Shown here piece by piece: positions 1 to 64,000 of a DNA stretch of 64,000 nucleotides; the first letter of the stretch is position 1; each line of letters begins with the position of its first letter. Source of the stretch: Ignavibacteriota bacterium (GTDB lineage Bacteria > Bacteroidota > Ignavibacteria > UBA10030 > UBA6906); the NCBI GenBank assembly GCA_963801355.1, contig CAWDEM010000004.1, forward strand, positions 1,472,001 to 1,536,000, given 5' to 3'. The notes beneath the pieces were generated by a model. It made no database searches. It was not told the origin of the DNA and saw nothing but the letters and a program-made list of their open reading frames with translations. A program made the position numbers and the translations under genes.

Positions 1-619
1 CACGCCCGCTGTAGTCACCGATACGCGGTACCGATCCGGTATCGATCACCGGACCCATGAGAATGGCGCCTGCGTTCGGATAGCGTGCGATTTGCATCAC
101 CGAATCGTTCCAGAATAGCTCCATCGGGGCGGGCACAACCGGCAGCCCGTGTCCGTACTGTCTGTGCGTGCCAAAATCCCTGATCCCGAGTGCTCGCAGA
201 TCGGCTTCGACAACAAAAGGGCGCGACGACGCCGGGAGGCGTTGCAGCGCTGCAGGGGCTCGTGCCGAACGGAAAGCCGTGACCGGCAGGGGGACGCCTC
301 CGGAAAGGCGCACAGTTTCATTGCCGTATGCCGAGATAACCAGGGGTGCGTCCGGTGTTCCTGCATCAGCCTTTCCGAGCTCAAACGTCCGGACGAGGGC
401 GTACGTGCCTCTCCGTAGCCAGATCGTTGCGGTGTCGCCGTTTGCGATGCCACCCTCCGCTCTGAGCGAACGCACACGGTCCCTGGCGGGTTCCAGTGTC
501 CTAAAGGGCTTGTCGGGTGTTCCCGGATTCTTATCGTTGCCGGCGGGTGAAACATAGAAATCGGCCGCATTCGCCGATGACACCAGGGCACATAATACCA
601 GAGAGAAGAGACTCTTCAT
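1..619 (-). CDS. Secreted right-handed beta-helix protein (GH141-like), 5' part; runs off the window start
   Basis: Not in the ORF track. Manual translation from ATG 619 gives MKSLFSLVLCALVSSANAADFYVSPAGNDKNPGTPDKPFRTLEPARDRVR..IWLRRGTY..ISAYGNETVRLSGG: signal peptide plus the typical N-terminal motif, similar to 40686..42899. Confidence 0.8.
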   Translation of the reverse strand, partial: MKSLFSLVLCALVSSANAADFYVSPAGNDKNPGTPDKPFRTLEPARDRVRSLRAEGGIANGDTATIWLRRGTYALVRTFELGKADAGTPDAPLVISAYGNETVRLSGGVPLPVTAFRSARAPAALQRLPASSRPFVVEADLRALGIRDFGTHRQYGHGLPVVPAPMELFWNDSVMQIARYPNAGAILMGPVIDTGSVPRIGDYSGR

Positions 620-824
620 GATGGTATGTTCTATGGGTGAAGAGAGCTGTGAAGGATGAGAAAAAAGGATAGATGACGATATCAATCTATGATTTGGCCG
701 GCCAATGTCAAAGGTGCGATTTTGGGGATGCGGCTTTGTGTGCGGCTTTATGGCTCTTTCCGCTTGACATTTTCACCGCAATCACTGTTCTTGAATACAT
801 CTCCATGACCATAGTGCCGACCCC

Positions 825-1166
825 GTGACACATGTGCGAAACATAGCGATGATAATGCTTGCGCTCCTCTATCTCGGAGGAGCCTGTGCACAGGCATCCG
901 GAGTGACGTTTCCGCCCACCGGCACCGGCAACAAGGTCTACGCCGACTTCAAGGGGAAGGGGAAGGAACCACCGCGTCTCACGGTCTCCTACCGCCGGCA
1001 CATGCCGTTGGTCAAACCAGTGGTAGTTCCGCCGGCCGTTGCCGTTCTTCAGCCTCAGATCCATCAGCATGAAGAATGTGAGATCGTTCCCGAGCCACGA
1101 TTCTGCCTCACCCCGCACGCCTCGCTTTCGTTCTGCCGCAATGATAGGGCTCCTCCGCGCATCTGA
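825..1166 (+). CDS. Small exported protein with C-terminal RAPP motif (candidate translation arrest peptide)
   Basis: Signal peptide IAMIMLALLYLGGACAQA; ends ..CRNDRAPPRI*. Confidence 0.55.
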   Translation: MTHVRNIAMIMLALLYLGGACAQASGVTFPPTGTGNKVYADFKGKGKEPPRLTVSYRRHMPLVKPVVVPPAVAVLQPQIHQHEECEIVPEPRFCLTPHASLSFCRNDRAPPRI

Positions 1167-1330
1167 CTGCCACGCCGGTCCGGCGTTTCGATCCAGCGCA
1201 ACACATTGTCCTGCCTGCAAGCGTATGATCCCGTCCTTCACCTCATCTGCCGGGACGGGCAGTCGATGGTGCAGGGTACGGGAGGAAACGACCCCTTGCC
1301 CGCAGGCCCAATATGACCGAGGAGTACTTC

Positions 1331-1558
1331 ATGGCACACCGCAGCAAAGCACGTCGTCAATCTGTCGCAGAACCGACCACGCCCGAAGTGAAGATCGAGG
1401 GCCCGATGGTCGCCAAACCGGCAGGCAAACCCGCGCCGGTTCCACAGGCGAATACCAGCGTTGATTCAGGCAGACCGGCATGGCAGGTCATTTTTGTGCT
1501 CTCTGCAATTGGCCTCAGCGTTCTCCTGCTGATTGCCAAGGCGGTCGGTCTGCTGTAG
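1331..1558 (+). CDS. Small membrane protein, single C-terminal TM helix
   Basis: GGAG SD before ATG 1331; hydrophobic C-terminus WQVIFVLSAIGLSVLLLIAKAVGLL. Confidence 0.6.
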   Translation: MAHRSKARRQSVAEPTTPEVKIEGPMVAKPAGKPAPVPQANTSVDSGRPAWQVIFVLSAIGLSVLLLIAKAVGLL

Positions 1559-1615
1559 TGCCGGCAGCTGTTCCACAGCTGTCGATCGCTTGACGTTCTG
1601 GCACTTTCAAAGAAA

Positions 1616-2866
1616 GTGGGTGAGATGACTTCGTCTCACGGTTCGGCGCCCCGGAAGAAACGTCCGCATGGCGTTGCCTCCCGGAAGCGGGCCATCATGT
1701 ATGTCGGGATCGCGGGGATTGCACTGCTTGTCCTGGCGGCGGCCTTCCTCGTGGTGAATCCTGCCAGGGATTCTCCTCCGGCGCGTCTCGCAAAGAGTGA
1801 GGCCGGAGGGGGCAGCCATCAGCCCCTGCCGACGGATCTCTGGCTCCAGCGGGCGTATCTGATTGACCGTCTTTATCATCAGGTCTATACGCCCGGCTGG
1901 GAGGGTGCATATGGGGCAATGGGGGATGCATACCTGTTTGCGGCCACGCACGACTCCGCCCTCCTCCGGTTTCACTTTGTGGAACAACCCCTCACCCGGC
2001 TTTCCAACGGGTACTGGCTGGACGACCGTGCATGGGCATGTCTCGCCCAACTCACATGGTGGGAGATCACCGGCAAGACCAACATGGGGCTGGTCAGCGA
2101 TGCCGCGCAACGGTACAACGACGCGCGTGCGGCAGGAATGCTTTCAAACCACGAAGGATACTGGACCTGGTACAACTACCCGCGTGGCGCGCGGGTGAAC
2201 GATCCCGTGTTTACCAACACGAATATGAACCAGATGGCACAGGTCGCATGCCGCCTGTACGATGCGACGCGCGATGAACGGTATCTTAAGGATGCCCTGC
2301 TGGTGTGGAACGGAGATGCAATCTCTCCGGGCGTTGAGAAGAGGCTGTATCGTGGAAGCGGCCGGTGGCAGGGGAGGGAGGGAAGGGCTGCTTTCGGACG
2401 GGAGCTTCCGTGGGACGGAGCAGGGTACTGTTCACTCGGCGCATCGTTGTACCGGACGACAGGGGATCCCCGGTACAAGAAGATCGTCGTTGAAACAACA
2501 CAGCGGATTCTTTCCCCGGAAGCCGGTTGGGTTGACCCTGTCGATTTCTACCAGCTGCACATGGATGGAAACGGTGCATTCGTTCATTTTCTTATGGATG
2601 CGTACTCGATCGCACCGGCCGAGTTGCATGACGTTCCCGTGAAGGTCGCGAAGATGCTCGAGCACGTCTGGACGAACCACCATGGTGCCGCGCGGGTGCT
2701 CCTTCACCGGGAGGCCGATCACGGTATCCGCAACGGGTGGAATCCGGAGGGCGGAGAAGATGGGTACGGCGTGGACGAAATCGGCACCGTCCACGCTCAG
2801 GGAGAGGCGGTCAGGGCTTTTGGCGTCTTTGCATACTTCAGGAATGCCCCGGTCGCGGGGCGGTAG
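1616..2866 (+). CDS. Membrane-anchored (alpha/alpha)6 glycoside hydrolase, GH76-like
   Basis: N-terminal TM; YWLDDRAW resembles the GH76 catalytic DD pair; helical repeats such as LYDATRDERY and LYRTTGDPRY. Confidence 0.65.
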   Translation: MGEMTSSHGSAPRKKRPHGVASRKRAIMYVGIAGIALLVLAAAFLVVNPARDSPPARLAKSEAGGGSHQPLPTDLWLQRAYLIDRLYHQVYTPGWEGAYGAMGDAYLFAATHDSALLRFHFVEQPLTRLSNGYWLDDRAWACLAQLTWWEITGKTNMGLVSDAAQRYNDARAAGMLSNHEGYWTWYNYPRGARVNDPVFTNTNMNQMAQVACRLYDATRDERYLKDALLVWNGDAISPGVEKRLYRGSGRWQGREGRAAFGRELPWDGAGYCSLGASLYRTTGDPRYKKIVVETTQRILSPEAGWVDPVDFYQLHMDGNGAFVHFLMDAYSIAPAELHDVPVKVAKMLEHVWTNHHGAARVLLHREADHGIRNGWNPEGGEDGYGVDEIGTVHAQGEAVRAFGVFAYFRNAPVAGR

Positions 2867-2869
2867 TCT

Positions 2870-4687
2870 TCACCGGCTGCTGTCCATGGAACAGAGAATA
2901 TCCCCTTTATAGCTCAGCAGCTTTATCTGGTGATCGATCGATTGCAGCCGGGCTTCGGCGAGGCAAACCTTCACCCGGAAGGATCCGGCCGAGTTAACCA
3001 CACTCATGGACTCCGGCGGAATGGTGTCGGAGCCCACACTGTCACGATCTGACAACACGGTTCGTGCGAAACGCCCAATATCGATCCTCGCGGAATCCAG
3101 GGGTATCCCGTCTCGTGTAAACGTGACGGTCAGCGTATCCAGGCTTGCACTCACCCGGTAGCTGAAGTGCTCGCAACGGTATGTCCGGCCGGTTTTTTCC
3201 GCGTTAATGTTCTGTGACCGCATCATGTAGTCGTAGCCGCGAATATCAAAAGCCTTATCTCTATCTGCCGTCAGGAGAGTAACGCCGCCGGGCAGTTCCC
3301 GGGCCCGCGTGTACTGAATCCCCAACAGAGCCGCAACATCTTCCGCGCTCTTGTACCTCACACCCGCCTTCGTCGTATCTTCCCTCAGGGCTTCGTTGTA
3401 CCAGGGTTGGATTGCATCGTATCCATGAATATCATGGAGATAGGAGAGGATGGCGCTGATTTCCCGTGTGTCGGATGCCTGGAGAATGCCGGCCGACTTC
3501 ACAGCTTTCCCGCCGGCGAACATGGCATTTTTCTGTAAGAGTGCCTCAAGGCGACTGACCTGGCTATGTTCCGCGACTGCGAAGACGCTCCAGGGTCCGA
3601 ACGTCACCAGTATGGTGCCCAGGAACAGCGATGCCGGTATGAACTTGATGTTTTTCCGGGGGAGGGCGAGAAAATAGAAAACCACGACGGCCAGCCACAC
3701 ACCAAGGGCAACGGCAAGATATCGCCCTTCCGTGACGCCATATTCGGAGACCCTTCGCCAGACCGCGAGGAAGAGCATGACGATGACGGGGATCAACGCA
3801 ACGTAGAACCATCGTGTCATCGTGCGGATCCAGAGATTCTCCGTCCGGCCGCTGAGAGGGTGCAACAGCATCAGACATAGTATTCCGGTGCCGGAAAATC
3901 CCAGTATAAGTTTGCTGACCCACCCCTCCGGCCACTCCCACGAAATGAGAATCTTGCCGAGGTAGGCGTAGAGAATCACCAGGTAGATGAGAACGATGGG
4001 CAGCAGAATGTGCTGTGCAAAGACTCTGAGCCCTTTGGGATAGTCCGATGAAGCACTGAATGATTCCCTCTCTTCGGGGATACCGGTCAGGAAGAACCAT
4101 GTGGTGAACATCCCGTTCACCAGAATGAAGAGCTGCGGGTAGCGTCTGCCGGGAATCTGCATGCCGAAGAGGTTGTCCAGGGCGGCCAGGGCGAATGCCA
4201 GACCGGCGAACACCACCTGGGCAAAGAGTGCCGAGATGAAGATCCTCAGAAAGAGCGTCTTATTGTACTGCCAGAACGCGTTGATATCCCGGTCGGCGAT
4301 GAAGGGGGCGAATGAGACAAACAGGTGTGCGGCGAAGGCCAGTAGAAGCAGCCGGATCGCGTGTATCGCGGGTGCCTCGCCGAGGTCGGAAGGGACCGTG
4401 CAGGCGTATGCGGCGACAATGAGTACTGCAGCGATCTTTATGCCCCATTCTCCACCACGGCCCCAATTCCGTTTCTCGACCGCGAGCGTGACTCCGGTGA
4501 GAATGGAGATTCCGAGAATGCCCCCGAAAAGCATACTCCAGAAAACTGTTGGTTGTGCCGGTCCTTCATGATCCAGGAGAATTACTGCCGAAGCGGTTCC
4601 TATCATGGCGCTGAGAAGCGGGAGAGGAAAGCGGGCGAACGTCTCTGCTGCATCGTGCGCGATATTTTGCATTGACGGGAGTCTCAT
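2870..4687 (-). CDS. DUF4153-family multi-pass membrane protein
   Basis: About 12 TM segments; LIYLVILYAYLGKI..WEWPEG and RRVSEYGVTEGRY motifs; start chosen at MRLPSMQ. Confidence 0.8.
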   Translation of the reverse strand: MRLPSMQNIAHDAAETFARFPLPLLSAMIGTASAVILLDHEGPAQPTVFWSMLFGGILGISILTGVTLAVEKRNWGRGGEWGIKIAAVLIVAAYACTVPSDLGEAPAIHAIRLLLLAFAAHLFVSFAPFIADRDINAFWQYNKTLFLRIFISALFAQVVFAGLAFALAALDNLFGMQIPGRRYPQLFILVNGMFTTWFFLTGIPEERESFSASSDYPKGLRVFAQHILLPIVLIYLVILYAYLGKILISWEWPEGWVSKLILGFSGTGILCLMLLHPLSGRTENLWIRTMTRWFYVALIPVIVMLFLAVWRRVSEYGVTEGRYLAVALGVWLAVVVFYFLALPRKNIKFIPASLFLGTILVTFGPWSVFAVAEHSQVSRLEALLQKNAMFAGGKAVKSAGILQASDTREISAILSYLHDIHGYDAIQPWYNEALREDTTKAGVRYKSAEDVAALLGIQYTRARELPGGVTLLTADRDKAFDIRGYDYMMRSQNINAEKTGRTYRCEHFSYRVSASLDTLTVTFTRDGIPLDSARIDIGRFARTVLSDRDSVGSDTIPPESMSVVNSAGSFRVKVCLAEARLQSIDHQIKLLSYKGDILCSMDSSR

Positions 4688-4847
4688 GGTGTGCCTCTGC
4701 TGAGAGAAGTTGCTGACCTTCAGAGCCCGGGGATATTCGGAATATGGCAAAGAATTCTCACAAAAGGGGAAAAGATTAGGAAACGAATTGAAAATTGTTC
4801 ATCTTATGCTGTGAGTTAAGCATGTCCCATACGCAGGATTAAATCGC

Positions 4848-5144
4848 ATGAATCTCTTTGTTGGGAACCTCAGCCGCGACGTGACGGAAGTGGAACTTCG
4901 TGAGCTTTTTGAGCCCTTTGGAAAACTCGCCTCTGTCAGCATTGTCAAGGACAAATTCTCGGGTGTTTCAAAGGGATTTGCCTTCGTAGAGATGCCCGTG
5001 AAAGAAGAGGCCGAGGCGGCCATCGCAGGGTTGTACAGAAAGCAGCTCAAGGGACAATCCATGGATGTTACAGAAGCCCGGCCGCGCGAGGCAAGAAAAT
5101 CGGGTCCCGGTGGGCGCGGCGGCGGAAAGCGCCGTTCATGGTAG
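4848..5144 (+). CDS. RRM RNA-binding protein
   Basis: RNP2 LFVGNL, RNP1 KGFAFVEM, Gly/Arg-rich tail. Confidence 0.95.
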   Translation: MNLFVGNLSRDVTEVELRELFEPFGKLASVSIVKDKFSGVSKGFAFVEMPVKEEAEAAIAGLYRKQLKGQSMDVTEARPREARKSGPGGRGGGKRRSW

Positions 5145-5490
5145 AGGGAAGATTGCCGTGAAGGGAAGAGATCGCGATTTCATTAGGAAGTGATCGGCGA
5201 AATCACTATCATGAAGTGTTGATGATGATGCGTCAGGTTCTGTCGGGACTGAAACAGTAGACCGCTATCCGTTATTCCCCCGGGTACCGCTCCTCCGAAG
5301 TTTATCGACACAACACTCGCCTCCAGTTCTACCAGCGCGTTCAGCTGTATTGTAGACCATCACCTGGGCCCCCGGGGTTCTTGAGCCCGCGTCCGGCGTT
5401 TCTCCATTGTGTCAAACGTCCAGCGTCTGCTCCCCTGCCTCCGGATTGCCCGAGCAGTTCATTGTTGTATCATATTTCACAAAGGTTTTT

Positions 5491-6825
5491 ATGAGTTTTA
5501 CATCTTTTGGTCTTTCTGACAGGATTTTGGACGCAGTTCACGCGGTCGGGTATACGACACCGACGCCCATCCAAACGCTCGCCATTCATCCGGCGCTGGC
5601 GGGGAAGGATCTTATCGCTAGTGCACAGACAGGCACCGGAAAGACCGCGGCATTTGTATTGCCGCTCTTGCACCGGCTCGCCGCCGGTGTTACGCAGCAC
5701 GGTCACCAACGTGATCCCCGCGCACTCGTGCTCACGCCCACGCGCGAACTTGCGCAGCAAGTCCAGCAGGCAGTGGCCGACTACGGCCGCTTCCTCTCTT
5801 TGCGGGCGCTTTCCGTGTATGGTGGCGTGAGCATTGACGCCCAGCTCAAGCAGCTCCGGATTGGAGCGGATATTGTGGTTGCCACCCCCGGTCGTTTGCT
5901 GGATCACATGCAGCGCGGTTCCGTCGACCTCTCGCAGGTGGAAGTTCTCGTCCTTGACGAGGCGGACCGGATGCTGGATATGGGTTTCATCAAGGACATC
6001 CGGAAAATTGTGGGTGCGATACCCAAGAAACGGCAGACGCTGCTCTTCTCGGCCACGATTTCTTCTGATATCGCGTCGATGGCGGCCAGCATTCTGCATG
6101 ATCCTCAAACCGTGGAAGCAGACAGGCAGGGGAATCCCGTGGCAGCGATCGAGCAACACTTCTATGCAGTCCCGAAGGAGTCGAAGACGGACCTTCTCGT
6201 CCATGCGCTCAAGCAGGAAAACATGGAAAGCGTGCTGGTGTTCTCGCGGACCAAGCATGGTGCGGACAAGATCACCCGCCGGCTGAGTCAGCGCGGTGTT
6301 GCAGCCGTGGCCATTCATTCCGATCGCACGCAGGGGCAGCGAGAGCGTGCGCTGGAAGGCTTTCGCCGCGGGCAGGTCCGGGTGCTTGTGGCAACGGACA
6401 TCGCAGCACGCGGCATCGACGTCACCGGGATCTCGCACGTCATCAACTTCGACGTCCCCCCGTATCCCGAAGACTACATCCACCGCATCGGCCGCACCGG
6501 CCGTGCCGGGGCAACCGGCTCTGCGCTGACGTTTGTCGGCAACGAGGAGCAGGACTACCTTCGCAAGATTGAACGGTTCACCGGACGCCGGTGTACGTTG
6601 AAGCAGTATCCCGGAGTGCCCGCGGCGGTTGCCGCACCGGCCGCGCCGGGTGAACGACCCGCGATGCCGGATCGTGCACGGCCGAAGTACCGCCCGCAGA
6701 TCGGCCGTCATGCACGTCCTCAACGCAAGAATGCGCCGGAAATGACCGCGCGGAAGAAGAAGCCGATCCACAAGATGGAGTCATACTCATCCTCCGCGGG
6801 CGAGCAGCGCTGGTCAAACCACTGA
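5491..6825 (+). CDS. rhlE: DEAD-box RNA helicase, RhlE-like
   Basis: Q motif, AQTGTGKT, PTRELA, DEAD, SAT, HRIGRTGR. Confidence 0.92.
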   Translation: MSFTSFGLSDRILDAVHAVGYTTPTPIQTLAIHPALAGKDLIASAQTGTGKTAAFVLPLLHRLAAGVTQHGHQRDPRALVLTPTRELAQQVQQAVADYGRFLSLRALSVYGGVSIDAQLKQLRIGADIVVATPGRLLDHMQRGSVDLSQVEVLVLDEADRMLDMGFIKDIRKIVGAIPKKRQTLLFSATISSDIASMAASILHDPQTVEADRQGNPVAAIEQHFYAVPKESKTDLLVHALKQENMESVLVFSRTKHGADKITRRLSQRGVAAVAIHSDRTQGQRERALEGFRRGQVRVLVATDIAARGIDVTGISHVINFDVPPYPEDYIHRIGRTGRAGATGSALTFVGNEEQDYLRKIERFTGRRCTLKQYPGVPAAVAAPAAPGERPAMPDRARPKYRPQIGRHARPQRKNAPEMTARKKKPIHKMESYSSSAGEQRWSNH

Positions 6826-6938
6826 AATACGCCCCGCGGCGGCAGTCCGCACGCGGGGATATGTTGGTTGTTACGGCGGGAATTCGTATTTTACTTTGAT
6901 TTGTACGCATGCACAATCTCATACCTGGAGGTAGTATC

Positions 6939-7631
6939 ATGAATGTATACTGGGCCGCCGCCCTCGTGGTCGGACTTGCCGGATGCCAGAGCACAAGCGA
7001 GAAGCAGGTGAAACTCGAGACGCAGACTGACAAAGTCAGCTACAGCATCGGGCTGAACATAGGTCAAAATATGAAACGGGATTCCATCAAGATCAACCCG
7101 GATGTGCTGGTACGTGGCATCATGGACGCCTCGTTGGACAGTGCCAGCCGTCTCATGACGGACTCGCAGATGCAGGAAACCATGACTGCCTTCCAGAAGG
7201 ACATGCAGATGAAACAACAGGAGAATGCCCGGCTGGCCGGAGAAAAGAACCGTGTTGAAGGTGAGGCCTATCTGACCGCCAACAGCAAGAAGGAAGGCGT
7301 CATCACGCTGCCGAGCGGATTGCAGTACCGCATCCTGACAAAGGGGACCGGCAAAAAGCCGTCGGCAACCTCAACGGTGACGACGCACTACGTGGGCAAG
7401 CTGATCAACGGGACGGAATTCGACAGCTCGGTGAAGCGGGGAGAACCCGCGACATTCCCGGTGAACGGTGTTATCAGAGGATGGACCGAAGCCCTGCAGA
7501 TGATGCCGGTGGGTTCGAAATGGGAGCTCGTGATACCCCCGTCGCTGGGTTACGGCGACCAGGGGGCGGGCGGCGTCATTCCGCCCAGCGCGGTTCTGGT
7601 GTTCGAAGTGGAGCTGCTGGCAATCAAGTAG
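6939..7631 (+). CDS. FKBP-type peptidyl-prolyl isomerase (FklB/FkpA-like), probable lipoprotein
   Basis: GGAGG SD; lipobox LAGC; KVSYSIG, LPSGLQY, FDSS, VIRGWTEAL, LVFEVELL. Confidence 0.95.
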   Translation: MNVYWAAALVVGLAGCQSTSEKQVKLETQTDKVSYSIGLNIGQNMKRDSIKINPDVLVRGIMDASLDSASRLMTDSQMQETMTAFQKDMQMKQQENARLAGEKNRVEGEAYLTANSKKEGVITLPSGLQYRILTKGTGKKPSATSTVTTHYVGKLINGTEFDSSVKRGEPATFPVNGVIRGWTEALQMMPVGSKWELVIPPSLGYGDQGAGGVIPPSAVLVFEVELLAIK

Positions 7632-7665
7632 TGCCCCGGTTGTCCGGTGCAAGCGCAGGCATACG

Positions 7666-7710
7666 ATTGCCCATGATCCCCTCGGTACGGATCATGGGCA
7701 ATATTTTTTT
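7666..7710 (+). terminator. Rho-independent terminator
   Basis: 14-bp stem ATTGCCCATGATCC/GGATCATGGGCAAT followed by a T7 tract; lies between convergent genes. Confidence 0.9.
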
Positions 7711-7719
7711 GTGCCCCGA

Positions 7720-9102
7720 CTATCTTCTGTACCGCGAAATGAACTCCTCGACCTCCGGTATTCCTCCCTGGAAAATCAAGTAGCCGTTACTCGGCTCGCG
7801 CTCGGTGATCTCCCCGGCGATCGGGGTCATCATGATTTCCCGCACCTTCTGTACGTCATGAGTTTGTCCCAGTGCCCATCCCAGTTTGACGTAGGCAACC
7901 TCGGGCAGCATGTTCGCCCCGGGGACGACCCCTAATTCCATCATGTCGCGGCCGGTATCGTACACATACATCTGTACATACCCCCAGAGCGTTTGCACGG
8001 TCATATACACCGCAATCCCCTTCTCACGCGCGCGTTTCAACGACGGGTAGAGCGGCTTGTTGACATGTCCGAGGCCGGTGCCGGCGATAATGATGCCGCG
8101 GTAGTCATTATCGATCAGGGATTCGATGATATCCGGCTTCATGTTCGGATAGTAGTACACAATGCTGACCTTCTCTTCGAAGGCGGTGTTGACCACAACG
8201 TGCCGGTCTCTCCGGCGGCGTTTGTAGTCTCCCCGGAGAGGAGTAATCTTCTCGCGGCTGACCATTGCCAGGGGGATGTCACCGATGGTGCGAAATGTGG
8301 AACGATAACTCGAGTGCATTTTCCGGACCCGTGTACCACGGTGGAGAAGCCCGTAGTCGTCGGAGGTGGGTCCGAACATGCACACCATCGTTTCGGCGAT
8401 GTCGCTCTCGGCGGCGGTTTTCACGCTGTGCATCAGGTTCAGCGCGGCGTCCGACGACGGCCGGTCACTTGAACGTTGTGAGCCGACCATCACGATCGGC
8501 ACAGGCGACTCCTGCACCATGAAGGAGAGAATCGCCGCGGTGTGATGCATGGTGTCGGTACCGTGCCCGATGACGATGCCCTGAACTCCCTTTTCGATCT
8601 CCCGACCGATCGCCTGCGCTGTCCCGATCCATTGCTCGGGCCCCATGTTCTCGCTGAAAACTCCGTACAGCTTTTCGGTTTCGAGATTGCAGAGATCGGC
8701 GAGTTCGGGCACAGAGCCGTAGAGTTCTCCCGGTGAAAAGGCAGGGATGACCGCGCCCGTCCGATAATCCAGACGGCTCGCGATGGTCCCCCCCGTGCCA
8801 AGCAATTTCACGCGCGGCTTCTTGGGATCATACGGGAATTCCTTCTCGGGGATTTTGTAGTGGGCTTCCTTGCGCCCATGAACTGCGATGGCCTGCACGC
8901 TCCGTGCTGCGATACCGACATTGTACCCGCTCCGCAGTTTCAGCACGATGTGGTTCGCATCGGCAGTTTCCGAACGGGGGAGAACAATTCCCGTGAAAGA
9001 TCCGCGATCGGTCCGCACTTCTACGTCGCTCCAGACCTGGGCATTGTACTCCGTCAACGTGCTGAGGGCTTCACCGCGGTAGCCACGATAGTTGTCGTTC
9101 AT
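7720..9102 (-). CDS. gatD: Glu-tRNA(Gln) amidotransferase subunit D (archaeal-type)
   Basis: GatD N-domain (LKLRSGYNVGI) plus type I asparaginase motifs TGGTIASRLDYRTGAV, HGTDTM, SQRSSDRPSSD, RKMHSS, MLPEVAYVKL; ATGA overlap with gatE. Confidence 0.92.
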   Translation of the reverse strand: MNDNYRGYRGEALSTLTEYNAQVWSDVEVRTDRGSFTGIVLPRSETADANHIVLKLRSGYNVGIAARSVQAIAVHGRKEAHYKIPEKEFPYDPKKPRVKLLGTGGTIASRLDYRTGAVIPAFSPGELYGSVPELADLCNLETEKLYGVFSENMGPEQWIGTAQAIGREIEKGVQGIVIGHGTDTMHHTAAILSFMVQESPVPIVMVGSQRSSDRPSSDAALNLMHSVKTAAESDIAETMVCMFGPTSDDYGLLHRGTRVRKMHSSYRSTFRTIGDIPLAMVSREKITPLRGDYKRRRRDRHVVVNTAFEEKVSIVYYYPNMKPDIIESLIDNDYRGIIIAGTGLGHVNKPLYPSLKRAREKGIAVYMTVQTLWGYVQMYVYDTGRDMMELGVVPGANMLPEVAYVKLGWALGQTHDVQKVREIMMTPIAGEITEREPSNGYLIFQGGIPEVEEFISRYRR

Positions 9103-11015
9103 CGCCCGGCCTCCGGTGTCATCAGTCCGAGGTACTCTGCCACCGCGCGGCCCGGGATGCGTCCCCGGACCTGCCCCATGACGAGACCCATGAGCCGCCG
9201 CTTCGCATTGGCCGGGGAATGCAGCCTGATGGCCTGAAGGTCGGCGCTGCAACGACCGGCGATGGACTGGAGTTCGTCATGCGAACAGGGAGGGGGGAGG
9301 GCGTGGCGCACAAACTGTTTTCCCTGTGCCACGGCAAGAAGAGAGGGAAGAATGCCCTCCCTGGCGAGGGATTTCTCGTGGATTGCCAGGAGTACTTCCT
9401 GCATGGTTTCTACGGTGAATCCCTCCCGGTTGCCGGTTTTTTTCTTGATCCTTTTTGGAAACTGCACAAGAGTCTCGGCGGCGATCGCCGGAGCGACATT
9501 CCATTCTTTCACTGCGCGCGCGAACAGGCCGGCAAACGGCGAAGTGCTGAGCGGAACCACAAGATCCTCCGGGACACCGATGACATGGTACCATCGCTCC
9601 CGTTCCCAGTAAGGCGGAGGAATGTCCACCCGGAGTCGTTCCAGCCGTTCCTTCATGATGCGGAGGGGGGGAAGGTCCGTGTCGGGGTACATCCGGTCGG
9701 GGCCGGGGAGAATCCTCTCGAAGCCGTTGGTTCCGTCGCGAAGCGCCTGGCGCGTTTCTGACGGAATGCCGATGGTCGCCTCGCGCGCCCGGAGAGCGAT
9801 CTCAGAGGCCCCCAGGGCGGCGTCCTGTGGACTCCCCCAGACGGCCACCAGCGTGTCATCGTCAGTGGCCCCCATGCTTTTGCGCAGCGTGCGCCACTCT
9901 GAGGATGGGAGTGTTTCGCTCGGGCTGTCGGAGTGGATGATATTCGGCAATGTCGTCAGGCAGGCCACGACCCTGACGCGGTCGGAGATCTCACGTGAGA
10001 AGAATGTGTCGGTCTGTGTTTGCCAGCGCAGCAGTCCCTGAAAGCCCCTCAGGAGAACGCCCTGCACCACGAGTCCGTCGGCCACCGCATTTCTGATCGG
10101 CTGATAGCGGGTCTTGCGAAGGAGCTTTGTCACCACTTCGGTCCTTGCGTCGAAGGAATCCCGGGTGATGCCGCGCCGGTGGAGCTCATCTCTGAGGCGC
10201 AGAAGATTTCGCTGGCGCATTGCTTCGTTGTAGGTGAGCAGCGGGATGTCGGGAATGCGGGGAACACCCTTGATCTCGATGCGGGTTCCCCCCGTGATGC
10301 TCACATTCACATCCTGCCGGGCGGCGCCCCCGCCCGTACGGACCTTTGATGTGCTGCGGACGAGTCTTCTCAGAATTTCGGCAACCTCCGCGACTTCTTG
10401 AGGCGTCCGCATGTCCGGTGCGGTGACGGTCTCGATGAGAGGCATCCCGAGTCGATCCGTGAGATAGGTTCTGCGGTGCCCCACGTCGCTCACCTCCCGG
10501 CATGCATCCTCCTCAAGGCCGAGCTGCACAATGGTGATAGTGCGGTCCCGGAATGGAATCGATCCGTTGACACCCACGATAGTGGTCCGCTGGAATCCGG
10601 TGGGGATGCTTCCGTCGAGATACTGTTTCCTGGCGATGTGGATCTCATCGACCATAGAGCAACCGTAGAGCATTCCGATGCCGAGCGCAATGTCCAGTGC
10701 ATCATCGTTCAGCTCGAACGGCGGGGTGTCGTCCATCTCGTAGGTGCATACCGTGTCCCGATGGATCTGGTAGATGATCTCTTTCTTTGTCTTGAACTCC
10801 ATGAGTGCTGTGCCGTCGTATTCACCCAGTTCGGACAGCGTGGGCCGCATGTGACGCAGGATCTCCGCGTCAAAGTGATCGCTGTAGCGTGCGGCGGGGC
10901 ACCGGCAAAAGAGCTTCTTCGACGTCAGCAGTTGTTGATGGATTTCGAGACCGGATTTGAATCCGAGAGCGGCATAGTCGTTCCCGGTCATTTCGGAGAA
11001 GGGTTTCGTGGGCAT
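9099..11015 (-). CDS. gatE: Glu-tRNA(Gln) amidotransferase subunit E (archaeal-type)
   Basis: GLEIHQQL..KLFCRCP, RPTLSELGE, DGSIPTGFQRT, LEEDAC, DRLGMPLIE, RQDVNVSI..GG.RIEIKGV, RMYPDTD; 638 aa with central insertion; C-terminal LMGLVM..RGR. Confidence 0.92.
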   Translation of the reverse strand: MPTKPFSEMTGNDYAALGFKSGLEIHQQLLTSKKLFCRCPAARYSDHFDAEILRHMRPTLSELGEYDGTALMEFKTKKEIIYQIHRDTVCTYEMDDTPPFELNDDALDIALGIGMLYGCSMVDEIHIARKQYLDGSIPTGFQRTTIVGVNGSIPFRDRTITIVQLGLEEDACREVSDVGHRRTYLTDRLGMPLIETVTAPDMRTPQEVAEVAEILRRLVRSTSKVRTGGGAARQDVNVSITGGTRIEIKGVPRIPDIPLLTYNEAMRQRNLLRLRDELHRRGITRDSFDARTEVVTKLLRKTRYQPIRNAVADGLVVQGVLLRGFQGLLRWQTQTDTFFSREISDRVRVVACLTTLPNIIHSDSPSETLPSSEWRTLRKSMGATDDDTLVAVWGSPQDAALGASEIALRAREATIGIPSETRQALRDGTNGFERILPGPDRMYPDTDLPPLRIMKERLERLRVDIPPPYWERERWYHVIGVPEDLVVPLSTSPFAGLFARAVKEWNVAPAIAAETLVQFPKRIKKKTGNREGFTVETMQEVLLAIHEKSLAREGILPSLLAVAQGKQFVRHALPPPCSHDELQSIAGRCSADLQAIRLHSPANAKRRLMGLVMGQVRGRIPGRAVAEYLGLMTPEAGR

Positions 11016-11167
11016 TGGCTGGAGGTTCGGAGTCGTATTTTCCTTAATTTACGGAATCGGGGCGCGAATATCCATTGAGCACGCCTTGACTTTCTCTCCC
11101 GGTGCACGTTAATTGCTGCAGCATACGGCCGGAAGTTTGACCAACTACAAGCCGAGAGGACAAGGAA

Positions 11168-11599
11168 ATGACGACTGCTCGCAAACTCCTGGAGAGAAAA
11201 GGGTCGAAGGTGCTCACTATTGAGGCCGCTGCATCGGTCTTTGAGGCCCTGAAAGTCATGGCGGAGCACAACGTCGGTGCCCTGGTCGTGATGGATGCTA
11301 CCAGGCTGGTGGGTATTTTTTCCGAACGCGACTACGCCCGGAAGATCGTACTGAAGAACAAGTTCTCCCGGGATACAGCAGTCCGTGAAATCATGACCCA
11401 CGATCCCATCCTTGTGACGCCGGAATCCGAAGTCCGGGAATGCATGCGGCTCATGACCGATCATCAGGTGAGGCATCTTCCAGTCATAGACAAGGAAAAT
11501 CTGGTGGGCATCATCTCGATCGGCGACGTTGTCAAATGGATCATCGAGGATCAGGCCGACTCCATCCAGTTTCTGGAACGATATATCAAAGGGAGGTGA
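11168..11599 (+). CDS. CBS domain pair protein
   Basis: VGALVV..LVGIFSERDYARK; RHLPV..LVGIISIGDVVK. Confidence 0.93.
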   Translation: MTTARKLLERKGSKVLTIEAAASVFEALKVMAEHNVGALVVMDATRLVGIFSERDYARKIVLKNKFSRDTAVREIMTHDPILVTPESEVRECMRLMTDHQVRHLPVIDKENLVGIISIGDVVKWIIEDQADSIQFLERYIKGR

Positions 11600-11690
11600 C
11601 ACCGGGGGGAGAGTGCCCCTCTCCTCTGAACGGAACCCGCCGCGCCGATCCGCTGTTTATGATGTCAACAGATGAAAGGCTGTACGATAG

Positions 11691-12422
11691 ATGATCTTTT
11701 TGCTCGCGCTTCTGCTCCCACTCGGTTCAGTGGATGCCACCCCGGAGGTCTTTCCGGGGGACAGGGAGTTTGTCACGCGCGATTACGTGTCTGCGATTGC
11801 CGCGTACCAGACGCTTCTCGAAACCCGTCCCGATACTGCCGGCGTGTTCTGGCGGCTTGCCCGGGTGGAAGTGTGTCTGGGTGATGTCACCGAGGGTGCG
11901 GAGAGTGAAGCGCACTATCGCAAAGCGGAACAGCTGGCCCGCGGTGCAGTCAGACTCGATTCAATGAATGCGGATGCCCATACGTGGCTGGCGGTTGCGT
12001 TGGGGAGCATTGCCATGTTTGAGGGGAGCAAATCGAAGGTGCGGATGGCGCATGAGATCAAGTACCATCTCGACAGGGCAATCAGTCTCAACCCCAACGA
12101 CGACGTCGCTTACTCCGTGCTGGGCAGTTTCTACGCCGCGTTGGGAGACGTGAGCTGGCTGGAGCGCCAGCTGGCCAAAGTGTTTCTGGGCCGCCTCCCC
12201 GATGGGGGATATGAAGAAGCTGAAGTTGCGTTCCGCCGGGCCATCGCTCTGGCGCCGACGGTCATCAGGCACCACTATGCGTTCGGACTCCTTTTAAAGG
12301 CTCTGGACAGGGATGTGGAAGCCCGTAAGGAGTTTGAAAGCACGCTGTCTCTTCCCGTCGTTCTTGCCCGTGATGTCAAAGACCAGCTTGCCTCCCGCAG
12401 ATTTCTCTCTACCTTGCAATAA
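11691..12422 (+). CDS. Exported tetratricopeptide-repeat protein
   Basis: Signal peptide; TPR-like units (RAISLNPNDDVAYSVLG, RRAIALAP). Confidence 0.8.
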   Translation: MIFLLALLLPLGSVDATPEVFPGDREFVTRDYVSAIAAYQTLLETRPDTAGVFWRLARVEVCLGDVTEGAESEAHYRKAEQLARGAVRLDSMNADAHTWLAVALGSIAMFEGSKSKVRMAHEIKYHLDRAISLNPNDDVAYSVLGSFYAALGDVSWLERQLAKVFLGRLPDGGYEEAEVAFRRAIALAPTVIRHHYAFGLLLKALDRDVEARKEFESTLSLPVVLARDVKDQLASRRFLSTLQ

Positions 12423-12428
12423 CCCGTC

Positions 12429-15400
12429 TCACCAACGCAGCATGTGTACCACCTGAGCCAGAAGCACGAACTCCTGGTCCCCCGAGGATTTGTTGAGCAG
12501 GGTCGTCTGCAGACCTCGTTCGAGGGCCAGCGCTTTCTCCCGGTGTTTGTTGAACACCTCGAGTGACCACCTGGCGATGTCACTCGCGGGCTCTTTTCTT
12601 TTCCACTCTTCAAGCCTTGTCTGTGCCTCCCTCGTCTTCCCGGATGCGCGCAGTGCCAGTGCGCCGGCAAGTTTCGATGCACTTCCCGGCGTGCTTCGAT
12701 TGCGCGTGTACTTGCACACCTTCGAGAGGAGCACGGCAGAACCTTCTTGGTCCCCTTTCTGCTTCAGCAAGAAGGCTTCCAGGTAATCTTCGAGGCGCGT
12801 ATCGACGTCGTACGGCCTGCCCGCCCCGAGCCGCTCCGGCCACAAACGTGCCTGCCGCATCAGCGCGAGCGCTCCCTCGACGTCATTCTGAAGCGATTTC
12901 TGTGCAGCCAGGAGGATGCAGGCCTGGCGGTAAGCATCGTGCCCGTACCGGGCTCCCTCGAAGGGGAGGATTGTCAAGGTATCAAGAATTGCGTGACCGG
13001 CGCCATATTTCTCATTGAAGAGCAGTGTCCGCGCGAGGAGGAATTCCAGCACGTAGGAGTGCGGAAACCGTTCCACGGCGTGCTCGCAGACCCGCAAGGC
13101 TTCCACATACTGCCCCTGGGCGTTCAGGAATGTTGCCAGGGCGTTGTACGTACGCCATTCGCCGGGATCAACCTGCACCGCCTTTCGATAGTCCTGCAAC
13201 GCGCGTTGGGGTGCATCCGCCCAAAAACCTGCACGCGAAAGATAGAAGGGTCCGAAATCCGGCGTGTCTTCGCACGCGGCAAGCAACGTCCCGGCCTCCT
13301 CTTTTCTTCCCAGGCTCCACGCGAGGAGCGCGCGGTAGTACAGAATTTTCCAGTGATGTGCGCGCTGTTCTGCCCAGAGGAGAACCTCCCGGTCCTCCTG
13401 TCTGTGTGGAAAAACGAGTTGAGGGCTCGCAGCGAGCGCGCTGTCCAGCAGCTGTGCGCTCTTCTGGATCCGCCCGCTTCGTGATTCGAGGTAGGCACGC
13501 CAGAGAAGCACCATCGGGTGGTCAGGAGCCAGGGAAAGAATCTCCAGGGCATCCCCTGTCAGACCGAGCCTGGCGAAGTACGTGGCAAGTTCCAGAAAGG
13601 ATTCCTGGGGCAGTTCGTTGCGTATCATCCCGACAAAAGCATCGCGACTCTCCGGGGTCGGCGCCAGTCGGTATGCCACAAAACGCGCACAATGGTTCAA
13701 CGGATCAATGGCCAGAATGTCAGAGATGAATTCGCTCACGGCTGCGGAATCCCGGCGGTGTACGGCAGCAAGAGAACGCAGTTGCAGGGCCGGGATGTTG
13801 TCAGCACCGGCCCGGGAAGCGCGGAGTGCGAACTCCTCCGCATCATCCCATTGACCTTCGATGAATGCCATTTCGGCCAGCTGAAGATATGCGGCGGGAC
13901 GGTAGGCAGCCGAACGCGCGGCAATCCCGAACCCATCGCGGGCGTCGTACGGTTTCCCGAGGCTCCGCTGCGCCAGACCGTACAGGTAATTGCTCTCGGG
14001 ATCATAGGTGTCTACAGTGAGAGATCGCTTTGTGAAGGCCAGTGCCGAATCGTGATCCATCCTGCGAAGGTAAAGCTCGGCGGAACCCGAAAGCGCAGGC
14101 AGGAACTCCGGGTCTTTGTGCAAAGACGCCCGATATGACTCAAGCGCTCCCTTCGGATCGCGTTGGCGAACGCGCTCGCGGGCATCAACAGCCAAACCAT
14201 AAGCCGAATTCCAGTCAAAGGGTGTCTCCTCCTTCACCGGCCTCTCAAGAAGCCGCGCCGTATCGTCGCTGCTGCGGTAGTGAAGAAGGTTTCCGATGTG
14301 AATCTCAACATCGCCATCCGGCCTTCCGGCAACCACCGAATCCTGAACGACCTGTAGTGGCTGGAGCTCCACGGAACGCGAGAAGCATGGTTTGCCTTCG
14401 ATTGTCACCGTAATGACCTGCGTGGACTTTCCGGTAGGACAGAAGCCGAAGTGGAGCACACCGTTTGACGCGCGGACGTGCAGCACGCCGTCCGGCGTTG
14501 CCCGCGTGACGCCGCCGAGGTTTCTGAATGGGAACCATGTTTCATTGAAACGTTCGGAGGTCTGCGGGAGAAACGTCATATGCTTGAAAGGCGTCCTGCT
14601 GCTCTGCATCACCGCCTGATTGAAGTGGAGACCTGATTGGAGCTCGACATACTGGGTATTGCCCAGCGAGGAATCGGTGAGCAAACCCTTCCAGATTTCC
14701 CCTTCCCGTGAAAGTCCCCAGATCCATAGTTTCTTCCCTGGTTTGTCGGTATACCGGGACCAGTGGATGACGCCGAAATCATTCCAGCGTGCACCGAAAT
14801 AGTCGGTGAAGGCGCCCAGGACGTGGTACGATTTGTATGACCCGAACGCGTTGTTTTGATACCAGGAAAGATCCCTTCCCTGAGTGTCGACCGGCCATGG
14901 CGAAACCTCCCCGCCGTGGCTGATGTAGGTATTGCCCGGATAGATCAACTGGAGGGTCGAATCCGCGCCGGCCGCTGCGTTCATCCAATGATAGAGCGAG
15001 GTGCTCACCGCCGTGGGATTGTACCATAATGAACGTGTTTCCACCACGGCCCGGTCGGGCGGAAGCCGGATCTCCACGCGCCACTCCGTGCGCGAAGGAA
15101 GGTCAAGCGCTCCGACGATGCAGCTCACGCTTCCGTCGGCATTTGTGCGCGTGAGATAGTCCACGGGTGTGGCAGTCGCCGGAGTGTGTCCGATATCGCC
15201 GAAATTGAACTCGATCCCGCCGGATGTCCAGGGTCCGCGCATTGCGATTTCGCGGAACTTCATTACGCGGTTGTAATAAATGAACTCCCGTCCGGTGGAT
15301 TTTTCGAAGGCACCGAGAATCTTGCCCCCGATTTCCGGGGCGACAAGCACGCGGATGAACCGGTTCTCCAACGTGACAACCTTCCATGGACGATCCACCG

Positions 15401-15614
15401 GTGTCATGCTGTATCCCTGGTAACGGAAGTAGGGATAGATGTTGCTCATTCGTGCCACCGGATCCGGGTCGGAAAATGGATACGTGCGGAATGTCTGAAC
15501 GGTTTCAGAGATTGTCGCCCGCTGTGCCGGCGACTCGGCGCAGGGCCCCAGGAGCAGAAGCATTGCCGGGAGGATCAAGAAAAGACGAACATGTGATAGG
15601 GGCGACTGTTCCAT
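12429..15614 (-). CDS. DUF5107 domain + TPR protein
   Basis: LENRFIRVLVAPEIGGKI, GPWTSGGIEFNF, PGKKLWIWG, YVELQSG followed by a long TPR array; start uncertain. Confidence 0.85.
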   Translation of the reverse strand: MEQSPLSHVRLFLILPAMLLLLGPCAESPAQRATISETVQTFRTYPFSDPDPVARMSNIYPYFRYQGYSMTPVDRPWKVVTLENRFIRVLVAPEIGGKILGAFEKSTGREFIYYNRVMKFREIAMRGPWTSGGIEFNFGDIGHTPATATPVDYLTRTNADGSVSCIVGALDLPSRTEWRVEIRLPPDRAVVETRSLWYNPTAVSTSLYHWMNAAAGADSTLQLIYPGNTYISHGGEVSPWPVDTQGRDLSWYQNNAFGSYKSYHVLGAFTDYFGARWNDFGVIHWSRYTDKPGKKLWIWGLSREGEIWKGLLTDSSLGNTQYVELQSGLHFNQAVMQSSRTPFKHMTFLPQTSERFNETWFPFRNLGGVTRATPDGVLHVRASNGVLHFGFCPTGKSTQVITVTIEGKPCFSRSVELQPLQVVQDSVVAGRPDGDVEIHIGNLLHYRSSDDTARLLERPVKEETPFDWNSAYGLAVDARERVRQRDPKGALESYRASLHKDPEFLPALSGSAELYLRRMDHDSALAFTKRSLTVDTYDPESNYLYGLAQRSLGKPYDARDGFGIAARSAAYRPAAYLQLAEMAFIEGQWDDAEEFALRASRAGADNIPALQLRSLAAVHRRDSAAVSEFISDILAIDPLNHCARFVAYRLAPTPESRDAFVGMIRNELPQESFLELATYFARLGLTGDALEILSLAPDHPMVLLWRAYLESRSGRIQKSAQLLDSALAASPQLVFPHRQEDREVLLWAEQRAHHWKILYYRALLAWSLGRKEEAGTLLAACEDTPDFGPFYLSRAGFWADAPQRALQDYRKAVQVDPGEWRTYNALATFLNAQGQYVEALRVCEHAVERFPHSYVLEFLLARTLLFNEKYGAGHAILDTLTILPFEGARYGHDAYRQACILLAAQKSLQNDVEGALALMRQARLWPERLGAGRPYDVDTRLEDYLEAFLLKQKGDQEGSAVLLSKVCKYTRNRSTPGSASKLAGALALRASGKTREAQTRLEEWKRKEPASDIARWSLEVFNKHREKALALERGLQTTLLNKSSGDQEFVLLAQVVHMLRW

Positions 15615-15853
15615 TGGGCACTTGCCTGTTGTTGGGGTAGCTACCGAGATCCACCCTCCAGCGGGTGCGATGTGTATCGTCAACGGTGGGGAATTGACTT
15701 ATCATACGCAATATTCCCGATTTGTGAAAGAAGCAACGGACCGGTGACCGGCCCTTGTTCTTGATTATCCCGTTCATAAGCTGTACTCTTTCGAGAGCAT
15801 CAAGCCCGTCCTTCTCTCGGTCCGAACCGCAATCAGACATCGGAGCCGCCCCA

Positions 15854-18463
15854 ATGAATCTTCGTTATCTCCTTGTTGCACTGCTCATCGTCACGCATTC
15901 CGGGGGCATCGCAGAATCACAGATCACGCCTGGAATCCTCCAGCGCTTTCAGACACTTCAACCCGGAGCTGATTTTCTCACGTTCCCCGAGGACCGGGAG
16001 CATCCCATCCGGCTTCGCGACGAGATTCCCGATGCATGGGTGTCGCGGACAGCAGGTGAAATGCGTCGATTTGCCGGATCAACGCGGCCCGGCGAGTACT
16101 TTGTATTCCAGATCGGCGTACTCGCGCACCGGAGAGATCTTGACCGGCTCACCGCGACATGGGTCCCCCTGCGGGGTCCTCAAGTCATTCCAGAATCCGC
16201 CATCACCTGTTTCAATACACAGGGGAGGGACCATCGCGGAAGACTGTTCAGCAAGGTGCTGCGGGTTACGCGTTACCGTATCCAACCGCTCTGGTTCGGT
16301 GTGCAGGTGCCGGCGAATGCACATGGGGTGTACCGGACATCAATTACACTCAGCGCGGCCGGCGTCACATCCCGGGCTGTAGAAGTTGTTCTTCACGTTT
16401 CAGGGGACCCCGTGGTGAACAACGGTTTCGACTCCTCCAGAACGCTTTCGCGTCTGGCATGGCTCAATACCGCCGTCGGAGCGGATGACCGGTGTTCAAA
16501 AGGATACGAGCCGATCCGCCGCGATGCACGTGGGCTCCACATTCAGGGTCGCACAGTCACGCTCGGTCCGGATGGGCTCCCGGCTGCGATCACATCGTTC
16601 TTTGAACCCTCCAATCAGTTCCTCGTCAACAAAGGGACACAATTGCTCCGCGACCGGTTCCGCTTCATCGTTGAGAAGCAAGATGGTTCTTTCATGCGGC
16701 TGGTTCCGGGAGAGCTTCGTTTTCGACAGGAGACCCCTTCTACCGTCGCATGGGAAATCAAGAGCAGCAGTCCCGAATGCGATCTGTTCTGCCATGGTCA
16801 GATGGAATTCGACGGCTTTCTGGACTACGCACTCACCGTGAAGCCCAGAAAGGCCATGGTGGTGCGTGACATCCGGCTCGAAATCCCGATGAACAGGGAA
16901 TGCACCGGCTACATGATGGGCCTGAACCACGAAGGCGGACTCCGTGCCGGCGGGTGGGAATGGCACTGGGACACCACGAAGAATCAGGATATGCTCTGGA
17001 TCGGGGACGTGAACGCCGGATTGCGCATCAAATGGAAAGCCGAGAACTATGTACGGCCACTCATCAATCTCTACTACGGGTGGGGTCCATTGCGTCTCCC
17101 GCCCTCCTGGGACAATGCAGGCAACGGTGGAGTCAGCATCGCCGATTCCGGCACCACGACGTATGTCAGAGCATATTCCGCGCCCCGCAGACTTTCGGCG
17201 GGAGAGGAGCTGCATTTCGACTTCGAACTCCTTGTGACGCCGTTCCGGACGATCGACACGGGAGTGCGCTGGGGCGACCGGTATTTTCACGGAGGCGGCA
17301 CCAATGCATTCCGCAAGATTGCCATGGCCGACAGTGTCGGAGCAAACATCATCAACATCCACCATGCCGAAGATCTCTATCCGTTCATCAATTACCCGTA
17401 TCTCGACGAAAACGTGCCGGCTCTTCGCCTGCTGGCCGACAGTGCCCATCGGGCACACAAACGGTTGAAACTGTACTATACCACGCGTGAACTGACAAAG
17501 AATCTTCCGGAGTTCTGGGCCTTCAACAGTCTCAACGGCGAGATCATCTATCCCGGGCCGGCGAGCGCCTGTACGACTATCATTAATCCGAAAGGACCGG
17601 ATGAGTGGCTGAAGAAGAACCTCAAGGAGAACTACATCCCCGCGTGGCTGAATTGGATCAAGGAGGGGCCTTTCCAGGGTGAACTGGACCTGGCCGTGAT
17701 CACTACTCCCGACGGCAGGTTGAACAATTTCTACATCGGTGGTCTGGACTGGATGCTGGATCACCTCGGCATCGATGGCGTCTATATCGATGATTCCGCA
17801 CTCGACCGCGAGACCGTGCGGCGGGCCCGAAAGCTGATTGACCGGTATCGCCCGGAAGGCCGGATTGACTTCCACAGCTGGAATCATTTCAACGACAAGG
17901 CCGGTTTTACCAATTGCCTGAACCTGTACATGGACCTTCTCCCGTACATCGATCTTGTCTGGATAGGTGAGATGCGGGATTACAATCGGTTGCCGGATCA
18001 CTGGCTGATCGAAGTCTCCGGCATCCCGTTCGGTCTGACCGGGCAAATGCTGAATGGCGGAGGGAATCCCTGGAGGGGAATGGTGTACGGCATAACAAAC
18101 CGGCCGGGATGGGCGGGAGATCCGTCACAGCTCTGGAAATTCTGGGACGCATACGGCATCGCATCAAAAAGCATGGTGGGGTACTGGGACAACGAGAACC
18201 CCGTGAAGACAGGGAATAGTCTCGTCAAGGCCACACTGTACAAGGGAGTCGGACAGTGCATTATTGCTGTCGCGGGGTGGGGGGACCAGGATCTGTCCAG
18301 TGCGCTCACACTTGACTGGAAAACGATCGGCCTTGATCCGGCCAGGTGCACGGTGAGCATTCCTGCCATTCCCGGTTTTCAGGAAGGCCGGCACAATGTG
18401 ACACTCGGAGATCTGACGATACCGGCGGGAAAGGGATATCTGATTGTACTGGAGAAGAATTGA
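15854..18463 (+). CDS. Secreted putative glycoside hydrolase (DUF6067 / GH123-like)
   Basis: Signal peptide; [58 protein letters not shown]. Confidence 0.75.
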
Positions 18464-18521
18464 AAACGCCGTGCATTTTGTGTACTTTAAACAATTCGAT
18501 CACGCACACCTCCGGAGTATC

Positions 18522-20213
18522 ATGGCTGTCAACGAAAAAGCTGATTTCGTCCGCGAAATCGTCGCGGAGGACCTCCGCACGGGCAAGTATCAGGGTCGGG
18601 TGCACACGCGCTTCCCTCCCGAACCCAACGGCTATTTGCATATCGGCCACGCGAAGTCCATCAATCTCAACTATGGGATCGCGAAGGAGCATGCGGGGGG
18701 GATGTGCAACCTCCGCTTCGACGACACGAATCCGGAAAAAGAGGAACAGGAATATGTCGACTCCATCATCGAGGACGTGAAATGGATTGCGGGTGACATC
18801 GAGGAGAGGGTCTTCTACGCCTCGGACTACTTCGAACAGATGTATCAGTGGGCGGTTGACCTGGTCAAGAAGGGGAAGGCGTTCGTCTGCGATCTGACTG
18901 CGGACGAGATCCGCGAAACGCGCGGCACGCTCACGGAGCCCGGGAAAGAAAGTCCGTACCGCAACCGCACTGCGGACGAAAACCTGGACCTGTTCACCCG
19001 AATGCGGAACGGGGAATTTCCTGACGGTTCCCGCACGCTCCGGGCAAAGATTGACATGGCGTCGCCGAATATCAACCTTCGTGATCCGATCATGTACAGG
19101 ATCGTCCATGAGTCGCACCACCGCCAGGGGGATGCGTGGCCGATCTACCCCACCTATGATTGGGCGCACGGCCTTGAAGACTCGATCGAACGCATTACCC
19201 ACTCGATCTGCACGCTCGAGTTCGAAAACCACCGGCCTCTCTACGACTGGTATCTCGATGCCCTGGATGTCTACCACCCCCAGCAAATAGAGTTTGCGCG
19301 GTTGAACCTCAGCTATACGGTGTTGAGCAAACGGAGGCTGTTGCAGCTTGTCCAGGGGAAGTTCGTATCGGGATGGGACGACCCGCGCATGCCCACCATC
19401 GCCGGTTACAGGCGGCGGGGGTACACGGCGGAGTCTATCCGTACTTTTTGCGAGAAGATCGGCGTCTCCAAAAAGGACAGCATCATTGATGTTGCATTGC
19501 TGGAATGGAGTGTCCGTGAAGATTTGAACGCCCGTGCGCAGAGGGCGATGGCCGTGCTCAACCCGCTCAAGGTGATCATCACAAACTATCCTGCAGGCCG
19601 GACGGAAGAGCTTTCATCGCTCAACAATCCGGAGGATGAAGCAGCGGGCACGCGCACGGTGCCGTTCTCACGCGAGATCTATATCGAGCAGGAGGACTTC
19701 CGCGAGGTCCCGCCGCCAAAGTATCACAGACTCAGCCCCGGGAAAGAGGTGCGATTGCGGTCTGCATATATCATCAAGTGCGAAGAAGTCGTCAAGGACA
19801 ACGCGGGGAACGTCATCGAGCTCCACTGCACGTACGATCCTGAAACAAAGAGCGGGGCACCTTCGGCCAATCGCAAGGTGAAAGGGACACTCCACTGGGT
19901 TTCAGCCCCCCACGCCGCCGATGCCGAGGTGCGTCTGTACGACCGGCTGTTCGTCAAGCATGACCCCAATGAAGTTGCCGAATCGGAAAGCTTCCTGGTC
20001 AACCTCAATCCGGACTCGCTGAAGGTTCTGTCACGGTGCAAAGTCGAGCCAATGCTGGCGCATGCAGCGCCCGGGGCACGCTTCCAATTTGAACGGATGG
20101 GATATTTTTGTGTAGATGCGAAGGACTCCAGACCGGGTGCACCCGTGTTCAACAGGATCGTGACCCTGAAGGATACCTGGGCCCGGATCGAACAGAAAGG
20201 GAAAGCCGGTTGA
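18522..20213 (+). CDS. glnS: Glutamine--tRNA ligase
   Basis: [64 protein letters not shown]; no C-terminal YqeY extension. Confidence 0.97.
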
Positions 20214-21631
20214 ACCGACTCCGCATAGGACTCTTTGGTGTTGGCCTGGATACCTACTGGGGCCAGTTCTCGGGGTTGCGGGAGAGACTGGAAGGCTATC
20301 TCGGGCAGATCAACACCCGCTTGTGCGGTTCCGGGGCTGAAGTGATTTCGGCCGGCCTTGTGGACAGCGTGGACAAAGCTCAACGCGCTGCCGGGTTGTT
20401 TGCGACGGAAAATGTGGGCATCGTGTTTCTGTATGTCTCGACCTATGCCCTTTCGTCCACGATTCTGCCGGCGGTGCGTACCGCGCACGTGCCCGTCATC
20501 GTTCTGAACCTGCAGCCGGAAAGCCGCATCGACTACGCCCGGTTCAATGCTCTCGGTGACCGCGGGACGATGACCGGAGAATGGCTCGCATTCTGCCAGG
20601 CGTGCGCGATTCCCGAAGTTGCGAGTGTCTTCCATCGTGCGGGAATACCGTTCCATCAGATTACGGGAACACTTGCCGACGCCTCGGTATGGTCGGAGAT
20701 TGATGAGTGGGTGGATGCCGCGCGGGTGGCGGAGACGATGCGGACGACCCGTCTGGGCATCCTGGGGCACTACTACAACGGCATGCTCGATGTGTACTCG
20801 GATCCCACGATGCAAACGTCGGTGTTCGGGACGCATGTGGAGCATCTGGAGATCGACCTTCTGAAGAATCTCCGGGGGAAAGTCACGCCTGCCGAGCTGC
20901 ACACAAAGATCGGGGAGATCCATCAGGCATTTGCAGTCTCCCCTGAATGCGTTCCCGCGGAGATCGAGCGGGCTGCGCGAACGGCCTGTGCGTTGGACCG
21001 CCTGGTTGCCGAGAAGAGCCTGGGAGCCATTGCCTATTACTACGAAGGAAATCCGGGCAGCGAAGAAGAAGATATCATTACATCGATCATTGTCGGGAAC
21101 TCGCTTCTGACCGCACGGCATGTTCCCGTCGCGGGGGAGTGCGAGGTGAAGAATGCCCAGGCAATGAAGATCATGGACGCCTTTGGCGCGGGCGGGTCGT
21201 TCAGCGAGTTCTATGCGATGGATTTTGATGATGATGTCGTGCTCCTCGGCCACGACGGTCCGGGTCACATCGGGATTGCGGAAGGGAAGCCTATTCTCAA
21301 GCCGCTGGGCGTCTACCACGGAAAGCCCGGGCACGGGCTCTCCGTGGAAATGCGTGTGCGGAACGGCCCGGTAACGCTCCTCTCAGTCGTCCAAACCCAT
21401 GATGGCAAGCTGAGACTTCTGGCCGCCGAGGGTGTATCCGTGCCCGGTCCGATTCTCGAAATCGGAAACACAAACAGCCGTTATCGGTTCGCCCCCGGCG
21501 TGAAGGGTTTTATCGATGGGTGGAGCAGGGAAGGACCGGCCCACCATTGTGCCATCGGTTTGGGGCGTGTTGCGTCCCGACTCCGCAAACTCGCTGCAAT
21601 AACAGGGATGGATTTCGTTCAGGTATGCTAA
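20210..21631 (+). CDS. L-fucose/L-arabinose isomerase family protein
   Basis: TTG start overlapping the glnS stop; [31 protein letters not shown]. Confidence 0.88.
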
Positions 21632-22839
21632 GGACCACGTGGGAATGGAAGTCCGGCGTGCCGCATGTCTTGAGGGGAACATGGGCCCTGGCGCTTGTGG
21701 TGGTTTCGTGTTGCAGTGTCGTCGGCGGGGACCTCGTCTCCTCGAAAAGTGAAATTGAGCGCTGGGAACGCCCGCGCATTCTCAGGTTGGCAGACAGCCT
21801 CCTGACAACCGAACCGCAGACAATCACGGCCATTCCTTGCGGGAGGAGCGCCGGCGGGAGGCACGATTATTTTTCAGAGGGGGACTACTGGTGGCCTGAT
21901 CCGGATCACCCGCAAGGTCCGTACATCCGGCGGGACGGCCTTACCAATCCGGAAAACTTCGTGGCCCATCGCAACGTGCTGCGCTCGATGAGCATCACCG
22001 TCCCTGCACTCGTTGCCGCGTTCAAGGTCACCGGTGACCGGCTGTATGCCGATCGCGCTATGGAGCATCTCATCGCCTGGTTCATCGATACCACCACGAT
22101 GATGAACCCCCACTTCACATATTCCCAGGCTATCAAAGGTATCTGTACCGGGCGGGCACCGGGGGTCATCGACGGCATTCACTTGGCTGAAGTCGCCCAA
22201 TCCATCAGGGCCCTGGAGCGGTCGGGCTATCTCAAGGGTGCCGATCTGGCTTCGCTGAAAAACTGGTTCCGGCAATTGCTGTGGTGGCTTACCACACATC
22301 CGTACGGTCTGGAAGAACGCGGCCTGGGAAACAACCACACGGTCTGTTGGACTGTCCAGGTCGGCGCATATGCGCTGATGTTGAATGACAAAGAGCGGTT
22401 GGATTCGTGCGTTGCCTTCTTCAAGAACGTACTGCTGCCCGATCAGATGGCGGGCGACGGGAGCTTTCCGAAGGAACTGCAACGGACCAAGCCGTATGGG
22501 TACAGCCTGTTCACCCTCGATGCGATGGCAATGGTCTGCCAGATTTGCCTGCTGGGCAGGGAGGACCTGTTCGCGTTTGCGTTGCCTGATGGACGGTCAT
22601 TCAAACGAGGTATGGAGTTCATGGTCCCCTTCATTCGGGACAGGAGCACCTGGCACAAACCTCCTGATGTCATGTACAACGACTACTGGCCTGTCAGGCA
22701 CCCGGCGCTGCTCCTTGCCGGGCTGGCATTTCATGAACACTCCTACATAGAGCTCTGGAAATCACTCGAGGCGGATCCGTCGGTGGAGGAAGTGGTGCGG
22801 AATTTTCCGTACCGTCAACCGGTGCTCTGGCTCGACTGA
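21625..22839 (+). CDS. Alginate lyase family protein (PL5-like)
   Basis: HDYFSEGDYWWPDP, PYIRRDG, NNH catalytic motif, ELQRTKPYGYS. Confidence 0.88.
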   Translation: MLRTTWEWKSGVPHVLRGTWALALVVVSCCSVVGGDLVSSKSEIERWERPRILRLADSLLTTEPQTITAIPCGRSAGGRHDYFSEGDYWWPDPDHPQGPYIRRDGLTNPENFVAHRNVLRSMSITVPALVAAFKVTGDRLYADRAMEHLIAWFIDTTTMMNPHFTYSQAIKGICTGRAPGVIDGIHLAEVAQSIRALERSGYLKGADLASLKNWFRQLLWWLTTHPYGLEERGLGNNHTVCWTVQVGAYALMLNDKERLDSCVAFFKNVLLPDQMAGDGSFPKELQRTKPYGYSLFTLDAMAMVCQICLLGREDLFAFALPDGRSFKRGMEFMVPFIRDRSTWHKPPDVMYNDYWPVRHPALLLAGLAFHEHSYIELWKSLEADPSVEEVVRNFPYRQPVLWLD

Positions 22840-25800
22840 GCTGCCTCCGCCGGCGTATGCTCTTTTGAGAAGAACGTGTAGATCGCGGGTATGACGAAGA
22901 GGGTAAGTATGAATGCAAACAGAAGGCCGCCGATCACCACGATGCCCATGGAGATCCGGCTTGTTGCTCCCCCGCCGAGGGCGAGTGCAATCGGCAGTGC
23001 ACCGAGCATGGTGGCGAGGCTGGTCATGAGAATAGGTCTGAATCTCGCCGCCGCTGCAAAACGCGCTGACTCCAGGCGATCCTTCCCCTTAGCTTTCTGC
23101 TGATTCGCAAACTCCACAATCAGGATCCCATTCTTCGTCACGAGGCCGATGAGCATGATAATTCCGATTTCGCTGAAGATATTCAGTGTCTGGCCGAAGA
23201 CCCAAAGTGAAATCAGCGCACCTGCCAGAGCCAGCGGCACAGTGAGCATGATCGTGAACGGGTCCCTGAAGCTCTCGAATTGGGCGGCCAGAATGAGGTA
23301 GACCAGGATCAGGGCCATCAGGAAGGCGAAGACGATATTTGATGAGCTTTCTGAAAAGTCCCGTGAAGCGCCGGCGAGAGCCGAGCGGAAGGTGTCGTCA
23401 AGCACACTTTTCTCGATGCGGTGCATCTCGTCGATGCCGTCGCCGATGGTCCTGCCGGGGGCGAGGCTGGCGCTCACGGTGGCCGATTTAAAACGGTTGA
23501 AATGGTAGAGCTGGGGCGGAGCGCTTTCCTCTTTCATCACCACCAGATTGTCCATCTGCACAAGCTTACCCCGGTCGTTCCGGACGTACAACGATTTCAG
23601 ATCCAGTGGCTCATCACGGTTCGCTCGATCCACCTGTCCGATGACCTGGTACTGGAAGCCGTTCATTTCGAAATAGGAAAACCGCTGACCGCTGAACGCC
23701 AGCTGGAGTGTCTGGGCGATATCCATGACTGAGACTCCGAGGTTCTGCGCCCGGTTTCGGTCGATACTCAGATCAATCTGTGGTTTGTTGAATTTCAGGT
23801 TGACGTCGGAATTCTGAAACACGCTGCTTTTGCCCACCTCCTCCATGAATTTCGGGAGAGCCTGGCGGAGTTTGTCGAAACTCTGGTTCAGCAATACATA
23901 CTGTACCGGCATACCCCCGCGTGCTCCGCCTCCGCTGGCGGAGATGGTCTGCTCCTGGTTCACGAACACGCGCGCTTCGGTCATCCGCCGTGTTTTAGCC
24001 GAAATGTAGTCGGCGATCTCCTGTTGTGTTCGATTCCGTTCAGACGGGTCGGAGAGCCTGATGCGCACACTGCCGGAATTCACCGAACCTCCTCCGTACC
24101 CGGGAGCGGTGACAGCCATACAGGTGCTGACTTCGGGGATCGAATCATTGATGAATGCCGCCAGACGATCCATGAACGCATCGGTGTATTCGAAGGATGT
24201 CCCCTCGGGAGCGGTGACATTCACGCGGAGAAAGCTCCTATCGTCCAGCGGTGCGAGTTCCGACTGGAGTGTGCTGCCGATGAGCACAATGAGCGCCAGG
24301 GTGACGGCGATGATGCCCCCGGCCCACCACCGGTGTTTCAGGAACGTGTTCAGGAGTCCTTCATACACCCGGTTCATCCGCTCGAAGTACGGTTCGGTGA
24401 TCTCGTAGAACCGGGTATGTTTCCGTTTTTTTCGGATCATCCGGGCATTCAGCATGGGCGTCAGGGAGAGCGAGACGAACGCCGAAATGAGCACGGCACC
24501 GGCGATAATAATGCCGAACTCGCGGAAGAGTCGGCCAACAAAGCCTTCGAGGAAGATGATCGGCAGAAACACCGCGGCAAGGGTGACGGAGGTGGAGATG
24601 ACTGCGAAGAAAATCTCCCGGGACCCGGCAAATGCCGCCTCCATCGGCGTCATGCCCTGTTCCACCTTTTTGAAGATATTCTCCGTCACCACGATGCCGT
24701 CGTCAACCACGATACCCGTGGCCAGCACAATCGCCAGTAATGTCAGAATATTGACGGTGAAGCCCATGAGATACATGATGAAGAAGGCGCCGATCAACGA
24801 AACGGGAATATCGATCAACGGTCGGATTGCGATGACCCAGTCGCGGAAGAATATCCATATGATCACAATAACAAGTGTCACGGCCAGGAGAATGGTCTCT
24901 TCCACTTCCGTGATAGAGAGCCTGATGAAGCGGGTATTGTCAACCGCGATGCTTAATTTCAGGTCGGCCGGCAGGTCCTTCTGTATCTGCGCGAGCCGTT
25001 TATAGAACTCATCTGCGATTTCGACATAGTTGCTGCCAGGTTGGGGGACGATCCAGACGCCGACCATCGGCGTTCCGCCCAGTTTCAGAAACGTTTCCTC
25101 GTTTTCGGGACCGAGGTTCGCAAAGCCGATGTCGGAAAAACGCACCGTGTTCCTGCCGTCCGCCTTGACAATCAGGTCATTGAATTCATCGACGGTTGTG
25201 AGCCGGCCCTTGGTGTTGACAATGAGTTCTGTCTGGTTCCCGGCGATTTTTCCCGAGGGCAGTTCCACGTTTTCCCTGCTCAGGGCTGTGCGCACGTCGA
25301 GCGGGGTCAGCCCGTAGGCGGCAAGTTTCGCGGGATTCATCCAGAGGCGCATCGAGTAGCGCTTCTGCCCCATGATCCACGTGGCGCTGACTCCGGGAAT
25401 GGTTTGAATCGTCTGGGCGAGGACGTTTTCGGCGTAATCGCTGATCTCCAGCTGATTTCGGGTGTCACTGGTCACGGTGACAGAGATGATCGCATCAGCA
25501 TTGGCATCGGCCTTGGTGACAACGGGGGGCGCATCGATGTCCTGCGGGAGAGATCGCAAAGCGCCGGACACTTTGTCGCGCACATCATTGGCGGCGGCCT
25601 CCAGGTCCGCATCGAGATTGAACTCCACAGTGATGCTGCTGGAACCCTGGCTGCTTGTCGATGAAATAATGCGGACCCCCGGAATGCCGTTCAGCGCCTT
25701 TTCAAGCGGCTCGGTGATCTGGGATTCCACCACGCTGGCATTTGCTCCTGCGTAGTTTGCACGGACGCTGATGATCGGGGGGTCGATGGCAGGGTACTCG

Positions 25801-25904
25801 CGAACGCCGAGGAATGTGGCGCTGATGAGGCCGAACAACACGATCACCAGTGACATCACGATCGCGAGCACCGGTCGCTTGATACTTATGGAGGCAAGAC
25901 TCAT
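22815..25904 (-). CDS. RND efflux permease (AcrB/MdtBC family)
   Basis: 1029 aa; GIVVDDGIV, KNGILIVEFA, RFRPILMT. Confidence 0.96.
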   Translation of the reverse strand: MSLASISIKRPVLAIVMSLVIVLFGLISATFLGVREYPAIDPPIISVRANYAGANASVVESQITEPLEKALNGIPGVRIISSTSSQGSSSITVEFNLDADLEAAANDVRDKVSGALRSLPQDIDAPPVVTKADANADAIISVTVTSDTRNQLEISDYAENVLAQTIQTIPGVSATWIMGQKRYSMRLWMNPAKLAAYGLTPLDVRTALSRENVELPSGKIAGNQTELIVNTKGRLTTVDEFNDLIVKADGRNTVRFSDIGFANLGPENEETFLKLGGTPMVGVWIVPQPGSNYVEIADEFYKRLAQIQKDLPADLKLSIAVDNTRFIRLSITEVEETILLAVTLVIVIIWIFFRDWVIAIRPLIDIPVSLIGAFFIMYLMGFTVNILTLLAIVLATGIVVDDGIVVTENIFKKVEQGMTPMEAAFAGSREIFFAVISTSVTLAAVFLPIIFLEGFVGRLFREFGIIIAGAVLISAFVSLSLTPMLNARMIRKKRKHTRFYEITEPYFERMNRVYEGLLNTFLKHRWWAGGIIAVTLALIVLIGSTLQSELAPLDDRSFLRVNVTAPEGTSFEYTDAFMDRLAAFINDSIPEVSTCMAVTAPGYGGGSVNSGSVRIRLSDPSERNRTQQEIADYISAKTRRMTEARVFVNQEQTISASGGGARGGMPVQYVLLNQSFDKLRQALPKFMEEVGKSSVFQNSDVNLKFNKPQIDLSIDRNRAQNLGVSVMDIAQTLQLAFSGQRFSYFEMNGFQYQVIGQVDRANRDEPLDLKSLYVRNDRGKLVQMDNLVVMKEESAPPQLYHFNRFKSATVSASLAPGRTIGDGIDEMHRIEKSVLDDTFRSALAGASRDFSESSSNIVFAFLMALILVYLILAAQFESFRDPFTIMLTVPLALAGALISLWVFGQTLNIFSEIGIIMLIGLVTKNGILIVEFANQQKAKGKDRLESARFAAAARFRPILMTSLATMLGALPIALALGGGATSRISMGIVVIGGLLFAFILTLFVIPAIYTFFSKEHTPAEAAQSSQSTG

Positions 25905-26959
25905 CGTTCAGGCACGCGCACGTTGACCGGCATGCCGGGGCGCAGCTGCATGATGCCCGTGGTAATCACGGTGTCACCGGGAGTGAGTCCATCGGTGATC
26001 TGCACGCTGGTCGATGTCCGAATGCCGATTTTCACGGGGACGGATCGCACCACGCCGTGCTTCCGCACCAGGACGGTCTGACCCTTCAGGACGGGGATGA
26101 CTGCTTGTGTGGGGATCAGCAGGGCGTTGGGAATGCGTTTGAGGTGCAGTTCAATTTGCACAAATGCTCCGGGAATGATCAGCTCGCCCTTGTTGTCAAA
26201 CATCGCCCGCAACTGCAGTGTGCCCAGTTGCTGGTCGATTCTGGGTTCGATGGCATACAGCTTTCCCGTGAATTCAAGATTCTTCTCCTCGCTGCGCAGA
26301 ATGACACGATCGCCGACTTTAACCTCTCCCGTGTATCGTTCCGGTATGGAAAAATCCACTTTCAAAGGGTTGATCTTCTGCATTGAGGCAATGCGTGTTG
26401 TCGGCGTGACATACGCTCCCTCGCTCACGTACCGGAGACCCACAATGCCGTCAAACGGGGCCCGCACCTCGCGTTTGCGGATTGACGCCAGGAGATTGTC
26501 ACGGTCAGCTTTCAGCATGTTCAGCTGGCTGAGAACAATATCATACTGCTCCTTGCTGATCGAATTCTTGTCAAAGAGATAGCGCTGGCGTTTTTCCTGA
26601 TCGGCAGAGAGCTGGATCTGCAGTTCAGTCTTCCGGAGCTGTGCCTGCAGATCGTCGTCGTTGATCTTCACAAGCACGTCGTTCTTCCTGACCCTTGAGC
26701 CTTCCCGGAAGGCGATACGCTCGATACGCCCCGCAGCTTCGGGAGCGAGATCGACGGCTTCCGAGGCGAGAACGGTCCCGGACGAACGGACGGCGTTGTC
26801 CAGCGGTTCCGGCACAACGACGATGCCCTGAACGGTCATGGACGCAGGAACCGCCCGGGATTGTGAAGGAGCATCGCTGCTTCTGGATCCACACGAGGTG
26901 AGGAACAATGCACAGCAGAATGCGGAAATCAGGAAGAAAATTCGCAAAGGAGAGCGCAT
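25901..26959 (-). CDS. RND membrane fusion protein (lipoprotein)
   Basis: Lipobox LTSC; VRAPFDGIVG; LLIPTQAV; GLTPGDTVIT; ATGA overlap with the permease. Confidence 0.93.
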   Translation of the reverse strand: MRSPLRIFFLISAFCCALFLTSCGSRSSDAPSQSRAVPASMTVQGIVVVPEPLDNAVRSSGTVLASEAVDLAPEAAGRIERIAFREGSRVRKNDVLVKINDDDLQAQLRKTELQIQLSADQEKRQRYLFDKNSISKEQYDIVLSQLNMLKADRDNLLASIRKREVRAPFDGIVGLRYVSEGAYVTPTTRIASMQKINPLKVDFSIPERYTGEVKVGDRVILRSEEKNLEFTGKLYAIEPRIDQQLGTLQLRAMFDNKGELIIPGAFVQIELHLKRIPNALLIPTQAVIPVLKGQTVLVRKHGVVRSVPVKIGIRTSTSVQITDGLTPGDTVITTGIMQLRPGMPVNVRVPER

Positions 26960-27120
26960 AATCCTATCGGTTTTGAACAATATTGGAAAATCAGAGGCGA
27001 AATGCAACGACCGAATCCTGTGAACTTGCACAATGATCGAATCCTTGAATGCAATTGAAGCATTCGCTATGTTGTACACTACTACCAGTCCACACTGACT
27101 CTCCCCTCAGGGTACCTGCA

Positions 27121-28500
27121 ATGAGACCAAAATCCTGGTTCACCTACTTGGCTGGATTCCTGTTTGTGCTTGTCCTGGCCGCCAATGTGTATGTCTTTCT
27201 CACCCGCGAATGGGAGTCGTCATTCATGCCGACCTCGTACGCGACCCTGTATTACCCGCTGGACATTCCCACAATACGGAAATGGACCGTGGTGAACCGC
27301 GACACGATACAACTGCACCTTGTGTGCAACCAGAATATCGCGGAATGGAGGGTGCTGACGGATGGTGCGCAACCGCAAACGGTACCCGGAATGCAGCCTG
27401 CTTTCCGCATCGATACAGCGGACCAGAAACTTCATACATACGATCTCATCCCGGTTTCCAAGAATTACTGTCCTGCGATTGAGATCAGCATCCGCTTCTA
27501 CTCCCGGGAGTTCTACGGCTCCCTTGGTATGCAGCATGAAGATGTCTATATCGTCCGCTCAAATGTCGCCTGCGGAGAATTCGATCAACTCACCGTCGCC
27601 GACTGGATCGATGATTACGCATACGTGGGGGAAAAGAATCTCGCTGATGCGCACCGCGTACTGAAAGATGACATCGGCATTCTGTACACGGACCCGACGT
27701 TCGTCAAAATGGAAAAGCTTGTTCCTTTCCTCCGGAAGAAACTGAAGGGAACAGGTGGTGTCCCCAAAGATGAGGAGAGGTGGATGGATCCGTGGACGCT
27801 GTACAACGAAATGGTCAGCGGGACAGGAAAGGGGTGGTGCACGCAGAATGCGCAGATCTACGTGTTCTGGGCAAACCAGGCGGGGATCCCCACGCGGTTC
27901 GTTTTCGGGGCGCGCACGCAGGACAACACCATCGTGTACACCGGCCACGCGTTTGCGGAGTCGTACATCCGGGAGCAGAACCGATGGGCGTTTGTGGACC
28001 TGTCGCAGGCGCAAATCTATATTGCCAACAAGGGGGGGGAGGTGCTCAACACAGCGGAGCTGTTTCACCTGAACCAGCAGAATGCCTTTGACAGTACGTT
28101 TGCCAGAATCTACGTGGATTACGCCTGGGAGAAGCTTCCCGGAGTGCCGCGCACCGATACCGTCATGACCGTATCCTTCCCGCTCTGCAACGCGAACATA
28201 CGGAACGAGTTCACGGCGCACTCGATTCTCAAGTACCGCCGTCCGCCGAATGTCGAGGATGTCCGGGATATCTACACGGGGTTATTCACGGACTGGGCGT
28301 TTCTCAAAGGCAACGTGGAGCGGTACCTGTGCAAACCCCAGCTGGCGTACTCCTTCTACCCGACTGAAGGCGGAGAGACGTACTTACTGCGCCGGGCGCT
28401 TATCCTTGGTCTGCTTGCCAGCTTTCTGCTCTGGGCAGGGGCACTGATTGTCGCGAGTATGAAGAGGAGGTCTATTTCAAAAGAAGCATCGTCCGGGTGA
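27121..28500 (+). CDS. Transglutaminase-like domain membrane protein
   Basis: Cys-His-Asp triad GWCTQNA / GHAFAE / WAFVD; N- and C-terminal TM helices. Confidence 0.75.
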   Translation: MRPKSWFTYLAGFLFVLVLAANVYVFLTREWESSFMPTSYATLYYPLDIPTIRKWTVVNRDTIQLHLVCNQNIAEWRVLTDGAQPQTVPGMQPAFRIDTADQKLHTYDLIPVSKNYCPAIEISIRFYSREFYGSLGMQHEDVYIVRSNVACGEFDQLTVADWIDDYAYVGEKNLADAHRVLKDDIGILYTDPTFVKMEKLVPFLRKKLKGTGGVPKDEERWMDPWTLYNEMVSGTGKGWCTQNAQIYVFWANQAGIPTRFVFGARTQDNTIVYTGHAFAESYIREQNRWAFVDLSQAQIYIANKGGEVLNTAELFHLNQQNAFDSTFARIYVDYAWEKLPGVPRTDTVMTVSFPLCNANIRNEFTAHSILKYRRPPNVEDVRDIYTGLFTDWAFLKGNVERYLCKPQLAYSFYPTEGGETYLLRRALILGLLASFLLWAGALIVASMKRRSISKEASSG

Positions 28501-29758
28501 GCGCGACGACCCCGGAAGTGAGTCTGTACACATACACGCCGCTCGTCAAACCCCGGTTCTGGAAGTGAACGGCATATTCGCCCGGCGCCTTCATCCCGTC
28601 CACCAGCTCTGCCACTTCGCGGCCCAGCAGGTCATAGACGACGAGCCGTACCCTCCACGCGCCTGTTGCCTCGCGACCATTGCCTGTCGCCGGCAGGCTG
28701 TAGCCAATTGTCGTGCCCGGATTGAACGGATTCGGAAAGTTCTGCCCGAGGGCGAACGTGGCCGGCAGTGGAGGTTGGTCCTGTGCAAGCGGGGACGAGG
28801 TGACGTGGAGCTCGTCTGCGATGCCCCGTAGTATGGCGTTCGCGGTGGAATCAAATGCGCGCGCAGACGGGTCGTTCATGTCTTCGTATGTGAGCGCAAG
28901 AACACTCTCGCCGCAGTTCTTCCAGAACCAGCTTTCGGGATAGACCTGCGATGGCGCGCTCGTCCAGGACACAAAGAAGTCGTAGGGCCTGATTCCTCCC
29001 GGGAAGTAGCTCCGCACGGTATTAATGAACCGCTGTTCTATGGCGGCATAGCCGGGTGTTGTGCCCGCCGCGGCGTGGTACACAAAATACCTGTCCGTGC
29101 CGTACGCCGAATGCATGTTGAGCGCAATGCGGATGGGATTGGGCTGTGCCATGAGCTGCACGAACATGGCACGCAGCGCCTGCACTTCCGGCTCGCCGGG
29201 GACCGCCGTCCAGTTGCTTTCGATGTCAATATTGTTGGCATTCTGTCTGGGCAGCTTGAGCTCCACGCCATCGGGATTGATCATTGGCAGGATATTGAAC
29301 ACACACCCGCCCCGAAGTCGCCGCGCGAGTTGTGATGTGTCCAGCAACTGTGCGATCATCCGGTTTGTCACCCATGTTCCCTGCACTTCGTTGGGATGAG
29401 TTCGCGCGTGAATCCAGACGCGTTTCCGCGGGGTCGCGCTCGAGACCGTGTCCTGAATCGTCAGGAGATACAAGGTGCGGTTGAGCACGCTTGCCCCGAC
29501 AACATCCACGGTGACAAACGGGCTTGCGGACCACCGGGAGATATCGGCCTGCAACGAGTCGTAGCCGTATCCCCAGTTCAGCGATGCTGCAAGACGGTAG
29601 GCCGGTGAGGTCGTGTCGGGGAGTCCGCACGGGTCTTCATTGGCAGGAGAGGGTCGGAGGCCGTGCTCTTCGGCGATCGAGATCCGCACAGCGAGCGTCG
29701 CGAGACTGACTGCGAGCAGGGCGCGATATGCGGTGGTGCAGAGGGGATGGGAGAACAT
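28472..29758 (-). CDS. M14 zinc carboxypeptidase with T9SS-type C-terminal sorting domain
   Basis: ARTHPNE (HxxE), LPMINPDG, RQNANNID, NMHS; QNFPNPFNP..SGVYVYRL..MLLLK. Confidence 0.88.
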   Translation of the reverse strand: MFSHPLCTTAYRALLAVSLATLAVRISIAEEHGLRPSPANEDPCGLPDTTSPAYRLAASLNWGYGYDSLQADISRWSASPFVTVDVVGASVLNRTLYLLTIQDTVSSATPRKRVWIHARTHPNEVQGTWVTNRMIAQLLDTSQLARRLRGGCVFNILPMINPDGVELKLPRQNANNIDIESNWTAVPGEPEVQALRAMFVQLMAQPNPIRIALNMHSAYGTDRYFVYHAAAGTTPGYAAIEQRFINTVRSYFPGGIRPYDFFVSWTSAPSQVYPESWFWKNCGESVLALTYEDMNDPSARAFDSTANAILRGIADELHVTSSPLAQDQPPLPATFALGQNFPNPFNPGTTIGYSLPATGNGREATGAWRVRLVVYDLLGREVAELVDGMKAPGEYAVHFQNRGLTSGVYVYRLTSGVVALTRTMLLLK

Positions 29759-29877
29759 GTTTCCTTGGGATGCTACTGTCAAAGTACGAACAGAACAGAA
29801 GAAATGAAAGGCGGTTTCAGGTGTGCGTGGGGAGAAGAGGTGACCGGTTTACCGCTGGAGAGGGCAGGCTCAGAATG

Positions 29878-29902
29878 AGGGCCGGATCACCGATCCGGCC
29901 CT
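29878..29902. terminator. Hairpin downstream of the YidB-like gene
   Basis: AGGGCCGGATC-ACC-GATCCGGCCCT; weak U tract. Confidence 0.5.
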
Positions 29903-29921
29903 ATCCTGAAAGAGAACGGTT

Positions 29922-30320
29922 TCACTTCAGGAGGCTTTTGAGAAGATTGACCCCCTGTGATGCGATATCCGTCTGACTGACCTTACCATTCGGCGTAAGT
30001 TTGTCGACTATCTGGGGAAGAAGTTGAGCGAGTTGGGTTGTCACTGCCTCGGGAGTGAGTCCCGCCTGAGATGCGATCTGCGAAATCATCTTCCCGCCGA
30101 GGCCCTGCGTGATCTGTGCAGGCGTGATGGGGAGATTTTTCCCCGTGCCTACCCAAGAATTGACGATGTCTCCCAGGCCATTGCTGGTCAGTTGCTTGAT
30201 CAATCCGTTCAGTCCACCCTGCTGTTGATTTCCGACAATACTCAAGACGGCATTGATGAGATTGCCCTGAGTACTCTTGCCGCCGAGAACCTGGTTGGCC
30301 AAGTTATCGAGTAAACCCAT
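29922..30320 (-). CDS. YidB/DUF937 family protein
   Basis: MGLLDNL..GGLNGL..GLGDIVNSWVGTGKNLPI..LPQIVDKLTPNG. Confidence 0.92.
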   Translation of the reverse strand: MGLLDNLANQVLGGKSTQGNLINAVLSIVGNQQQGGLNGLIKQLTSNGLGDIVNSWVGTGKNLPITPAQITQGLGGKMISQIASQAGLTPEAVTTQLAQLLPQIVDKLTPNGKVSQTDIASQGVNLLKSLLK

Positions 30321-30389
30321 GATCGTGCCCTTCAAAAAAAGAGAATGGTAAATACACAACACACTATTCTGTGACCTGTGATATCCGCC

Positions 30390-30417
30390 CGAGGCGTCTT
30401 CGAAGGAAGACGCCTCG
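30390..30417. terminator. Hairpin downstream of the OmpA-family gene
   Basis: CGAGGCGTCTTC-GAAG-GAAGACGCCTCG, 12-bp stem. Confidence 0.55.
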
Positions 30418-30428
30418 CGCGATTGACC

Positions 30429-31943
30429 TTACTTCGTCCGGTAGAACTCGATGCGTCTGTTCTTCTGCCGGCCTTCAGGTGTCGAATTGTCCGCAATCGG
30501 ATTCTCGGGGCCGTTGCCCTTGACTCCAACGCGCAAGGAATTGATGCCCTGCTTCACAAGCCAGGAGCGTACGGCTTCCGCGCGGCGGAGGGAGAGTTTC
30601 TTGTTGGCTGCGACCTTGCCGACGTTGTCGGTGTATCCGTGGATCTCGACAGAGATCTCCGGGTTGTCTTTCAACGTATTGAAGGCTTCCATGAGCGTCG
30701 GTTCTGATTCCGGTGCGATGGTAGACTTCCCGGACTTGAACACGATGCCTTCGAGCACGATGGCTTTTCCGACTTCAACGATCTTCGGCTTTGGAATATC
30801 GTCGGTCGGGTCAAGCGGGTTCATCGCCTTTGCGATCTCGGTTCCGTCATTGACGGTGCCGCCATCCGTATCGGCCTTGAGCGGATCGGTGCGGTGTTTG
30901 AGGACCTCGTCACCGTCCTTCAGACCGTCGCCATCCGTGTCAGCCTTCATGGGGTCGGTGCGGTACTTCGTCACTTCGTCACTGTCGTTGAGACCGTCGC
31001 CATCCGTGTCAGCCTTCGTGGGATCGGTGCGGTATTTCACGACCTCATCGCCGTCAGACAGACCGTCGCTGTCCGTATCAGCCTTGAGCGGATCGGTGTG
31101 ATTCTTCACCACTTCGTCGCCGTCCTTCAGACCGTCGCCATCTGTGTCTGCTTTGACCGGGCTGGTCTTGAGTTTTGTGACTTCCTCGAAGTCGCTCAAC
31201 CCGTCATCGTCAGTGTCGGCCTTGTTCGGGTCGGTGCCGATGGTCTTCTCGTAACCGTTGGTAAGCAGGTCGCCATCATCATCATCGTCGTCGCTGCTGC
31301 CAAAGAAGAAGCTCAATCCGAGCCTGCCTGTGGGGTAGAAATCGGTCCCGAGGAAGGTCTTCGTGCCGGTCTTGAAATTATCGGTTGCGTTGTCCATGAT
31401 CCGCGCGCCAAGGTCCAGATTAACGGCGAGGTGTTTGGACACTGCCAGGTCGAGACCGATGCCGACGGGAACATGAATTGTGGTGTATTTCTCGTCTGCC
31501 GGCCAGGGTGCGTCACCTTCGACAATCCGTTTGTAGATGAATTGGCCTACACCTGCATAGATGTACGGTGAAACGGGCTTCCCGGCGTTCATGTGGAGCC
31601 ACCCAACCAGATCGCCGTTGTATCCGCTGATTTGGATAAATGAGTGACGCAGTGCATTGCTCGTCGCTACGATATTTTCGTTCTTCGAATGCAGAACGTC
31701 GAACCCACCCATGAAACCGAGTGAGAAATAGCGACTCAGTGAATAACGCAGAAAGGCATCGCCACCGCCCGTCATGTCCTGACGGTCAAAGTCGTTCTGC
31801 CACATGTTCATGCCTCCCTGAACACCGAACGACCAACGGCCGTAGCGGTTGAACGATCCCGGGCTTTGCTGTGGCAGCACCTGGGATAGCCCCACTTCTG
31901 CCATCATGGCAAGCAAGAAAACGGCAAGTATGCTTCGTTTCAT
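30429..31943 (-). CDS. OmpA-family outer membrane protein: beta-barrel + Ca-binding Asp-rich repeats + peptidoglycan-binding domain
   Basis: Signal peptide; about 7 DTDGDGLxDGDEV repeats; IHGYTDNVG..LSLRRAEAV..NRRIEF. Confidence 0.92.
   Translation of the reverse strand: MKRSILAVFLLAMMAEVGLSQVLPQQSPGSFNRYGRWSFGVQGGMNMWQNDFDRQDMTGGGDAFLRYSLSRYFSLGFMGGFDVLHSKNENIVATSNALRHSFIQISGYNGDLVGWLHMNAGKPVSPYIYAGVGQFIYKRIVEGDAPWPADEKYTTIHVPVGIGLDLAVSKHLAVNLDLGARIMDNATDNFKTGTKTFLGTDFYPTGRLGLSFFFGSSDDDDDDGDLLTNGYEKTIGTDPNKADTDDDGLSDFEEVTKLKTSPVKADTDGDGLKDGDEVVKNHTDPLKADTDSDGLSDGDEVVKYRTDPTKADTDGDGLNDSDEVTKYRTDPMKADTDGDGLKDGDEVLKHRTDPLKADTDGGTVNDGTEIAKAMNPLDPTDDIPKPKIVEVGKAIVLEGIVFKSGKSTIAPESEPTLMEAFNTLKDNPEISVEIHGYTDNVGKVAANKKLSLRRAEAVRSWLVKQGINSLRVGVKGNGPENPIADNSTPEGRQKNRRIEFYRTK
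30840..31290 (-). repeat. Intragenic 69-bp (23-aa) tandem repeat, TSP3-like
   Basis: AGACCGTCGCCATCCGTGTCAGCCTT-type unit recurring at 69-bp spacing; boundaries approximate. Confidence 0.85.
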
Positions 31944-32173
31944 GGACAACCTCTCCTGATATGTTATGTTAAGGTGTGAAGTAAATGCGAGCACAGCGTT
32001 CGTGCTCCAGACTGCGTAGTGTCTCTCCTGATTTCACCCGCATCAAGCCGGCAGATTTCCCGATCACCTATCGTGTAGGATTTGGGACTGGAGGCTTCCT
32101 GGATCGCTGGCGTCGTTCTTATACACGCCATCTCTGTGCCAGTTTTTCCTGCTGCGCCGTCATAGGCGCTAAC

Positions 32174-32190
32174 ATATTGTAATACAATAT
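32174..32190. promoter_or_regulatory. Perfect palindrome, candidate transcription-factor operator upstream of ompA
   Basis: ATATTGTA-A-TACAATAT in an AT-rich patch. Confidence 0.5.
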
Positions 32191-32256
32191 TTAAGCACGA
32201 GAACAGGGTCGACCGTTGAACTCATGTCTGCCCGGTCAGCCTCGATATATCACGGT

Positions 32257-32287
32257 ACCACGAAATATCGCGGTGGTATTTCGTGGT
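32257..32287. terminator. Inverted repeat (terminator or operator)
   Basis: ACCACGAAATA-N9-TATTTCGTGGT, about 110 bp downstream of the 32399..32590 ORF. Confidence 0.45.
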
Positions 32288-32398
32288 CGTCAACCCAAGT
32301 GTTGCGGCTCTTGGAATGATCAGGTGCGAGCCAAATTCGCTGCGGTTCTGTAATTCGGAAGGGTGTTCACAAGGCGGAAAACTCATTGCACCGACATG

Positions 32399-32590
32399 TC
32401 ACCGACCGCGCCTGTTCTTGCGCAGACGGCGCTGCTCACCCGCAGGATTCATCTGTATCGGGATGTCTCTGTATTCCACGTTCGCGAAGCAGTCACAGCA
32501 CACCCATGTATCATCTTCGAAATAGTACCTTGCTCTCTTGTCGTGGTTCACTTCCTTGCCGCATTGTCCGCACTCTTTCGTGATCATCAT
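32399..32590 (-). CDS. Small putative zinc-finger protein (63 aa)
   Basis: GGAG SD 6 nt before ATG; CGQC..CCDC; basic tail RRLRKNRRGR. Confidence 0.55.
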   Translation of the reverse strand: MMITKECGQCGKEVNHDKRARYYFEDDTWVCCDCFANVEYRDIPIQMNPAGEQRRLRKNRRGR

Positions 32591-32880
32591 TCGGATCTCC
32601 ATGTTACGCATGGGGTACACCAATTTCCATGCCATCAGAGCCGGCGTTATTCCTGCGAAGCGGTGCGGGAAATGGCACTTGGAATTGACGGTGCGATGAA
32701 ATCGCACGCGGCATCTGTGGGCGACGCTTCGAAGACAAGCCAGTAGTGCGCAAATCGGGTGCGTTCGATTGATTCGCGGGCCGCCACCGATCTCGGCACG
32801 GTTATGGTAGAAGCTCAGATTGATTCTCTAACGATCCCTGGGTACATTGCATCTGAATCCCGTACTGAGAGAGTGCGCCT

Positions 32881-34965
32881 GTGTCGCCATACTCGCTTCC
32901 CGCCCTCCTGGCATTTGCCATCAATGTATCGCTCGTTATCATCATCATACTGGATGACCTCCGCAGCCGGACAAACCGGCTCTTTGCTCTCCTGATCTTC
33001 TGTTTTGTGTTGTGGGATGCTGCAGATATCATCGTGGTCAACAGCACGACGCATGAGGCTGCCGCGATCGGCGGGGCGATCATGGGGGCCTCGGTGTTGT
33101 TTGCCCCGGCGTTCCTCCTGCTCCTGTCGTTTGTCTTCCCGCATTCTATCAATCCCGCATTTGACCGCAGGGGATTCAGGCTGTCAGTGTTCATCCTTCC
33201 CCTCGTGTTCACAGTTCTCGTTGGAGTGAATGCATTTACACCCATCGTACCGAGGAGATTCGACGGTGAGGCACTCACGTACGTCGTCGTTGGGGATACC
33301 GGCTCTCCGTTGAGCGTCGCGATGTACGTCTTCATTTTCCTCTATCTTGCCTGGGCCATGGTCAACAACATTCGCCGGCTCGGGCGGGCCCGATCGGGTG
33401 ACGAGCGACGCAGGATCCTTCCGGTGATGTTTGTCACCGTCGGTCTCATCCTGTTGATTGGCGCGCTCGGCATCCTGCGTGGCCGGAGTCCGCATCCTAT
33501 CGCATACCGCGCCGTCTCGTTCCTGGTGAGTCTCTTCTTCGCGTATGTCGTTCTCGGCAACCGGCTTGTTGTCCTCCGTCGGATCGGCGGGCAGGGGATC
33601 GCCTATACATTGGTCACGGGGCTGATGTTTGCCTTCTATGTCATTGTCGTTACGCATCTTGCCGATGTGCTGGCAAAGCAAACCGGACGGACCGGGATAT
33701 TGCTGGAGATGGTATTGGTCGTCATACTCGCAGTCGCTCTCAGACCCATTATCGTCCGGATGGATTCCGTCGTCGAACGCATGCTCTCGCGCAACCTCTT
33801 CCGATATCGCCAGAAATTCAGCCAGCTCACTCGAGAGACATTGCGTGAGACGAGTGTCGCAGGTCTCGCGGCGGCGGTCGAGGCCTTTTTGCATGAATCC
33901 CTTTCTGCTTCCTGGGTGGATGTGATGATGAGAGATGCCGGCGCCGGAGTATTCCGGAGCGCGCGGGATGCCTCACGCATGCTGACTGATGCAACAGTTG
34001 TGCCGGTGCTCTCGACAAAGGACCACCGGCCGATCGAGATTGCCGAACTCGCCCCGCATGCTACCGGTGAAGAGCGTCAGATGCTCATGTCCGCCGAGGG
34101 AGGATATGCCGTGCCATTGCTTACGGAAAAAGGGCTGGCAGGAGTCCTCCTGGTAGGTCCCGTGACAACCGGCAGGGCCTATACGCTGGATGAAACTGAT
34201 TTTCTTGCCCTTGTCGCCGATGGTGTGTCAATGGTAGCCGAGCGCAACTCCCTGGTTGAGAGGATCCGGGCTGAAGAACTCCGAGTGGCAAAGATGGAGA
34301 AACTTGCGTCGCTCGGTCGCCTGACGGCGGGCATCGCACACGAATTCCGCAACCCATTAAACATCATCTCTACTGCAGCCCAGACAATGCTCAGGCATCC
34401 TGAGGATATGGATCTCCACCGGGAGACGGGAAAGTACATTGTCGAGGAAACCGAACGGTTGAGTCGCACGGTGGACGAATTCCTGCAGTTTGCCAAACCG
34501 CACACACCTGTGTGGGAGCGGTGCAGCATCGGTGATGTGATCGCGCGCGTCCTCCAGTCATTGCAGGGAGCCGCGCGAATACGGGGCGTTGAAATGCATG
34601 CGGAGATGGATCCTTCGGTTTCTGCTATCGTCACATCGCCCCAGCACGTGGAGCGGGTGCTGTTGAACCTGGGGCTGAACGCCGTTGAGGCCATGCCCCG
34701 CGGCGGAGTCCTCACGTTCGGCGTGCTGCCGGAAGGGTCGCAGGCGATGCTGATCAGCGTGCGGGATACCGGACCAGGCATTCCGGTCGAGCACCACGCC
34801 CGGTTATTCGATCCATTCTTCACTACAAAACCAAACGGCACGGGCCTGGGATTGGCCATTGTGTACATGTTAGTGCAGGGTGTAAAGGGGAAAATCACTT
34901 TCACGTCCACCGCTGTAGGTACCACGTTCATTCTCGAGCTGCCCATTGATGGGAGTCAACTATGA
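32881..34965 (+). CDS. Membrane sensor histidine kinase (N-terminal multi-TM, GAF-like, HisKA, HATPase)
   Basis: GIAHEFRNPL H-box; LNLGLNA; DTGPGI; FFTTK..GTGLGL. Confidence 0.95.
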   Translation: MSPYSLPALLAFAINVSLVIIIILDDLRSRTNRLFALLIFCFVLWDAADIIVVNSTTHEAAAIGGAIMGASVLFAPAFLLLLSFVFPHSINPAFDRRGFRLSVFILPLVFTVLVGVNAFTPIVPRRFDGEALTYVVVGDTGSPLSVAMYVFIFLYLAWAMVNNIRRLGRARSGDERRRILPVMFVTVGLILLIGALGILRGRSPHPIAYRAVSFLVSLFFAYVVLGNRLVVLRRIGGQGIAYTLVTGLMFAFYVIVVTHLADVLAKQTGRTGILLEMVLVVILAVALRPIIVRMDSVVERMLSRNLFRYRQKFSQLTRETLRETSVAGLAAAVEAFLHESLSASWVDVMMRDAGAGVFRSARDASRMLTDATVVPVLSTKDHRPIEIAELAPHATGEERQMLMSAEGGYAVPLLTEKGLAGVLLVGPVTTGRAYTLDETDFLALVADGVSMVAERNSLVERIRAEELRVAKMEKLASLGRLTAGIAHEFRNPLNIISTAAQTMLRHPEDMDLHRETGKYIVEETERLSRTVDEFLQFAKPHTPVWERCSIGDVIARVLQSLQGAARIRGVEMHAEMDPSVSAIVTSPQHVERVLLNLGLNAVEAMPRGGVLTFGVLPEGSQAMLISVRDTGPGIPVEHHARLFDPFFTTKPNGTGLGLAIVYMLVQGVKGKITFTSTAVGTTFILELPIDGSQL

Positions 34966-36389
34966 AGAAGCTGGTGACGTTGCTGGTTGTTGATGACGAA
35001 GAGAAGACCAGACGCATAATGGAGCTGAACCTCAAGGACTCGTACGCCCTCCATCTTGCGGAAAGCGGGATGGATGCGTTGCGGATATTGCGCGAGCATC
35101 AGGTGGATATCGTGCTCACGGATCTCCGGATGCCCGATGTGGATGGAACCAGAATCCTGCAGGAAGTCCGCGGCGGCACGCATCCCATCCCTGTGATCTT
35201 CATGACTGCATTCGGGACGATCGAGAACGCGGTGGGGTTGATGAAAGACGGGGCGTTCGACTACATTGTTAAACCGGTGAACCTCGATCAGCTGGACGTC
35301 GCACTCCGGCGCGCTGAGCAACACGTCCGTCTCTTGAGAGAGAACGAAGAGCTCCGCTCGCAGCTCCGGTCCAGCCAGGGTTTCTCCAGGATTATCACGG
35401 CCAGCACTCTCATGCAGAAGGTGCTGGAATCCGTCCGGCAGGTGGCACCGACGAACTTCACAGTCTTGATCGAAGGTGAAACCGGGACGGGGAAAGAGTT
35501 GATTGCACGCGCGCTGCACGACATGAGCGGCCGGGCTGCGAACGCATTCGTGGCCGTGAATTGTGGAGCCATTCCGCGTGAACTGCTGGAAAGCGAGCTG
35601 TTCGGGAGTGAGCGTGGCGCATTTACCGGTGCTGTTGCCCGCCGTATGGGCAAATTCGAAATGGCGAACGGTGGATCGCTGTTCCTCGATGAGATTGCGG
35701 AGCTTCCCCTGGAGCTGCAGGTGAAGCTCCTGAGGGCGCTCGAGGAGCAAGCGGTCACCCGTGTGGGAGGCGTGGAGCGGCTGCAGTTGGATTTCCGTAT
35801 CATTGCCGCGACAAACCGGCAACTCCGCGCCGAAGTTGATGCGGGGAGATTCCGCAAAGACCTCTTTTATAGACTGAACGTCGTCAATGTGCGCCTCCCC
35901 CCTCTGCGGGAACGCGCGGGGGACATTCCGCTTCTTGCACAGCACTTTCTGCTCAAACACCGGGAAGGCGTGGGAAAACAGCTGAAGGGATTTGAACCCT
36001 CTGCGTTGAGCTACCTGCGGGCACTGCCCTGGCCGGGCAATGTCAGGGAATTGGAAAATGTGGTAGTCCGGTCCATGGTCGCTGCCCAGGGGGAGTACGT
36101 CATGGCCGATGACCTTCCATCGGATCTCCACATCCCGGCCGGAGATGATCTGGGTCCGTTACCCTCGACCTACCAGGAGTTTCTGGCACGGAAGCGCACG
36201 CTGAAGGATGCATTTCAGCGCAAACTGCAAACTGCATTTTTGCTCGAGGGGCTCCGCACAAATCATTGGAACGTGTCACAAACCGCCCGTACCTTCGGTA
36301 TGGACCGGCGCATGCTTCAGAACATGATGAAGCAGCTGGGCCTCAAGGAGGCGCAACCGGATCCTCCGGGAGAAACTCCATCCGACTGA
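34962..36389 (+). CDS. Sigma54-dependent response regulator (NtrC family)
   Basis: Receiver domain VVDD..DLRMP; GETGTGKE; GAFTGA; LFLDEI; WPGNVREL; C-terminal HTH. Confidence 0.96.
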   Translation: MKKLVTLLVVDDEEKTRRIMELNLKDSYALHLAESGMDALRILREHQVDIVLTDLRMPDVDGTRILQEVRGGTHPIPVIFMTAFGTIENAVGLMKDGAFDYIVKPVNLDQLDVALRRAEQHVRLLRENEELRSQLRSSQGFSRIITASTLMQKVLESVRQVAPTNFTVLIEGETGTGKELIARALHDMSGRAANAFVAVNCGAIPRELLESELFGSERGAFTGAVARRMGKFEMANGGSLFLDEIAELPLELQVKLLRALEEQAVTRVGGVERLQLDFRIIAATNRQLRAEVDAGRFRKDLFYRLNVVNVRLPPLRERAGDIPLLAQHFLLKHREGVGKQLKGFEPSALSYLRALPWPGNVRELENVVVRSMVAAQGEYVMADDLPSDLHIPAGDDLGPLPSTYQEFLARKRTLKDAFQRKLQTAFLLEGLRTNHWNVSQTARTFGMDRRMLQNMMKQLGLKEAQPDPPGETPSD

Positions 36390-36396
36390 GAGCACG

Positions 36397-36450
36397 ATAC
36401 CACTTCAGTCGACACCATACCACTCCGATTGACACCATCCCACACCGTTT
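36397..36450. repeat. Short imperfect tandem repeat with 10/20-bp periodicity
   Basis: ATACCACTTCAGTCGACACC / ATACCACTCCGATTGACACC / ATCCCACACCGTTT. Confidence 0.6.
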
Positions 36451-36610
36451 GGAATGAAGTACTGCGAGGTTTCTGAGTGCACCTCAAACAGCTGCAGTAT
36501 CAGTCTTTTCCCTTCTGCTCGTGCTCCCCATGCGTGTTCTTCCATCGCATCGTCAAGCTGATTCTCCCTCAGACGTGCCGCGCGCAGCCTCAAAACTCAC
36601 GCTGAGCACC

Positions 36611-36625
36611 TGGCACGTTTCTTGA
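36611..36625 (+). promoter_or_regulatory. Putative sigma54 -24/-12 promoter
   Basis: TGGCACG-TTTC-TTGA versus consensus TGGCACG-N4-TTGC; 60 bp upstream of ATG 36685. Confidence 0.55.
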
Positions 36626-36684
36626 CGCGTCTTACTTGTAGATATGCAGACGAATACTAGCCGTCCCGGAGAGAGATTGACGCC

Positions 36685-37023
36685 ATGTGGCAGGCCTGGA
36701 CCATAGGCTTTCTCGGTCTTTGGTACATTTTGACGGCCTTCTTCTCCCTGGGTCCATTTGATCGTCTGTTCACCGTCCTCGGAATGAGCCTGGTCACCGT
36801 TTTTGCGGGTTGGCAGTTGCAGGAGCGCCGGCGATTGCAGGGCTGGTGTGCAATTTTGCTCGCTCTCTGGATGGTTGCAGGTGAGTCGATTCCCGCATTT
36901 GCCGAGGGGATGGCCCTACAGTGGAATGTGGCACTGTCCGGCGTCCTCCTGGCAATTGCCGGATTCTCTGCGCTGGGCGGGGAGTGTCAATCTCGGCAGA
37001 GCACAAAAACGGCGATAGGATAG
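36685..37023 (+). CDS. SPW-repeat-like small membrane protein
   Basis: MWQAWTIGFLGLW..WCAILLALW..WNVALSG; four TM segments. Confidence 0.65.
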   Translation: MWQAWTIGFLGLWYILTAFFSLGPFDRLFTVLGMSLVTVFAGWQLQERRRLQGWCAILLALWMVAGESIPAFAEGMALQWNVALSGVLLAIAGFSALGGECQSRQSTKTAIG

Positions 37024-37033
37024 GAGGCCCGCA

Positions 37034-37555
37034 ATGGCAACGGCAGCGGATATCTTCAACTACCTGACCAATAATGCACTGCACTTTCGCGTGCTCACGC
37101 ACCCGCCGGTCTTCTCGACGCAGGAATTGGCCCGGCTAAATTATGTCATGAGCGACGAGGTCGCGGAGCATGCGGTCTTCAAGGCGGACTACCGATTCAT
37201 TATGGCCGTCGTGCCGGCGGGAACGGTCGTCAGCGAGAGAGCCCTCCGTCAACTGCTTCACGTCAGGGAGCTGGTGAGGGCCAGTGCCTGGGACATCGAG
37301 CGGCTGTTCCCGGAGTGCGAAATTGGAGCTGCTCCGATTCTCGGCAACCTGTTTGGCATTCCGGTGATCGTTGACAGCAGCTTTGAGAAACGGGAGAGGA
37401 TTGTGTTCTTCGTCTGTGCGCGAACGACGTCGGTCATGATGAACTGGCGCGAGTACAAGAACGCAGTTGATCCGATCGTCGCAGCGATTGCAGGATCGCC
37501 CGCCAAGGGGAATGCGGCAGAGTTGCTGGAGGAACCCTATGCCCAGAACGTGTGA
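37034..37555 (+). CDS. YbaK/EbsC family aminoacyl-tRNA deacylase-like protein
   Basis: GGAGG SD; IMAVVPA; LFPECEIGAAPILGNLFGIPVIVD. Confidence 0.8.
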   Translation: MATAADIFNYLTNNALHFRVLTHPPVFSTQELARLNYVMSDEVAEHAVFKADYRFIMAVVPAGTVVSERALRQLLHVRELVRASAWDIERLFPECEIGAAPILGNLFGIPVIVDSSFEKRERIVFFVCARTTSVMMNWREYKNAVDPIVAAIAGSPAKGNAAELLEEPYAQNV

Positions 37556-37559
37556 TGCC

Positions 37560-37976
37560 ATGACTACTCGAACAATCTTCATCACCGAACAGGATTTTGC
37601 CCGGCTCACCAATCTCGTGGGAGCCAGAGGCATAACGCCGAACGGTGACGCACGCCATGTGCGGGATCTCCGCCACGAATTGGACCGGGCGATCATTGTA
37701 CCTGGAGAGGCTGTCCCGCCGGACGTCATAACCATGAACAGCAAAGCCGTGTTGCGCGACCTCAAAACGGGCGAGCACCTTGTCTTCACGCTGGTCTTTC
37801 CAGGGCGGGCTGATATGGAGAAAGGTCAGATTTCCGTGCTTGCCCCGATCGGCACTGCGTTGATCGGCTACCGGGTGGGTGACATCATCGAGTGGGAAGT
37901 CCCGGCCGGGACCGCCCGACTCAAAGTAGAAGGAATTCTGTACCAACCCGAGGCCGCCGGGACTCCCCGCGAGTAA
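37560..37976 (+). CDS. rnk: Regulator of nucleoside diphosphate kinase (GreA/GreB family)
   Basis: ELDRA..PPDVITMNS..TLVFP..ISVLAPIGTALIGYRVGD..ILYQPEAAG. Confidence 0.93.
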   Translation: MTTRTIFITEQDFARLTNLVGARGITPNGDARHVRDLRHELDRAIIVPGEAVPPDVITMNSKAVLRDLKTGEHLVFTLVFPGRADMEKGQISVLAPIGTALIGYRVGDIIEWEVPAGTARLKVEGILYQPEAAGTPRE

Positions 37977-37999
37977 ATACATGGAACGCCAGGCCCGGG

Positions 38000-39391
38000 T
38001 CACGTCCGGCCCTGGCGTCCCTGCCCTGCCTGTTCTGCCTCTATAGCTTCGAGAGTCTTACCCCTGGTCTCAGGCACCCGCAACAGGATAAACACGTATC
38101 CTGCCGCGCAAATGGCAGCATAGAGCCAGAATGTCCCCGCGGCTCCGAGTGTTCCGTTCAGCAAGGGGAACGTGTATGTCAGAAGAAAACACGCACTCCA
38201 GAGGGCCGCGACAGCAATGGAAACCGCTGCCCCGCGAATCCGGTTTGGAAAAATCTCTGCGATGAGGACCCAGGTGACCGGTGCGAGGGAAAATGCATAG
38301 CACGCAATGGTGGCCAGAACACACGTCACGACGACAGGGCCCGACCAGTGATACTGGTAGGAAAGGCCGATGAGCAGATGGAAGAACCCGATCCCGGCAC
38401 AGCCGATGAGCATTAACGCCCTTCGTCCGAACCGGTCCACGGTCTGAATCGCGATAATGGTGAAGACAAAATTCACCATGCCTGTGATGACGATGGTAAA
38501 CATGATGGAGCTCACCCCGTATCCTGCCTGGCGGAATATCTCCTCCGCGTAATTGAAGATCACGTTGATGCCGCTCCATTGCTGGAGAACCGCGAGTACG
38601 ATGCCGGTGAGCAGGAGTTTCTTCATGCCTGGTTCGAGGAGCTCGCCGAAGTGCACCACCCTGATCTCTTCAGCGGCCAGGCTCTGCTGAATACTGCTGA
38701 CTTCGGCAAGCGCATACTGTTCACCGCCGATACGTGCAAGGACCCGCCGGGCGGGTTCGGGGCGCCCATTCTTAACCAGCCAGCGCGGACTCTCGGGAAG
38801 TGTCAGGGATCCTGCAAAGAAGAGCAAGGCGGGCACTGCAACAGCTGTGAACATCCATCGCCATCCCACCTGGCCGTTCCACGATGACCGTATGAATTCG
38901 GCGGTCGCTCCATCGGGAGCCGGTTCTGCGATCTGCCAGTTCACGATCTGTGCGGCCAGAACGCCGATAACGATCGTGAACTGGTTCATTGCCACAAGGC
39001 GTCCGCGCATTTGTGCAGGTGAGATCTCTGCGATGTAGAGAGGCGAAAGGACGGAGGCCATGCCGATGGCCACGCCTCCACAGATCCTCCAGACCACAAA
39101 CATGGAGAAGGTCCCGGACCACCCCGTGAGAACTGAGGAAACAACAAAGAGGGCAGCTGCCATGATCAGCAATCGCTTGCGCCCCAGCGCGTCGCTCAGC
39201 CCGCCCGTTACTACCGCGCCGGCGAGACAGCCGAGCAGAGCGCAGCTGTTGGCCCACCCGCGCGCCGCTTCACTGGTGAGCTGGAAGAAAGGCTCGAAGA
39301 ATGGTTTTGCGCCGCCGATGACGACCCAGTCGTAGCCGAACAGAAGTCCGCCCATCGCGGCGATGAGGGCGAGACGCCACACGTGTCTCAT
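38000..39391 (-). CDS. Sugar porter family MFS transporter (XylE-like)
   Basis: GGLLFGYD, PLYIAEISP..RG, PESPRWL, QQWSGIN, DRFGRR, PETRGKTLE. Confidence 0.95.
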   Translation of the reverse strand: MRHVWRLALIAAMGGLLFGYDWVVIGGAKPFFEPFFQLTSEAARGWANSCALLGCLAGAVVTGGLSDALGRKRLLIMAAALFVVSSVLTGWSGTFSMFVVWRICGGVAIGMASVLSPLYIAEISPAQMRGRLVAMNQFTIVIGVLAAQIVNWQIAEPAPDGATAEFIRSSWNGQVGWRWMFTAVAVPALLFFAGSLTLPESPRWLVKNGRPEPARRVLARIGGEQYALAEVSSIQQSLAAEEIRVVHFGELLEPGMKKLLLTGIVLAVLQQWSGINVIFNYAEEIFRQAGYGVSSIMFTIVITGMVNFVFTIIAIQTVDRFGRRALMLIGCAGIGFFHLLIGLSYQYHWSGPVVVTCVLATIACYAFSLAPVTWVLIAEIFPNRIRGAAVSIAVAALWSACFLLTYTFPLLNGTLGAAGTFWLYAAICAAGYVFILLRVPETRGKTLEAIEAEQAGQGRQGRT

Positions 39392-39567
39392 AGTCGAGGC
39401 CGGTGATGAAGTGTGAGGCAGGTGGAACGGACCCAAGATATCGCATCGCGGGGGGAAAGTCAAACCATGATACATCGAGTCGAACGTTGCAGTTGCGGCT
39501 GTCGTTGCGTCGTCGTACCTTTCATCTATCAAACCCCGCGTCTCACCTCCTCATGGAGTACCAGACG

Positions 39568-40689
39568 ATGACGTCTAAAGAACGGATGATGTGTGCGTTG
39601 CACGGAGAGAAGCCGGACCGGCTCCCGGTGACCGTGCATCAGTGGCAGGGATACCATCTGGACAAGTATCTTCAAGGTGCGACACCCCTGCAGGCCTTCC
39701 AGAAATTCGGGATGGATGCAGCGGTGCAATATTTCGAGGACATGGGGCAGTTCTGGCTTGTGGGCGCCGACTTCGCCAAGTTCTCCACCCCTCAATGGCG
39801 CGACGAAGTGACGGTGATCAGCGACGATCCCGACAATCGCATCAACGATCATCTCATTACCACCCCCGGGGGAGCCCTCACGTACAAAACTGCCGGTGAT
39901 CGAAAGACGACCTGGATCACCGAATACCTTGTCAAACACGACGAGGATATCGAACTAGTACGCAAGTACATGCCCGTCCCATTGCTCGACCTCCCCCCTC
40001 TCGCACGGGCATATAAGGAGGTGGGGGACAAGGGCATTGTGCGCGGGTTTGTGTGGGGGGACCAGGCCGGCTGCTGGCAACATGCGGCATGCCTCATGGA
40101 TATCACTGACCTGATCTTCAGGGCGGTGGATACGCCCGATTGGGTGCATGCGTTCCTGGAAATCCTGCTCGAAAAGAAACTCCGTTTCGTCGAACAGATG
40201 CGGGGAGCAAAATTCGATGTTGTGGAGACCGGCGGGGGATCATCATCATCGACCCTGATCTCGCCCGACCTGCACCGCGAGTTCTGCCTGCCCTACGACC
40301 GCAAGCTCCACGATGCGTTGCATGATCTCGGCTTTACTGTGAGCTATCACACGTGCGGCGGAACACGCGGCATTGAGGAGCTGATCATTCAGAACGGCGC
40401 GGACGCCTCCGAGACCCTCGCCCCGCCGAGCATCGGGGGCAATCAGGAGCCGTGGGAATTGAAAGAGAAAGTGGGGAACAGGATTGCCCTGATCGGCGGA
40501 ATGGATCAGCACTCGGTGCTGACCGAGGGGAGTCTCCCCGAGATCAAGGCACAGGTGGAGCTTCTGTTCCGAAAAGTAGGCTACGATGGCGGTTACATTC
40601 TCTCCTGTGCGGACCACTTCTTTGAGACGCCTCTCGACCATTTGAAGGCCTATGCCGACGCCGCGATCGCATGCGAGTACACGTCATGA
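39568..40689 (+). CDS. Uroporphyrinogen decarboxylase / MtaA-CmuA superfamily protein
   Basis: MTSKERM..PDRLPV; ISPDLHREFCLPY; YHTCG; ALIGGMDQ; GGYILSC. Confidence 0.85.
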   Translation: MTSKERMMCALHGEKPDRLPVTVHQWQGYHLDKYLQGATPLQAFQKFGMDAAVQYFEDMGQFWLVGADFAKFSTPQWRDEVTVISDDPDNRINDHLITTPGGALTYKTAGDRKTTWITEYLVKHDEDIELVRKYMPVPLLDLPPLARAYKEVGDKGIVRGFVWGDQAGCWQHAACLMDITDLIFRAVDTPDWVHAFLEILLEKKLRFVEQMRGAKFDVVETGGGSSSSTLISPDLHREFCLPYDRKLHDALHDLGFTVSYHTCGGTRGIEELIIQNGADASETLAPPSIGGNQEPWELKEKVGNRIALIGGMDQHSVLTEGSLPEIKAQVELLFRKVGYDGGYILSCADHFFETPLDHLKAYADAAIACEYTS

Positions 40690-42899
40690 AGTGCCCCGTC
40701 TCAATCGTGTTCTTCCTGTTGTGTGTGTCGCCTGCATATCTTCCCGGTCAACAGGCTGCACCCGGCTCCGTAGTCTTCGTGTCCGTGAACGGCAGCGATT
40801 CCTGGTCCGGCACTCTTCCGGAACCGAATGCGGAAAAGACCGATGGGCCGTTTGCGACGCTTGAGCGGGCCCGGAACGAAGTGAGATCCCTGCTCGCTGC
40901 CGGGAACACCCCCGCAGTCAGGATCAGGGGCGGTGTGTACATATTTACGAAGAGCCTGATCCTGGATTCACTCGATGCCGGAAGCGAGAACAGCCCGGTC
41001 ATCTGGTCAGCATTCTCCGGTGAGCAGGTGCGTTTCGTCGGAGGCAGGACCGCCGGGGAATTCCGCGCCGTCCGGGATCCTGCGGTGCTGCGACGCATCC
41101 GGAGCCGCTACCGGGATAGCATCCTGGTGGCTGACTTGAACGCGCAGGGGATATCGGACTTCGGCATCCCTCCCGGCCGGATGAACCTGTTCTTCAAGGG
41201 TAAGAGGATGACCGTTGCGCGTTATCCCGACACCGGTTGGCTCCATATCGCCGCCGTTCCGCAGGACGGAGGACCCGTGCTCAACCCGGGCGATAAGAAA
41301 GTGATAAAAAACGGATTGCCCGCAGGAAAACATTGCGGCATGTTCCGGTATGACGATGACCGCCCTTCGGGCTGGGCTGCATCAGACGATATCTGGATGC
41401 ACGGGTATTGGGTGTGGGACTGGCGGGACGCCTATCAAAAAGTCGGCCGCATCGATACCCTCTCGCGCACGATTGTTCCAGCGGAACCGCACCACCCCTA
41501 CGGATACCAGCAGGGGCAAAGATACTGTTTTCTGAATGTGCTGGAAGAACTGGATGCCCCGGGGGAGTGGGTGCTGGATTCACAGCGCGGACTTCTCTAC
41601 TTCTGGCCACCTGCCCCCATGCGTGAGGGAGATGCCATAGTGTCGATGCTCAACGAACCCATGCTTTTTCTGTCGAACACATCGCACGTGCAATTCTGCG
41701 GGGTTGTTTTTGAGGCATCGCGGGCATGCGCGGTCAAAATTCGCCGCGGATCCGACAATATGATCGCCGGTTGCACGGTGCGGAACATTGACAATGACAC
41801 GAGCCTCATCGTTGATGGAGGAAAACGGAACGGCATACGGAGCTGCAGTATCCATGATGTCGGCTCGACCGGTATACGCATTGTCGGCGGTGACCGGCTT
41901 GCCCTTGAGCCCGCCGGCAACTACGCCGTGAACAATCATATCCATCGTTACGGCTGCATCGTCCACGCATTCAATGGAGGGGTGTTCCTGCAAGGAGTGG
42001 GTAATGTCGTGTCCCATAACCGGATTCACAACGCGCCGTTCTCCGGCATCCAGTACTACGGCAACGATCACCTCATCGAATACAACGAGCTCTTCGATCT
42101 CGCCCATGAGTCCGGAGATGTCGGGGGGATCAACACCGGCGCCGATTATTCCGACATGGGGACAGTGATCCGTTACAACTACATACATGATTCGCACGGG
42201 TACGGGGAAGGCGGGTTCAGAGGGATCTATCTGGACCTCCCCGGCTCCAACACGACGATTTTCGGCAACATCCTGATGAATGTCGACATCGGGGTCTTCT
42301 TCAACAGCGGCCGGGACAATATCGTCCGGAACAACATCTTTGTGAATTGTCATCCATCCGTCAATATTTATGTCTGGCCCCATACATCCTATTTCCGACC
42401 GGGGGGTGCGTGGAACATCGTGGAGAAACTCCATGCCATCCGTTACACCGAACCACCGTATAGCACCCGGTACCCGATGCTTGCCGGCTATCTCGATTCG
42501 ACGAATCTCGGCATGCCGTACGGGCATTCCGTCACGAACAACCTGAGCATCGGGGGAACCTGGCTTGATCTATCCGAGGGCATGGACTTCACGCACGTCC
42601 GCGTGGAGAACAATGTCGTCGGTGATACGATGCTTCTCGTGATGACGCGCAAGTGGTTTCCGGAGTATGATCCTTACCACATCGGGTACGCGGCCATGTA
42701 CTCTCAAAAGGATGCTGCAATGGCGGCAGAATTGACGAAGCGTGGAAACATCCTTGGTGACCCGGGTTTTGTGGATGCGTCCCGTGGGAACTTCGGTCTT
42801 CGGGAGGATTCGCCGGCATGGCGGGTCGGCTTCGAGAGGATCCCGTTTGAGCGCATTGGCCTGAGTAAAGACGAATTCCGCACATCCTTGAATGAGTAG
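40686..42899 (+). CDS. Secreted right-handed beta-helix protein (GH141-like)
   Basis: Signal peptide; FVSVNGSDSWSG..DGPFATLERAR; ARYPD; NVLEELDAPGEW; repeated I..N.I strands. Confidence 0.85.
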   Translation: MKCPVSIVFFLLCVSPAYLPGQQAAPGSVVFVSVNGSDSWSGTLPEPNAEKTDGPFATLERARNEVRSLLAAGNTPAVRIRGGVYIFTKSLILDSLDAGSENSPVIWSAFSGEQVRFVGGRTAGEFRAVRDPAVLRRIRSRYRDSILVADLNAQGISDFGIPPGRMNLFFKGKRMTVARYPDTGWLHIAAVPQDGGPVLNPGDKKVIKNGLPAGKHCGMFRYDDDRPSGWAASDDIWMHGYWVWDWRDAYQKVGRIDTLSRTIVPAEPHHPYGYQQGQRYCFLNVLEELDAPGEWVLDSQRGLLYFWPPAPMREGDAIVSMLNEPMLFLSNTSHVQFCGVVFEASRACAVKIRRGSDNMIAGCTVRNIDNDTSLIVDGGKRNGIRSCSIHDVGSTGIRIVGGDRLALEPAGNYAVNNHIHRYGCIVHAFNGGVFLQGVGNVVSHNRIHNAPFSGIQYYGNDHLIEYNELFDLAHESGDVGGINTGADYSDMGTVIRYNYIHDSHGYGEGGFRGIYLDLPGSNTTIFGNILMNVDIGVFFNSGRDNIVRNNIFVNCHPSVNIYVWPHTSYFRPGGAWNIVEKLHAIRYTEPPYSTRYPMLAGYLDSTNLGMPYGHSVTNNLSIGGTWLDLSEGMDFTHVRVENNVVGDTMLLVMTRKWFPEYDPYHIGYAAMYSQKDAAMAAELTKRGNILGDPGFVDASRGNFGLREDSPAWRVGFERIPFERIGLSKDEFRTSLNE

Positions 42900-44742
42900 A
42901 ACCTTGAGACTGGCCGGCAAAGACTCCCTCACGATCCGGCCGACGGCGGAGAGCCTGGTCCAGAACACTGATGCTCATGCTCGTCCGCCCTGCTTCGTGA
43001 TTGCGTGCGGCCCCCGGGTGCGGACAATGGAAATCGATGTCGAGCTCGGCACGGATCCTGCAATATTCTCAATGGGTGCAGGTTCCCGGGACGCCTCCGA
43101 GTTCTATTTCAGCAGCCGTGAGGGGTCGCCCGATGTTGTGCCTCCCGACAGCCTTGCATGCGGGGAAGGCCGGGAAGACTTTGTGTACCAGGTGCCGGCA
43201 CGCATATGGGAGAAGTGCGCGGCATACGCGCGGGTATTTTACCGCGCAATCGGGAGGAATTCTGCGGGGAAGGTTGTCTCTTCGGCGGAGGTGTCTTCCA
43301 AAAACGGACTACCGTTTCTGCATGGCACCCCTTCAGGCATTTTTTATTCCCCCTCCCGCGCACTTCCGGATCTCCCGAGGCTCGAAGTTGTTGGCAATAC
43401 GATCCTCCGGGAGGGAACTCCGCACCCCTGCATATTGCGTGGTGTCAATGTCTCCGGCTTGAACCATGCGCGCTACTTTCACGCCGAGATCAGATCCGAC
43501 CGGGATGAAAGCATGGAGGCGCGCCGTGCGCGCCGGTGGTACGAAGCCGCCCAGATCACGCCGGCACTCTTCGATCGTCTGAAGCAGATGCATGTCAACC
43601 TTGTCCGCCTGCCGCTCAATCAGGACTGGACGCTGTTGGGGTACCACGAGCCGGAGCTCCCCGAGTTTGCACAGCCCCGGTTGGAAGATGCTCTCCGCTA
43701 TCTCGAAGACATCGATCAGGTCATCGTCTGGGCTGCGGAGCGCGGCATCTACGTCATGCTGGCCCTGCATACCCTCCGTCTCTTCATGCCCGCGGCAGAC
43801 CGGGGAAAAAATGAGCGTGAGCAGGAGCCTGACTCATTCCACAGGCGCTTGCATATCGAATCAAGGAAGCAGCCATACAACGGGCATATTCCTGACCATC
43901 ACAGCTGGCTGTTCTGGTCGGTGCTGGCACAACGGTACCGGGGGTGCACAGCAGTGATGTTCGATCTCTGCAACGAGCCACATGAGGTGGTGCCGTGGGA
44001 CAAAGAGCGGACTGAGTACTGCGGAGTGCTCCCGTCTTTTCCGGCAGTGCGGTCCACTGCGGGAAGGACAGCATATCACTCATGGTGGGTCTCCGAATGG
44101 ACGAGGTGGGCGGAAGGGCTCGAAGAAGTTGTGCACAGGATCAACAGACATGCTCTGGTGTTCATCTCCGGGTTCGGCGGGCCATGCTGGAGCGCCTCGC
44201 TTGAAAATCTTCGATTCCGTTCGTACGAACAAAATCCGAACATTGTGTTTGGTGTGCACTGGTACTGGTATCCTGCGCTCGGGCCTGAAACATGGCGGCG
44301 GTACATTGGGATGGAGGCGGGCAAGGGAAAGAACAACGCGGCCGTGCCTCTGGCGCAGCGGCATCCTGTATTCGTAAAAGAATGGGGCGTTGAGACCCCG
44401 GAAGCGATCACACAGGAATCTCCTGAAGATCCCTTGAGCGAGACCTACCGGCTGCAATGGGGCAACCGACCTGTGCCTCCGTATCCGATCCTCATCGACT
44501 GGGCGGAAAAACTGACGGCCTTTTTTGCTGAGTGCTCGGATCGCATAGAAGCGGTGGGCCATTCCGGACTTGCAGGGTTCGCCGCCTGGAGCACGGGCGA
44601 CAAGCCGCGCCTCTTCAGGAGAGAGAGAGTCTATGCCGGACCCTTCGAGGAAGGCTTCCCCGCGACCGACTATGGACGAATAGTGGAGAGGGCGCTGGAG
44701 GACAACGTCCCGGCGGAGCCTCCCGCCCCCCTCCCCGTTTAG
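42892..44742 (+). CDS. Glycoside hydrolase family 5-like protein with N-terminal extension
   Basis: LRGVNVSG, NLVRLPL, GIYVMLALH, FDLCNEP (acid/base), HWY, FVKEWG (nucleophile). Confidence 0.8.
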   Translation: MSRTLRLAGKDSLTIRPTAESLVQNTDAHARPPCFVIACGPRVRTMEIDVELGTDPAIFSMGAGSRDASEFYFSSREGSPDVVPPDSLACGEGREDFVYQVPARIWEKCAAYARVFYRAIGRNSAGKVVSSAEVSSKNGLPFLHGTPSGIFYSPSRALPDLPRLEVVGNTILREGTPHPCILRGVNVSGLNHARYFHAEIRSDRDESMEARRARRWYEAAQITPALFDRLKQMHVNLVRLPLNQDWTLLGYHEPELPEFAQPRLEDALRYLEDIDQVIVWAAERGIYVMLALHTLRLFMPAADRGKNEREQEPDSFHRRLHIESRKQPYNGHIPDHHSWLFWSVLAQRYRGCTAVMFDLCNEPHEVVPWDKERTEYCGVLPSFPAVRSTAGRTAYHSWWVSEWTRWAEGLEEVVHRINRHALVFISGFGGPCWSASLENLRFRSYEQNPNIVFGVHWYWYPALGPETWRRYIGMEAGKGKNNAAVPLAQRHPVFVKEWGVETPEAITQESPEDPLSETYRLQWGNRPVPPYPILIDWAEKLTAFFAECSDRIEAVGHSGLAGFAAWSTGDKPRLFRRERVYAGPFEEGFPATDYGRIVERALEDNVPAEPPAPLPV

Positions 44743-44841
44743 TCCGCGTATTTCACAGAACATCCGTACGATGTGCTGGCGAGTTGCTATTCTCTGGCCC
44801 GGCCCCTACATTCTGTGAAGTTCAAACAGGAGGGCAGACCG

Positions 44842-45996
44842 ATGCAACGTCGAGATCTCTTGATTGCCGGAGCGGCTGCGTTCACGGGTTTGGCCGCGGC
44901 GGCCGGGCAGAGACCCACGCTAAACGGCGGGCGCAGAGCGACACGCGGGATCCCGATCGTGCATATCACAGACCTGTACCATCCTCCGCAGGATCCTGAC
45001 GATCACATAGATCTCGCGACACTGGTGGCCCTCGAGGAGTTCGATCTCCGGGGAGTGATTCTTGATGTTACACGGAAATTTCTGATGTCGTCCCCGGAGG
45101 GTTTTGACATCCGTCGGGATCCCGGGTTTGTGCCTGTCGTGCAACTCTGCTATCTCCTTGGCCGGGCGATTCCTGTGGCCGCCGGTCCCACGCAACCGTT
45201 GGCCCATCCGGGGGATACCGTGACAGACAGGCCCCGTGCGGAACAATCGGGCGTGCAACTCCTCCTTGACATCCTCGAGGAGTCTCGCGACAAGATTGTT
45301 GTGTCAGTCGTCGGCTCCACACGCGTGCTTGCGGCGGCGTACAATCGCAATCCCGAACTGGTTCGTGCACGAATCCGGTCCGTCCTGCTCAATGCGGGTT
45401 CGACAGGGGGGGCGAAGCAGGAATGGAATGTGGGACTCGATCCCGAGGCATTCGTGGGAGTATGGCGGTCCGGACTTCCCATTCACTGGTATCCTTGTGC
45501 GACCGAGGGGGGGGCGTTCAATGCAGACCATGAGCGGGGGACTTACTGGAAGACTGACCATGCGGCAATCTTCCGCGACCTCTCTCCTTCGCTCCGGGCC
45601 TGGTTCGCCTACGCGATCGGCGGCGACACTCGAGGGGATATCATAGGGGCCCTGGCAAATGAAGTCACACCCGCTTCATGGGACCATATTCTTGACGCGC
45701 ACCGGAATATGTGGGCCACTGCATCACTCGTCATGGCAGCCGGGCGTGTCCTCACGCAGACCCCGCAAGGATGGCGGTTCGTCCCCCGGAAGTCAGTGGG
45801 CTCAGAGCGGATCTGGACCTGGCGGCTTGACCCCATCGTCGCCGGCGTCAATGAGTCGGCGGAAGTGCAATGGCGTGGTGTGAAGAAAGAGGGCAACGCG
45901 CTCCTGTTTTGGCGTGAGAGGGGATCGGAGTACGCTGCCGCGATGGCTGAAGCACTCTGTGCACTTCTGGGTACGGTCTCGCCTGCAGGTGCATGA
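44842..45996 (+). CDS. Tat-exported nucleoside hydrolase-like protein
   Basis: GGAGG SD; MQRRDLLIAG twin-arginine signal; ITDLYHPPQDPDDHID; EWNVGLDP. Confidence 0.7.
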   Translation: MQRRDLLIAGAAAFTGLAAAAGQRPTLNGGRRATRGIPIVHITDLYHPPQDPDDHIDLATLVALEEFDLRGVILDVTRKFLMSSPEGFDIRRDPGFVPVVQLCYLLGRAIPVAAGPTQPLAHPGDTVTDRPRAEQSGVQLLLDILEESRDKIVVSVVGSTRVLAAAYNRNPELVRARIRSVLLNAGSTGGAKQEWNVGLDPEAFVGVWRSGLPIHWYPCATEGGAFNADHERGTYWKTDHAAIFRDLSPSLRAWFAYAIGGDTRGDIIGALANEVTPASWDHILDAHRNMWATASLVMAAGRVLTQTPQGWRFVPRKSVGSERIWTWRLDPIVAGVNESAEVQWRGVKKEGNALLFWRERGSEYAAAMAEALCALLGTVSPAGA

Positions 45997-46377
45997 TACT
46001 GATTCTCACGCGTGAGGCACTGTACGTTCATTGTGTGGGAAAGGCTCTCGTTGTAGGTGGGGCTACCGGGCAGTGCACTTATTGTGTGCGCAGACGGCGC
46101 CGTCGTGTCATGCGGGCTCCGTAAATTTTGGCCTCTCATGCGCAAGTCCTGGCGTGTGGGCGGCTGCTGCGACAAACCTATGTCGGGTCATCGGAGATGG
46201 AGCCGTTCATCGTGCGCATGTGGCTGATATCGTACACTCGCACGGTTGAGCGGGGATGACGCTGCAATTGCTTTTGCCTGAGAAAGCCGCGGGACGTCCC
46301 CCGCAGGAATGACGCGCTCGATGATTCTGCTCCCGCCTGTTGACACTTTCCTGCCCGTTGACTCTGCTCCTGCCTGC

Positions 46378-46408
46378 TTGACTATTCATCCGTGTGATGG
46401 TATATTTG
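46378..46408 (+). promoter_or_regulatory. Housekeeping sigma promoter
   Basis: TTGACT-N17-TATATT; TATATTTG also matches the FCB-group TAnnTTTG element. Confidence 0.7.
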
Positions 46409-46621
46409 TATGCTCAGGGGAAGGCTCACTTGCTGTAGCCATCGCACTTGCTATGGATAGCGCTGCGATGCTCTTCGAACCCGGAGAGCAGAGTGATGCA
46501 TATTCGATGCGCTGTTTGCGTGGCTCTTCCCGAAGGCAGGACTACCCACAGAATGAGCGCGCGTACACAGGATCGCATGCAATTGTTGTTTGGAAGGGTT
46601 AATAATCACTGATGGGAGGAT

Positions 46622-48547
46622 ATGCGAATGTTGGGATCCAGGTGCTTTCGATGGGGTGGATTTGTATCTGTCGCTCTGCTCATGGTCGCGTTCATGGGCA
46701 ACATGGCGACCGGACAGCCGTTCTTCCGGCATCCACAGCCGGGTGACATTTACAAAGAGTACAAGCGATCGATGATTCCGTACTACGAGTGGCGGGTGAC
46801 AGATCCCAATGCATCATACAACAAACCCCCGTGGCTGGAAGAGTACAGGACAAATACCGTCCTCTACATCAACATCGGCGATCTTGAAGGCGCGATTCGT
46901 GCCGAGGCCGTAATCGATCTCTGGCAGGGCCACTCCGGCACCACCGGGAAGAAAATGAAGGTCAACAACAACGACTGGATCAATATTCCCGAACTGTATA
47001 CAACCCCGGGTCCGGGCCAGTGCTATTTCAGCCAGCCCAACGTTGTTGTGGATGTGCCGCTCAGCAATCTTTTCGTGGGCACGAACGCCTTCGAAGGAAG
47101 GAACGAAGGCCAGACCTGTTACGATTTCGGTTGGGGGCAGCATGGATGGAACGGCATCATCTTCCGTATTTACTACGCGTCCTGGAAAGAGCATCCCACC
47201 GGTTCCATTACTTCGCCTTCGTCAGGCAGCAGCTTCGGTGACAATCCCACAGTGTCAGCCACGGCAAGCGGCGGGGCGGGCATTCAGCGTGTCGACTTCA
47301 TTGCGTACTATGACGGTCTGGACACGGATGGCGATGGCGTGTGGGAGGACTGGCACTACTACTATCATCGCTCGAAATCTGCAAGTGATTTTGACATCAA
47401 AGGACACGTCGGGACAGCCTGGGGATCACCGTACTCGGTGACCTGGAACACCGACTGGGTTCCCGACCAGGCCTCCGGTTCAGTCAAGATGATTGCGCGC
47501 ATACAGGATTACAATGGAGTCTGGTTTGTCACTGACCCAGTGGATAACCTGACGCTGACACGGAGCGGGACGTCGGTGAAGCTGTACAAACCCTATGACG
47601 TTCCGGAGGATTTTGACGTTCGCGCGGATGATGTCAAACACTGCCACTTCGATATCCCCTATGGGACCGATCTCTCGAAGGCAACCGGTGCAAAGCTCGT
47701 GATTTCCTCATGGAACAGCGTCAGCGGAGGGATACGGTTTGACCTGGGGCAAGACTACAACTATTCCGTGAATTCCTGGCATGCTCCTGTGTTTGGCGAG
47801 GATCATTTCTGGTCGCTGGATTTTCTGGACATACCCTGGTATGAGCTCCGTGAGGGACAAAACACATATGACATGTGGTCATCGTCCTTGAGCACCGAAA
47901 TCACCACACACTGGCCGGGACCGATGGTTATTGTACGCTACGGCGGCGTGCCTGTGCCTGTGCAGATTTCCTCATTCACGGCGACATCAATCGGGGCGGA
48001 TGGTGTACGTTTGAATTGGAAAACACTGAGCGAGACGAACAACTACGGGTTTGAGGTGCAGAGATCGGCATCGGAATCGGGTTCCTATGTAACCCTTGCC
48101 AACGGGTTCGTCAAGGGCGCCGGTACCACAATCATCCCGCAGGAGTACTCGTTCACTGATGCCAGCGCCTCGGGAGGGATCTTCTACTACAGGCTGAAGC
48201 AGATCGATCTCGACGGGACGCAACATCTGACCGATCCCGTGCGAGTCGACGTGACGACGGGTGCGGTCGAAGGGACGGTGCCCCTGCAGACGATGCTGGC
48301 GCAGAACTACCCGAACCCCTTCAATCCGACCACCGTGATCCGCTACGGCGTGGCGCAGCGGACCCATGTGACCTTGACGGTCTACAATACCCTCGGTGAG
48401 ATTGTCTCGACACTGGTGGATGCGGAAAGGCCCACGGGTTACTACGATGTGCAATTCAACGCGCGCGGTCTTGCGTCGGGCGTGTACCTGTACCGTCTCG
48501 TTGCGGGCGACTTCACGCAGATCAACAAGCTGGTTCTTGTGCGTTAA
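46622..48547 (+). CDS. Secreted protein of unknown function with Ig-like and T9SS-type sorting domains (paralog 1)
   Basis: GGAGG SD; signal peptide; PTGSITSP..RVDF Ig-like region; PVQISSFTA..SETNNYGFEV; QNYPNPFNP..KLVLVR. Confidence 0.88.
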   Translation: MRMLGSRCFRWGGFVSVALLMVAFMGNMATGQPFFRHPQPGDIYKEYKRSMIPYYEWRVTDPNASYNKPPWLEEYRTNTVLYINIGDLEGAIRAEAVIDLWQGHSGTTGKKMKVNNNDWINIPELYTTPGPGQCYFSQPNVVVDVPLSNLFVGTNAFEGRNEGQTCYDFGWGQHGWNGIIFRIYYASWKEHPTGSITSPSSGSSFGDNPTVSATASGGAGIQRVDFIAYYDGLDTDGDGVWEDWHYYYHRSKSASDFDIKGHVGTAWGSPYSVTWNTDWVPDQASGSVKMIARIQDYNGVWFVTDPVDNLTLTRSGTSVKLYKPYDVPEDFDVRADDVKHCHFDIPYGTDLSKATGAKLVISSWNSVSGGIRFDLGQDYNYSVNSWHAPVFGEDHFWSLDFLDIPWYELREGQNTYDMWSSSLSTEITTHWPGPMVIVRYGGVPVPVQISSFTATSIGADGVRLNWKTLSETNNYGFEVQRSASESGSYVTLANGFVKGAGTTIIPQEYSFTDASASGGIFYYRLKQIDLDGTQHLTDPVRVDVTTGAVEGTVPLQTMLAQNYPNPFNPTTVIRYGVAQRTHVTLTVYNTLGEIVSTLVDAERPTGYYDVQFNARGLASGVYLYRLVAGDFTQINKLVLVR

Positions 48548-48570
48548 GAACTCCTCTATTGTGCACTGGA

Positions 48571-48604
48571 AAGCCCCTGCCTGGGACACGGGCAGGGGCT
48601 TTTT
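48571..48604 (+). terminator. Rho-independent terminator
   Basis: AAGCCCCTGCCTG..CGGGCAGGGGCTT followed by T tract. Confidence 0.85.
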
Positions 48605-48634
48605 CATCAGATGTCTCTGAACGAAGGGGCGAGT

Positions 48635-50545
48635 ATGGTGCATTTCCGGTTACGTCGTTTTGGGAAAGCGGCCCTTGCCGCTCTGCTCCCCGTTGTACTG
48701 GCAGGGGCGATGGCCAACGGACAGGTACACTTCCGGCATCCGCAGCCGGGGGATATCTACAAAGAATACTCCCGCGCGATGATTGCGTACTCCGACTGGC
48801 GAGTGACGGATCCTCACGCCACAAACATCTGGATCCCGGATCCATCGTATCTCGTCAATGCCGTAATCCCTATCGAAATCGACGATCTCAGTGGCGCCAT
48901 ACGTGCTGAGGCGGTGATAGACCTCTGGCAGGGCCACACCGGCACCACCGGGAAGAAAATGAAGCTAAATGGCCATAGTTGGATCAGCATCCCCGAGCTG
49001 ACCACGACAGGAGGAGCGGGACAGTGCTGGCTGAGCCAGTCCAACGTCGTCGTGGATATCCCGCTGGACAATCTCGTCACAGGGACGAACTACTTCGAAG
49101 GAACAAACGAAGGACAGAGCTGTTACTCATTCGACTGGGGACAGCATGGGTGGTTCGGCATCATTTTCCGTATCTACTACAGCTCCGACAAGCCGCATCC
49201 GACCGGCGCAATCACGTCGCACGGATCAGGCGACATCTTTGGTGATCATCCCACTGTCTCCGCCTCTGCAAGCGGCGCAGCAGGCATCCGGCGGGTTGAC
49301 TTCCTGGCGTACTATGACGGCCTGGACACGGACGGAGATGGATTGTATCAGGACTGGCACTACTACTATCACCGGCTGCATGATGAGTCTGATGTGAACA
49401 TTGCGGGACACGTGGGCACCGCCTGGAACGCACCATACGAAGCGACCTGGAATACCGACTGGGTTCCAGATCAGGCCTCCGGTTCAGTGAAGTTGATTGC
49501 CAGGATTCAGGATAACGACGGGGTGTGGTTTGTTACTGACGCGGTACAAGGCCTGACATTGTCGCGGACTGGAATGTCCGTGAAGCTGTACAAACCCTAT
49601 GACGTTCCCGAGTTCTTCTACGTCCGGGCCGACCGTTCCGAACAGTGTCATTTCGATATCCCATCGGGGACCGATCTGTCGTTGGCTACTGATGCCAGAG
49701 TCGTCCTCTCCACATGGAACGGCATCTGCGGCGGGAAAGAACCAGGTGACAGTTACTACTTCCGCGTGAATGATTGGTATGCCCCTGAATTTGGTGAAAG
49801 TCATTTCTATTCACTGGACTATCTTGCGATCAATCCTTCGGAGCTGCATGAGGGTACGAACCTGTTCCAGGTCTACTCACAGTCGATGGGCACCGCGCTC
49901 TATATCCACTATCCCGCGGTGCAAGTTGTCGTGCGTTTCAACGGCGTGCCGGTGCCTGTGCAGATATCCTCCTTCACGGCGACAGCGGTCGGTGCCGGGG
50001 GGGTACGCCTGAATTGGGCGACACTGAGCGAGACGAACAATTACGGGTTTGAAGTGCAGAAGTCAGACTCACGCACCGGATCGTATGCCACGCTTGCCAA
50101 CAGCTTTGTCGAGGGGCACGGAACGACGATTGTTCCGCAAAACTATTCCTTCACTGACGTGCATGCGGCAGCCGGAATATGGTACTACAGACTGAAGCAG
50201 ATGGACCTCGACCAGTCGGCGCACTTCTCCGATCCCGTGCGGGTTGACCTGACCACGGGTGTTGCGCAGGGTGCGGTGCCGATGACCACGGTGCTCGCGC
50301 AGAACTACCCGAATCCTTTCAATCCGAGCACGGTGATCCGCTATGATGTCGCGGAGAAAACCCGTGTGACGCTGACGGTCTACAACACGCTTGGCGAGAT
50401 TGTCGCGACGCTGGTGGACGGCGAGAAGTCACCGGGGTATTACGATGTCAAGTTCAACGCAGCCGGTCTTGCCGCGGGCGTCTACTTCTGCCGGATGGTT
50501 GCGGGCGACTATGCCCGGACGAACAAGCTGGTTTTGTTGCGGTAG
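48635..50545 (+). CDS. Secreted protein of unknown function with Ig-like and T9SS-type sorting domains (paralog 2)
   Basis: Colinear and highly similar to 46622..48547; start 48611 or 48635. Confidence 0.88.
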   Translation: MVHFRLRRFGKAALAALLPVVLAGAMANGQVHFRHPQPGDIYKEYSRAMIAYSDWRVTDPHATNIWIPDPSYLVNAVIPIEIDDLSGAIRAEAVIDLWQGHTGTTGKKMKLNGHSWISIPELTTTGGAGQCWLSQSNVVVDIPLDNLVTGTNYFEGTNEGQSCYSFDWGQHGWFGIIFRIYYSSDKPHPTGAITSHGSGDIFGDHPTVSASASGAAGIRRVDFLAYYDGLDTDGDGLYQDWHYYYHRLHDESDVNIAGHVGTAWNAPYEATWNTDWVPDQASGSVKLIARIQDNDGVWFVTDAVQGLTLSRTGMSVKLYKPYDVPEFFYVRADRSEQCHFDIPSGTDLSLATDARVVLSTWNGICGGKEPGDSYYFRVNDWYAPEFGESHFYSLDYLAINPSELHEGTNLFQVYSQSMGTALYIHYPAVQVVVRFNGVPVPVQISSFTATAVGAGGVRLNWATLSETNNYGFEVQKSDSRTGSYATLANSFVEGHGTTIVPQNYSFTDVHAAAGIWYYRLKQMDLDQSAHFSDPVRVDLTTGVAQGAVPMTTVLAQNYPNPFNPSTVIRYDVAEKTRVTLTVYNTLGEIVATLVDGEKSPGYYDVKFNAAGLAAGVYFCRMVAGDYARTNKLVLLR

Positions 50546-50570
50546 CTGGTCACCCGAAGGCGGAGAAATG

Positions 50571-50608
50571 AAGCCCCTGCCTGGATCTCAAGCAGGGGCT
50601 TTTTTTTG
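50571..50608 (+). terminator. Rho-independent terminator (copy of the 48571 hairpin)
   Basis: AAGCCCCTGC..GCAGGGGCTT followed by a long T tract. Confidence 0.88.
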
Positions 50609-50670
50609 ACGGAGCCACCGTAGAGGGGAGTCGACCTGGCATCCAGAAGAATTGCAGCGAGACAGGAATG

Positions 50671-50992
50671 TCAATATCTTCCTCGCCAGCCGAACTGCTT
50701 CATGTTTATCGCGTTCGCGGACGAACAGGATCCCTTCTTTCTCCAGCAATCGCCGCTGCTCTGCCCCGCTTTTGCCAGGCAGCGATATCCGGCCGCGGGC
50801 GTTGATGACCCGGTGCCACGGAATATCGATGCCATCCGGCAGCTTGTGGAGAGCATATCCTGCAATCCGTGGTTGAGTGGGAAACCCGCTCAACCGTGCG
50901 ATTGTTCCATAAGATGCGACCCTTCCCCTGGGAATCCGGGAGACAGTACGCCAGATACGGGGATAAGCGTCGAGAGATGCGCTGCGCTTCAT
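50671..50992 (-). CDS. Alkyltransferase-like (Atl/YbaZ, MGMT family) protein; apparent single-base frameshift near 50710
   Basis: IPRGRVASYGTIA, PWHRVIN, QRRLLEKEGI; expected ending INMKQFGW lies in the next frame (stop at 50671); uncorrected ORF is 50588..50992. Confidence 0.8.
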
Positions 50993-51145
50993 ACAGCATC
51001 ATTGTGATGTTCAGGTGTTGAAGAGCTGTGCCGAAATATACGGGAGGTAAGGGGAGTAATCCAGTGATCGCCCGGGTTTGTTGAAACTCTGGACGGATTT
51101 TGCTAAATTGAAACGATGCGATGATCGGTGAATCCCTTCTGCCGG

Positions 51146-51160
51146 CGGCACGATTTCTGC
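51146..51160 (+). promoter_or_regulatory. Putative sigma54 -24/-12 promoter for etfBA-acd
   Basis: CGGCACG-ATTT-CTGC (GG-N10-GC), 60 bp upstream of the etfB ATG. Confidence 0.5.
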
Positions 51161-51219
51161 CGCGTGATAGCCTCGATCCCCCAACCTTTTCGCCACTTTT
51201 TTTGGGATAGAAGAACAAC

Positions 51220-52108
51220 ATGTATCACTCGATAGTCCTTGTCAAACAGGTTCCCGACACTGCCAACATCACGGGCAATGTGATGCAGGAAGACGGGACT
51301 GTCAACCGGGCGAAGTTGCCGGCGGTGTTTAATCCGGAAGACCGTGTCGCGCTGGAGATGGCCTTGCGGGTCAAAGACCAGTTCGGCGGAACTGTCACCG
51401 CCATCACCATGGGACCGCCCCGCGCCTCTGACGTGCTGCGTGAGTGCCTTTACATGGGTGCCGATCAGACCGTTCTCATCAGTGACAGGAAGTTTGCGGG
51501 TGCCGACACGCTTGCGACCTCATATGTCCTGGCCGAGGCCATCAAACGCATCGGCGGGTACGACTTCATCTTCGGCGGCCGACAGGCGATTGACGGGGAC
51601 ACGGCCCAGGTGGGTCCGCAGACGTGTGAGAAGCTGCATATACCCCAGATCACCTATCTGGAGGAAATTCTCTCGATTGACGGCCGTACGGTCACGGCCC
51701 GGCGCAAGATTGAAGGTGGCTACGAAGTTGTGCGTTCGCCTTTGCCTGTGCTCCTGACGGTGATCAAAGATGCCGTGGAACCCCGTCCCTTCAGCTCCAG
51801 GCGAGTGATGGCGTACAAAGGGGCGAAATCGCTTATGGAAATCGAGAAAATGGCCGAGGGGAATTCGTTGCTCTATGTCGATCAGACTGGTCCACGAATA
51901 CGAAGCCCGCGAACTGTTCATCAAAACGCTGACAATGGACGACCTCAAGCTGGAACCTGAACGGTGCGGTGTTGCGGGATCGCCCACGAAGGTCTACAAG
52001 GTGGAGTCGGTGGTGCTGAGTGGCGGCGAACACGAGATGATTGAGCCGACCAAATCCGGGCTCGGCAGACTGATCGAGAAACTGATGGATGACCACATCC
52101 TGGGATAA
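51220..52108 (+). pseudogene. etfB: Electron transfer flavoprotein beta subunit, split by a single-base frameshift near 51886 (sequence error or real lesion)
   Basis: VKQVPDT, FAGADTLATS, GRQAIDGDTAQVGP in one frame; conserved C-terminus CGVAGSPTKV in the next frame (51875..52108). Confidence 0.85.
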
Positions 52109-52115
52109 TGCGCTC

Positions 52116-53135
52116 ATGAGCACAATGTCGAGTGACGTCTGGGTTTTCATCGAGCAGCGGAACGGTAAGCCGGCCGATGTGAGTTTCGAGCTCCTGTGCA
52201 AAGGACGAAAGCTGGCGCAGGCAATGGGAGGCTCGCTGAAGTCCGTGGTCATGGGTGCACAGATGGAGAGTGTGGCAGCGGAGACATTCCGGTTCGGGGC
52301 GGACGAGGCACTCGTGATCGATCATCCCGCGCTCAGGCAGTACCGCACGATGCCGTACGGGAGAATTCTCTCGGATCTTGTCCGCACGCATGCGCCACGT
52401 ATCGTCCTGTTTGGTGCGACGATCATCGGACGCGATCTTGCACCACGGGTGGCGTCGGCGACGCGGAGCGGATTGACGGCCGACTGCACGGACCTGAAGA
52501 TCGCCGATGTCTCGTATTTGCGGAAAGACTACAAGCAGCTCCTGCTCCAGATCCGCCCGGCATTCGGCGGCAACATCATTGCGACGATCATCACTCCCGA
52601 CAATCCGGTGCAGATGGCGACGGTGCGTGAAGGCGTGATGGAAATGCATGCCATGGACAGTCCGGTGGCGGGCAAAGTGACTGTGCTCCCGTATGTGCCC
52701 GATCCTGTCGATGAGCTCATCCAGATCATCGAGCAGCATCAGGAAGAGAATAAGGTGAACCTCAAGGCTGCGCCGATCATTGTCGCGGGCGGATACGGAC
52801 TCGGATCAAAGGGGAACTTCAAATTGGTGTATGATCTCGCGCATGCGCTGGGCGGGGAGGTTGCCGGGAGCCGTGCTGCGGTAGACGCGGGATTCGTGCC
52901 GCCGGAACGGCAGGTGGGGCAGACCGGTGTGACCGTCCGCCCGAAACTCTACATCGCCGTCGGTATCTCAGGGGCAATCCAGCACCGCGCGGGGATGCAG
53001 GAGTCGAACAAAATCATCGCCATCAATACTGATCCCGGCGCGCCCATTTTCGGTATCAGCCATTACGGCATCGTGGGCGATGCCACGGAAGTGATCCCGC
53101 GGTTCATTGAAGTCTTTCGGAACAAATTGAAATAG
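52116..53135 (+). CDS. etfA: Electron transfer flavoprotein alpha subunit
   Basis: GRDLAPRVA, GLTADCT, RPAFGGN, QVGQTG, YIAVGISGAIQH. Confidence 0.96.
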   Translation: MSTMSSDVWVFIEQRNGKPADVSFELLCKGRKLAQAMGGSLKSVVMGAQMESVAAETFRFGADEALVIDHPALRQYRTMPYGRILSDLVRTHAPRIVLFGATIIGRDLAPRVASATRSGLTADCTDLKIADVSYLRKDYKQLLLQIRPAFGGNIIATIITPDNPVQMATVREGVMEMHAMDSPVAGKVTVLPYVPDPVDELIQIIEQHQEENKVNLKAAPIIVAGGYGLGSKGNFKLVYDLAHALGGEVAGSRAAVDAGFVPPERQVGQTGVTVRPKLYIAVGISGAIQHRAGMQESNKIIAINTDPGAPIFGISHYGIVGDATEVIPRFIEVFRNKLK

Positions 53136-53143
53136 GTGTCCTC

Positions 53144-54868
53144 ATGGCGAATTTCTTCCTAGACAATCCTGACATCCTGTTTCATTTCAAGAGATTCAAT
53201 CTTCAGGAGATTGTCTCCGTTGCGGAAGACGGCTTTGCCCAGGCGAAGCACCACAAAGATGCGCCGGTCAATTACGACGATGCCATGGAGAATTACCGCA
53301 AGGTTCTTGAGGTCGTCGGCGACCTGGCGGCGAATCGTATAGCGCCGCGGGCAGCGGATGTGGATCACGAGGGGGCGCAATGGCATGACGGGGAGGTCAC
53401 GTATGCCGCGGGAACGCGAAAGAACCTGGATGAGCTCTCCAAAGCGGACCTGATGGGGATGATTCTCCCGCGCAAATACGGCGGTCTGAATTTCCCGTTC
53501 ACCGTCTACATGATGGCCGTGGAAATCGTCTCGCGCGCGGACGCATCGCTGATGAATATTTTCGGACTTCAGGATATCGGCGATACGATCAGGAAATTCG
53601 GCAACGAGGCGCAACGGGAGGAATTTCTGCCGGGATTCTGCACCGGTGAGTACACGGGTGCGATGGCGCTGACCGAACCTGATGCCGGGTCGGACCTGCA
53701 GGCGGTAAAATTGCAGGCATATCAGAATGAGAAAGGGGAGTGGTTTCTGAAGGGGGTAAAGAGATTCATCACCAACGGGAACGGACAGGTACTGGTGGTG
53801 CTCGCACGCTCGGAGGCCGGGACCAAAGACGGGCGCGGATTGAGCCTCTTCGTGTGTTACGGGAAAGACGGCGTTTTGGTGCGGCGCATCGAGAATAAAC
53901 TCGGTATCCACGGATCACCGACGTGCGAACTGCAATTCAACGATGTTCCTGCACAACTTGTGGGCAGCCGCAAATTCGGTTTGATCAAATATGTCATCGA
54001 TCTGATGTACCGGGCCCGGATGGGTGTGTCCGCACAGGCACTGGGCATCTCGCAGGCGGCCTACGGGGAAGCCCTGGCGTATGCGAAGGATCGCGTCCAG
54101 TTCAACAAGCCCATCTACTCTTTCCCGGCGGTCTCCAACATCCTGATCGACATGCGTGTCACGCTCGAGATGAACCGGTCGCTGTTTTACTGCGCCGCCC
54201 AGTCCGTCGACCGCAAAGAGAAACTGGAAGAGCAGATTGAGAAACGGAAAGAAGAAGGACAATCGATCACCGACCTGGTGGCGGAACTCCGGCAGGCCAC
54301 CGCACTTGCGGGTCTGCTCACGCCGCTGACGAAGCTGATGCTGACAGAGTCGGCGAACAAGATCACCTACGATGCACTCCAGATTCACGGCGGCACGGGG
54401 TACATGAAGGAGTTCAGAGTCGAACGCCTGGCGCGGGACGCACGCATCACCAATATCTATGAAGGTACTTCGCAGCTGCAGGTTGTTGCCGCCATCGGTT
54501 CGGTCATCAACGACATCATGCGCCCCCATTTTGAACAGAAAGAAGCTCAGGAGTACCCGGGCAGGCTATCGCCGCTGGCGACATCGCTGAAAGAGATCCG
54601 GCAATTGTACAACGACAGCCTCCGCCTGGTGGTGGACCGGAAAGACCCCAGTTTTCAGGATGTCGCTGCAAAGGATCTGGTCGAACTGTACGGATATCTC
54701 GTGGTCGGCTATCTTCTTCTGGATGAGGCGGAGACCGATGCACGGAAAGTATTCATCGCAAACCGCTACATTCTGGGGGCACTTGCGCAGGCCAGACGCA
54801 ACGCCGAGTGCATCAAGAACGGAATGTTCGCCGATCTTCTGCACGCGGAGACGATTCTAAACGTCTAG
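53144..54868 (+). CDS. Acyl-CoA dehydrogenase
   Basis: ALTEPDAGSD, GVKRFITNG, KLGIHGSPT, QIHGGTGY, RDARITNIYEGTSQLQ. Confidence 0.95.
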   Translation: MANFFLDNPDILFHFKRFNLQEIVSVAEDGFAQAKHHKDAPVNYDDAMENYRKVLEVVGDLAANRIAPRAADVDHEGAQWHDGEVTYAAGTRKNLDELSKADLMGMILPRKYGGLNFPFTVYMMAVEIVSRADASLMNIFGLQDIGDTIRKFGNEAQREEFLPGFCTGEYTGAMALTEPDAGSDLQAVKLQAYQNEKGEWFLKGVKRFITNGNGQVLVVLARSEAGTKDGRGLSLFVCYGKDGVLVRRIENKLGIHGSPTCELQFNDVPAQLVGSRKFGLIKYVIDLMYRARMGVSAQALGISQAAYGEALAYAKDRVQFNKPIYSFPAVSNILIDMRVTLEMNRSLFYCAAQSVDRKEKLEEQIEKRKEEGQSITDLVAELRQATALAGLLTPLTKLMLTESANKITYDALQIHGGTGYMKEFRVERLARDARITNIYEGTSQLQVVAAIGSVINDIMRPHFEQKEAQEYPGRLSPLATSLKEIRQLYNDSLRLVVDRKDPSFQDVAAKDLVELYGYLVVGYLLLDEAETDARKVFIANRYILGALAQARRNAECIKNGMFADLLHAETILNV

Positions 54869-54889
54869 AAAGAGGCGGGCTCAGCCCGG

Positions 54890-55744
54890 TCACTGCATCT
54901 CCGCCTCCATCGTTTTCAGAAACGCGATTCCGTTCCGCACGAATACCCGTCCGTCCGGACAGAGATTGTGGAACATCCCCCTCTGGTAGGCAAAATCATC
55001 CAATCCTGAGTTGTACCCCTCCAGGCCGATATAGCCGTCGAAGCCGATCTCACGAAGCGTGCTGAATACTTCCGTCCAGGGAACGATTCCTCCTCCAGGG
55101 ACACCGCGGTCGTTCTCACAAGCGTGAAGACCGAACAGACGTTTTCCGCAGGTCCTGAGTGCGTTGGCGTAACTCCGGATTTCAGTGACGCTATGGTAGG
55201 TGTCGAAAAGGATGCGGAGACCGGGATGATCTGCGAGATCGATCAATCGGACAAGCTGCTCCGGAGTATTGACAAGGTGCGTCCGAAAGTGGCTCATTGG
55301 TTCAAGGGCAATGATAACATTGCGGCTCGCGGCGTATTCCGCGAGTGCATGGAGCCCTTCTGCCGTCCAGCCAAACTCACCGGAGGGAGGTCGGCGGCGC
55401 TTCACGACTCCCGGGTGTCCGTACATGGCGCCGGCATAGGCGACAGCACCCAATTCCGCTGCTGTGTCGACCTGGCGGCGATGCCATGAAAGCCCCTTCG
55501 CGCGATCCGCCGGATCGTCGGCGGACAGGTCGCATTCCAGGGGCCATGCACCGCCGGGGCCGATGATGAGCTCTATTCCCAGAGATGACGCATGCCGGCC
55601 GGTGCGGCGGGCATCAAAGGGAACATCGTCACCCACAGAGAGCTCGAATATGCTCAAATCGAGTTCTTTCGCCAGATCAAGCAGGTGAAGGTCGCTGTCA
55701 GACCAGCGCATCGTGAAGAGATAGCAGTGGGCACCGTATTTCAC
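54890..55744 (-). CDS. Sugar phosphate isomerase/epimerase (ketose 3-epimerase-like, TIM barrel)
   Basis: LEPMSHFRTHLVNT, FDTYH, HACENDRGVPGGG, GFDGYIGLE; GTG start inferred. Confidence 0.88.
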   Translation of the reverse strand: MKYGAHCYLFTMRWSDSDLHLLDLAKELDLSIFELSVGDDVPFDARRTGRHASSLGIELIIGPGGAWPLECDLSADDPADRAKGLSWHRRQVDTAAELGAVAYAGAMYGHPGVVKRRRPPSGEFGWTAEGLHALAEYAASRNVIIALEPMSHFRTHLVNTPEQLVRLIDLADHPGLRILFDTYHSVTEIRSYANALRTCGKRLFGLHACENDRGVPGGGIVPWTEVFSTLREIGFDGYIGLEGYNSGLDDFAYQRGMFHNLCPDGRVFVRNGIAFLKTMEAEMQ

Positions 55745-55899
55745 AATTCTTCCGTTGCAGCCGTGATACATTGGTAGAGGATCTGCAAAAAGGTAATGCC
55801 AGGACAGCCCAGATGCAAGGAAAGGCCATATCTTTGGCTATATTGGGAAGATCCATGAAGGATTTCCGGCAAATCAACGGTATCTCCGAAGGAGGAGCC

Positions 55900-57045
55900 A
55901 TGATGCGCGTTCTACTCCTGGCCGTGGGGATCATTACGGGAATTACCCTTTGCATCCCGCAAGATACCCGCGGTGTCCCGGTTGGCGAAGGCACGCTCGA
56001 ACGATGGCTCGAGGGCCAATCACCGCGGGAGATCGGAAAACGTGTGGCCCGGCGTTTCGTCGAAACCCCGCTTGCTTTCTCAGGCCGCACCGAGCCCGCA
56101 AACCATATTACATATCCTGAGGTGTGCACGTGGTACGGTGCTTTGCAGTTCGCCCGGCTCACCGGCGATACGGCCCTGCAGGGCGCGCTAATCCGTCGAT
56201 TCGAGCCGCTCTCCGGCGAACTCAAAGATCTGGTCCCGCTCCCCGACCATGTTGACATGACGGTGTTTGCCGCCGTCCCGCTCGAACTGTTCATGCAGAC
56301 CAACGATGAGCGTTATCTCGATACGGGGAAGCGGATGGCTGACAGGCAGTGGGGAGCGCCGTTTGGCCCGAGGGCGAACGAAGAATCGTGGGAATACTAC
56401 CGCAAGGGCCTCACATGGCAGACCCGCATGTGGATCGACGACATGTTCATGATCACTGCTGCCCAGGCGCAGGCATATCGTGCAACTGGTGATCGCCGCT
56501 ACATCGACCGGGCCGCCCAGGAAATGGTCGTGTATCTGGATTCACTGCAGAAGCCCAATGGCCTTTTCTATCATGCCCCCGATGTGCCATTCTTCTGGGG
56601 GCGGGGTAACGGCTGGATGGCAGCAGGGATGAGCGAGCTTCTCCGCTCTCTCCCCCCGGACAACCCCCATCGCCCTCGCATCATGGAAGGGTACCGGACC
56701 ATGATGGCATCCCTGTTGACATTTCAGGATGCGGAGGGCATGTGGCGTCAATTGATAGACAAGCCGGAAAGCTGGCCGGAGACATCCTGTTCAGCAATGT
56801 TCACGTTCGCGCTCATTACCGGCGTGAGGAATGGCTGGCTGGACAGCGAGACGTACGGCCCGGCCGCCCGAAAAGGGTGGCTCGCAGTCATTCTCTATCT
56901 GAACGACGATGCAGCCGTCAGGGAAGTGTGCGAAGGAACCGGCAAGAAGAACGATCTGCAGTACTACCTGGATCGCAAGAGGAATGTGGGAGATCTCCAC
57001 GGGCAGGCGCCGATACTCTGGTGTGCATCGGCATTGCTGAGGTAA
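55900..57045 (+). CDS. Unsaturated glycuronyl hydrolase (GH105/GH88)
   Basis: Signal peptide; WIDDMFM, GLFYH, WGRGNGW, ETSCSAMF, GDLHGQAP. Confidence 0.92.
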   Translation: MMRVLLLAVGIITGITLCIPQDTRGVPVGEGTLERWLEGQSPREIGKRVARRFVETPLAFSGRTEPANHITYPEVCTWYGALQFARLTGDTALQGALIRRFEPLSGELKDLVPLPDHVDMTVFAAVPLELFMQTNDERYLDTGKRMADRQWGAPFGPRANEESWEYYRKGLTWQTRMWIDDMFMITAAQAQAYRATGDRRYIDRAAQEMVVYLDSLQKPNGLFYHAPDVPFFWGRGNGWMAAGMSELLRSLPPDNPHRPRIMEGYRTMMASLLTFQDAEGMWRQLIDKPESWPETSCSAMFTFALITGVRNGWLDSETYGPAARKGWLAVILYLNDDAAVREVCEGTGKKNDLQYYLDRKRNVGDLHGQAPILWCASALLR

Positions 57046-57078
57046 GGTGCCGCGAGCCCGGATGCGATCCGGGACCGG

Positions 57079-58092
57079 CTACTCATGCTGCAGCAACTGG
57101 AGTTGCCACTGATCTGTGCTCCTGGTGTTCAGGAATGGTCTCAACGCAAGAAGTCCGGTCTGACCGATGCTCCTGCGCAAGTAGTGGAGTTCTTTCAGCT
57201 GGCTTGCAGCTTCGGGATCCCGTGGAACGTCGAACCCCGCCTCCTTCATGAGGAGCATTCCTTTGGCTTTGATTGCCAGTTCGCTCTGGACACGCAACAG
57301 GCAGAGCATGTCGGCCACCGTCTCCGACGGAAAGCGATCCTTCAAAGAATGCAGGTACTGGCCGATAGGATTGTCCGCAAGCACTCCCGATGAAATCATT
57401 TCCAGGACTTCGCGGTCGGTATCGAAGCCCGTTCCCAGCCACTCGCGGGTGGTACTTTCGCTTTGCCGGAACACGATGCTCACGATAGCGGGGAACAGGA
57501 TGAGGATAAGGAGTGTGGAAACGAGCGGTGTCACGAAAAAGTGATTGAACAGGGCGTGGAGGAATATCGCGAGGAGAAGCCCCGGAGCAGCAATCATCAC
57601 CCGCCACCGGCCGGACTTGTCCAGCAGCGCCTTCGTGATTATGCCGACTATCGCTGTGGCTCCGCCGTGCATTAACGCCGTGCCGAACCCGCGGATGACC
57701 CAGACAAGCAGGTGCGCGTCGGGTCGCATCTGTATGTAATGCAGGTTTTCGAGGATGGCAAACCCCGTGCCGAGCGCAAATCCCCGAATGGCCGCATCCA
57801 CCATGAAGCCCACTCTGTCGGTGCGAATCAGGTAGAGCAGGAACAACGCCTTGGCCGTCTCCTCGATCACCGGTGCTACATAGCGTGTCAATGCTGCGGT
57901 GTGCATTCCTGTCAATCTCAAGAGCAGAACGTTGATGCCATAACACACAGCAGCGACGGCACAGCCGGCAGCGATTGTCCAGACGACCGTTTGCGAACGT
58001 ACCAGCTTGAAGCTGTCAAGGAGGATCAGACTGACGAGGAAGAAAAGGACCGGCAGAAGTGCGACCGCCGGCGGGATGAGCAGATTGATCAT
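57079..58092 (-). CDS. PrsW-family glutamic intramembrane protease with C-terminal soluble extension
   Basis: APVIEETAK (EE motif), GFAILEN, ALMHGG, LHALFN; start overlaps the upstream stop (TGATG). Confidence 0.88.
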   Translation of the reverse strand: MINLLIPPAVALLPVLFFLVSLILLDSFKLVRSQTVVWTIAAGCAVAAVCYGINVLLLRLTGMHTAALTRYVAPVIEETAKALFLLYLIRTDRVGFMVDAAIRGFALGTGFAILENLHYIQMRPDAHLLVWVIRGFGTALMHGGATAIVGIITKALLDKSGRWRVMIAAPGLLLAIFLHALFNHFFVTPLVSTLLILILFPAIVSIVFRQSESTTREWLGTGFDTDREVLEMISSGVLADNPIGQYLHSLKDRFPSETVADMLCLLRVQSELAIKAKGMLLMKEAGFDVPRDPEAASQLKELHYLRRSIGQTGLLALRPFLNTRSTDQWQLQLLQHE

Positions 58093-61052
58093 CAGAGAAT
58101 CTTGAGCGATATCATGAATTCCCTGGTGGTCCGCTGTTCCTTTTCGAAGGCAAGAGCGTACCCCAGGGAGATCGTGGACGAAAGGTTCGAAAAGATGACC
58201 AGCTTGAAGTCGAGCTGGGCGCCGGCATTCGCGACAGTGCGCTGCGATAAGGAAAGCTGAGGGTTGGCAACAATCGTGCCCGTGAAGAGCGCAAGCCGCG
58301 CCCAGGTACAGTACAGGCCGGAGACCCCCAGACGCCTGAATCGCAGCGGCGGGAGCGTCCACTCCAGCATCCCCTTCATGAATGTCGTGCCTCCGATCTC
58401 ATTGAGAGGGGTGCCGGGGAAGCTCTCGACGTCGCGGTAGCGTCGCGCCTCGCGGAAGTCCACCCAGTTGTTCCCGAATCCACCGAAATAGAAATTGGCG
58501 AAGGGCTCCGCTTCATCCTTGGGGCAAAAGCCCGCGGCGGTGCGCAGCCAGACGGACGCGTGATCCCAGGGGAGGGCGAATCCCATATCCGCTGTCGCGT
58601 AGAATTGCGGAAACCAGACAGACCTGACGACGTACGTGTAGTTGTTCAGGGATAGCTGGAGCCCTTTTTCGGCGTCCACGGCGCCAAGAGAACGCATTGT
58701 GCGTGTGTACTTCAACTGTCCGCTGAGAGTAAAAAAGCGGTCGTACGTCACTGCGATGTCCTGAGCATACGGTAGCCGTTCCAATCCCCAATACGCTCCC
58801 ACCCCGAGCGTGTAGTCCATCGTGGTCGGTCGGTCGTCGAGCAGTAGGTCGCCGTAGTTCACCGTCAGCGCATTCCCTTTCCGGCTCCGTTTCGTGGGTC
58901 CGAACAGATCGTAGAAATCCGCGGCATTGTAACTGGCCCGGACCTTCCATTGCCAGTACTGATAGTTGAATGTGGCATGCAGCCGTTCGCTGCCGGCCAG
59001 ACTCCGCTGCGGCGAGTATGACACGCTCAGATCGGCATTGTGCAGCAGCAGCGGGTCAAAAATGCTCGCGCGCACACCCCATGCCACTGTACTCTTGTAT
59101 CCATGAACGATTGGAACGAGTGAGCCCAGAGTCAGGTGTGCCAGTCCGCTGTACTCGCCCGAGGAGACCTCCAGGGAATCGATGTTGATGTTCACAGGCG
59201 AAGGAGGAGGGAGTTTCCAGGTTGTGACTTCAGGATGGGTCTCGACCACCGACTGTCCGAGATACGCAATTAAGCTGAGGTCTTCACGCGGCTGGACGGC
59301 GATCATCACTGGTTGAAACCCGCGCGTTGAAAACCGGAATGCGGCAAAGGAATCAGGAGAGACGGGCACCGGCCGGAACAACCCTGTCTCGGCATTGGTC
59401 AGCCACTCCATCTGTCTACGCTCACGATCATAGCGCACGATATTGCTGACACCCGTCTGGAACGTGGAGCCATACAGATAGCGGCCATCCCCGGAAAAGA
59501 CAAAATTGAGAGGAGCGGTGTTTGTGAATTCATACAATACGTCGTAGTTGATCCGCATGGTCAGCAGACTGTCGATGGGAAGCGCGATCAGCTGGTGACG
59601 CCCGCTGATTTCGGTCATCGATGCGGCGAAGATTTGCCCGTCGGGGGAAATGTCGGGATCATAGAGGTCGATACCATACTTCAGGGGAAGTATCTCCTGC
59701 CAGGAATCGTACGGTGGTGGGATCCTGACGAGCCGCGATATCCCATCGTGGTGCTGGATTCCCCAGAGAGAACTGTCGCTCCGGCTGAACGCGAGATCGC
59801 CGATGCGTGCGTTGCGCAAAAGTGTCCGGTCTGAACCGCTCCGCACATCGAGAACTCTCAGGTCCCTCCACCCCCGGGAATTCTTGGTGGTGTAGAACAG
59901 GGCGTGGCGCGATTCGTCATACGCGGTTGAGGTGACGTTGTAGAGGGAGGGGGTAGGAAGATCAACGAGTCGCCGCTCCTCCCCTGTGTCGAGGTTAAGC
60001 GCGATGAAGTGCGCGGTTTCACCCGGGTAGTTGACTGCAAGTACCAGCGTCCGGTCGGCGGAATCCAGATGCGCCCTGGATACCGCCCCAAGCGGCGAAG
60101 CGCAGATCGCGCGTTCCTCCGTGGGAGGATAGCGCCTGAGGGAATCAAGGTTGGTTTCTTGCCAGTCATGCTCAAACCGGATCCAGTTCGACCACTCATC
60201 ATCCAAGTCCCGCCCGAACACCCGTTCGAACTGGGAGGCAAAATAGGCATTGCTGGTGTCAGACCGTGCAAACCAGTCGATCACCTTCTGTGGCCCGTAT
60301 TGCCTGCCGAGGTACGAAACGAAGCGTGTTCCGTAGAGATACGAGTTCGCACCAATCTGAAAATCGATGGTGGTGCCTTCGGACTCCAGTCCGACGAAGT
60401 CGTAGAAGTAACCGCTGTCGCGCACCATCGTCCGGAACACCATTTCGTCGTAGCCGTTGATTGTTCTTCCTATTCCGCCGGACATCCAGGTTTCCATGAA
60501 AACCGCTATGCCCTCGTGGTACCACCGGGGGGAATACTTCCGCGGGGTAGTCAAATAACTGTACACCATGGAGAGGGGTTCCTCTGCTACGGGGAGGACT
60601 TTTCCCATAAAGAGCCCCCGGAAAAAGCGATCCGATGGTGCGGCCTTATCTGTGGCAACGATGTGCGTGAGTTCATGGTTGGTAACCCAATTGAACCGCT
60701 CATTGGTGGGGGACGTCTCGTACGTGTACTCATAGGGTTCGATGCCCAGAATCATGTAGTTCCGGGGGAGGCTGGTTGCTCCGGCATACCCATAATCGTC
60801 GTAGTCCTGCAGAAAGATCAAAACATCTTCGGAAGGCGTGTAGTCGAACAGCCGCCGGTGGAAGGCAATCGAATTCTCAAAGCTCCGCGCAAGGTGGGGA
60901 ACGATGAATGAGTGCTGCCGCGCATAGTACACGAGCCGCATGTTTCTGGTCTGCAATGTATAGAAATCGGCGGCCGGCGCAAGCGATGTGCCTGCAAGAA
61001 AGAGGACCAGTACGGCCAGAGCTGGTGTGCGGAAGAATCGAAGTTGGGGCAT
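58092..61052 (-). CDS. Outer membrane protein: HEXXH metallopeptidase-like domain + TolB-like beta-propeller + C-terminal beta-barrel (Omp85/BamA-like)
   Basis: Signal peptide; NHELTH and PRWYHEGIA; PDISPDG / FSGDGRYLY propeller blades; amphipathic strands ending FMISLKIL. Confidence 0.75.
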   Translation of the reverse strand: MPQLRFFRTPALAVLVLFLAGTSLAPAADFYTLQTRNMRLVYYARQHSFIVPHLARSFENSIAFHRRLFDYTPSEDVLIFLQDYDDYGYAGATSLPRNYMILGIEPYEYTYETSPTNERFNWVTNHELTHIVATDKAAPSDRFFRGLFMGKVLPVAEEPLSMVYSYLTTPRKYSPRWYHEGIAVFMETWMSGGIGRTINGYDEMVFRTMVRDSGYFYDFVGLESEGTTIDFQIGANSYLYGTRFVSYLGRQYGPQKVIDWFARSDTSNAYFASQFERVFGRDLDDEWSNWIRFEHDWQETNLDSLRRYPPTEERAICASPLGAVSRAHLDSADRTLVLAVNYPGETAHFIALNLDTGEERRLVDLPTPSLYNVTSTAYDESRHALFYTTKNSRGWRDLRVLDVRSGSDRTLLRNARIGDLAFSRSDSSLWGIQHHDGISRLVRIPPPYDSWQEILPLKYGIDLYDPDISPDGQIFAASMTEISGRHQLIALPIDSLLTMRINYDVLYEFTNTAPLNFVFSGDGRYLYGSTFQTGVSNIVRYDRERRQMEWLTNAETGLFRPVPVSPDSFAAFRFSTRGFQPVMIAVQPREDLSLIAYLGQSVVETHPEVTTWKLPPPSPVNINIDSLEVSSGEYSGLAHLTLGSLVPIVHGYKSTVAWGVRASIFDPLLLHNADLSVSYSPQRSLAGSERLHATFNYQYWQWKVRASYNAADFYDLFGPTKRSRKGNALTVNYGDLLLDDRPTTMDYTLGVGAYWGLERLPYAQDIAVTYDRFFTLSGQLKYTRTMRSLGAVDAEKGLQLSLNNYTYVVRSVWFPQFYATADMGFALPWDHASVWLRTAAGFCPKDEAEPFANFYFGGFGNNWVDFREARRYRDVESFPGTPLNEIGGTTFMKGMLEWTLPPLRFRRLGVSGLYCTWARLALFTGTIVANPQLSLSQRTVANAGAQLDFKLVIFSNLSSTISLGYALAFEKEQRTTREFMISLKIL

Positions 61053-61071
61053 CGTGCTTCCACATGGAGAA

Positions 61072-61105
61072 GCACGGAGGAGAGGATGAGATCTCTCCTC
61101 CGTGC
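61072..61105. terminator. 13-bp intergenic hairpin (partial terminator or mRNA stabiliser)
   Basis: GCACGGAGGAGAG-N8-CTCTCCTCCGTGC. Confidence 0.65.
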
Positions 61106-61142
61106 CCGACCCGGTGAGTACGCTGTGGGCTATCAGTGATTG

Positions 61143-62108
61143 TCAGTTCTGCGCGGGAGCCGACTTGTCCTCCATTGCCGTCTTTTCCATCGCCGACCTT
61201 AGCTCCAAGGGGAGCGTGCGGTAGAGAGCTTGCTTCGATTCGACGGGAAGTCGATCATATGCCGCTTTCTGTTGATCGACAGGGAGTCTGGCGAAGGCGA
61301 GTGTCTTCGCATCAATCGGCAGTGCGGCGTAGATGATCATTCGCTCATCGATCGGTGCTTTGCCCAGCATCTGGCGCTGCTCTGCCGGCGGCGTTTTGAG
61401 GAATGGCTTCATGAATGCCTCGGGTGCCACTCTTTCGGCGAGGGCGGTGGCAGCCTCCACCGGCATGGTTTTCAAGACTGCGTACCGTTCCGCCGGTGCC
61501 ATCGCCTCGAAGGTTTTGAGGCGTTCGGGAACGGCTTGCTTCTCGAACTGGGCTGATGAGAACCTTGCTGCCAGACTGGCCTTTGCTGAAGCATCCAGTG
61601 CGGCATACGCAGCGTTCAGTTCAGCTGCGTCGGTCCGGAGGGCGAGTGCCGTCCGGTCAAGTGCACTCATGTTCGAGAAGAAGGAGTTGCGCTCGGCAGG
61701 GCTCATACGCTCCAACGCTGCTTTCAGTGCCTCGGGAGCAGTGCGGTCAAGTATTGCGGATGCATGTTCCTGCGCAAAACGAGCAAAGATTGCCGCCCGG
61801 GCTTCCATCGCCTGCTTGCCCACCAGTTCTGTCTTTTTCTCCACCGCCATGCGATCGAATGCCTCCACGGTCGCAGCCACCGAACTTCCTCCACCGGCTG
61901 CTTCCTGTCCGGCTAGCTGGACGTCAGCTTCTTTGATCTGCTCTGATCGGTACTTTGCGGCCGCCCCAATCGTTCCCGTGGCTTCATCGCTCGTAGTGGG
62001 CGGGTAGAAGAACGAAAAGTAGACGACAGCAAGAATGGCAAGCAAGGCACCACCAATCAGCCAAGGTGTCTTCTTGCTCTTCGACGCTTTGTTCTCTTGA
62101 CTCTCCAT
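61143..62108 (-). CDS. Membrane-anchored alpha-helical protein with about 19 12-aa repeats
   Basis: GGAGG SD; basic N-terminus + TM; repeats such as ALERMSPAERNS, AFARLPVDQQKA, AYDRLPVESKQA. Confidence 0.8.
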   Translation of the reverse strand: MESQENKASKSKKTPWLIGGALLAILAVVYFSFFYPPTTSDEATGTIGAAAKYRSEQIKEADVQLAGQEAAGGGSSVAATVEAFDRMAVEKKTELVGKQAMEARAAIFARFAQEHASAILDRTAPEALKAALERMSPAERNSFFSNMSALDRTALALRTDAAELNAAYAALDASAKASLAARFSSAQFEKQAVPERLKTFEAMAPAERYAVLKTMPVEAATALAERVAPEAFMKPFLKTPPAEQRQMLGKAPIDERMIIYAALPIDAKTLAFARLPVDQQKAAYDRLPVESKQALYRTLPLELRSAMEKTAMEDKSAPAQN

Positions 62109-62170
62109 TGTAGCCTCCTGTAATGTATGGTAATAACGCCCTGTGTTATCTGCGGTAGCTCTATCCGAAT

Positions 62171-62196
62171 TACGTCCGGGCTACCTGCGAGTTCAA
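62171..62196 (-). promoter_or_regulatory. Putative ECF sigma promoter
   Basis: Minus strand TTGAAC-N16-CGTA; compare B. subtilis sigmaW TGAAAC-N16-CGTA. Confidence 0.65.
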
Positions 62197-62203
62197 ATAT
62201 GTT

Positions 62204-63001
62204 TCACTGTTTCGGTTTGGTGGCCGCTCCGCCTCCGTCAAAAAGATCATGCTCGTACACAGATACGCCGTTTTCGAAGAATGTGAGGCGGACAGGTTCC
62301 GTATTCGAAGCCGGACGGCTGAAAACAAGGCGTAAATCCTTGACCTGATTCCCCCGGACGATGACTTTCCCGGGGAGGAGTTCCAGCGTGGTTTGTGCGT
62401 ATCCCGGCCGGCTCATGAAACGGACGGTTCTAGACCCGATATCGATCTGGAGGCGGGCCTCCAGCGGGGTGGAGCAGTCGAGCTGGACAGTCATTGCGTC
62501 CAGAGTTCCCTCGCTGAGCGTCTCAATGCTTCCCTTTGCGGCAGAGGTGAGGATGGCATGAGTTTTCCAGAGATTCTGGTCGGCGTGCCGCGCGATCATG
62601 GAACCCGCCACGTCCTGCTCGCTAATGGTGCTCCGCTGGACTGCGCTGAGTACCAGGGCAAGAGAGACTCCTCCCAGGGCGATCCCTCCCACGAAAGCAT
62701 ATACCAACCGCAGGTCCCGCAGAGGAAAAACCACCCGGGCCAGGGTCTCCTGGATCCTGCGTGGCTGCCGTTGAATGGTTTGTTGTGCCTCGATCGCACG
62801 CCGGACTGCAGGCCTAAGGCCTGGAGGCGGCTCAGCCGGACGGCTCTCCGAGTAGAGACGCAAGAGACCGTGCAGGTCCTCGCGGAGGGCCCTCGCATCA
62901 TCGTCCTTCGCGAGGAGCGTATCGAGTGTGCGTCGTTCCCTTTCGGTCAAGACGCCGTCAATTTCCCTGTTCAGGAGTTCTGTGGTTTTACTAGTGCTCA
63001 T
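62204..63001 (-). CDS. Transmembrane anti-sigma factor
   Basis: Overlaps the ECF gene; N-terminal ELLNREIDGVLT..L.LL anti-sigma pattern, one TM, periplasmic domain. Confidence 0.8.
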   Translation of the reverse strand: MSTSKTTELLNREIDGVLTERERRTLDTLLAKDDDARALREDLHGLLRLYSESRPAEPPPGLRPAVRRAIEAQQTIQRQPRRIQETLARVVFPLRDLRLVYAFVGGIALGGVSLALVLSAVQRSTISEQDVAGSMIARHADQNLWKTHAILTSAAKGSIETLSEGTLDAMTVQLDCSTPLEARLQIDIGSRTVRFMSRPGYAQTTLELLPGKVIVRGNQVKDLRLVFSRPASNTEPVRLTFFENGVSVYEHDLFDGGGAATKPKQ

Positions 63002-63548
63002 GGAATCGCAGCCCCTTTTTCACCAGCACTGTCCGCAGTTGCACCCGCGCGGAGAACAGCCTTGACTTCACCTTCTTCTCTGATATCTCCAGAATTGCGC
63101 CGATTTCTTCGTATGTCAATTCCTCAAAATGCCTCAGAACCAAAACCGCGCGCTGTTGTACGTTCAGCTCCAGAAGCCCGCTTCTGAGAATCTCCTCAGT
63201 GTCTTCCCGTTCTTCAGTTTCTTCCGGACCCGGTTCACCGGAAGCCATTTGATCGCTCAGCGGAGCGTGTTTCCTGTCGTGTTCCAGATGATCCAGCGCC
63301 CCGTTGACCAGAATCCGATAGAGCCAGCTGAAAAACCTGTATTTGGGATTAAATGTCCACAAACGCTCATAAGCCTTTACGAATGCCTCCTGGGTGATTT
63401 CTTCAGCTGCATCGTAATCCCCGGTCATGCGGAGCGCCACGTTGAACATCGTCTTTTGGTACTTGCCGACAAGTTCGTCAAACGCTTTTGCGTCACTGCT
63501 CACGCACTGTCTGACGAGTTCTCTGTCGTGGCTGTCTGCATCTTTCAT
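62991..63548 (-). CDS. ECF RNA polymerase sigma factor
   Basis: AFDELVGKY, AEEITQEAF, FFSWLYRI, LTYEEIGAILEIS..VKSRLFSAR. Confidence 0.95.
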   Translation of the reverse strand: MKDADSHDRELVRQCVSSDAKAFDELVGKYQKTMFNVALRMTGDYDAAEEITQEAFVKAYERLWTFNPKYRFFSWLYRILVNGALDHLEHDRKHAPLSDQMASGEPGPEETEEREDTEEILRSGLLELNVQQRAVLVLRHFEELTYEEIGAILEISEKKVKSRLFSARVQLRTVLVKKGLRFHEH

Positions 63549-63578
63549 AAATACCCGGCAGGGGGCAAAAAGTTGGTC

Positions 63579-63872
63579 CTATTCACTGTCGTCGATCGGG
63601 AAGACCAGGTCAAACCGGGCGATCATGAATACATCCCGAACGAATTTGGTCAATTTGACCAGAATGAGCGTCTGGCCGGAGTCGCTCAGTCGCTTTTGTG
63701 CCTTCAGGAGCACACCCAGGCCCGCGCTCGAGATGTACTCCAGATTCTGGAAATTGACACGGCTGGTTGTTACCACCCGGTCGAACACAGCACTGGCGAC
63801 CTCGACTTGTGAAGCGTCGAATCTGCCCGCGAGCAGTATTTCGCCGTCGTCCTGCACAGTAACCGTAAGCAT
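63579..63872 (-). CDS. STAS domain anti-anti-sigma factor (RsbV/SpoIIAA-like)
   Basis: GRFDA; LEYISSAGLGVLL with the phosphorylatable Ser. Confidence 0.93.
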   Translation of the reverse strand: MLTVTVQDDGEILLAGRFDASQVEVASAVFDRVVTTSRVNFQNLEYISSAGLGVLLKAQKRLSDSGQTLILVKLTKFVRDVFMIARFDLVFPIDDSE

Positions 63873-63873
63873 G

Positions 63874-64000
63874 CTAGGTCTCCAGTGTTTTGCTGAATGA
63901 GATTGTGCTCCGCCCGTTGGAGTACGAGTAGGTGAGGTTCTCCACCAGCTGCTTTACGAGGTGAATGCCTAGCCCGCCAATTCTGCGGCGCTCCAGGGGG
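63874..64000 (-). CDS. RsbW/SpoIIAB-type anti-sigma serine kinase, 3' end only
   Basis: Not in the ORF track; manual translation PLERRRIGGLGIHLVKQLVENLTYSYSNGRSTISFSKTLET*. Confidence 0.85.
   Translation of the reverse strand, partial: PLERRRIGGLGIHLVKQLVENLTYSYSNGRSTISFSKTLET

Follow-up and report, generated by a model that had tools for sequence, protein, structure and literature searches.

A gatE-gatD operon native to an Ignavibacteriota bacterium and its place in a bacterial GatDE clade

Introduction

GatDE, a two-subunit Glu-tRNA-Gln amidotransferase, is a textbook signature of Archaea, and its co-evolution with archaeal tRNA-Gln has been used to explain why archaea lack GlnRS. Reviews published in 2022 still describe the enzyme as confined to archaea, and one of them states that no archaeon has GlnRS (PMC9499178). 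A complete gatE-gatD pair in an Ignavibacteriota bacterium that also encodes GlnRS therefore raises the question of what the enzyme does in such a host, and how it came to be there. The locus lies in a stretch of 64,000 nucleotides (the window), whose initial annotation had described an archaeal-type amidotransferase operon in a bacterium, acquired by an old inter-domain transfer.

The reading favoured here, and held to be reasonably probable as a whole, is that the pair forms a native and functional operon of a distinct bacterial GatDE lineage, which would descend from an old archaeal acquisition and would act as an auxiliary Glu-tRNA-Gln amidotransferase. If true, a bacterial GatDE that stands beside GlnRS and works with a U1:A72 tRNA-Gln would end the ‘signature’ status of the enzyme. 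It would also constitute a natural experiment on the co-evolution of amidotransferases and tRNA identity, and add a further case of indirect aminoacylation persisting beside direct routes, which is an open question.

The gatE-gatD operon and its products

Both genes lie on the reverse strand. The gatE gene (9099..11015) encodes 638 aa, and the product scores 518.2 bits against the model NF003107 (cut-off 456) and 438.5 bits against TIGR00134 (cut-off 319.55). The gatD reading frame is open over 7720-9252, and within it an internal ATG at 9102 overlaps the TGA stop codon of gatE, giving a gene at 7720..9102 and a protein of 460 aa. This protein scores 520 bits against NF003217 (cut-off 310) and 515.7 bits against TIGR02153 (cut-off 324). 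The coupling of the two genes through an ATGA overlap (9099..9102, reverse strand) is read directly from the sequence, and every motif initially quoted is found in the translations (KLRSGYNVG, TGGT and HGTDT in GatD; RPTLSELGE and RQDVNVSI in GatE). In 72 of 89 loci, crude ORF calling finds a co-directional gatD after gatE, the remaining 17 being unassigned; the overlap between the genes is -4 in 18 and -1 in 12 of these 72.

GatE is the tRNA-dependent kinase/amidotransferase subunit, and consists of a cradle domain, an AspRS-like insertion, and a C-terminal tail. Residues 13-628 align with the solved archaeal GatE chains 1ZQ1_C and 2D6F_C at 312 and 309 bits, as against 80 bits or less for GatB sequences. 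The best GatB model matches only residues 99-283, at 128.4 bits (cut-off 338). The central insertion is evident from the Pfam GatB_N profile, whose 277 positions are split across residues 21-458, and the AspRS-like insertion domain aligns with both solved chains; some of the close homologues have a precomputed match to PF02938 (GAD). The tails of the solved chains align with residues ~470-628. The YqeY-like C-terminal tail family PF02637 is unreported in this protein at E <= 0.001 and is precomputed for many GatE homologues. His26, Glu168 and Glu195 align with His15, Glu157 and Glu184, which are described as the Mg ligands of Methanothermobacter thermautotrophicus GatE (PMC2330236). Two sets of deep members of the bacterial clade, of 15 and 16, show no variation at these columns.

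GatD comprises the Pfam domains GatD_N (PF18195), Asparaginase (PF00710), and Asparaginase_C (PF17763). It matches the solved GatD chains 1ZQ1_A and 2D6F_A at 401 and 399 bits, and any asparaginase at no more than 140 bits. The stretches GTGGTIASR, HGTDTM and VRKMH are identical or nearly so to those of Pyrococcus abyssi GatD in the alignment, the cores TGGT, HGTDT and RKMH being identical. At the level of these motifs, the Thr nucleophile and the asparaginase Thr-Lys-Asp triad, which PMC2330236 describes for GatD, are therefore present.

The proteins are thus a true GatD and a true GatE, and neither GatB nor AnsA. In subunits, domain order, and gene pairing, they resemble the archaeal enzymes of M. 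thermautotrophicus (2D6F) and P. abyssi (1ZQ1), to which they align at full length with the Mg ligands and the Thr, Asp and Lys motifs kept. They differ in that GatE is only 31-40% identical to archaeal representatives, falls in a separate clade, and has four positions fixed otherwise (T69, T91, D96, and C352). The host GatDE would catalyse the same overall reaction as bacterial GatCAB, and GatB is a paralogue of GatE with a common cradle domain. However, the host GatE lies below every GatB cut-off and contains an insertion domain that GatB lacks, and its partner is an asparaginase-type GatD rather than the amidase GatA with GatC. Similarly, the GatD core matches the type I L-asparaginase (AnsA) model TIGR00519 at 386.7 bits, together with the Pfam asparaginase N and C families, but the protein has the GatD N-terminal domain, a higher score with the GatD equivalog, and a start codon that overlaps the gatE stop.

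Flanking genes encode an RRM protein, a DEAD-box helicase, an FkpA-type FKBP, a CBS protein, a TPR protein, and a DUF5107/TPR protein; as first described, no mobile-element family is found among them by Pfam and there is no obvious compositional break, the GC content of the locus being 0.58-0.61 vs 0.54-0.61 elsewhere in the window. With the exception of gatD, no neighbour is conserved, the next-largest protein cluster occurring in 10 of 89 loci, and aragorn finds no dedicated tRNA gene adjoining the operon in 88 related loci. A promoter scan of the locus returned no sigma-70-like site, and terminator-like sites fall within coding sequence. The glnS gene, which encodes GlnRS (18444..20213, forward strand), lies 7.6 kb from gatE, and is loose context outside the operon.

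Distribution of GatE among bacteria

GatE is found above the cut-off in 14 of 61 relatives. A broader survey used the GatE model at E <= 1e-60, a threshold that retrieves 4/4 archaeal and 0/10 bacterial control genomes. Among genomes of the same class that are >=90% complete, 44 of 201 have a match. In a search of the genome_contigs collection, there are at least 572 GatE matches, of which the best 80 all carry bacterial labels, and labelled relatives include Aminicenantes, Zixibacteria, KSB1, Calditrichia, and Krumholzibacteria. For deep members of the bacterial clade, an organism name is attached to 1 of 10 and to 2 of 10 clusters in two sets looked up. In NCBI and JGI, these bacterial proteins already bear the name GatE.

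GatE is therefore not restricted to Archaea, given its presence in the class and in MAGs whose labels name several further bacterial phyla. The initial view of GatDE as an archaeal signature does not hold, and the locus is no singular case: it is a member of a large and diverse bacterial GatDE clade that spans several phyla.

Synthetases and tRNAs of the host

In addition to GatDE, the host genome encodes GlnRS, AsnRS, GatA, GatB, a single GluRS, and glutamine synthetase. GatB (566.5 bits) and GatA (619.6 bits) are located elsewhere in the genome, and GluRS is encoded at C8:923748-925145. The GlnRS match to TIGR00440 (723.5 bits, cut-off 425.8) lies at C4:1490600-1492183, which is 18600-20183 of the window. 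Since glutamine synthetase is present, GatDE can be rejected as the only source of glutamine. A tRNA-Asn gene was absent from the default aragorn output for the genome; under relaxed settings, contig C8 yields one whose anticodon is GTT.

Both host tRNA-Gln genes have U1:A72 and G73. Archaeal GatDE is described as recognising A1:U72 of tRNA-Gln (PMC2330236 and PMC9499178), a pair that neither gene carries. U1:A72 is the pair read by bacterial GatCAB. The pair bears on how the enzyme works in this host and leaves its homology untouched. The D-loops, which have 7 bases in tRNA-Gln and 9 in tRNA-Glu, fit the discrimination rule described for GatDE in PMC2330236.

The single GluRS has an Arg at the position equivalent to Thermus thermophilus Arg358, which is a marker of discriminating GluRS. 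To see whether a non-discriminating GluRS might account for GatDE, this position was compared across 31 genomes with one GluRS copy each, of which 20 have R and 11 have Y. Within one family (f23), it is Y in 4/4 genomes without GlnRS and R in 5/6 genomes with both GlnRS and GatE. Against the rule, two genomes without GlnRS (G065 and G084) also have R. Arguments from this residue are weak, because the marker is reported to be phylum-specific (PMC3927822).

The initial annotation was right about the genes, but overlooked a GlnRS within the window itself, as well as AsnRS, GatCAB, and the U1:A72 pair. Because GlnRS is present, GatDE would not be the chief source of Gln-tRNA-Gln in this host. Its function is also not simply the archaeal one moved over, given that GlnRS, AsnRS, and GatCAB are all present and that tRNA-Gln is without A1:U72.

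A probable auxiliary amidotransferase and its alternatives

The conserved anatomy of the two proteins suggests how the enzyme would work. GatD would release ammonia from Gln or Asn. GatE, using ATP and Mg, would phosphorylate the Glu side-chain carboxyl of Glu-tRNA-Gln, and would then amidate it to yield Gln-tRNA-Gln. In this host, GatDE is probably an auxiliary or clean-up Glu-tRNA-Gln amidotransferase, able to replace the Glu-specific activity of GatCAB, and this role would need recognition to be re-tuned to the bacterial U1:A72 tRNA-Gln. Two observations point to the auxiliary role: GatE is enriched where GatB is absent (17 of 25 genomes, vs 27 of the 176 with GatB), and the D-loop sizes fit the GatDE rule. 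Against it are U1:A72 and G73 in tRNA-Gln, where archaeal GatDE reads A1:U72, and, as a weaker argument, the lack of an obvious substrate supply, the single GluRS having the Arg358 equivalent. GatDE is, moreover, hardly ever the only route, and it does not take over from GatCAB in genomes that cannot do without an amidotransferase. Six GlnRS-bearing genomes have neither GatB nor GatE, so that an enzyme of this kind is not strictly necessary where GlnRS is present.

In Thermus, Deinococcus, and Bdellovibrio, GatCAB together with a non-discriminating AspRS supplies asparagine. These bacteria keep GatCAB beside both GlnRS and AsnRS, and also have the non-discriminating AspRS (PMC4206432). They provide a precedent for a tRNA-dependent amidotransferase being retained beside both direct synthetases, although the extra enzyme is GatCAB there and GatDE here. 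A comparable need was not found in the present case, given an AsnB-type gene in most of the GatE-bearing genomes examined for it and glutamine synthetase in the host.

The strongest challenge to the auxiliary role is that GatDE has taken up a new job, either by amidating another substrate, such as Asp-tRNA-Asn, or by entering a new partnership with GlnRS. We regard this as unlikely, although the distribution of GatE offers it some encouragement. GlnRS is encoded by 42 of the 44 GatE-bearing genomes, vs 62 of 157 without GatE, and only 2 of 97 genomes without GlnRS have GatE. In family f23, the eight genomes with GatE are exactly the eight with GlnRS, and three Aminicenantes genomes (G249-G251) have GlnRS and GatDE without GatB. 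The glnS gene lies 1.4-7.6 kb from gatE in three genera (g1, g28, and g29), at 1.4-1.8 kb in G031, G032 and G004, and GlnRS is encoded within the examined flanks of 4 of 88 other GatDE loci. In the same direction point the host tRNA-Gln without A1:U72 and the four GatE positions at which the bacterial and the archaeal clade have different fixed residues. Moreover, archaeal GatDE binds its own GluRS without tRNA, possibly via the GatE insertion domain, according to PMC2943598, and GlnRS is a bacterial relative of that archaeal-type GluRS.

However, the catalytic residues and all of the domains are kept as in archaeal GatDE, and one complete chromosome (G252) has GatDE and GatB without GlnRS. 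The association with GlnRS may also be partly phylogenetic, since related genomes are not independent. An Asp-tRNA-Asn role is not needed, as AsnRS is present and 10 of 12 genomes with GatE and without GatB have an AsnB-type gene. In family f13, AsnRS fell below the threshold of the first survey (E <= 1e-90), yet is present, an insert having broken up its match (461-484 bits in sum). GatDE as a needed Asp-tRNA-Asn amidotransferase can therefore be rejected.

A bolder version can be entertained tentatively, in which this separate ancient lineage has been re-tuned to U1:A72 and tied to a GlnRS/GluRS module, either serving as the Glu-specific amidotransferase that permits the loss of GatCAB or acting as the partner of GlnRS in a bacterial counterpart of the archaeal transamidosome. 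If so, GatDE would be no archaeal signature, and it would represent a third organisation of Gln-tRNA-Gln synthesis in Bacteria.

Phylogeny and origin

Trees were built from 192 (FastTree), 96 (LG+G4), and 57 (LG+C20 PMSF) GatE rows. Every row with a bacterial label belongs to a single clade, which is separate from the sampled archaeal rows and is supported at 97 in the FastTree tree, with SH-aLRT values of 99 (LG+G4) and 100 (LG+C20 PMSF). In the latter two trees, there is no supported nesting of this clade inside any sampled archaeal lineage; instead, it and four archaeal lineages, which include rows labelled Heimdallarchaeota, form a basal polytomy. The old inter-domain transfer first proposed remains the most economical reading of these trees, but the polytomy demonstrates neither a donor nor a direction.

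Most likely, this bacterial GatDE is an old archaeal-to-bacterial acquisition whose retention would rest on an auxiliary Glu-tRNA(Gln) amidotransferase role. An archaeal source is favoured by the control genomes, in which the GatE model matches 4/4 archaea and 0/10 bacteria. Under this reading, the genes would have entered Bacteria once, long ago, from an archaeal source, and then diversified in phyla of the Fibrobacterota-Chlorobiota-Bacteroidota (FCB) group, with later transfer to Aminicenantes and repeated losses. The placement of Aminicenantes rows within the Ignavibacteria rows, at 62-69% identity, suggests such inter-phylum transfer.

Alternatively, GatDE could be older than the split between the domains, with an ancestor that had both amidotransferases and subsequent loss of GatDE from most bacteria. 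The missing archaeal nest is compatible with such vertical descent, as are the depth and diversity of the bacterial clade, which, when clustered at 50% identity, has ~30 full-length representatives outside the Ignavibacteria/Aminicenantes crown. Several features nevertheless make it distinctly improbable. Labelled members are limited to FCB-group phyla and Aminicenantes, the ten bacterial controls are without GatE, and the distribution is patchy even within one class. Furthermore, the stem of the clade measures 0.26-0.39 changes per column, less than the median for end branches (0.55-0.66), and the position of the Aminicenantes rows stands against descent without transfer.

Against the favoured reading, three rows inside the bacterial clade are labelled Thermoplasmata or Thermoplasmatota. 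Their subclade also contains one Bacteroidetes-labelled row, one of its members sits on a 5.16 Mb contig, and the corresponding Atlas cluster is described as ‘Archaea 62%, commonest Candidatus Fermentibacterota’.

A native locus under selection

The gatE-gatD locus is native to the bacterium. The host is bacterial, with bacterial GluRS, GatA, GatB, and GlnRS, and its genome has a completeness rating of 100% and a contamination of 0.14%. The locus lies within contig C4, of 1,657,278 bases. On one flank, the helicase and FKBP genes are common to two other loci, and on the other, the CBS and TPR genes are common to four. An independent metagenome contig covers 7334-8415, the contigs of relatives being short and none extending across the whole stretch.

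That archaeal DNA came to be placed in a bacterial genome through misassembly or misbinning is hardly credible. The genome consists of 8 contigs, possibly assembled from a metagenome, and no sequencing run contains more than 18% of the sampled words of the locus, no RNA run being listed among those that contain them. However, the long contig, the presence of the genes in 5/5 genomes of the genus, flanks shared with independently assembled genomes, typical codon usage, and nearest relatives that are bacterial (61-92% identity, with archaeal GatE at 40% or below) all argue against it. A chimeric contig, which the initial annotation had named as a possible refutation, is very unlikely on the same grounds.

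The description of the locus as ameliorated and maintained by selection also stands. In distance from the codon usage of the genome, gatE falls at the 42nd and gatD at the 37th percentile among 1552 long ORFs. Compared with five relatives (Nei-Gojobori), dN/dS is 0.084-0.096 for gatE and 0.028-0.077 for gatD, values that indicate purifying selection on both genes.

Identity and Anatomy of the Gene Pair

An archaeal-type GatDE, the two-subunit Glu-tRNA(Gln) amidotransferase, is confirmed in this bacterium. The 638-aa gatE ORF (9099–11015, minus strand) exceeds the cut-offs of both GatE equivalog models (NCBIfam NF003107, 518.2 bits, cut-off 456; TIGR00134, 438.5 bits, cut-off 319.55), while its match to the best GatB model, at 128.4 bits, is under the cut-off of 338. 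The gatD ORF (7720–9102, minus strand; 460 aa) starts at an ATG at 9102, which shares bases with the gatE TGA in an ATGA overlap, and exceeds both GatD equivalog cut-offs (NCBIfam NF003217, 520 bits, cut-off 310; TIGR02153, 515.7 bits, cut-off 324). According to Pfam, GatD comprises GatD_N and both asparaginase domains, and GatE residues 21–458 form a stretched GatB_N match, the stretch being the GatE insertion. Among solved structures, GatE residues 13–628 match the GatE of P. abyssi (312 bits) and M. thermautotrophicus (309 bits), against at most 80 bits for GatB chains. Two solved GatD chains match the window GatD at 401 and 399 bits, against at most 140 bits for asparaginases. The assignment made in the initial annotation thus stands, and all the motifs it quoted are found in the translated ORFs.

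Mutation of the three residues that bind Mg in M. thermautotrophicus GatE has been described as abolishing activity (PMC2330236), and His26, Glu168, and Glu195 of the window GatE align with these ligands. Three cysteines (C37, C39, and C90) are near-invariant in bacterial and archaeal GatE alike. At a fourth position, C352, the bacterial GatE clade has Cys in 61 of its 62 rows, and 28 of 33 rows from Archaea have Gly; together with the others, it may form a metal site that is complete in the bacterial lineage alone.

Integrity of the Locus

The gatE–gatD locus is real and native to the genome; it is ameliorated and evolves under purifying selection. The source genome (4.8 Mb, 8 contigs) is rated 100% complete with 0.14% contamination, and contig C4, on which the window occupies 1472001–1536000, spans 1,657,278 bases. 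Flanking genes belong to ordinary cellular Pfam families, with no mobile-element family among their matches. GC at the locus is unremarkable, and the distance of synonymous codon usage from the genome mean places gatE and gatD at the 42nd and 37th percentiles of 1552 long ORFs. Bacterial flanks without mobile elements or an obvious compositional break, as first described, are borne out. On the gatD side, the helicase and FKBP genes are found again in two other loci, and on the gatE side the CBS and TPR genes in four, all from independently assembled genomes. Other public metagenomes supply contigs, 95–98% alike, that cover the passage from the FKBP gene end into gatD (7334–8415) and that from the start of gatE into the upstream spacer; the support is modest because no single sequencing run contains more than 18% of the sampled locus words.

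Against five relatives, dN/dS (Nei–Gojobori) is 0.084–0.096 for gatE and 0.028–0.077 for gatD, with dS saturated for the more distant pairs (closest pair, 0.47 for gatE and 0.39 for gatD). Together with typical codon usage, these ratios agree with the amelioration and selection originally proposed. A 1084-aa protein encoded 1.4 kb upstream of gatE (12429–15683, minus strand) combines an N-terminal DUF5107 domain (382 bits) with many TPR repeats.

Distribution in Bacteria

GatE exceeds the cut-off in 14 of 61 related genomes, including all five of the genus. In two further genomes, gatE is split across two frames, covering model positions 3–262 and 261–621 (G007:C8:37586–39446) and 39–260 and 305–620 (G017:C87:13–1618); such splits suggest frameshifts, gene decay, or sequencing errors. 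An even sample of the class (201 genomes; with a single exception, completeness is 90% or more and contamination 5% or less) contains 44 with a GatE match, 43 of them over the cut-off. By family, GatE occurs in 18/19 genomes of f13, 8/13 of f23, 7/17 of f22, and 2/2 of f25, and was not found in f11 (0/19), f14 (0/24), f17 (0/16), or f26 (0/13).

Scanning a single genome for each prokaryote species yields at least 572 GatE relatives, the best 80 of which are all bacterial-labelled MAGs (61–78% identity), mostly with Ignavibacteria/Bacteroidota and Aminicenantes/Acidobacteriota labels. Profile searches from deeper members add rows labelled Zixibacteria, KSB1, Calditrichia, Krumholzibacteria, and Aminicenantes. 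The name GatE is already in use for these bacterial proteins at NCBI and JGI. The initial observation of GatDE in a bacterium was correct, but its interpretation was too narrow, since the bacterial lineage is widespread and labelled in databases. A full-text literature search, with most subscription journals outside its coverage, returned no description of GatDE in bacteria, and the word is absent from the text of a 2014 survey that covered GluRS, GlnRS, and GatCAB across 366 bacterial genomes (PMC3927822). The finding matters because it contradicts a textbook statement on GatDE and because the pairing with GlnRS is unexplained.

In 72 of 89 loci, gatD comes after gatE in the same orientation, the other 17 being beyond crude ORF calling. 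No conserved neighbour other than gatD was found across the 89 loci, and no tRNA gene near gatED in related loci. Four of the 88 other loci (L027, L029, L030, and L086) have a GlnRS homologue in the flanking sequence retrieved. The distance from glnS to gatE is 7.6 kb in the window and 1.4–1.8 kb in the related genomes G031, G032, and G004.

Phylogeny of GatE

Among 1.84 billion cluster representatives searched, 667 match GatE at E ≤ 1e-30, with a clear gap between rows at 42–59% identity and those at 40% or less. Three trees were built, each rooted on the GatB of the source genome as one long branch: FastTree with 192 rows, an IQ-TREE LG+G4 quick search with 96, and an IQ-TREE LG+C20+F+G4 PMSF quick search with 57. 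One clade takes in every bacterial-labelled row, with SH-aLRT support from these short searches of 97, 99, and 100, respectively, and a stem of 0.26–0.39 changes per column. A single origin of bacterial GatE is thus well supported.

The rows outside this clade form four lineages in a basal polytomy with it. The archaeal-named ones, drawn from the best 150 matches of a bacterial query, are one Heimdallarchaeota (among the rows named, the best-scoring archaeal match, at 40% identity), one Aenigmarchaeota, and one ‘archaeon’. No particular branching of the bacterial clade relative to Archaea is supported, as the trees, which cover GatE only, leave it as a polytomy. The interpretation first offered is right in outline but too confident on the old inter-domain transfer, which, like its direction, is inferred.

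Within the bacterial clade, Aminicenantes rows nest beside Ignavibacteria rows, and genomes of family f1 carry GatE from two different subclades (FastTree, 192 rows). These patterns indicate that transfer among bacteria contributed alongside descent. Three rows of the clade carry a Thermoplasmata or Thermoplasmatota label. They group with a Bacteroidetes-labelled row (support 100, 96-row tree), and one sits on a 5.16 Mb contig, the Atlas cluster of whose GatE reads ‘Archaea 62%, commonest Candidatus Fermentibacterota’. We regard these labels as probably unreliable.

Genomic Context and Role

The conserved anatomy of bacterial GatDE argues for its known chemistry. The genomic setting is at odds with the role known from Archaea. 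The same genome also codes for GlnRS (18444–20213, plus strand; 723.5 bits), GatCAB (GatA, 619.6 bits; GatB, 566.5 bits), AsnRS (492.2 bits), and glutamine synthetase, besides a bacterial-type GluRS (513 bits) and AspRS (757.9 bits). Checks of AsnRS, glutamine synthetase, and AsnB-type genes revealed no need to make Asn or Gln on tRNA, and the GluRS discrimination marker, the equivalent of T. thermophilus Arg358, is uninformative for the role of GatDE. Archaeal GatDE is described as reading A1:U72 of tRNA-Gln (PMC2330236, PMC9499178); both host tRNA-Gln genes have U1:A72 and G73. Their D-loop is two bases shorter than that of tRNA-Glu, which suits the D-loop rule described for tRNA discrimination by GatDE (PMC2330236).

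In the 201-genome sample, GlnRS is present in 42 of 44 GatE-bearing genomes versus 62 of the other 157 (cross-tabulated by hand from handles and family tallies), and GatE in 17 of 25 genomes without GatB (five of these genomes, rechecked, gave a GatE cross-match only and no GatB) versus 27 of the 176 that have GatB. Because related genomes do not count as independent cases, such tallies exaggerate the association; the pattern does repeat in several families and a second phylum. Family f23 occurs in two states: five genomes have GatB and neither GlnRS nor GatE, and eight have GlnRS and GatE, seven of them without GatB. Three Aminicenantes genomes likewise combine GlnRS and GatDE without GatB.

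The simplest reading is that bacterial GatDE is an auxiliary Glu-specific amidotransferase able to persist upon loss of GatCAB. That the enzyme is functionally linked to GlnRS, or acts on a different substrate, is a less likely possibility. One complete chromosome (G252) carries GatDE and GatB without GlnRS, and six genomes have GlnRS without either amidotransferase.

Other Aminoacylation Genes

In most GlnRS-bearing genomes examined, gltX (GluRS) directly adjoins glnS (for example, G083, G126, G166, G204, G212, G219, G068, and G202). Two GluRS copies occur in genomes of f13, f30, f25, and f12. Loss of AsnRS in f13 and f30 was apparent only, an effect of a strict E-value threshold; the model matches in two stretches of a single reading frame (G064:C29:50133–51611, G076:C1:125717–127168, G119:C22:23593–25065, and G197:C169:506–1993), which suggests an insertion within the enzyme. 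The sole AsnB-type match of the source genome is split over two frames (C8:243475–245173; model positions 1–134 and 133–517) and may be a frameshift or pseudogene. Its only tRNA-Asn (GTT; C8:396234–396308, minus strand) is found by aragorn at a relaxed threshold only, and a tRNA-SeC lies at C4:1340667–1340765.

Follow-up and report, generated by a model that had tools for sequence, protein, structure and literature searches.

The gene cluster analysed here is real and has been held together across many little-studied bacterial phyla. Its sequences support one co-conserved system that would span both membranes and is without a characterised counterpart. We propose, with about an even chance of being correct, a self-activating regulated-proteolysis module of diderms that is related to sigmaW/RsiW/PrsW and whose output would be its own envelope machinery. 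The original prediction for this DNA was partly confirmed in its observations and is partly supported in its interpretation. It had stated that no characterised system has this composition, and our literature search gave no description of the composite, nor of how the cluster works. One correction to it is that a propeller-Omp85 architecture has already been catalogued as a 'WD40-Omp85' subfamily, with no study of its function (PMC4104836).

Conservation of the gene cluster

Throughout, the window denotes the whole 64-kb stretch of DNA that was analysed. All cluster genes and all features given below are on the minus strand, and the gene of the RsbW kinase is only partly within the window. Seven co-oriented genes had been predicted; their orientation and identities hold, but an internal promoter placed among them at 62168-62196 is unsupported (see below).

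The neighbourhood survey, which had been named as a refutation test, covered 70 loci from more than 10 labelled phyla and found the genes co-conserved, with the arrangement recurring far above chance. The gene of the outer-membrane protein (OMP) is followed by PrsW in 59 of the 60 testable loci, a module of the repeat protein (Rep) type adjoins OMP in 49 of 55 loci under a strict pattern, and RsbW, STAS and ECF sigma are all three found upstream in 33 of 45. In a 50th locus, L013, the trio is found farther upstream. A seeming absence at locus L020 was rejected as a scaffold-gap artefact. Loci L057, L059, L062, L063 and L072 contain the Rep-OMP-PrsW core without an adjoining sigma gene. The genome of L063, whose completeness is uncertain, has no relative of the window's sigma at E <= 1e-20; therefore the core may work independently of this ECF sigma.

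Sigma factor, promoter and anti-sigma factor

The ECF sigma (185 aa, 62991-63548) is RpoE/AlgU/SigW-like, with Sigma70_r2 and r4_2 domains and a TIGR02937 score of 114.4 bits (cut-off 42.9 bits). Its best solved relatives are 6in7_B (1.4e-24), SigW 5wuq_A (4.2e-19) and RpoE 1or7_A (1.3e-18). The intergenic gap between STAS and sigma is occupied by a conserved ECF-type promoter, ACCAACTTTT-N13-GGTATTT (63549-63577), whose -10-like GTA lies 3 nt 5' of the sigma ATG. It scores 26.9-30.4 bits across three scans with family promoter matrices, and of 42 loci with the sigma gene, 41 have such a promoter directly before it. In the whole 4.8-Mb genome it is the only site at threshold (at least 18 bits, in one scan 1 bit under the weakest training site). 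By promoter scan, the own operon is thus the sole detectable target of the sigma, with a matrix built from autoregulatory sites that diverged targets could escape; therefore the 'signalling' output is the envelope genes themselves. A second copy of the promoter is found 5' of Rep in 25 of 41 loci, some with the sigma gene elsewhere, and is absent from this position in the window and its two closest relatives.

The internal ECF-type promoter of the original prediction, TTGAAC-N17-GTAATT (62168-62196), has the right place and spacing. Under the family matrix it reaches -6.4 bits, below the 90th percentile of the null for 130-nt stretches (-2.2 bits; median -8.8), and the window has 42 instances of GAAC-N15-18-CGT where 39.4 are expected. 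This candidate is not supported; the genuine conserved promoter is the one before the sigma gene. A strong copy occupies the position equivalent to 62168-62196 in 25 of 41 other loci.

The anti-sigma gene (62204-63001) overlaps the sigma gene by 11 nt and encodes a single-pass protein of 265 aa with an RsiW-like cytoplasmic domain (no Cys/His), one membrane helix and a beta-rich periplasmic domain. The family profile matches B. subtilis RsiW (5wuq_C) with an E-value of 1.6e-11 over positions 4-77, the next match being at 0.025. After the helix a G-[TS]-[IM] motif is conserved, AGSMI in this window; G133 is kept in 28 of 31 sequences, T/S/A at the next position in 31 of 31 and M/I/L thereafter in 29 of 31.

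Partner-switch genes

The STAS anti-sigma-factor antagonist (97 aa, 63579-63872) scores 39.5 bits with STAS_2 (cut-off 29.2) and matches TIGR00377 (E 5.2e-13). A search with this protein as query found a single copy in the genome. Upstream of it, the window contains the 3' end (last 42 codons, 63874-64000) of an RsbW-type serine kinase/anti-sigma. The complete gene (140 aa) extends past the window edge to 64296; it scores 66.4 bits with Pfam HATPase_c_2 (cut-off 27.4), and its matches to the NCBIfam RsbW and SpoIIAB equivalogs are below their cut-offs. A SpoIIE phosphatase had been anticipated beyond 64000, and a 434-aa GAF-SpoIIE PP2C phosphatase (SpoIIE 172.8 bits, plus GAF) indeed lies directly past the window at window-equivalent positions 64293-65597, its end overlapping the start of the kinase gene by 4 nt.

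Outer-membrane protein

OMP (986 aa with a signal peptide, 58092-61052) has 5697 relatives, every one unnamed or 'hypothetical'. The predicted barrel with an HEXXH domain was borne out by the AF2 model (pLDDT 91.7, pTM 0.90), in which a helical domain with HEXXH is joined by a six-bladed TolB-like propeller and a barrel of 16 strands. The helical domain (residues 29-306, 60135-60968) is Peptidase_MA-like, with an Atlas score of 0.95 against Peptidase_MA-like clusters and weak Peptidase_MA_2 matches in 7 of 20 OMP homologs. Within it lies the HELTH motif (60663-60677), whose H126, E127 and H130 do not vary among 20 sequences and are kept in at least 90% of 55; E180 and E187 are likewise kept in at least 90%. 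The propeller (residues 307-590, 59283-60134) matches TolB in structure (2w8b_B, E 5.9e-9; 1c5k_A, Z 22.5, rmsd 2.8, 241 aligned) as well as by profile (E 2.9e-6). Residues 630-986 (58095-59165) form an Omp85/BamA-type barrel, for which DSSP counts 16 strands on the AF2 model; it aligns with D. radiodurans BamA 8xnb_B (Z 19.4, rmsd 4.2, 288 aligned) and matches Omp85_2 below the cut-off. Neither a POTRA nor a TPS domain was found by domain search or in the AF2 model. The whole model weakly matches tricorn 1k32_A (E 1.9e-8, TM-scores 0.17/0.16).

Repeat protein and PrsW-family protease

Rep (321 aa, 61143-62108) is N-terminally anchored: behind a short basic tail come a membrane helix, then a conserved juxtamembrane module and finally Ala/Glu/Leu-rich helical repeats; an MgtE_N match (36.6 bits) probably reflects repeat likeness. 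According to the family alignment, the N-terminal module (residues 16-65, 61914-62063) runs from the membrane helix through Y-P-P and an acidic linker to G45-T-I-G48 and K-Y-R-x-x-Q57-I-x-x-x-D62-V. G45 is invariant (54/54) and is followed by T/A in 53 and I in 51 sequences, while I47, G48, Q57 and D62 are kept in at least 90%; the strict motif occurs once in the genome. Beyond this signal Rep is hypervariable, ranging about six-fold in length (194-1135 aa) with differing repeat units and lineage-specific distal repeats. As read from the sequence, Rep has no A-x-A site and has prolines after the hydrophobic helix, and its motif-bearing signal anchor looks uncleavable. The gap between Rep and OMP contains a 15-bp stem-loop (61070-61107; -38.1 kcal/mol, z -4.37), a stability matched by 0 of 200 shuffles. 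A comparable hairpin (z < -2) is present in 38 of 45 loci and a stem of at least 8 bp in 45 of 45. With this hairpin 3' of Rep and the second promoter in most lineages, the operon design looks suited to Rep over-expression.

The PrsW-family intramembrane protease (337 aa, 57079-58092; PF13367 76.7 bits, cut-off 23.5) starts with an ATG that overlaps the OMP stop codon (TGATG), in agreement with the translational coupling that had been proposed. Behind seven membrane helices the protein ends in a conserved helical domain of some 115 aa. An alignment of 53 sequences shows no variation at E77, E78, K81, H142, H179 and N183 (E-E-x-x-K, H, H-x-x-x-N), and the model (pLDDT 88.4) has APH-1 (8oqz_C, Z 14.3) as best fold match. 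The C-terminal domain (residues 223-336), conserved in 53 of 53 aligned sequences, is the one cytoplasmic domain of any size in the core; a fold search with it gave no informative match. The genome also encodes M50 site-2 proteases (S2P).

The G-T-[IM] motif trails the membrane helix by a median of 10 residues in Rep and 15 in the anti-sigma. The anti-sigma has only this short core in common with Rep and is without K-Y-R..Q..D-V; hence we infer, rather than observe, that the two motifs are equivalent. In 6-7 of 42 loci an anti-sigma domain is fused to the Rep helix, motif and repeats, and the fusion stands in for the two separate proteins. A second locus in one genome is without OMP and is arranged as STAS, promoter, ECF, anti-sigma and short PrsW; its anti-sigma shows T-A-T-I-G-G after the helix, which ties the motif to PrsW.

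Proposed mechanism and alternative readings

Gene content, conservation, folds, motifs, promoter and hairpin, all observed or computed, are the basis of the proposed self-activating module. At rest, the RsiW-like single-pass anti-sigma would hold the ECF sigma at the inner membrane. Upon a presumed inducing signal, PrsW from the same operon would cut the anti-sigma near the conserved G-T-[IM], 9-20 residues outside the membrane helix, and a site-2 protease, whose gene lies elsewhere in the genome, would complete the cleavage and free the sigma. Free sigma would then fire the single promoter abutting its own start codon and raise itself along with anti-sigma, Rep, OMP and PrsW. The main product is probably Rep, which has its own second promoter in most lineages and a hairpin that sets it apart from OMP. 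It has the fuller version of the juxtamembrane motif, so it is a candidate second PrsW substrate, whose cleavage would release the repeat domain into the periplasm. There OMP, whose BamA-type barrel bears a TolB-like propeller and a zinc-peptidase-like domain on its periplasmic side, may degrade the released domain or translocate it. Several points count against the module: a cascade with itself as sole detectable target needs such an effector role for Rep and OMP, the core occurs without an adjoining sigma gene in some loci, and the window and its two closest relatives are without the second promoter. The GAF-PP2C/RsbW/STAS switch would provide a second, cytoplasmic input, in which RsbW would most simply be a second, soluble anti-sigma with the ECF sigma as putative target. 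Two anti-sigmas on one ECF sigma would be unusual, a further objection. Group-3 sigmas are known partners of RsbW-type kinases; we know of no such kinase with an ECF sigma.

Two models had originally been offered. The sigmaW-like cascade with positive feedback gains most, from the RsiW-like anti-sigma, the invariant PrsW residues, the conserved autoregulatory promoter, the S2P in the genome and the anti-sigma/Rep fusions. The promoter lies at a different position from the predicted one. The other model, export of Rep, would fit the uncleavable-looking anchor with its motif and the apparent over-expression of Rep. In a dedicated export or sorting pathway, which we consider unlikely, Rep would be the cargo and its anchor with Y-P-P/G-T-I-G an N-terminal sorting signal cut by PrsW in a sortase-like manner. 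The OMP propeller or peptidase domain would recognise the new N-terminus (K-Y-R..Q..D-V), and the Omp85-type barrel would pass the repeat domain to the cell surface, similar to type Vd or two-partner secretion. With the same signal on the anti-sigma, transcription would track pathway activity. The missing A-x-A site and the prolines agree with this, as do the cores without adjoining sigma in some lineages and the variability of Rep in length and repeat unit, a pattern usual in cargo or surface proteins, not in regulators. The extra promoter before Rep and the hairpin after it are comparable to the design of major-subunit/usher operons. According to the available text of PMC4104836, the Omp85 relatives FhaC and PlpD translocate proteins, but BamA- and TamA-type barrels are shut toward the outside. 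Also in favour is the Bordetella btr locus, where secretion is coupled to a partner switch and to an ECF sigma with a secreted anti-sigma (PMC7498569, available text). Against a translocon speaks the lack of POTRA and TPS domains; an HEXXH domain built in together with a gating propeller looks more like a degrading enzyme, and the location of Rep outside the cell is itself putative.

Gated oligopeptidases likewise combine a peptidase with a propeller, in line with the weak tricorn match, and this layout could also belong to a sensor of envelope damage similar to sigmaE/RseA/RseB. OMP would sense outer-membrane or periplasmic trouble and trim distal repeats of Rep or of a fused anti-sigma. Rep would normally shield the anti-sigma or, being abundant, act as a decoy that competes with it for PrsW; its loss would license the cut of the anti-sigma, and new Rep would reset the system by negative feedback. 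The shared juxtamembrane motif, the apparent over-expression of Rep and the repeats sitting right on the anti-sigma in fusions point in this direction. We nevertheless regard a sensor as quite improbable: the length range of Rep is hard to fit to a fixed shielding or measuring role, the promoter scan shows no stress regulon beyond the sigma's own operon, and the motif at the inner membrane would be far from a protease tethered to the outer membrane. Compatible with the self-activating module and with both alternatives is a partner switch that acts on PrsW and not on sigma, with RsbW or unphosphorylated STAS binding the C-terminal domain and gating proteolysis. That domain is conserved in all aligned sequences, L050 has RsbW-STAS beside Rep-OMP-PrsW without a sigma gene, and L059 has STAS and RsbW downstream of PrsW. 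Non-sigma outputs of such modules are described in the available texts on Bordetella BtrUWV (PMC7498569) and an Anabaena STAS/glycosyltransferase module (PMC13555669), and fusions of signalling-type PrsW proteins with cytoplasmic sensor domains in that of Zhang et al. 2012 (PMC3482391). However, RsbW-STAS and the sigma gene with its promoter stay joined in 33 of 45 loci, the case of L031 is accounted for by the promoter moving with the STAS gene, the fold search with the C-terminal domain was uninformative, and no PrsW fusion with STAS or RsbW was found in a search for longer forms, which is weak evidence. Control of PrsW by the switch therefore appears very unlikely to us.

Comparison with known systems

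One point against the proposed self-activating module is that its PrsW falls far below the cut-off of the NCBIfam PrsW equivalog (23.3 vs 225). The module is similar to sigmaW/RsiW/PrsW in the RsiW-like profile of its anti-sigma, the SigW-related sigma, the kept PrsW residues and the presence of S2P.

Organization and conservation of the cluster

From position 64000 of the window down to 57079, all genes are encoded on the minus strand. An RsbW-type kinase (63874–64296, 140 residues, HATPase_c_2 with 66.4 bits), of which only the last 42 codons lie inside the window, is followed by a STAS protein (63579–63872, STAS_2 with 39.5 bits), an ECF sigma factor (62991–63548), an anti-sigma factor of 265 residues with a single membrane helix (62204–63001), a repeat protein of 321 residues with an N-terminal anchor (Rep, 61143–62108), an outer-membrane protein of 986 residues with a signal peptide and a HELTH motif (OMP, 58092–61052) and a PrsW-family protease of 337 residues (57079–58092). 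The stop codon of OMP and the ATG of PrsW have one base in common (TGATG). A SpoIIE phosphatase had been predicted beyond 64000, and the DNA past the window indeed encodes a GAF-SpoIIE PP2C protein of 434 residues (SpoIIE, 172.8 bits), the 3' end of its gene overlapping the RsbW start. PP2C phosphatase, HATPase_c_2 kinase and STAS protein are encoded together by abutting or overlapping genes. The system is present once in its own genome. Downstream of PrsW a GH88 gene converges from the opposite strand. The neighbors at 53144–57045 are unrelated to the system and comprise this glycoside hydrolase (198.1 bits), a xylose-isomerase-like TIM-barrel gene (126.6 bits) and an acyl-CoA-dehydrogenase-like ORF identified by eye.

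Relatives of OMP are numerous. At E ≤ 0.001, 5697 were found among 7999 scored candidates from a 90%-clustered collection; the top 120 have identities of 53% or more, cover the full length with few exceptions and are without a name or annotated as 'hypothetical'. According to a filter-free search the family forms 2404 clusters at 50% identity and retains the full-length architecture down to 28% identity. A scan with one genome per species confirmed 692 stretches with OMP, out of which 70 distinct loci were kept for the conservation counts. These carry the labels of Bacteroidota/Ignavibacteria/Chlorobi-type bins, Latescibacterota, Eisenbacteria, Krumholzibacteriia, Gemmatimonadota, KSB1, Calditrichota, Zixibacteria, Neomarinimicrobiota, Cloacimonadota, Acidobacteriota and Armatimonadota. 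The family thus reaches over many labelled phyla, each copy being unnamed or 'hypothetical'. All 70 loci derive from MAGs or SAGs, and no cultivable carrier was found among them. In the window's own phylum the distribution is patchy, with OMP in 9 of 101 sampled genomes.

Partner genes were sought in these loci by tblastn with the window proteins and, for Rep, by a motif pattern. The suspected association of OMP with PrsW, Rep, the sigma factor and the STAS protein is conserved across the labelled phyla. Of the 60 loci with at least 1.1 kb downstream, 59 have a PrsW gene 3' of and co-oriented with OMP, the exception being locus L062. Where at least 4.5 kb upstream were available (45 loci), a sigma factor was found in 36, STAS in 36, RsbW in 35 and all three in 33; one further locus (L013) has all three genes further upstream. 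Locus L020 was rejected as an example lacking them, since it contains a scaffold gap instead: its genome carries SpoIIE-RsbW-STAS-ECF-anti-sigma and a Rep 5' end adjoining a run of 100 N. Such 100-N gaps split the operon in a record labelled as a complete Gemmatimonadota chromosome (L084 10215–10314 and L020 near 4015–4275). At both gaps a Rep 5' end is present, probably because the assembly broke within its repeats.

A juxtamembrane motif common to Rep and the anti-sigma factor

The gene directly 5' of OMP encodes a short basic tail and a single membrane helix with [FY]-P-P at its end, from which some eight residues, most of them acidic, lead to a module G-[TA]-I-G-x3-K-[YH]-R-x2-Q-[IM]-x3-D-V. 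An alignment of 54 Rep sequences shows G45 throughout and I47, G48, Q57 and D62 in at least 90%. Where 1.5 kb or more of upstream sequence was available (55 loci), the strict pattern was detected in 49; the other six comprise four degenerate versions recognized by eye, one masked sequence and one locus without the module (L057). Distal to it there is no sequence kinship between lineages, each having its own short repeats, and the total length varies from 194 to 1135 residues. Hence, the MgtE_N Pfam match of Rep probably reflects helical-repeat likeness. In the entire genome of the window the strict motif has a single occurrence, and a word-index search with Rep residues 10–75 returned five close relatives only.

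The separate anti-sigma factors (about 260 residues) form one family, in which an N-terminal domain and a helix precede the conserved G-[TS]-[IM], and a beta-rich domain of about 120 residues comes last. The glycine of the motif is present in 54 of 54 Rep and 28 of 31 anti-sigma sequences. It is followed by T or A in 53 of 54 Rep and by T, S or A in all 31 anti-sigma sequences, and the third residue is I in 51 of 54 and M, I or L in 29 of 31, respectively. From glycine to helix the median distance is 10 residues in Rep (range 9–14) and 15 in the anti-sigma factors (range 9–20); in both, position −3 is commonly acidic and position −2 commonly aliphatic. In six loci (L026, L044, L047, L066, L067, L071), and probably in L024, a single protein between the sigma gene and OMP combines the anti-sigma domain with the helix, motif and repeats of Rep. 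Moreover, the genome of locus L031 has a second locus with STAS, promoter, ECF sigma factor, an anti-sigma factor (T-A-T-I-G-G after the helix) and a short PrsW paralog, which is devoid of both OMP and Rep. The motif counts, the fusions and this OMP-less locus tie the motif to PrsW, not to OMP. The motif itself singles out particular residues for mutagenesis. In the second locus (L083, G102:C9:19000–37000, at 7563–10945) PrsW measures 241 residues, lacks the C-terminal domain and precedes a gene resembling Ser/Thr kinases; RsbW-STAS-Rep-OMP-PrsW is kept separately in that genome, at L031.

For a profile of the 31 anti-sigma sequences the best solved relative is RsiW from B. subtilis (5wuq_C, E = 1.6e-11, positions 4–77); the next match is RskA with 0.025. 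The RsiW domain binds zinc via H-x3-C-x2-C. This has no counterpart in the anti-sigma domain of the window, whose residues 1–90 contain neither Cys nor His, and zf-HC2 was matched by 1 of the 31 members, at 0.046. The sigma factor adjoined by this single-pass RsiW homolog has 6in7_B and 8z6g_B (about 1.5e-24), SigW (4.2e-19) and RpoE (1or7_A, 1.3e-18) as its best solved relatives. The sections covered of the ECF reclassification text and part of the supplement of PMC7826278 contain no group with a PrsW, STAS or RsbW context.

The sigma promoter and its predicted regulon

A dyad search in the gaps between the STAS and sigma genes revealed CAAC-N-GTA in 39 of 39 regions, the maximum in shuffled sequences being 9. 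The aligned site reads ACCAACTTTT-N13-TGTAnTT; in 37 of 41 loci, CAAC and GTA are spaced by 17. Of 42 loci, 41 carry the site directly 5' of the sigma start codon (the 42nd, L028, is cut by a contig end); in the window it is at 63549–63577. Since three bases separate the GTA from the ATG in most loci, and 8–10 nt lie between it and a start codon in the others, the sigma transcript is presumably leaderless or nearly so across several phyla. Two weight-matrix scans of the 4.8-Mb genome, with thresholds of about 18 bits each (weakest training sites 17.9 and 19.0), identified 63549–63577 as the sole site. A promoter-like site at C8:189571, on another contig, was discarded as a sigma target because it lies inside a reading frame of 747 residues, and upstream of RsbW and of OMP no dyads above shuffles were found. 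As no other promoter was detected, the physiological output of the module proposed below must be Rep, OMP and PrsW themselves.

The original prediction of an internal ECF promoter at 62168–62196 holds for place and spacing; its score with the family matrix, however, is −6.4 bits and within the null range, and its loose pattern, GAAC-N15-18-CGT, occurs at chance frequency in the window. As a consensus for the family this pattern was rejected, being present in 1 of 46 loci; the true consensus is CAAC-N17-GTA. Among 41 loci in which Rep is a separate protein, 25 have a second strong copy of the latter just 5' of Rep. They include some that lack a neighboring sigma gene (L020, L031, L034, L035 and L062). 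This second copy is absent from the window as well as from L003 and L006, the closest relatives of the window. The gap between the anti-sigma factor and Rep (62130–62200, minus strand) contains a nested inverted repeat, GGTAGC...GCTACC around CCGGA...TTCGG, which overlaps the candidate promoter.

In the gap between Rep and OMP, a 15-bp stem-loop is predicted (−38.1 kcal/mol, z = −4.37). Among 45 loci, 38 have a comparable hairpin at z < −2 against mononucleotide shuffles, and a stem of at least 8 bp is present in all 45. Together with the second promoter, this hairpin suggests that Rep is produced in excess over OMP and PrsW.

Architecture of OMP

The AF2 model of OMP (pLDDT 91.7, pTM 0.90) comprises a helical domain with the HELTH motif (residues 30–305), a six-bladed propeller (307–590) and a barrel (630–986). 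H126, E127 and H130 of the helical domain do not vary among 20 sequences, and a set of 55 preserves them to at least 90%; E180 and E187 are likewise conserved to at least 90%. Peptidase_MA_2 reaches 13.5 bits (cut-off 32.4), and 7 of 20 homologs match it, all below threshold, with 1.7e-4 as the best value. A language-model search links the domain with a score of 0.95 to Peptidase_MA-like clusters, and 19 of 30 matches fall into Peptidase_MA_2 clusters. The propeller is akin to TolB in sequence and fold, and propellers fill the matches in fold searches with the whole model. The barrel has 16 strands between 641 and 985 and resembles BamA (8xnb_B, Z = 19.4, rmsd 4.2, 288 aligned); Omp85_2 gives 16.1 bits (cut-off 23.1) and weak matches in 8 of 20 homologs. 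No POTRA family was matched up to E = 5, and in the model the helical domain and propeller fill that space.

A protein of 727 residues from the same genome (C8:976065–978248, minus strand) is 21% identical to OMP residues 26–580 (E = 2e-12); it looks like a paralog that has the peptidase and propeller parts but no barrel. Outside the window, stretch L002 encodes two secreted proteins (13284–14558 and 16092–17984), one of them an aminopeptidase by eye; their C-terminal segments presumably belong to the kind that directs proteins to type IX secretion.

By architecture OMP resembles the 'WD40-Omp85' subfamily catalogued by Heinz and Lithgow 2014 (PMC4104836), which likewise combines an Omp85-type barrel with an N-terminal, most TolB-like propeller in place of POTRA domains, and for which a BamA-BamB-like assembly role was suggested. 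The portion of that paper considered here mentions no peptidase domain, PrsW, sigma factor or gene context. The cluster would give a first functional context to propeller-bearing Omp85 proteins, which were catalogued in 2014 and are not known to have been studied.

The PrsW-family protease

The protease matches PF13367 with 76.7 bits (cut-off 23.5) over profile positions 5–194 of 196. The PrsW family has the motifs E-E-x-x-K/R, H and H-x-x-x-N/D; E77, E78, K81, H142, H179 and N183 are invariant in 53 aligned sequences. Four conserved motifs of the family are mentioned in the excerpt of PMC3482391 used here. The NCBIfam label is glutamic-type intramembrane protease, but the PrsW equivalog NF033739 is not reached (23.3 bits, cut-off 225). 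By these profile scores, the protein is a family member and not an equivalog of B. subtilis PrsW. The model (pLDDT 88.4) has seven membrane helices, for which the best structural match is APH-1 (8oqz_C, Z = 14.3, rmsd 4.0, 192 aligned); SpdC has Z = 8.1. With Foldseek, no match at E ≤ 0.001 was obtained for the model. A search for longer forms yielded one protein of 698 residues, whose extension is without a Pfam domain.

Site-2 proteases of the M50 type are represented in the genome by four PF02163 matches above cut-off in three ORFs, the best with 215.2 bits at C4:213216–214466 on the contig of the window. The same contig harbors a second, more canonical PrsW-family gene (C4:1174282–1175253, 323 residues, PF13367 132.6 bits) with no adjacent sigma or anti-sigma gene.

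Proposed mechanism and alternatives

We propose that the cluster is a self-activating regulated-proteolysis module, a reading of the sequences to which we give an even chance. PrsW would cut the RsiW-like anti-sigma factor near G-T-[IM], and a site-2 protease would complete the release of the sigma factor. Once freed, the latter would fire its single promoter and thereby raise sigma, anti-sigma, Rep, OMP and PrsW. Rep, with the fuller motif, would be a second PrsW substrate, its released repeat domain being degraded or moved by OMP, and the partner switch would be an added cytoplasmic input. Studies of PrsW have, to our knowledge, centered almost entirely on Firmicutes; should the cascade operate in this way, it would illustrate how proteases of the PrsW type are employed by diderms.

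Alternatively, Rep may be exported through the OMP barrel, which we consider unlikely. Neither a TPS domain nor POTRA was found in Rep or OMP; this lowers membership in two-partner secretion, not the possibility of an analogous mechanism. In an extended form, the core of Rep, OMP and PrsW would be a new diderm protein-sorting route. Its N-terminal signal (signal-anchor helix, Y-P-P, G-T-I-G, K-Y-R..Q..D-V) would be cut by a dedicated PrsW-family protease, and the released, abundant and fast-evolving Rep would be passed to a POTRA-less Omp85 barrel with its own peptidase and propeller, which would deposit it in the outer envelope or on the surface of the cell to form a protective layer induced by stress. 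The anti-sigma factor would be a sentinel substrate bearing the same signal, so that transcription would report the flux through the pathway, and the GAF-PP2C/RsbW/STAS switch would gate the whole system from the cytoplasm. This extended reading is likewise unlikely.

With OMP as a sensor protease, Rep could also be RseB-like or a decoy, which seems very unlikely. The most improbable of these readings has the partner switch acting on the C-terminal domain of PrsW (223–336). This domain is conserved and helical and, given seven helices and basic residues in alternate loops of the model, should be cytoplasmic; it has no informative structural match, and scores in an Atlas search were at most 0.81, below lead level. 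Zhang et al. 2012 (PMC3482391), in the portion considered, set toxin-exporting PrsW proteins against signalling ones fused to cytoplasmic sensor domains. In a few lineages the core occurs without an adjacent sigma gene, which speaks against the self-activating module.

Comparison with known systems

A full-text literature search found no paper describing the composite. Regulated intramembrane proteolysis by sigmaW/RsiW/PrsW/RasP of B. subtilis is reviewed in PMC10202637, of which selected sections were used. Shared with the sigmaW system are the autoregulated ECF sigma factor with AAC-N17-GTA promoter spacing, the single-pass anti-sigma factor whose cytoplasmic domain matches RsiW, the PrsW-family protease with catalytic motifs and a site-2 protease in the genome. 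In contrast, the host is a diderm, prsW lies within the operon of the sigma factor itself, PrsW has an extra conserved domain, presumably cytoplasmic, and the anti-sigma factor is without zinc ligands. Furthermore, Rep, OMP and a partner switch are attached here, and by promoter scan the regulon of the window is the operon alone.

The sigmaE pathway of E. coli uses a membrane anti-sigma factor, the extra periplasmic partner RseB and the serine protease DegS as site-1 enzyme. Its members sigmaE/RseA/RseB/DegS/RseP are found in Table 1 of PMC10202637, within the sections used. The window resembles it in the RpoE-like sigma factor, the membrane anti-sigma factor, the extra periplasmic partner and a putative proteolytic activation that responds to the condition of the outer membrane. 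It differs in having a PrsW-type intramembrane protease instead of DegS, an anchored, repetitive Rep without kinship to RseB, and an OMP encoded in the operon.

Proteases acting on sorting signals include exosortase/PEP-CTERM, rhombosortase/GlyGly-CTERM and glutamic intramembrane proteases of the CPBP type. As in these, a short conserved motif lies by a membrane helix and a polytopic protease gene beside that of a putative substrate; here, however, the signal is N-terminal rather than C-terminal, and there is one putative substrate per genome.

Classical partner switches (RsbU/RsbW/RsbV; SpoIIE/SpoIIAB/SpoIIAA) control sigma factors of the sigmaB/sigmaF type (group 3), whereas the adjacent sigma factor in the window is of the ECF type (group 4). 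The kinase scores 28.9 bits against the RsbW equivalog (cut-off 145) and 18.7 bits against SpoIIAB (cut-off 135). As a compact test case, the cluster may reveal how a partner switch connects to an ECF sigma factor or to a membrane protease. The btr locus of Bordetella (PMC7498569, in part) likewise unites an ECF sigma factor (BtrS), an anti-sigma factor (BtrA, which is secreted) and a PP2C/kinase/STAS switch (BtrU/BtrW/BtrV). There the anti-sigma factor is removed by an envelope machine with positive feedback between machine and transcription, as we propose here; unlike in the window, the machine is a type III injectosome, and the proteins are not orthologous. By analogy, btr is the nearest counterpart for an ECF sigma factor, a removable anti-sigma factor and a partner switch in one locus.
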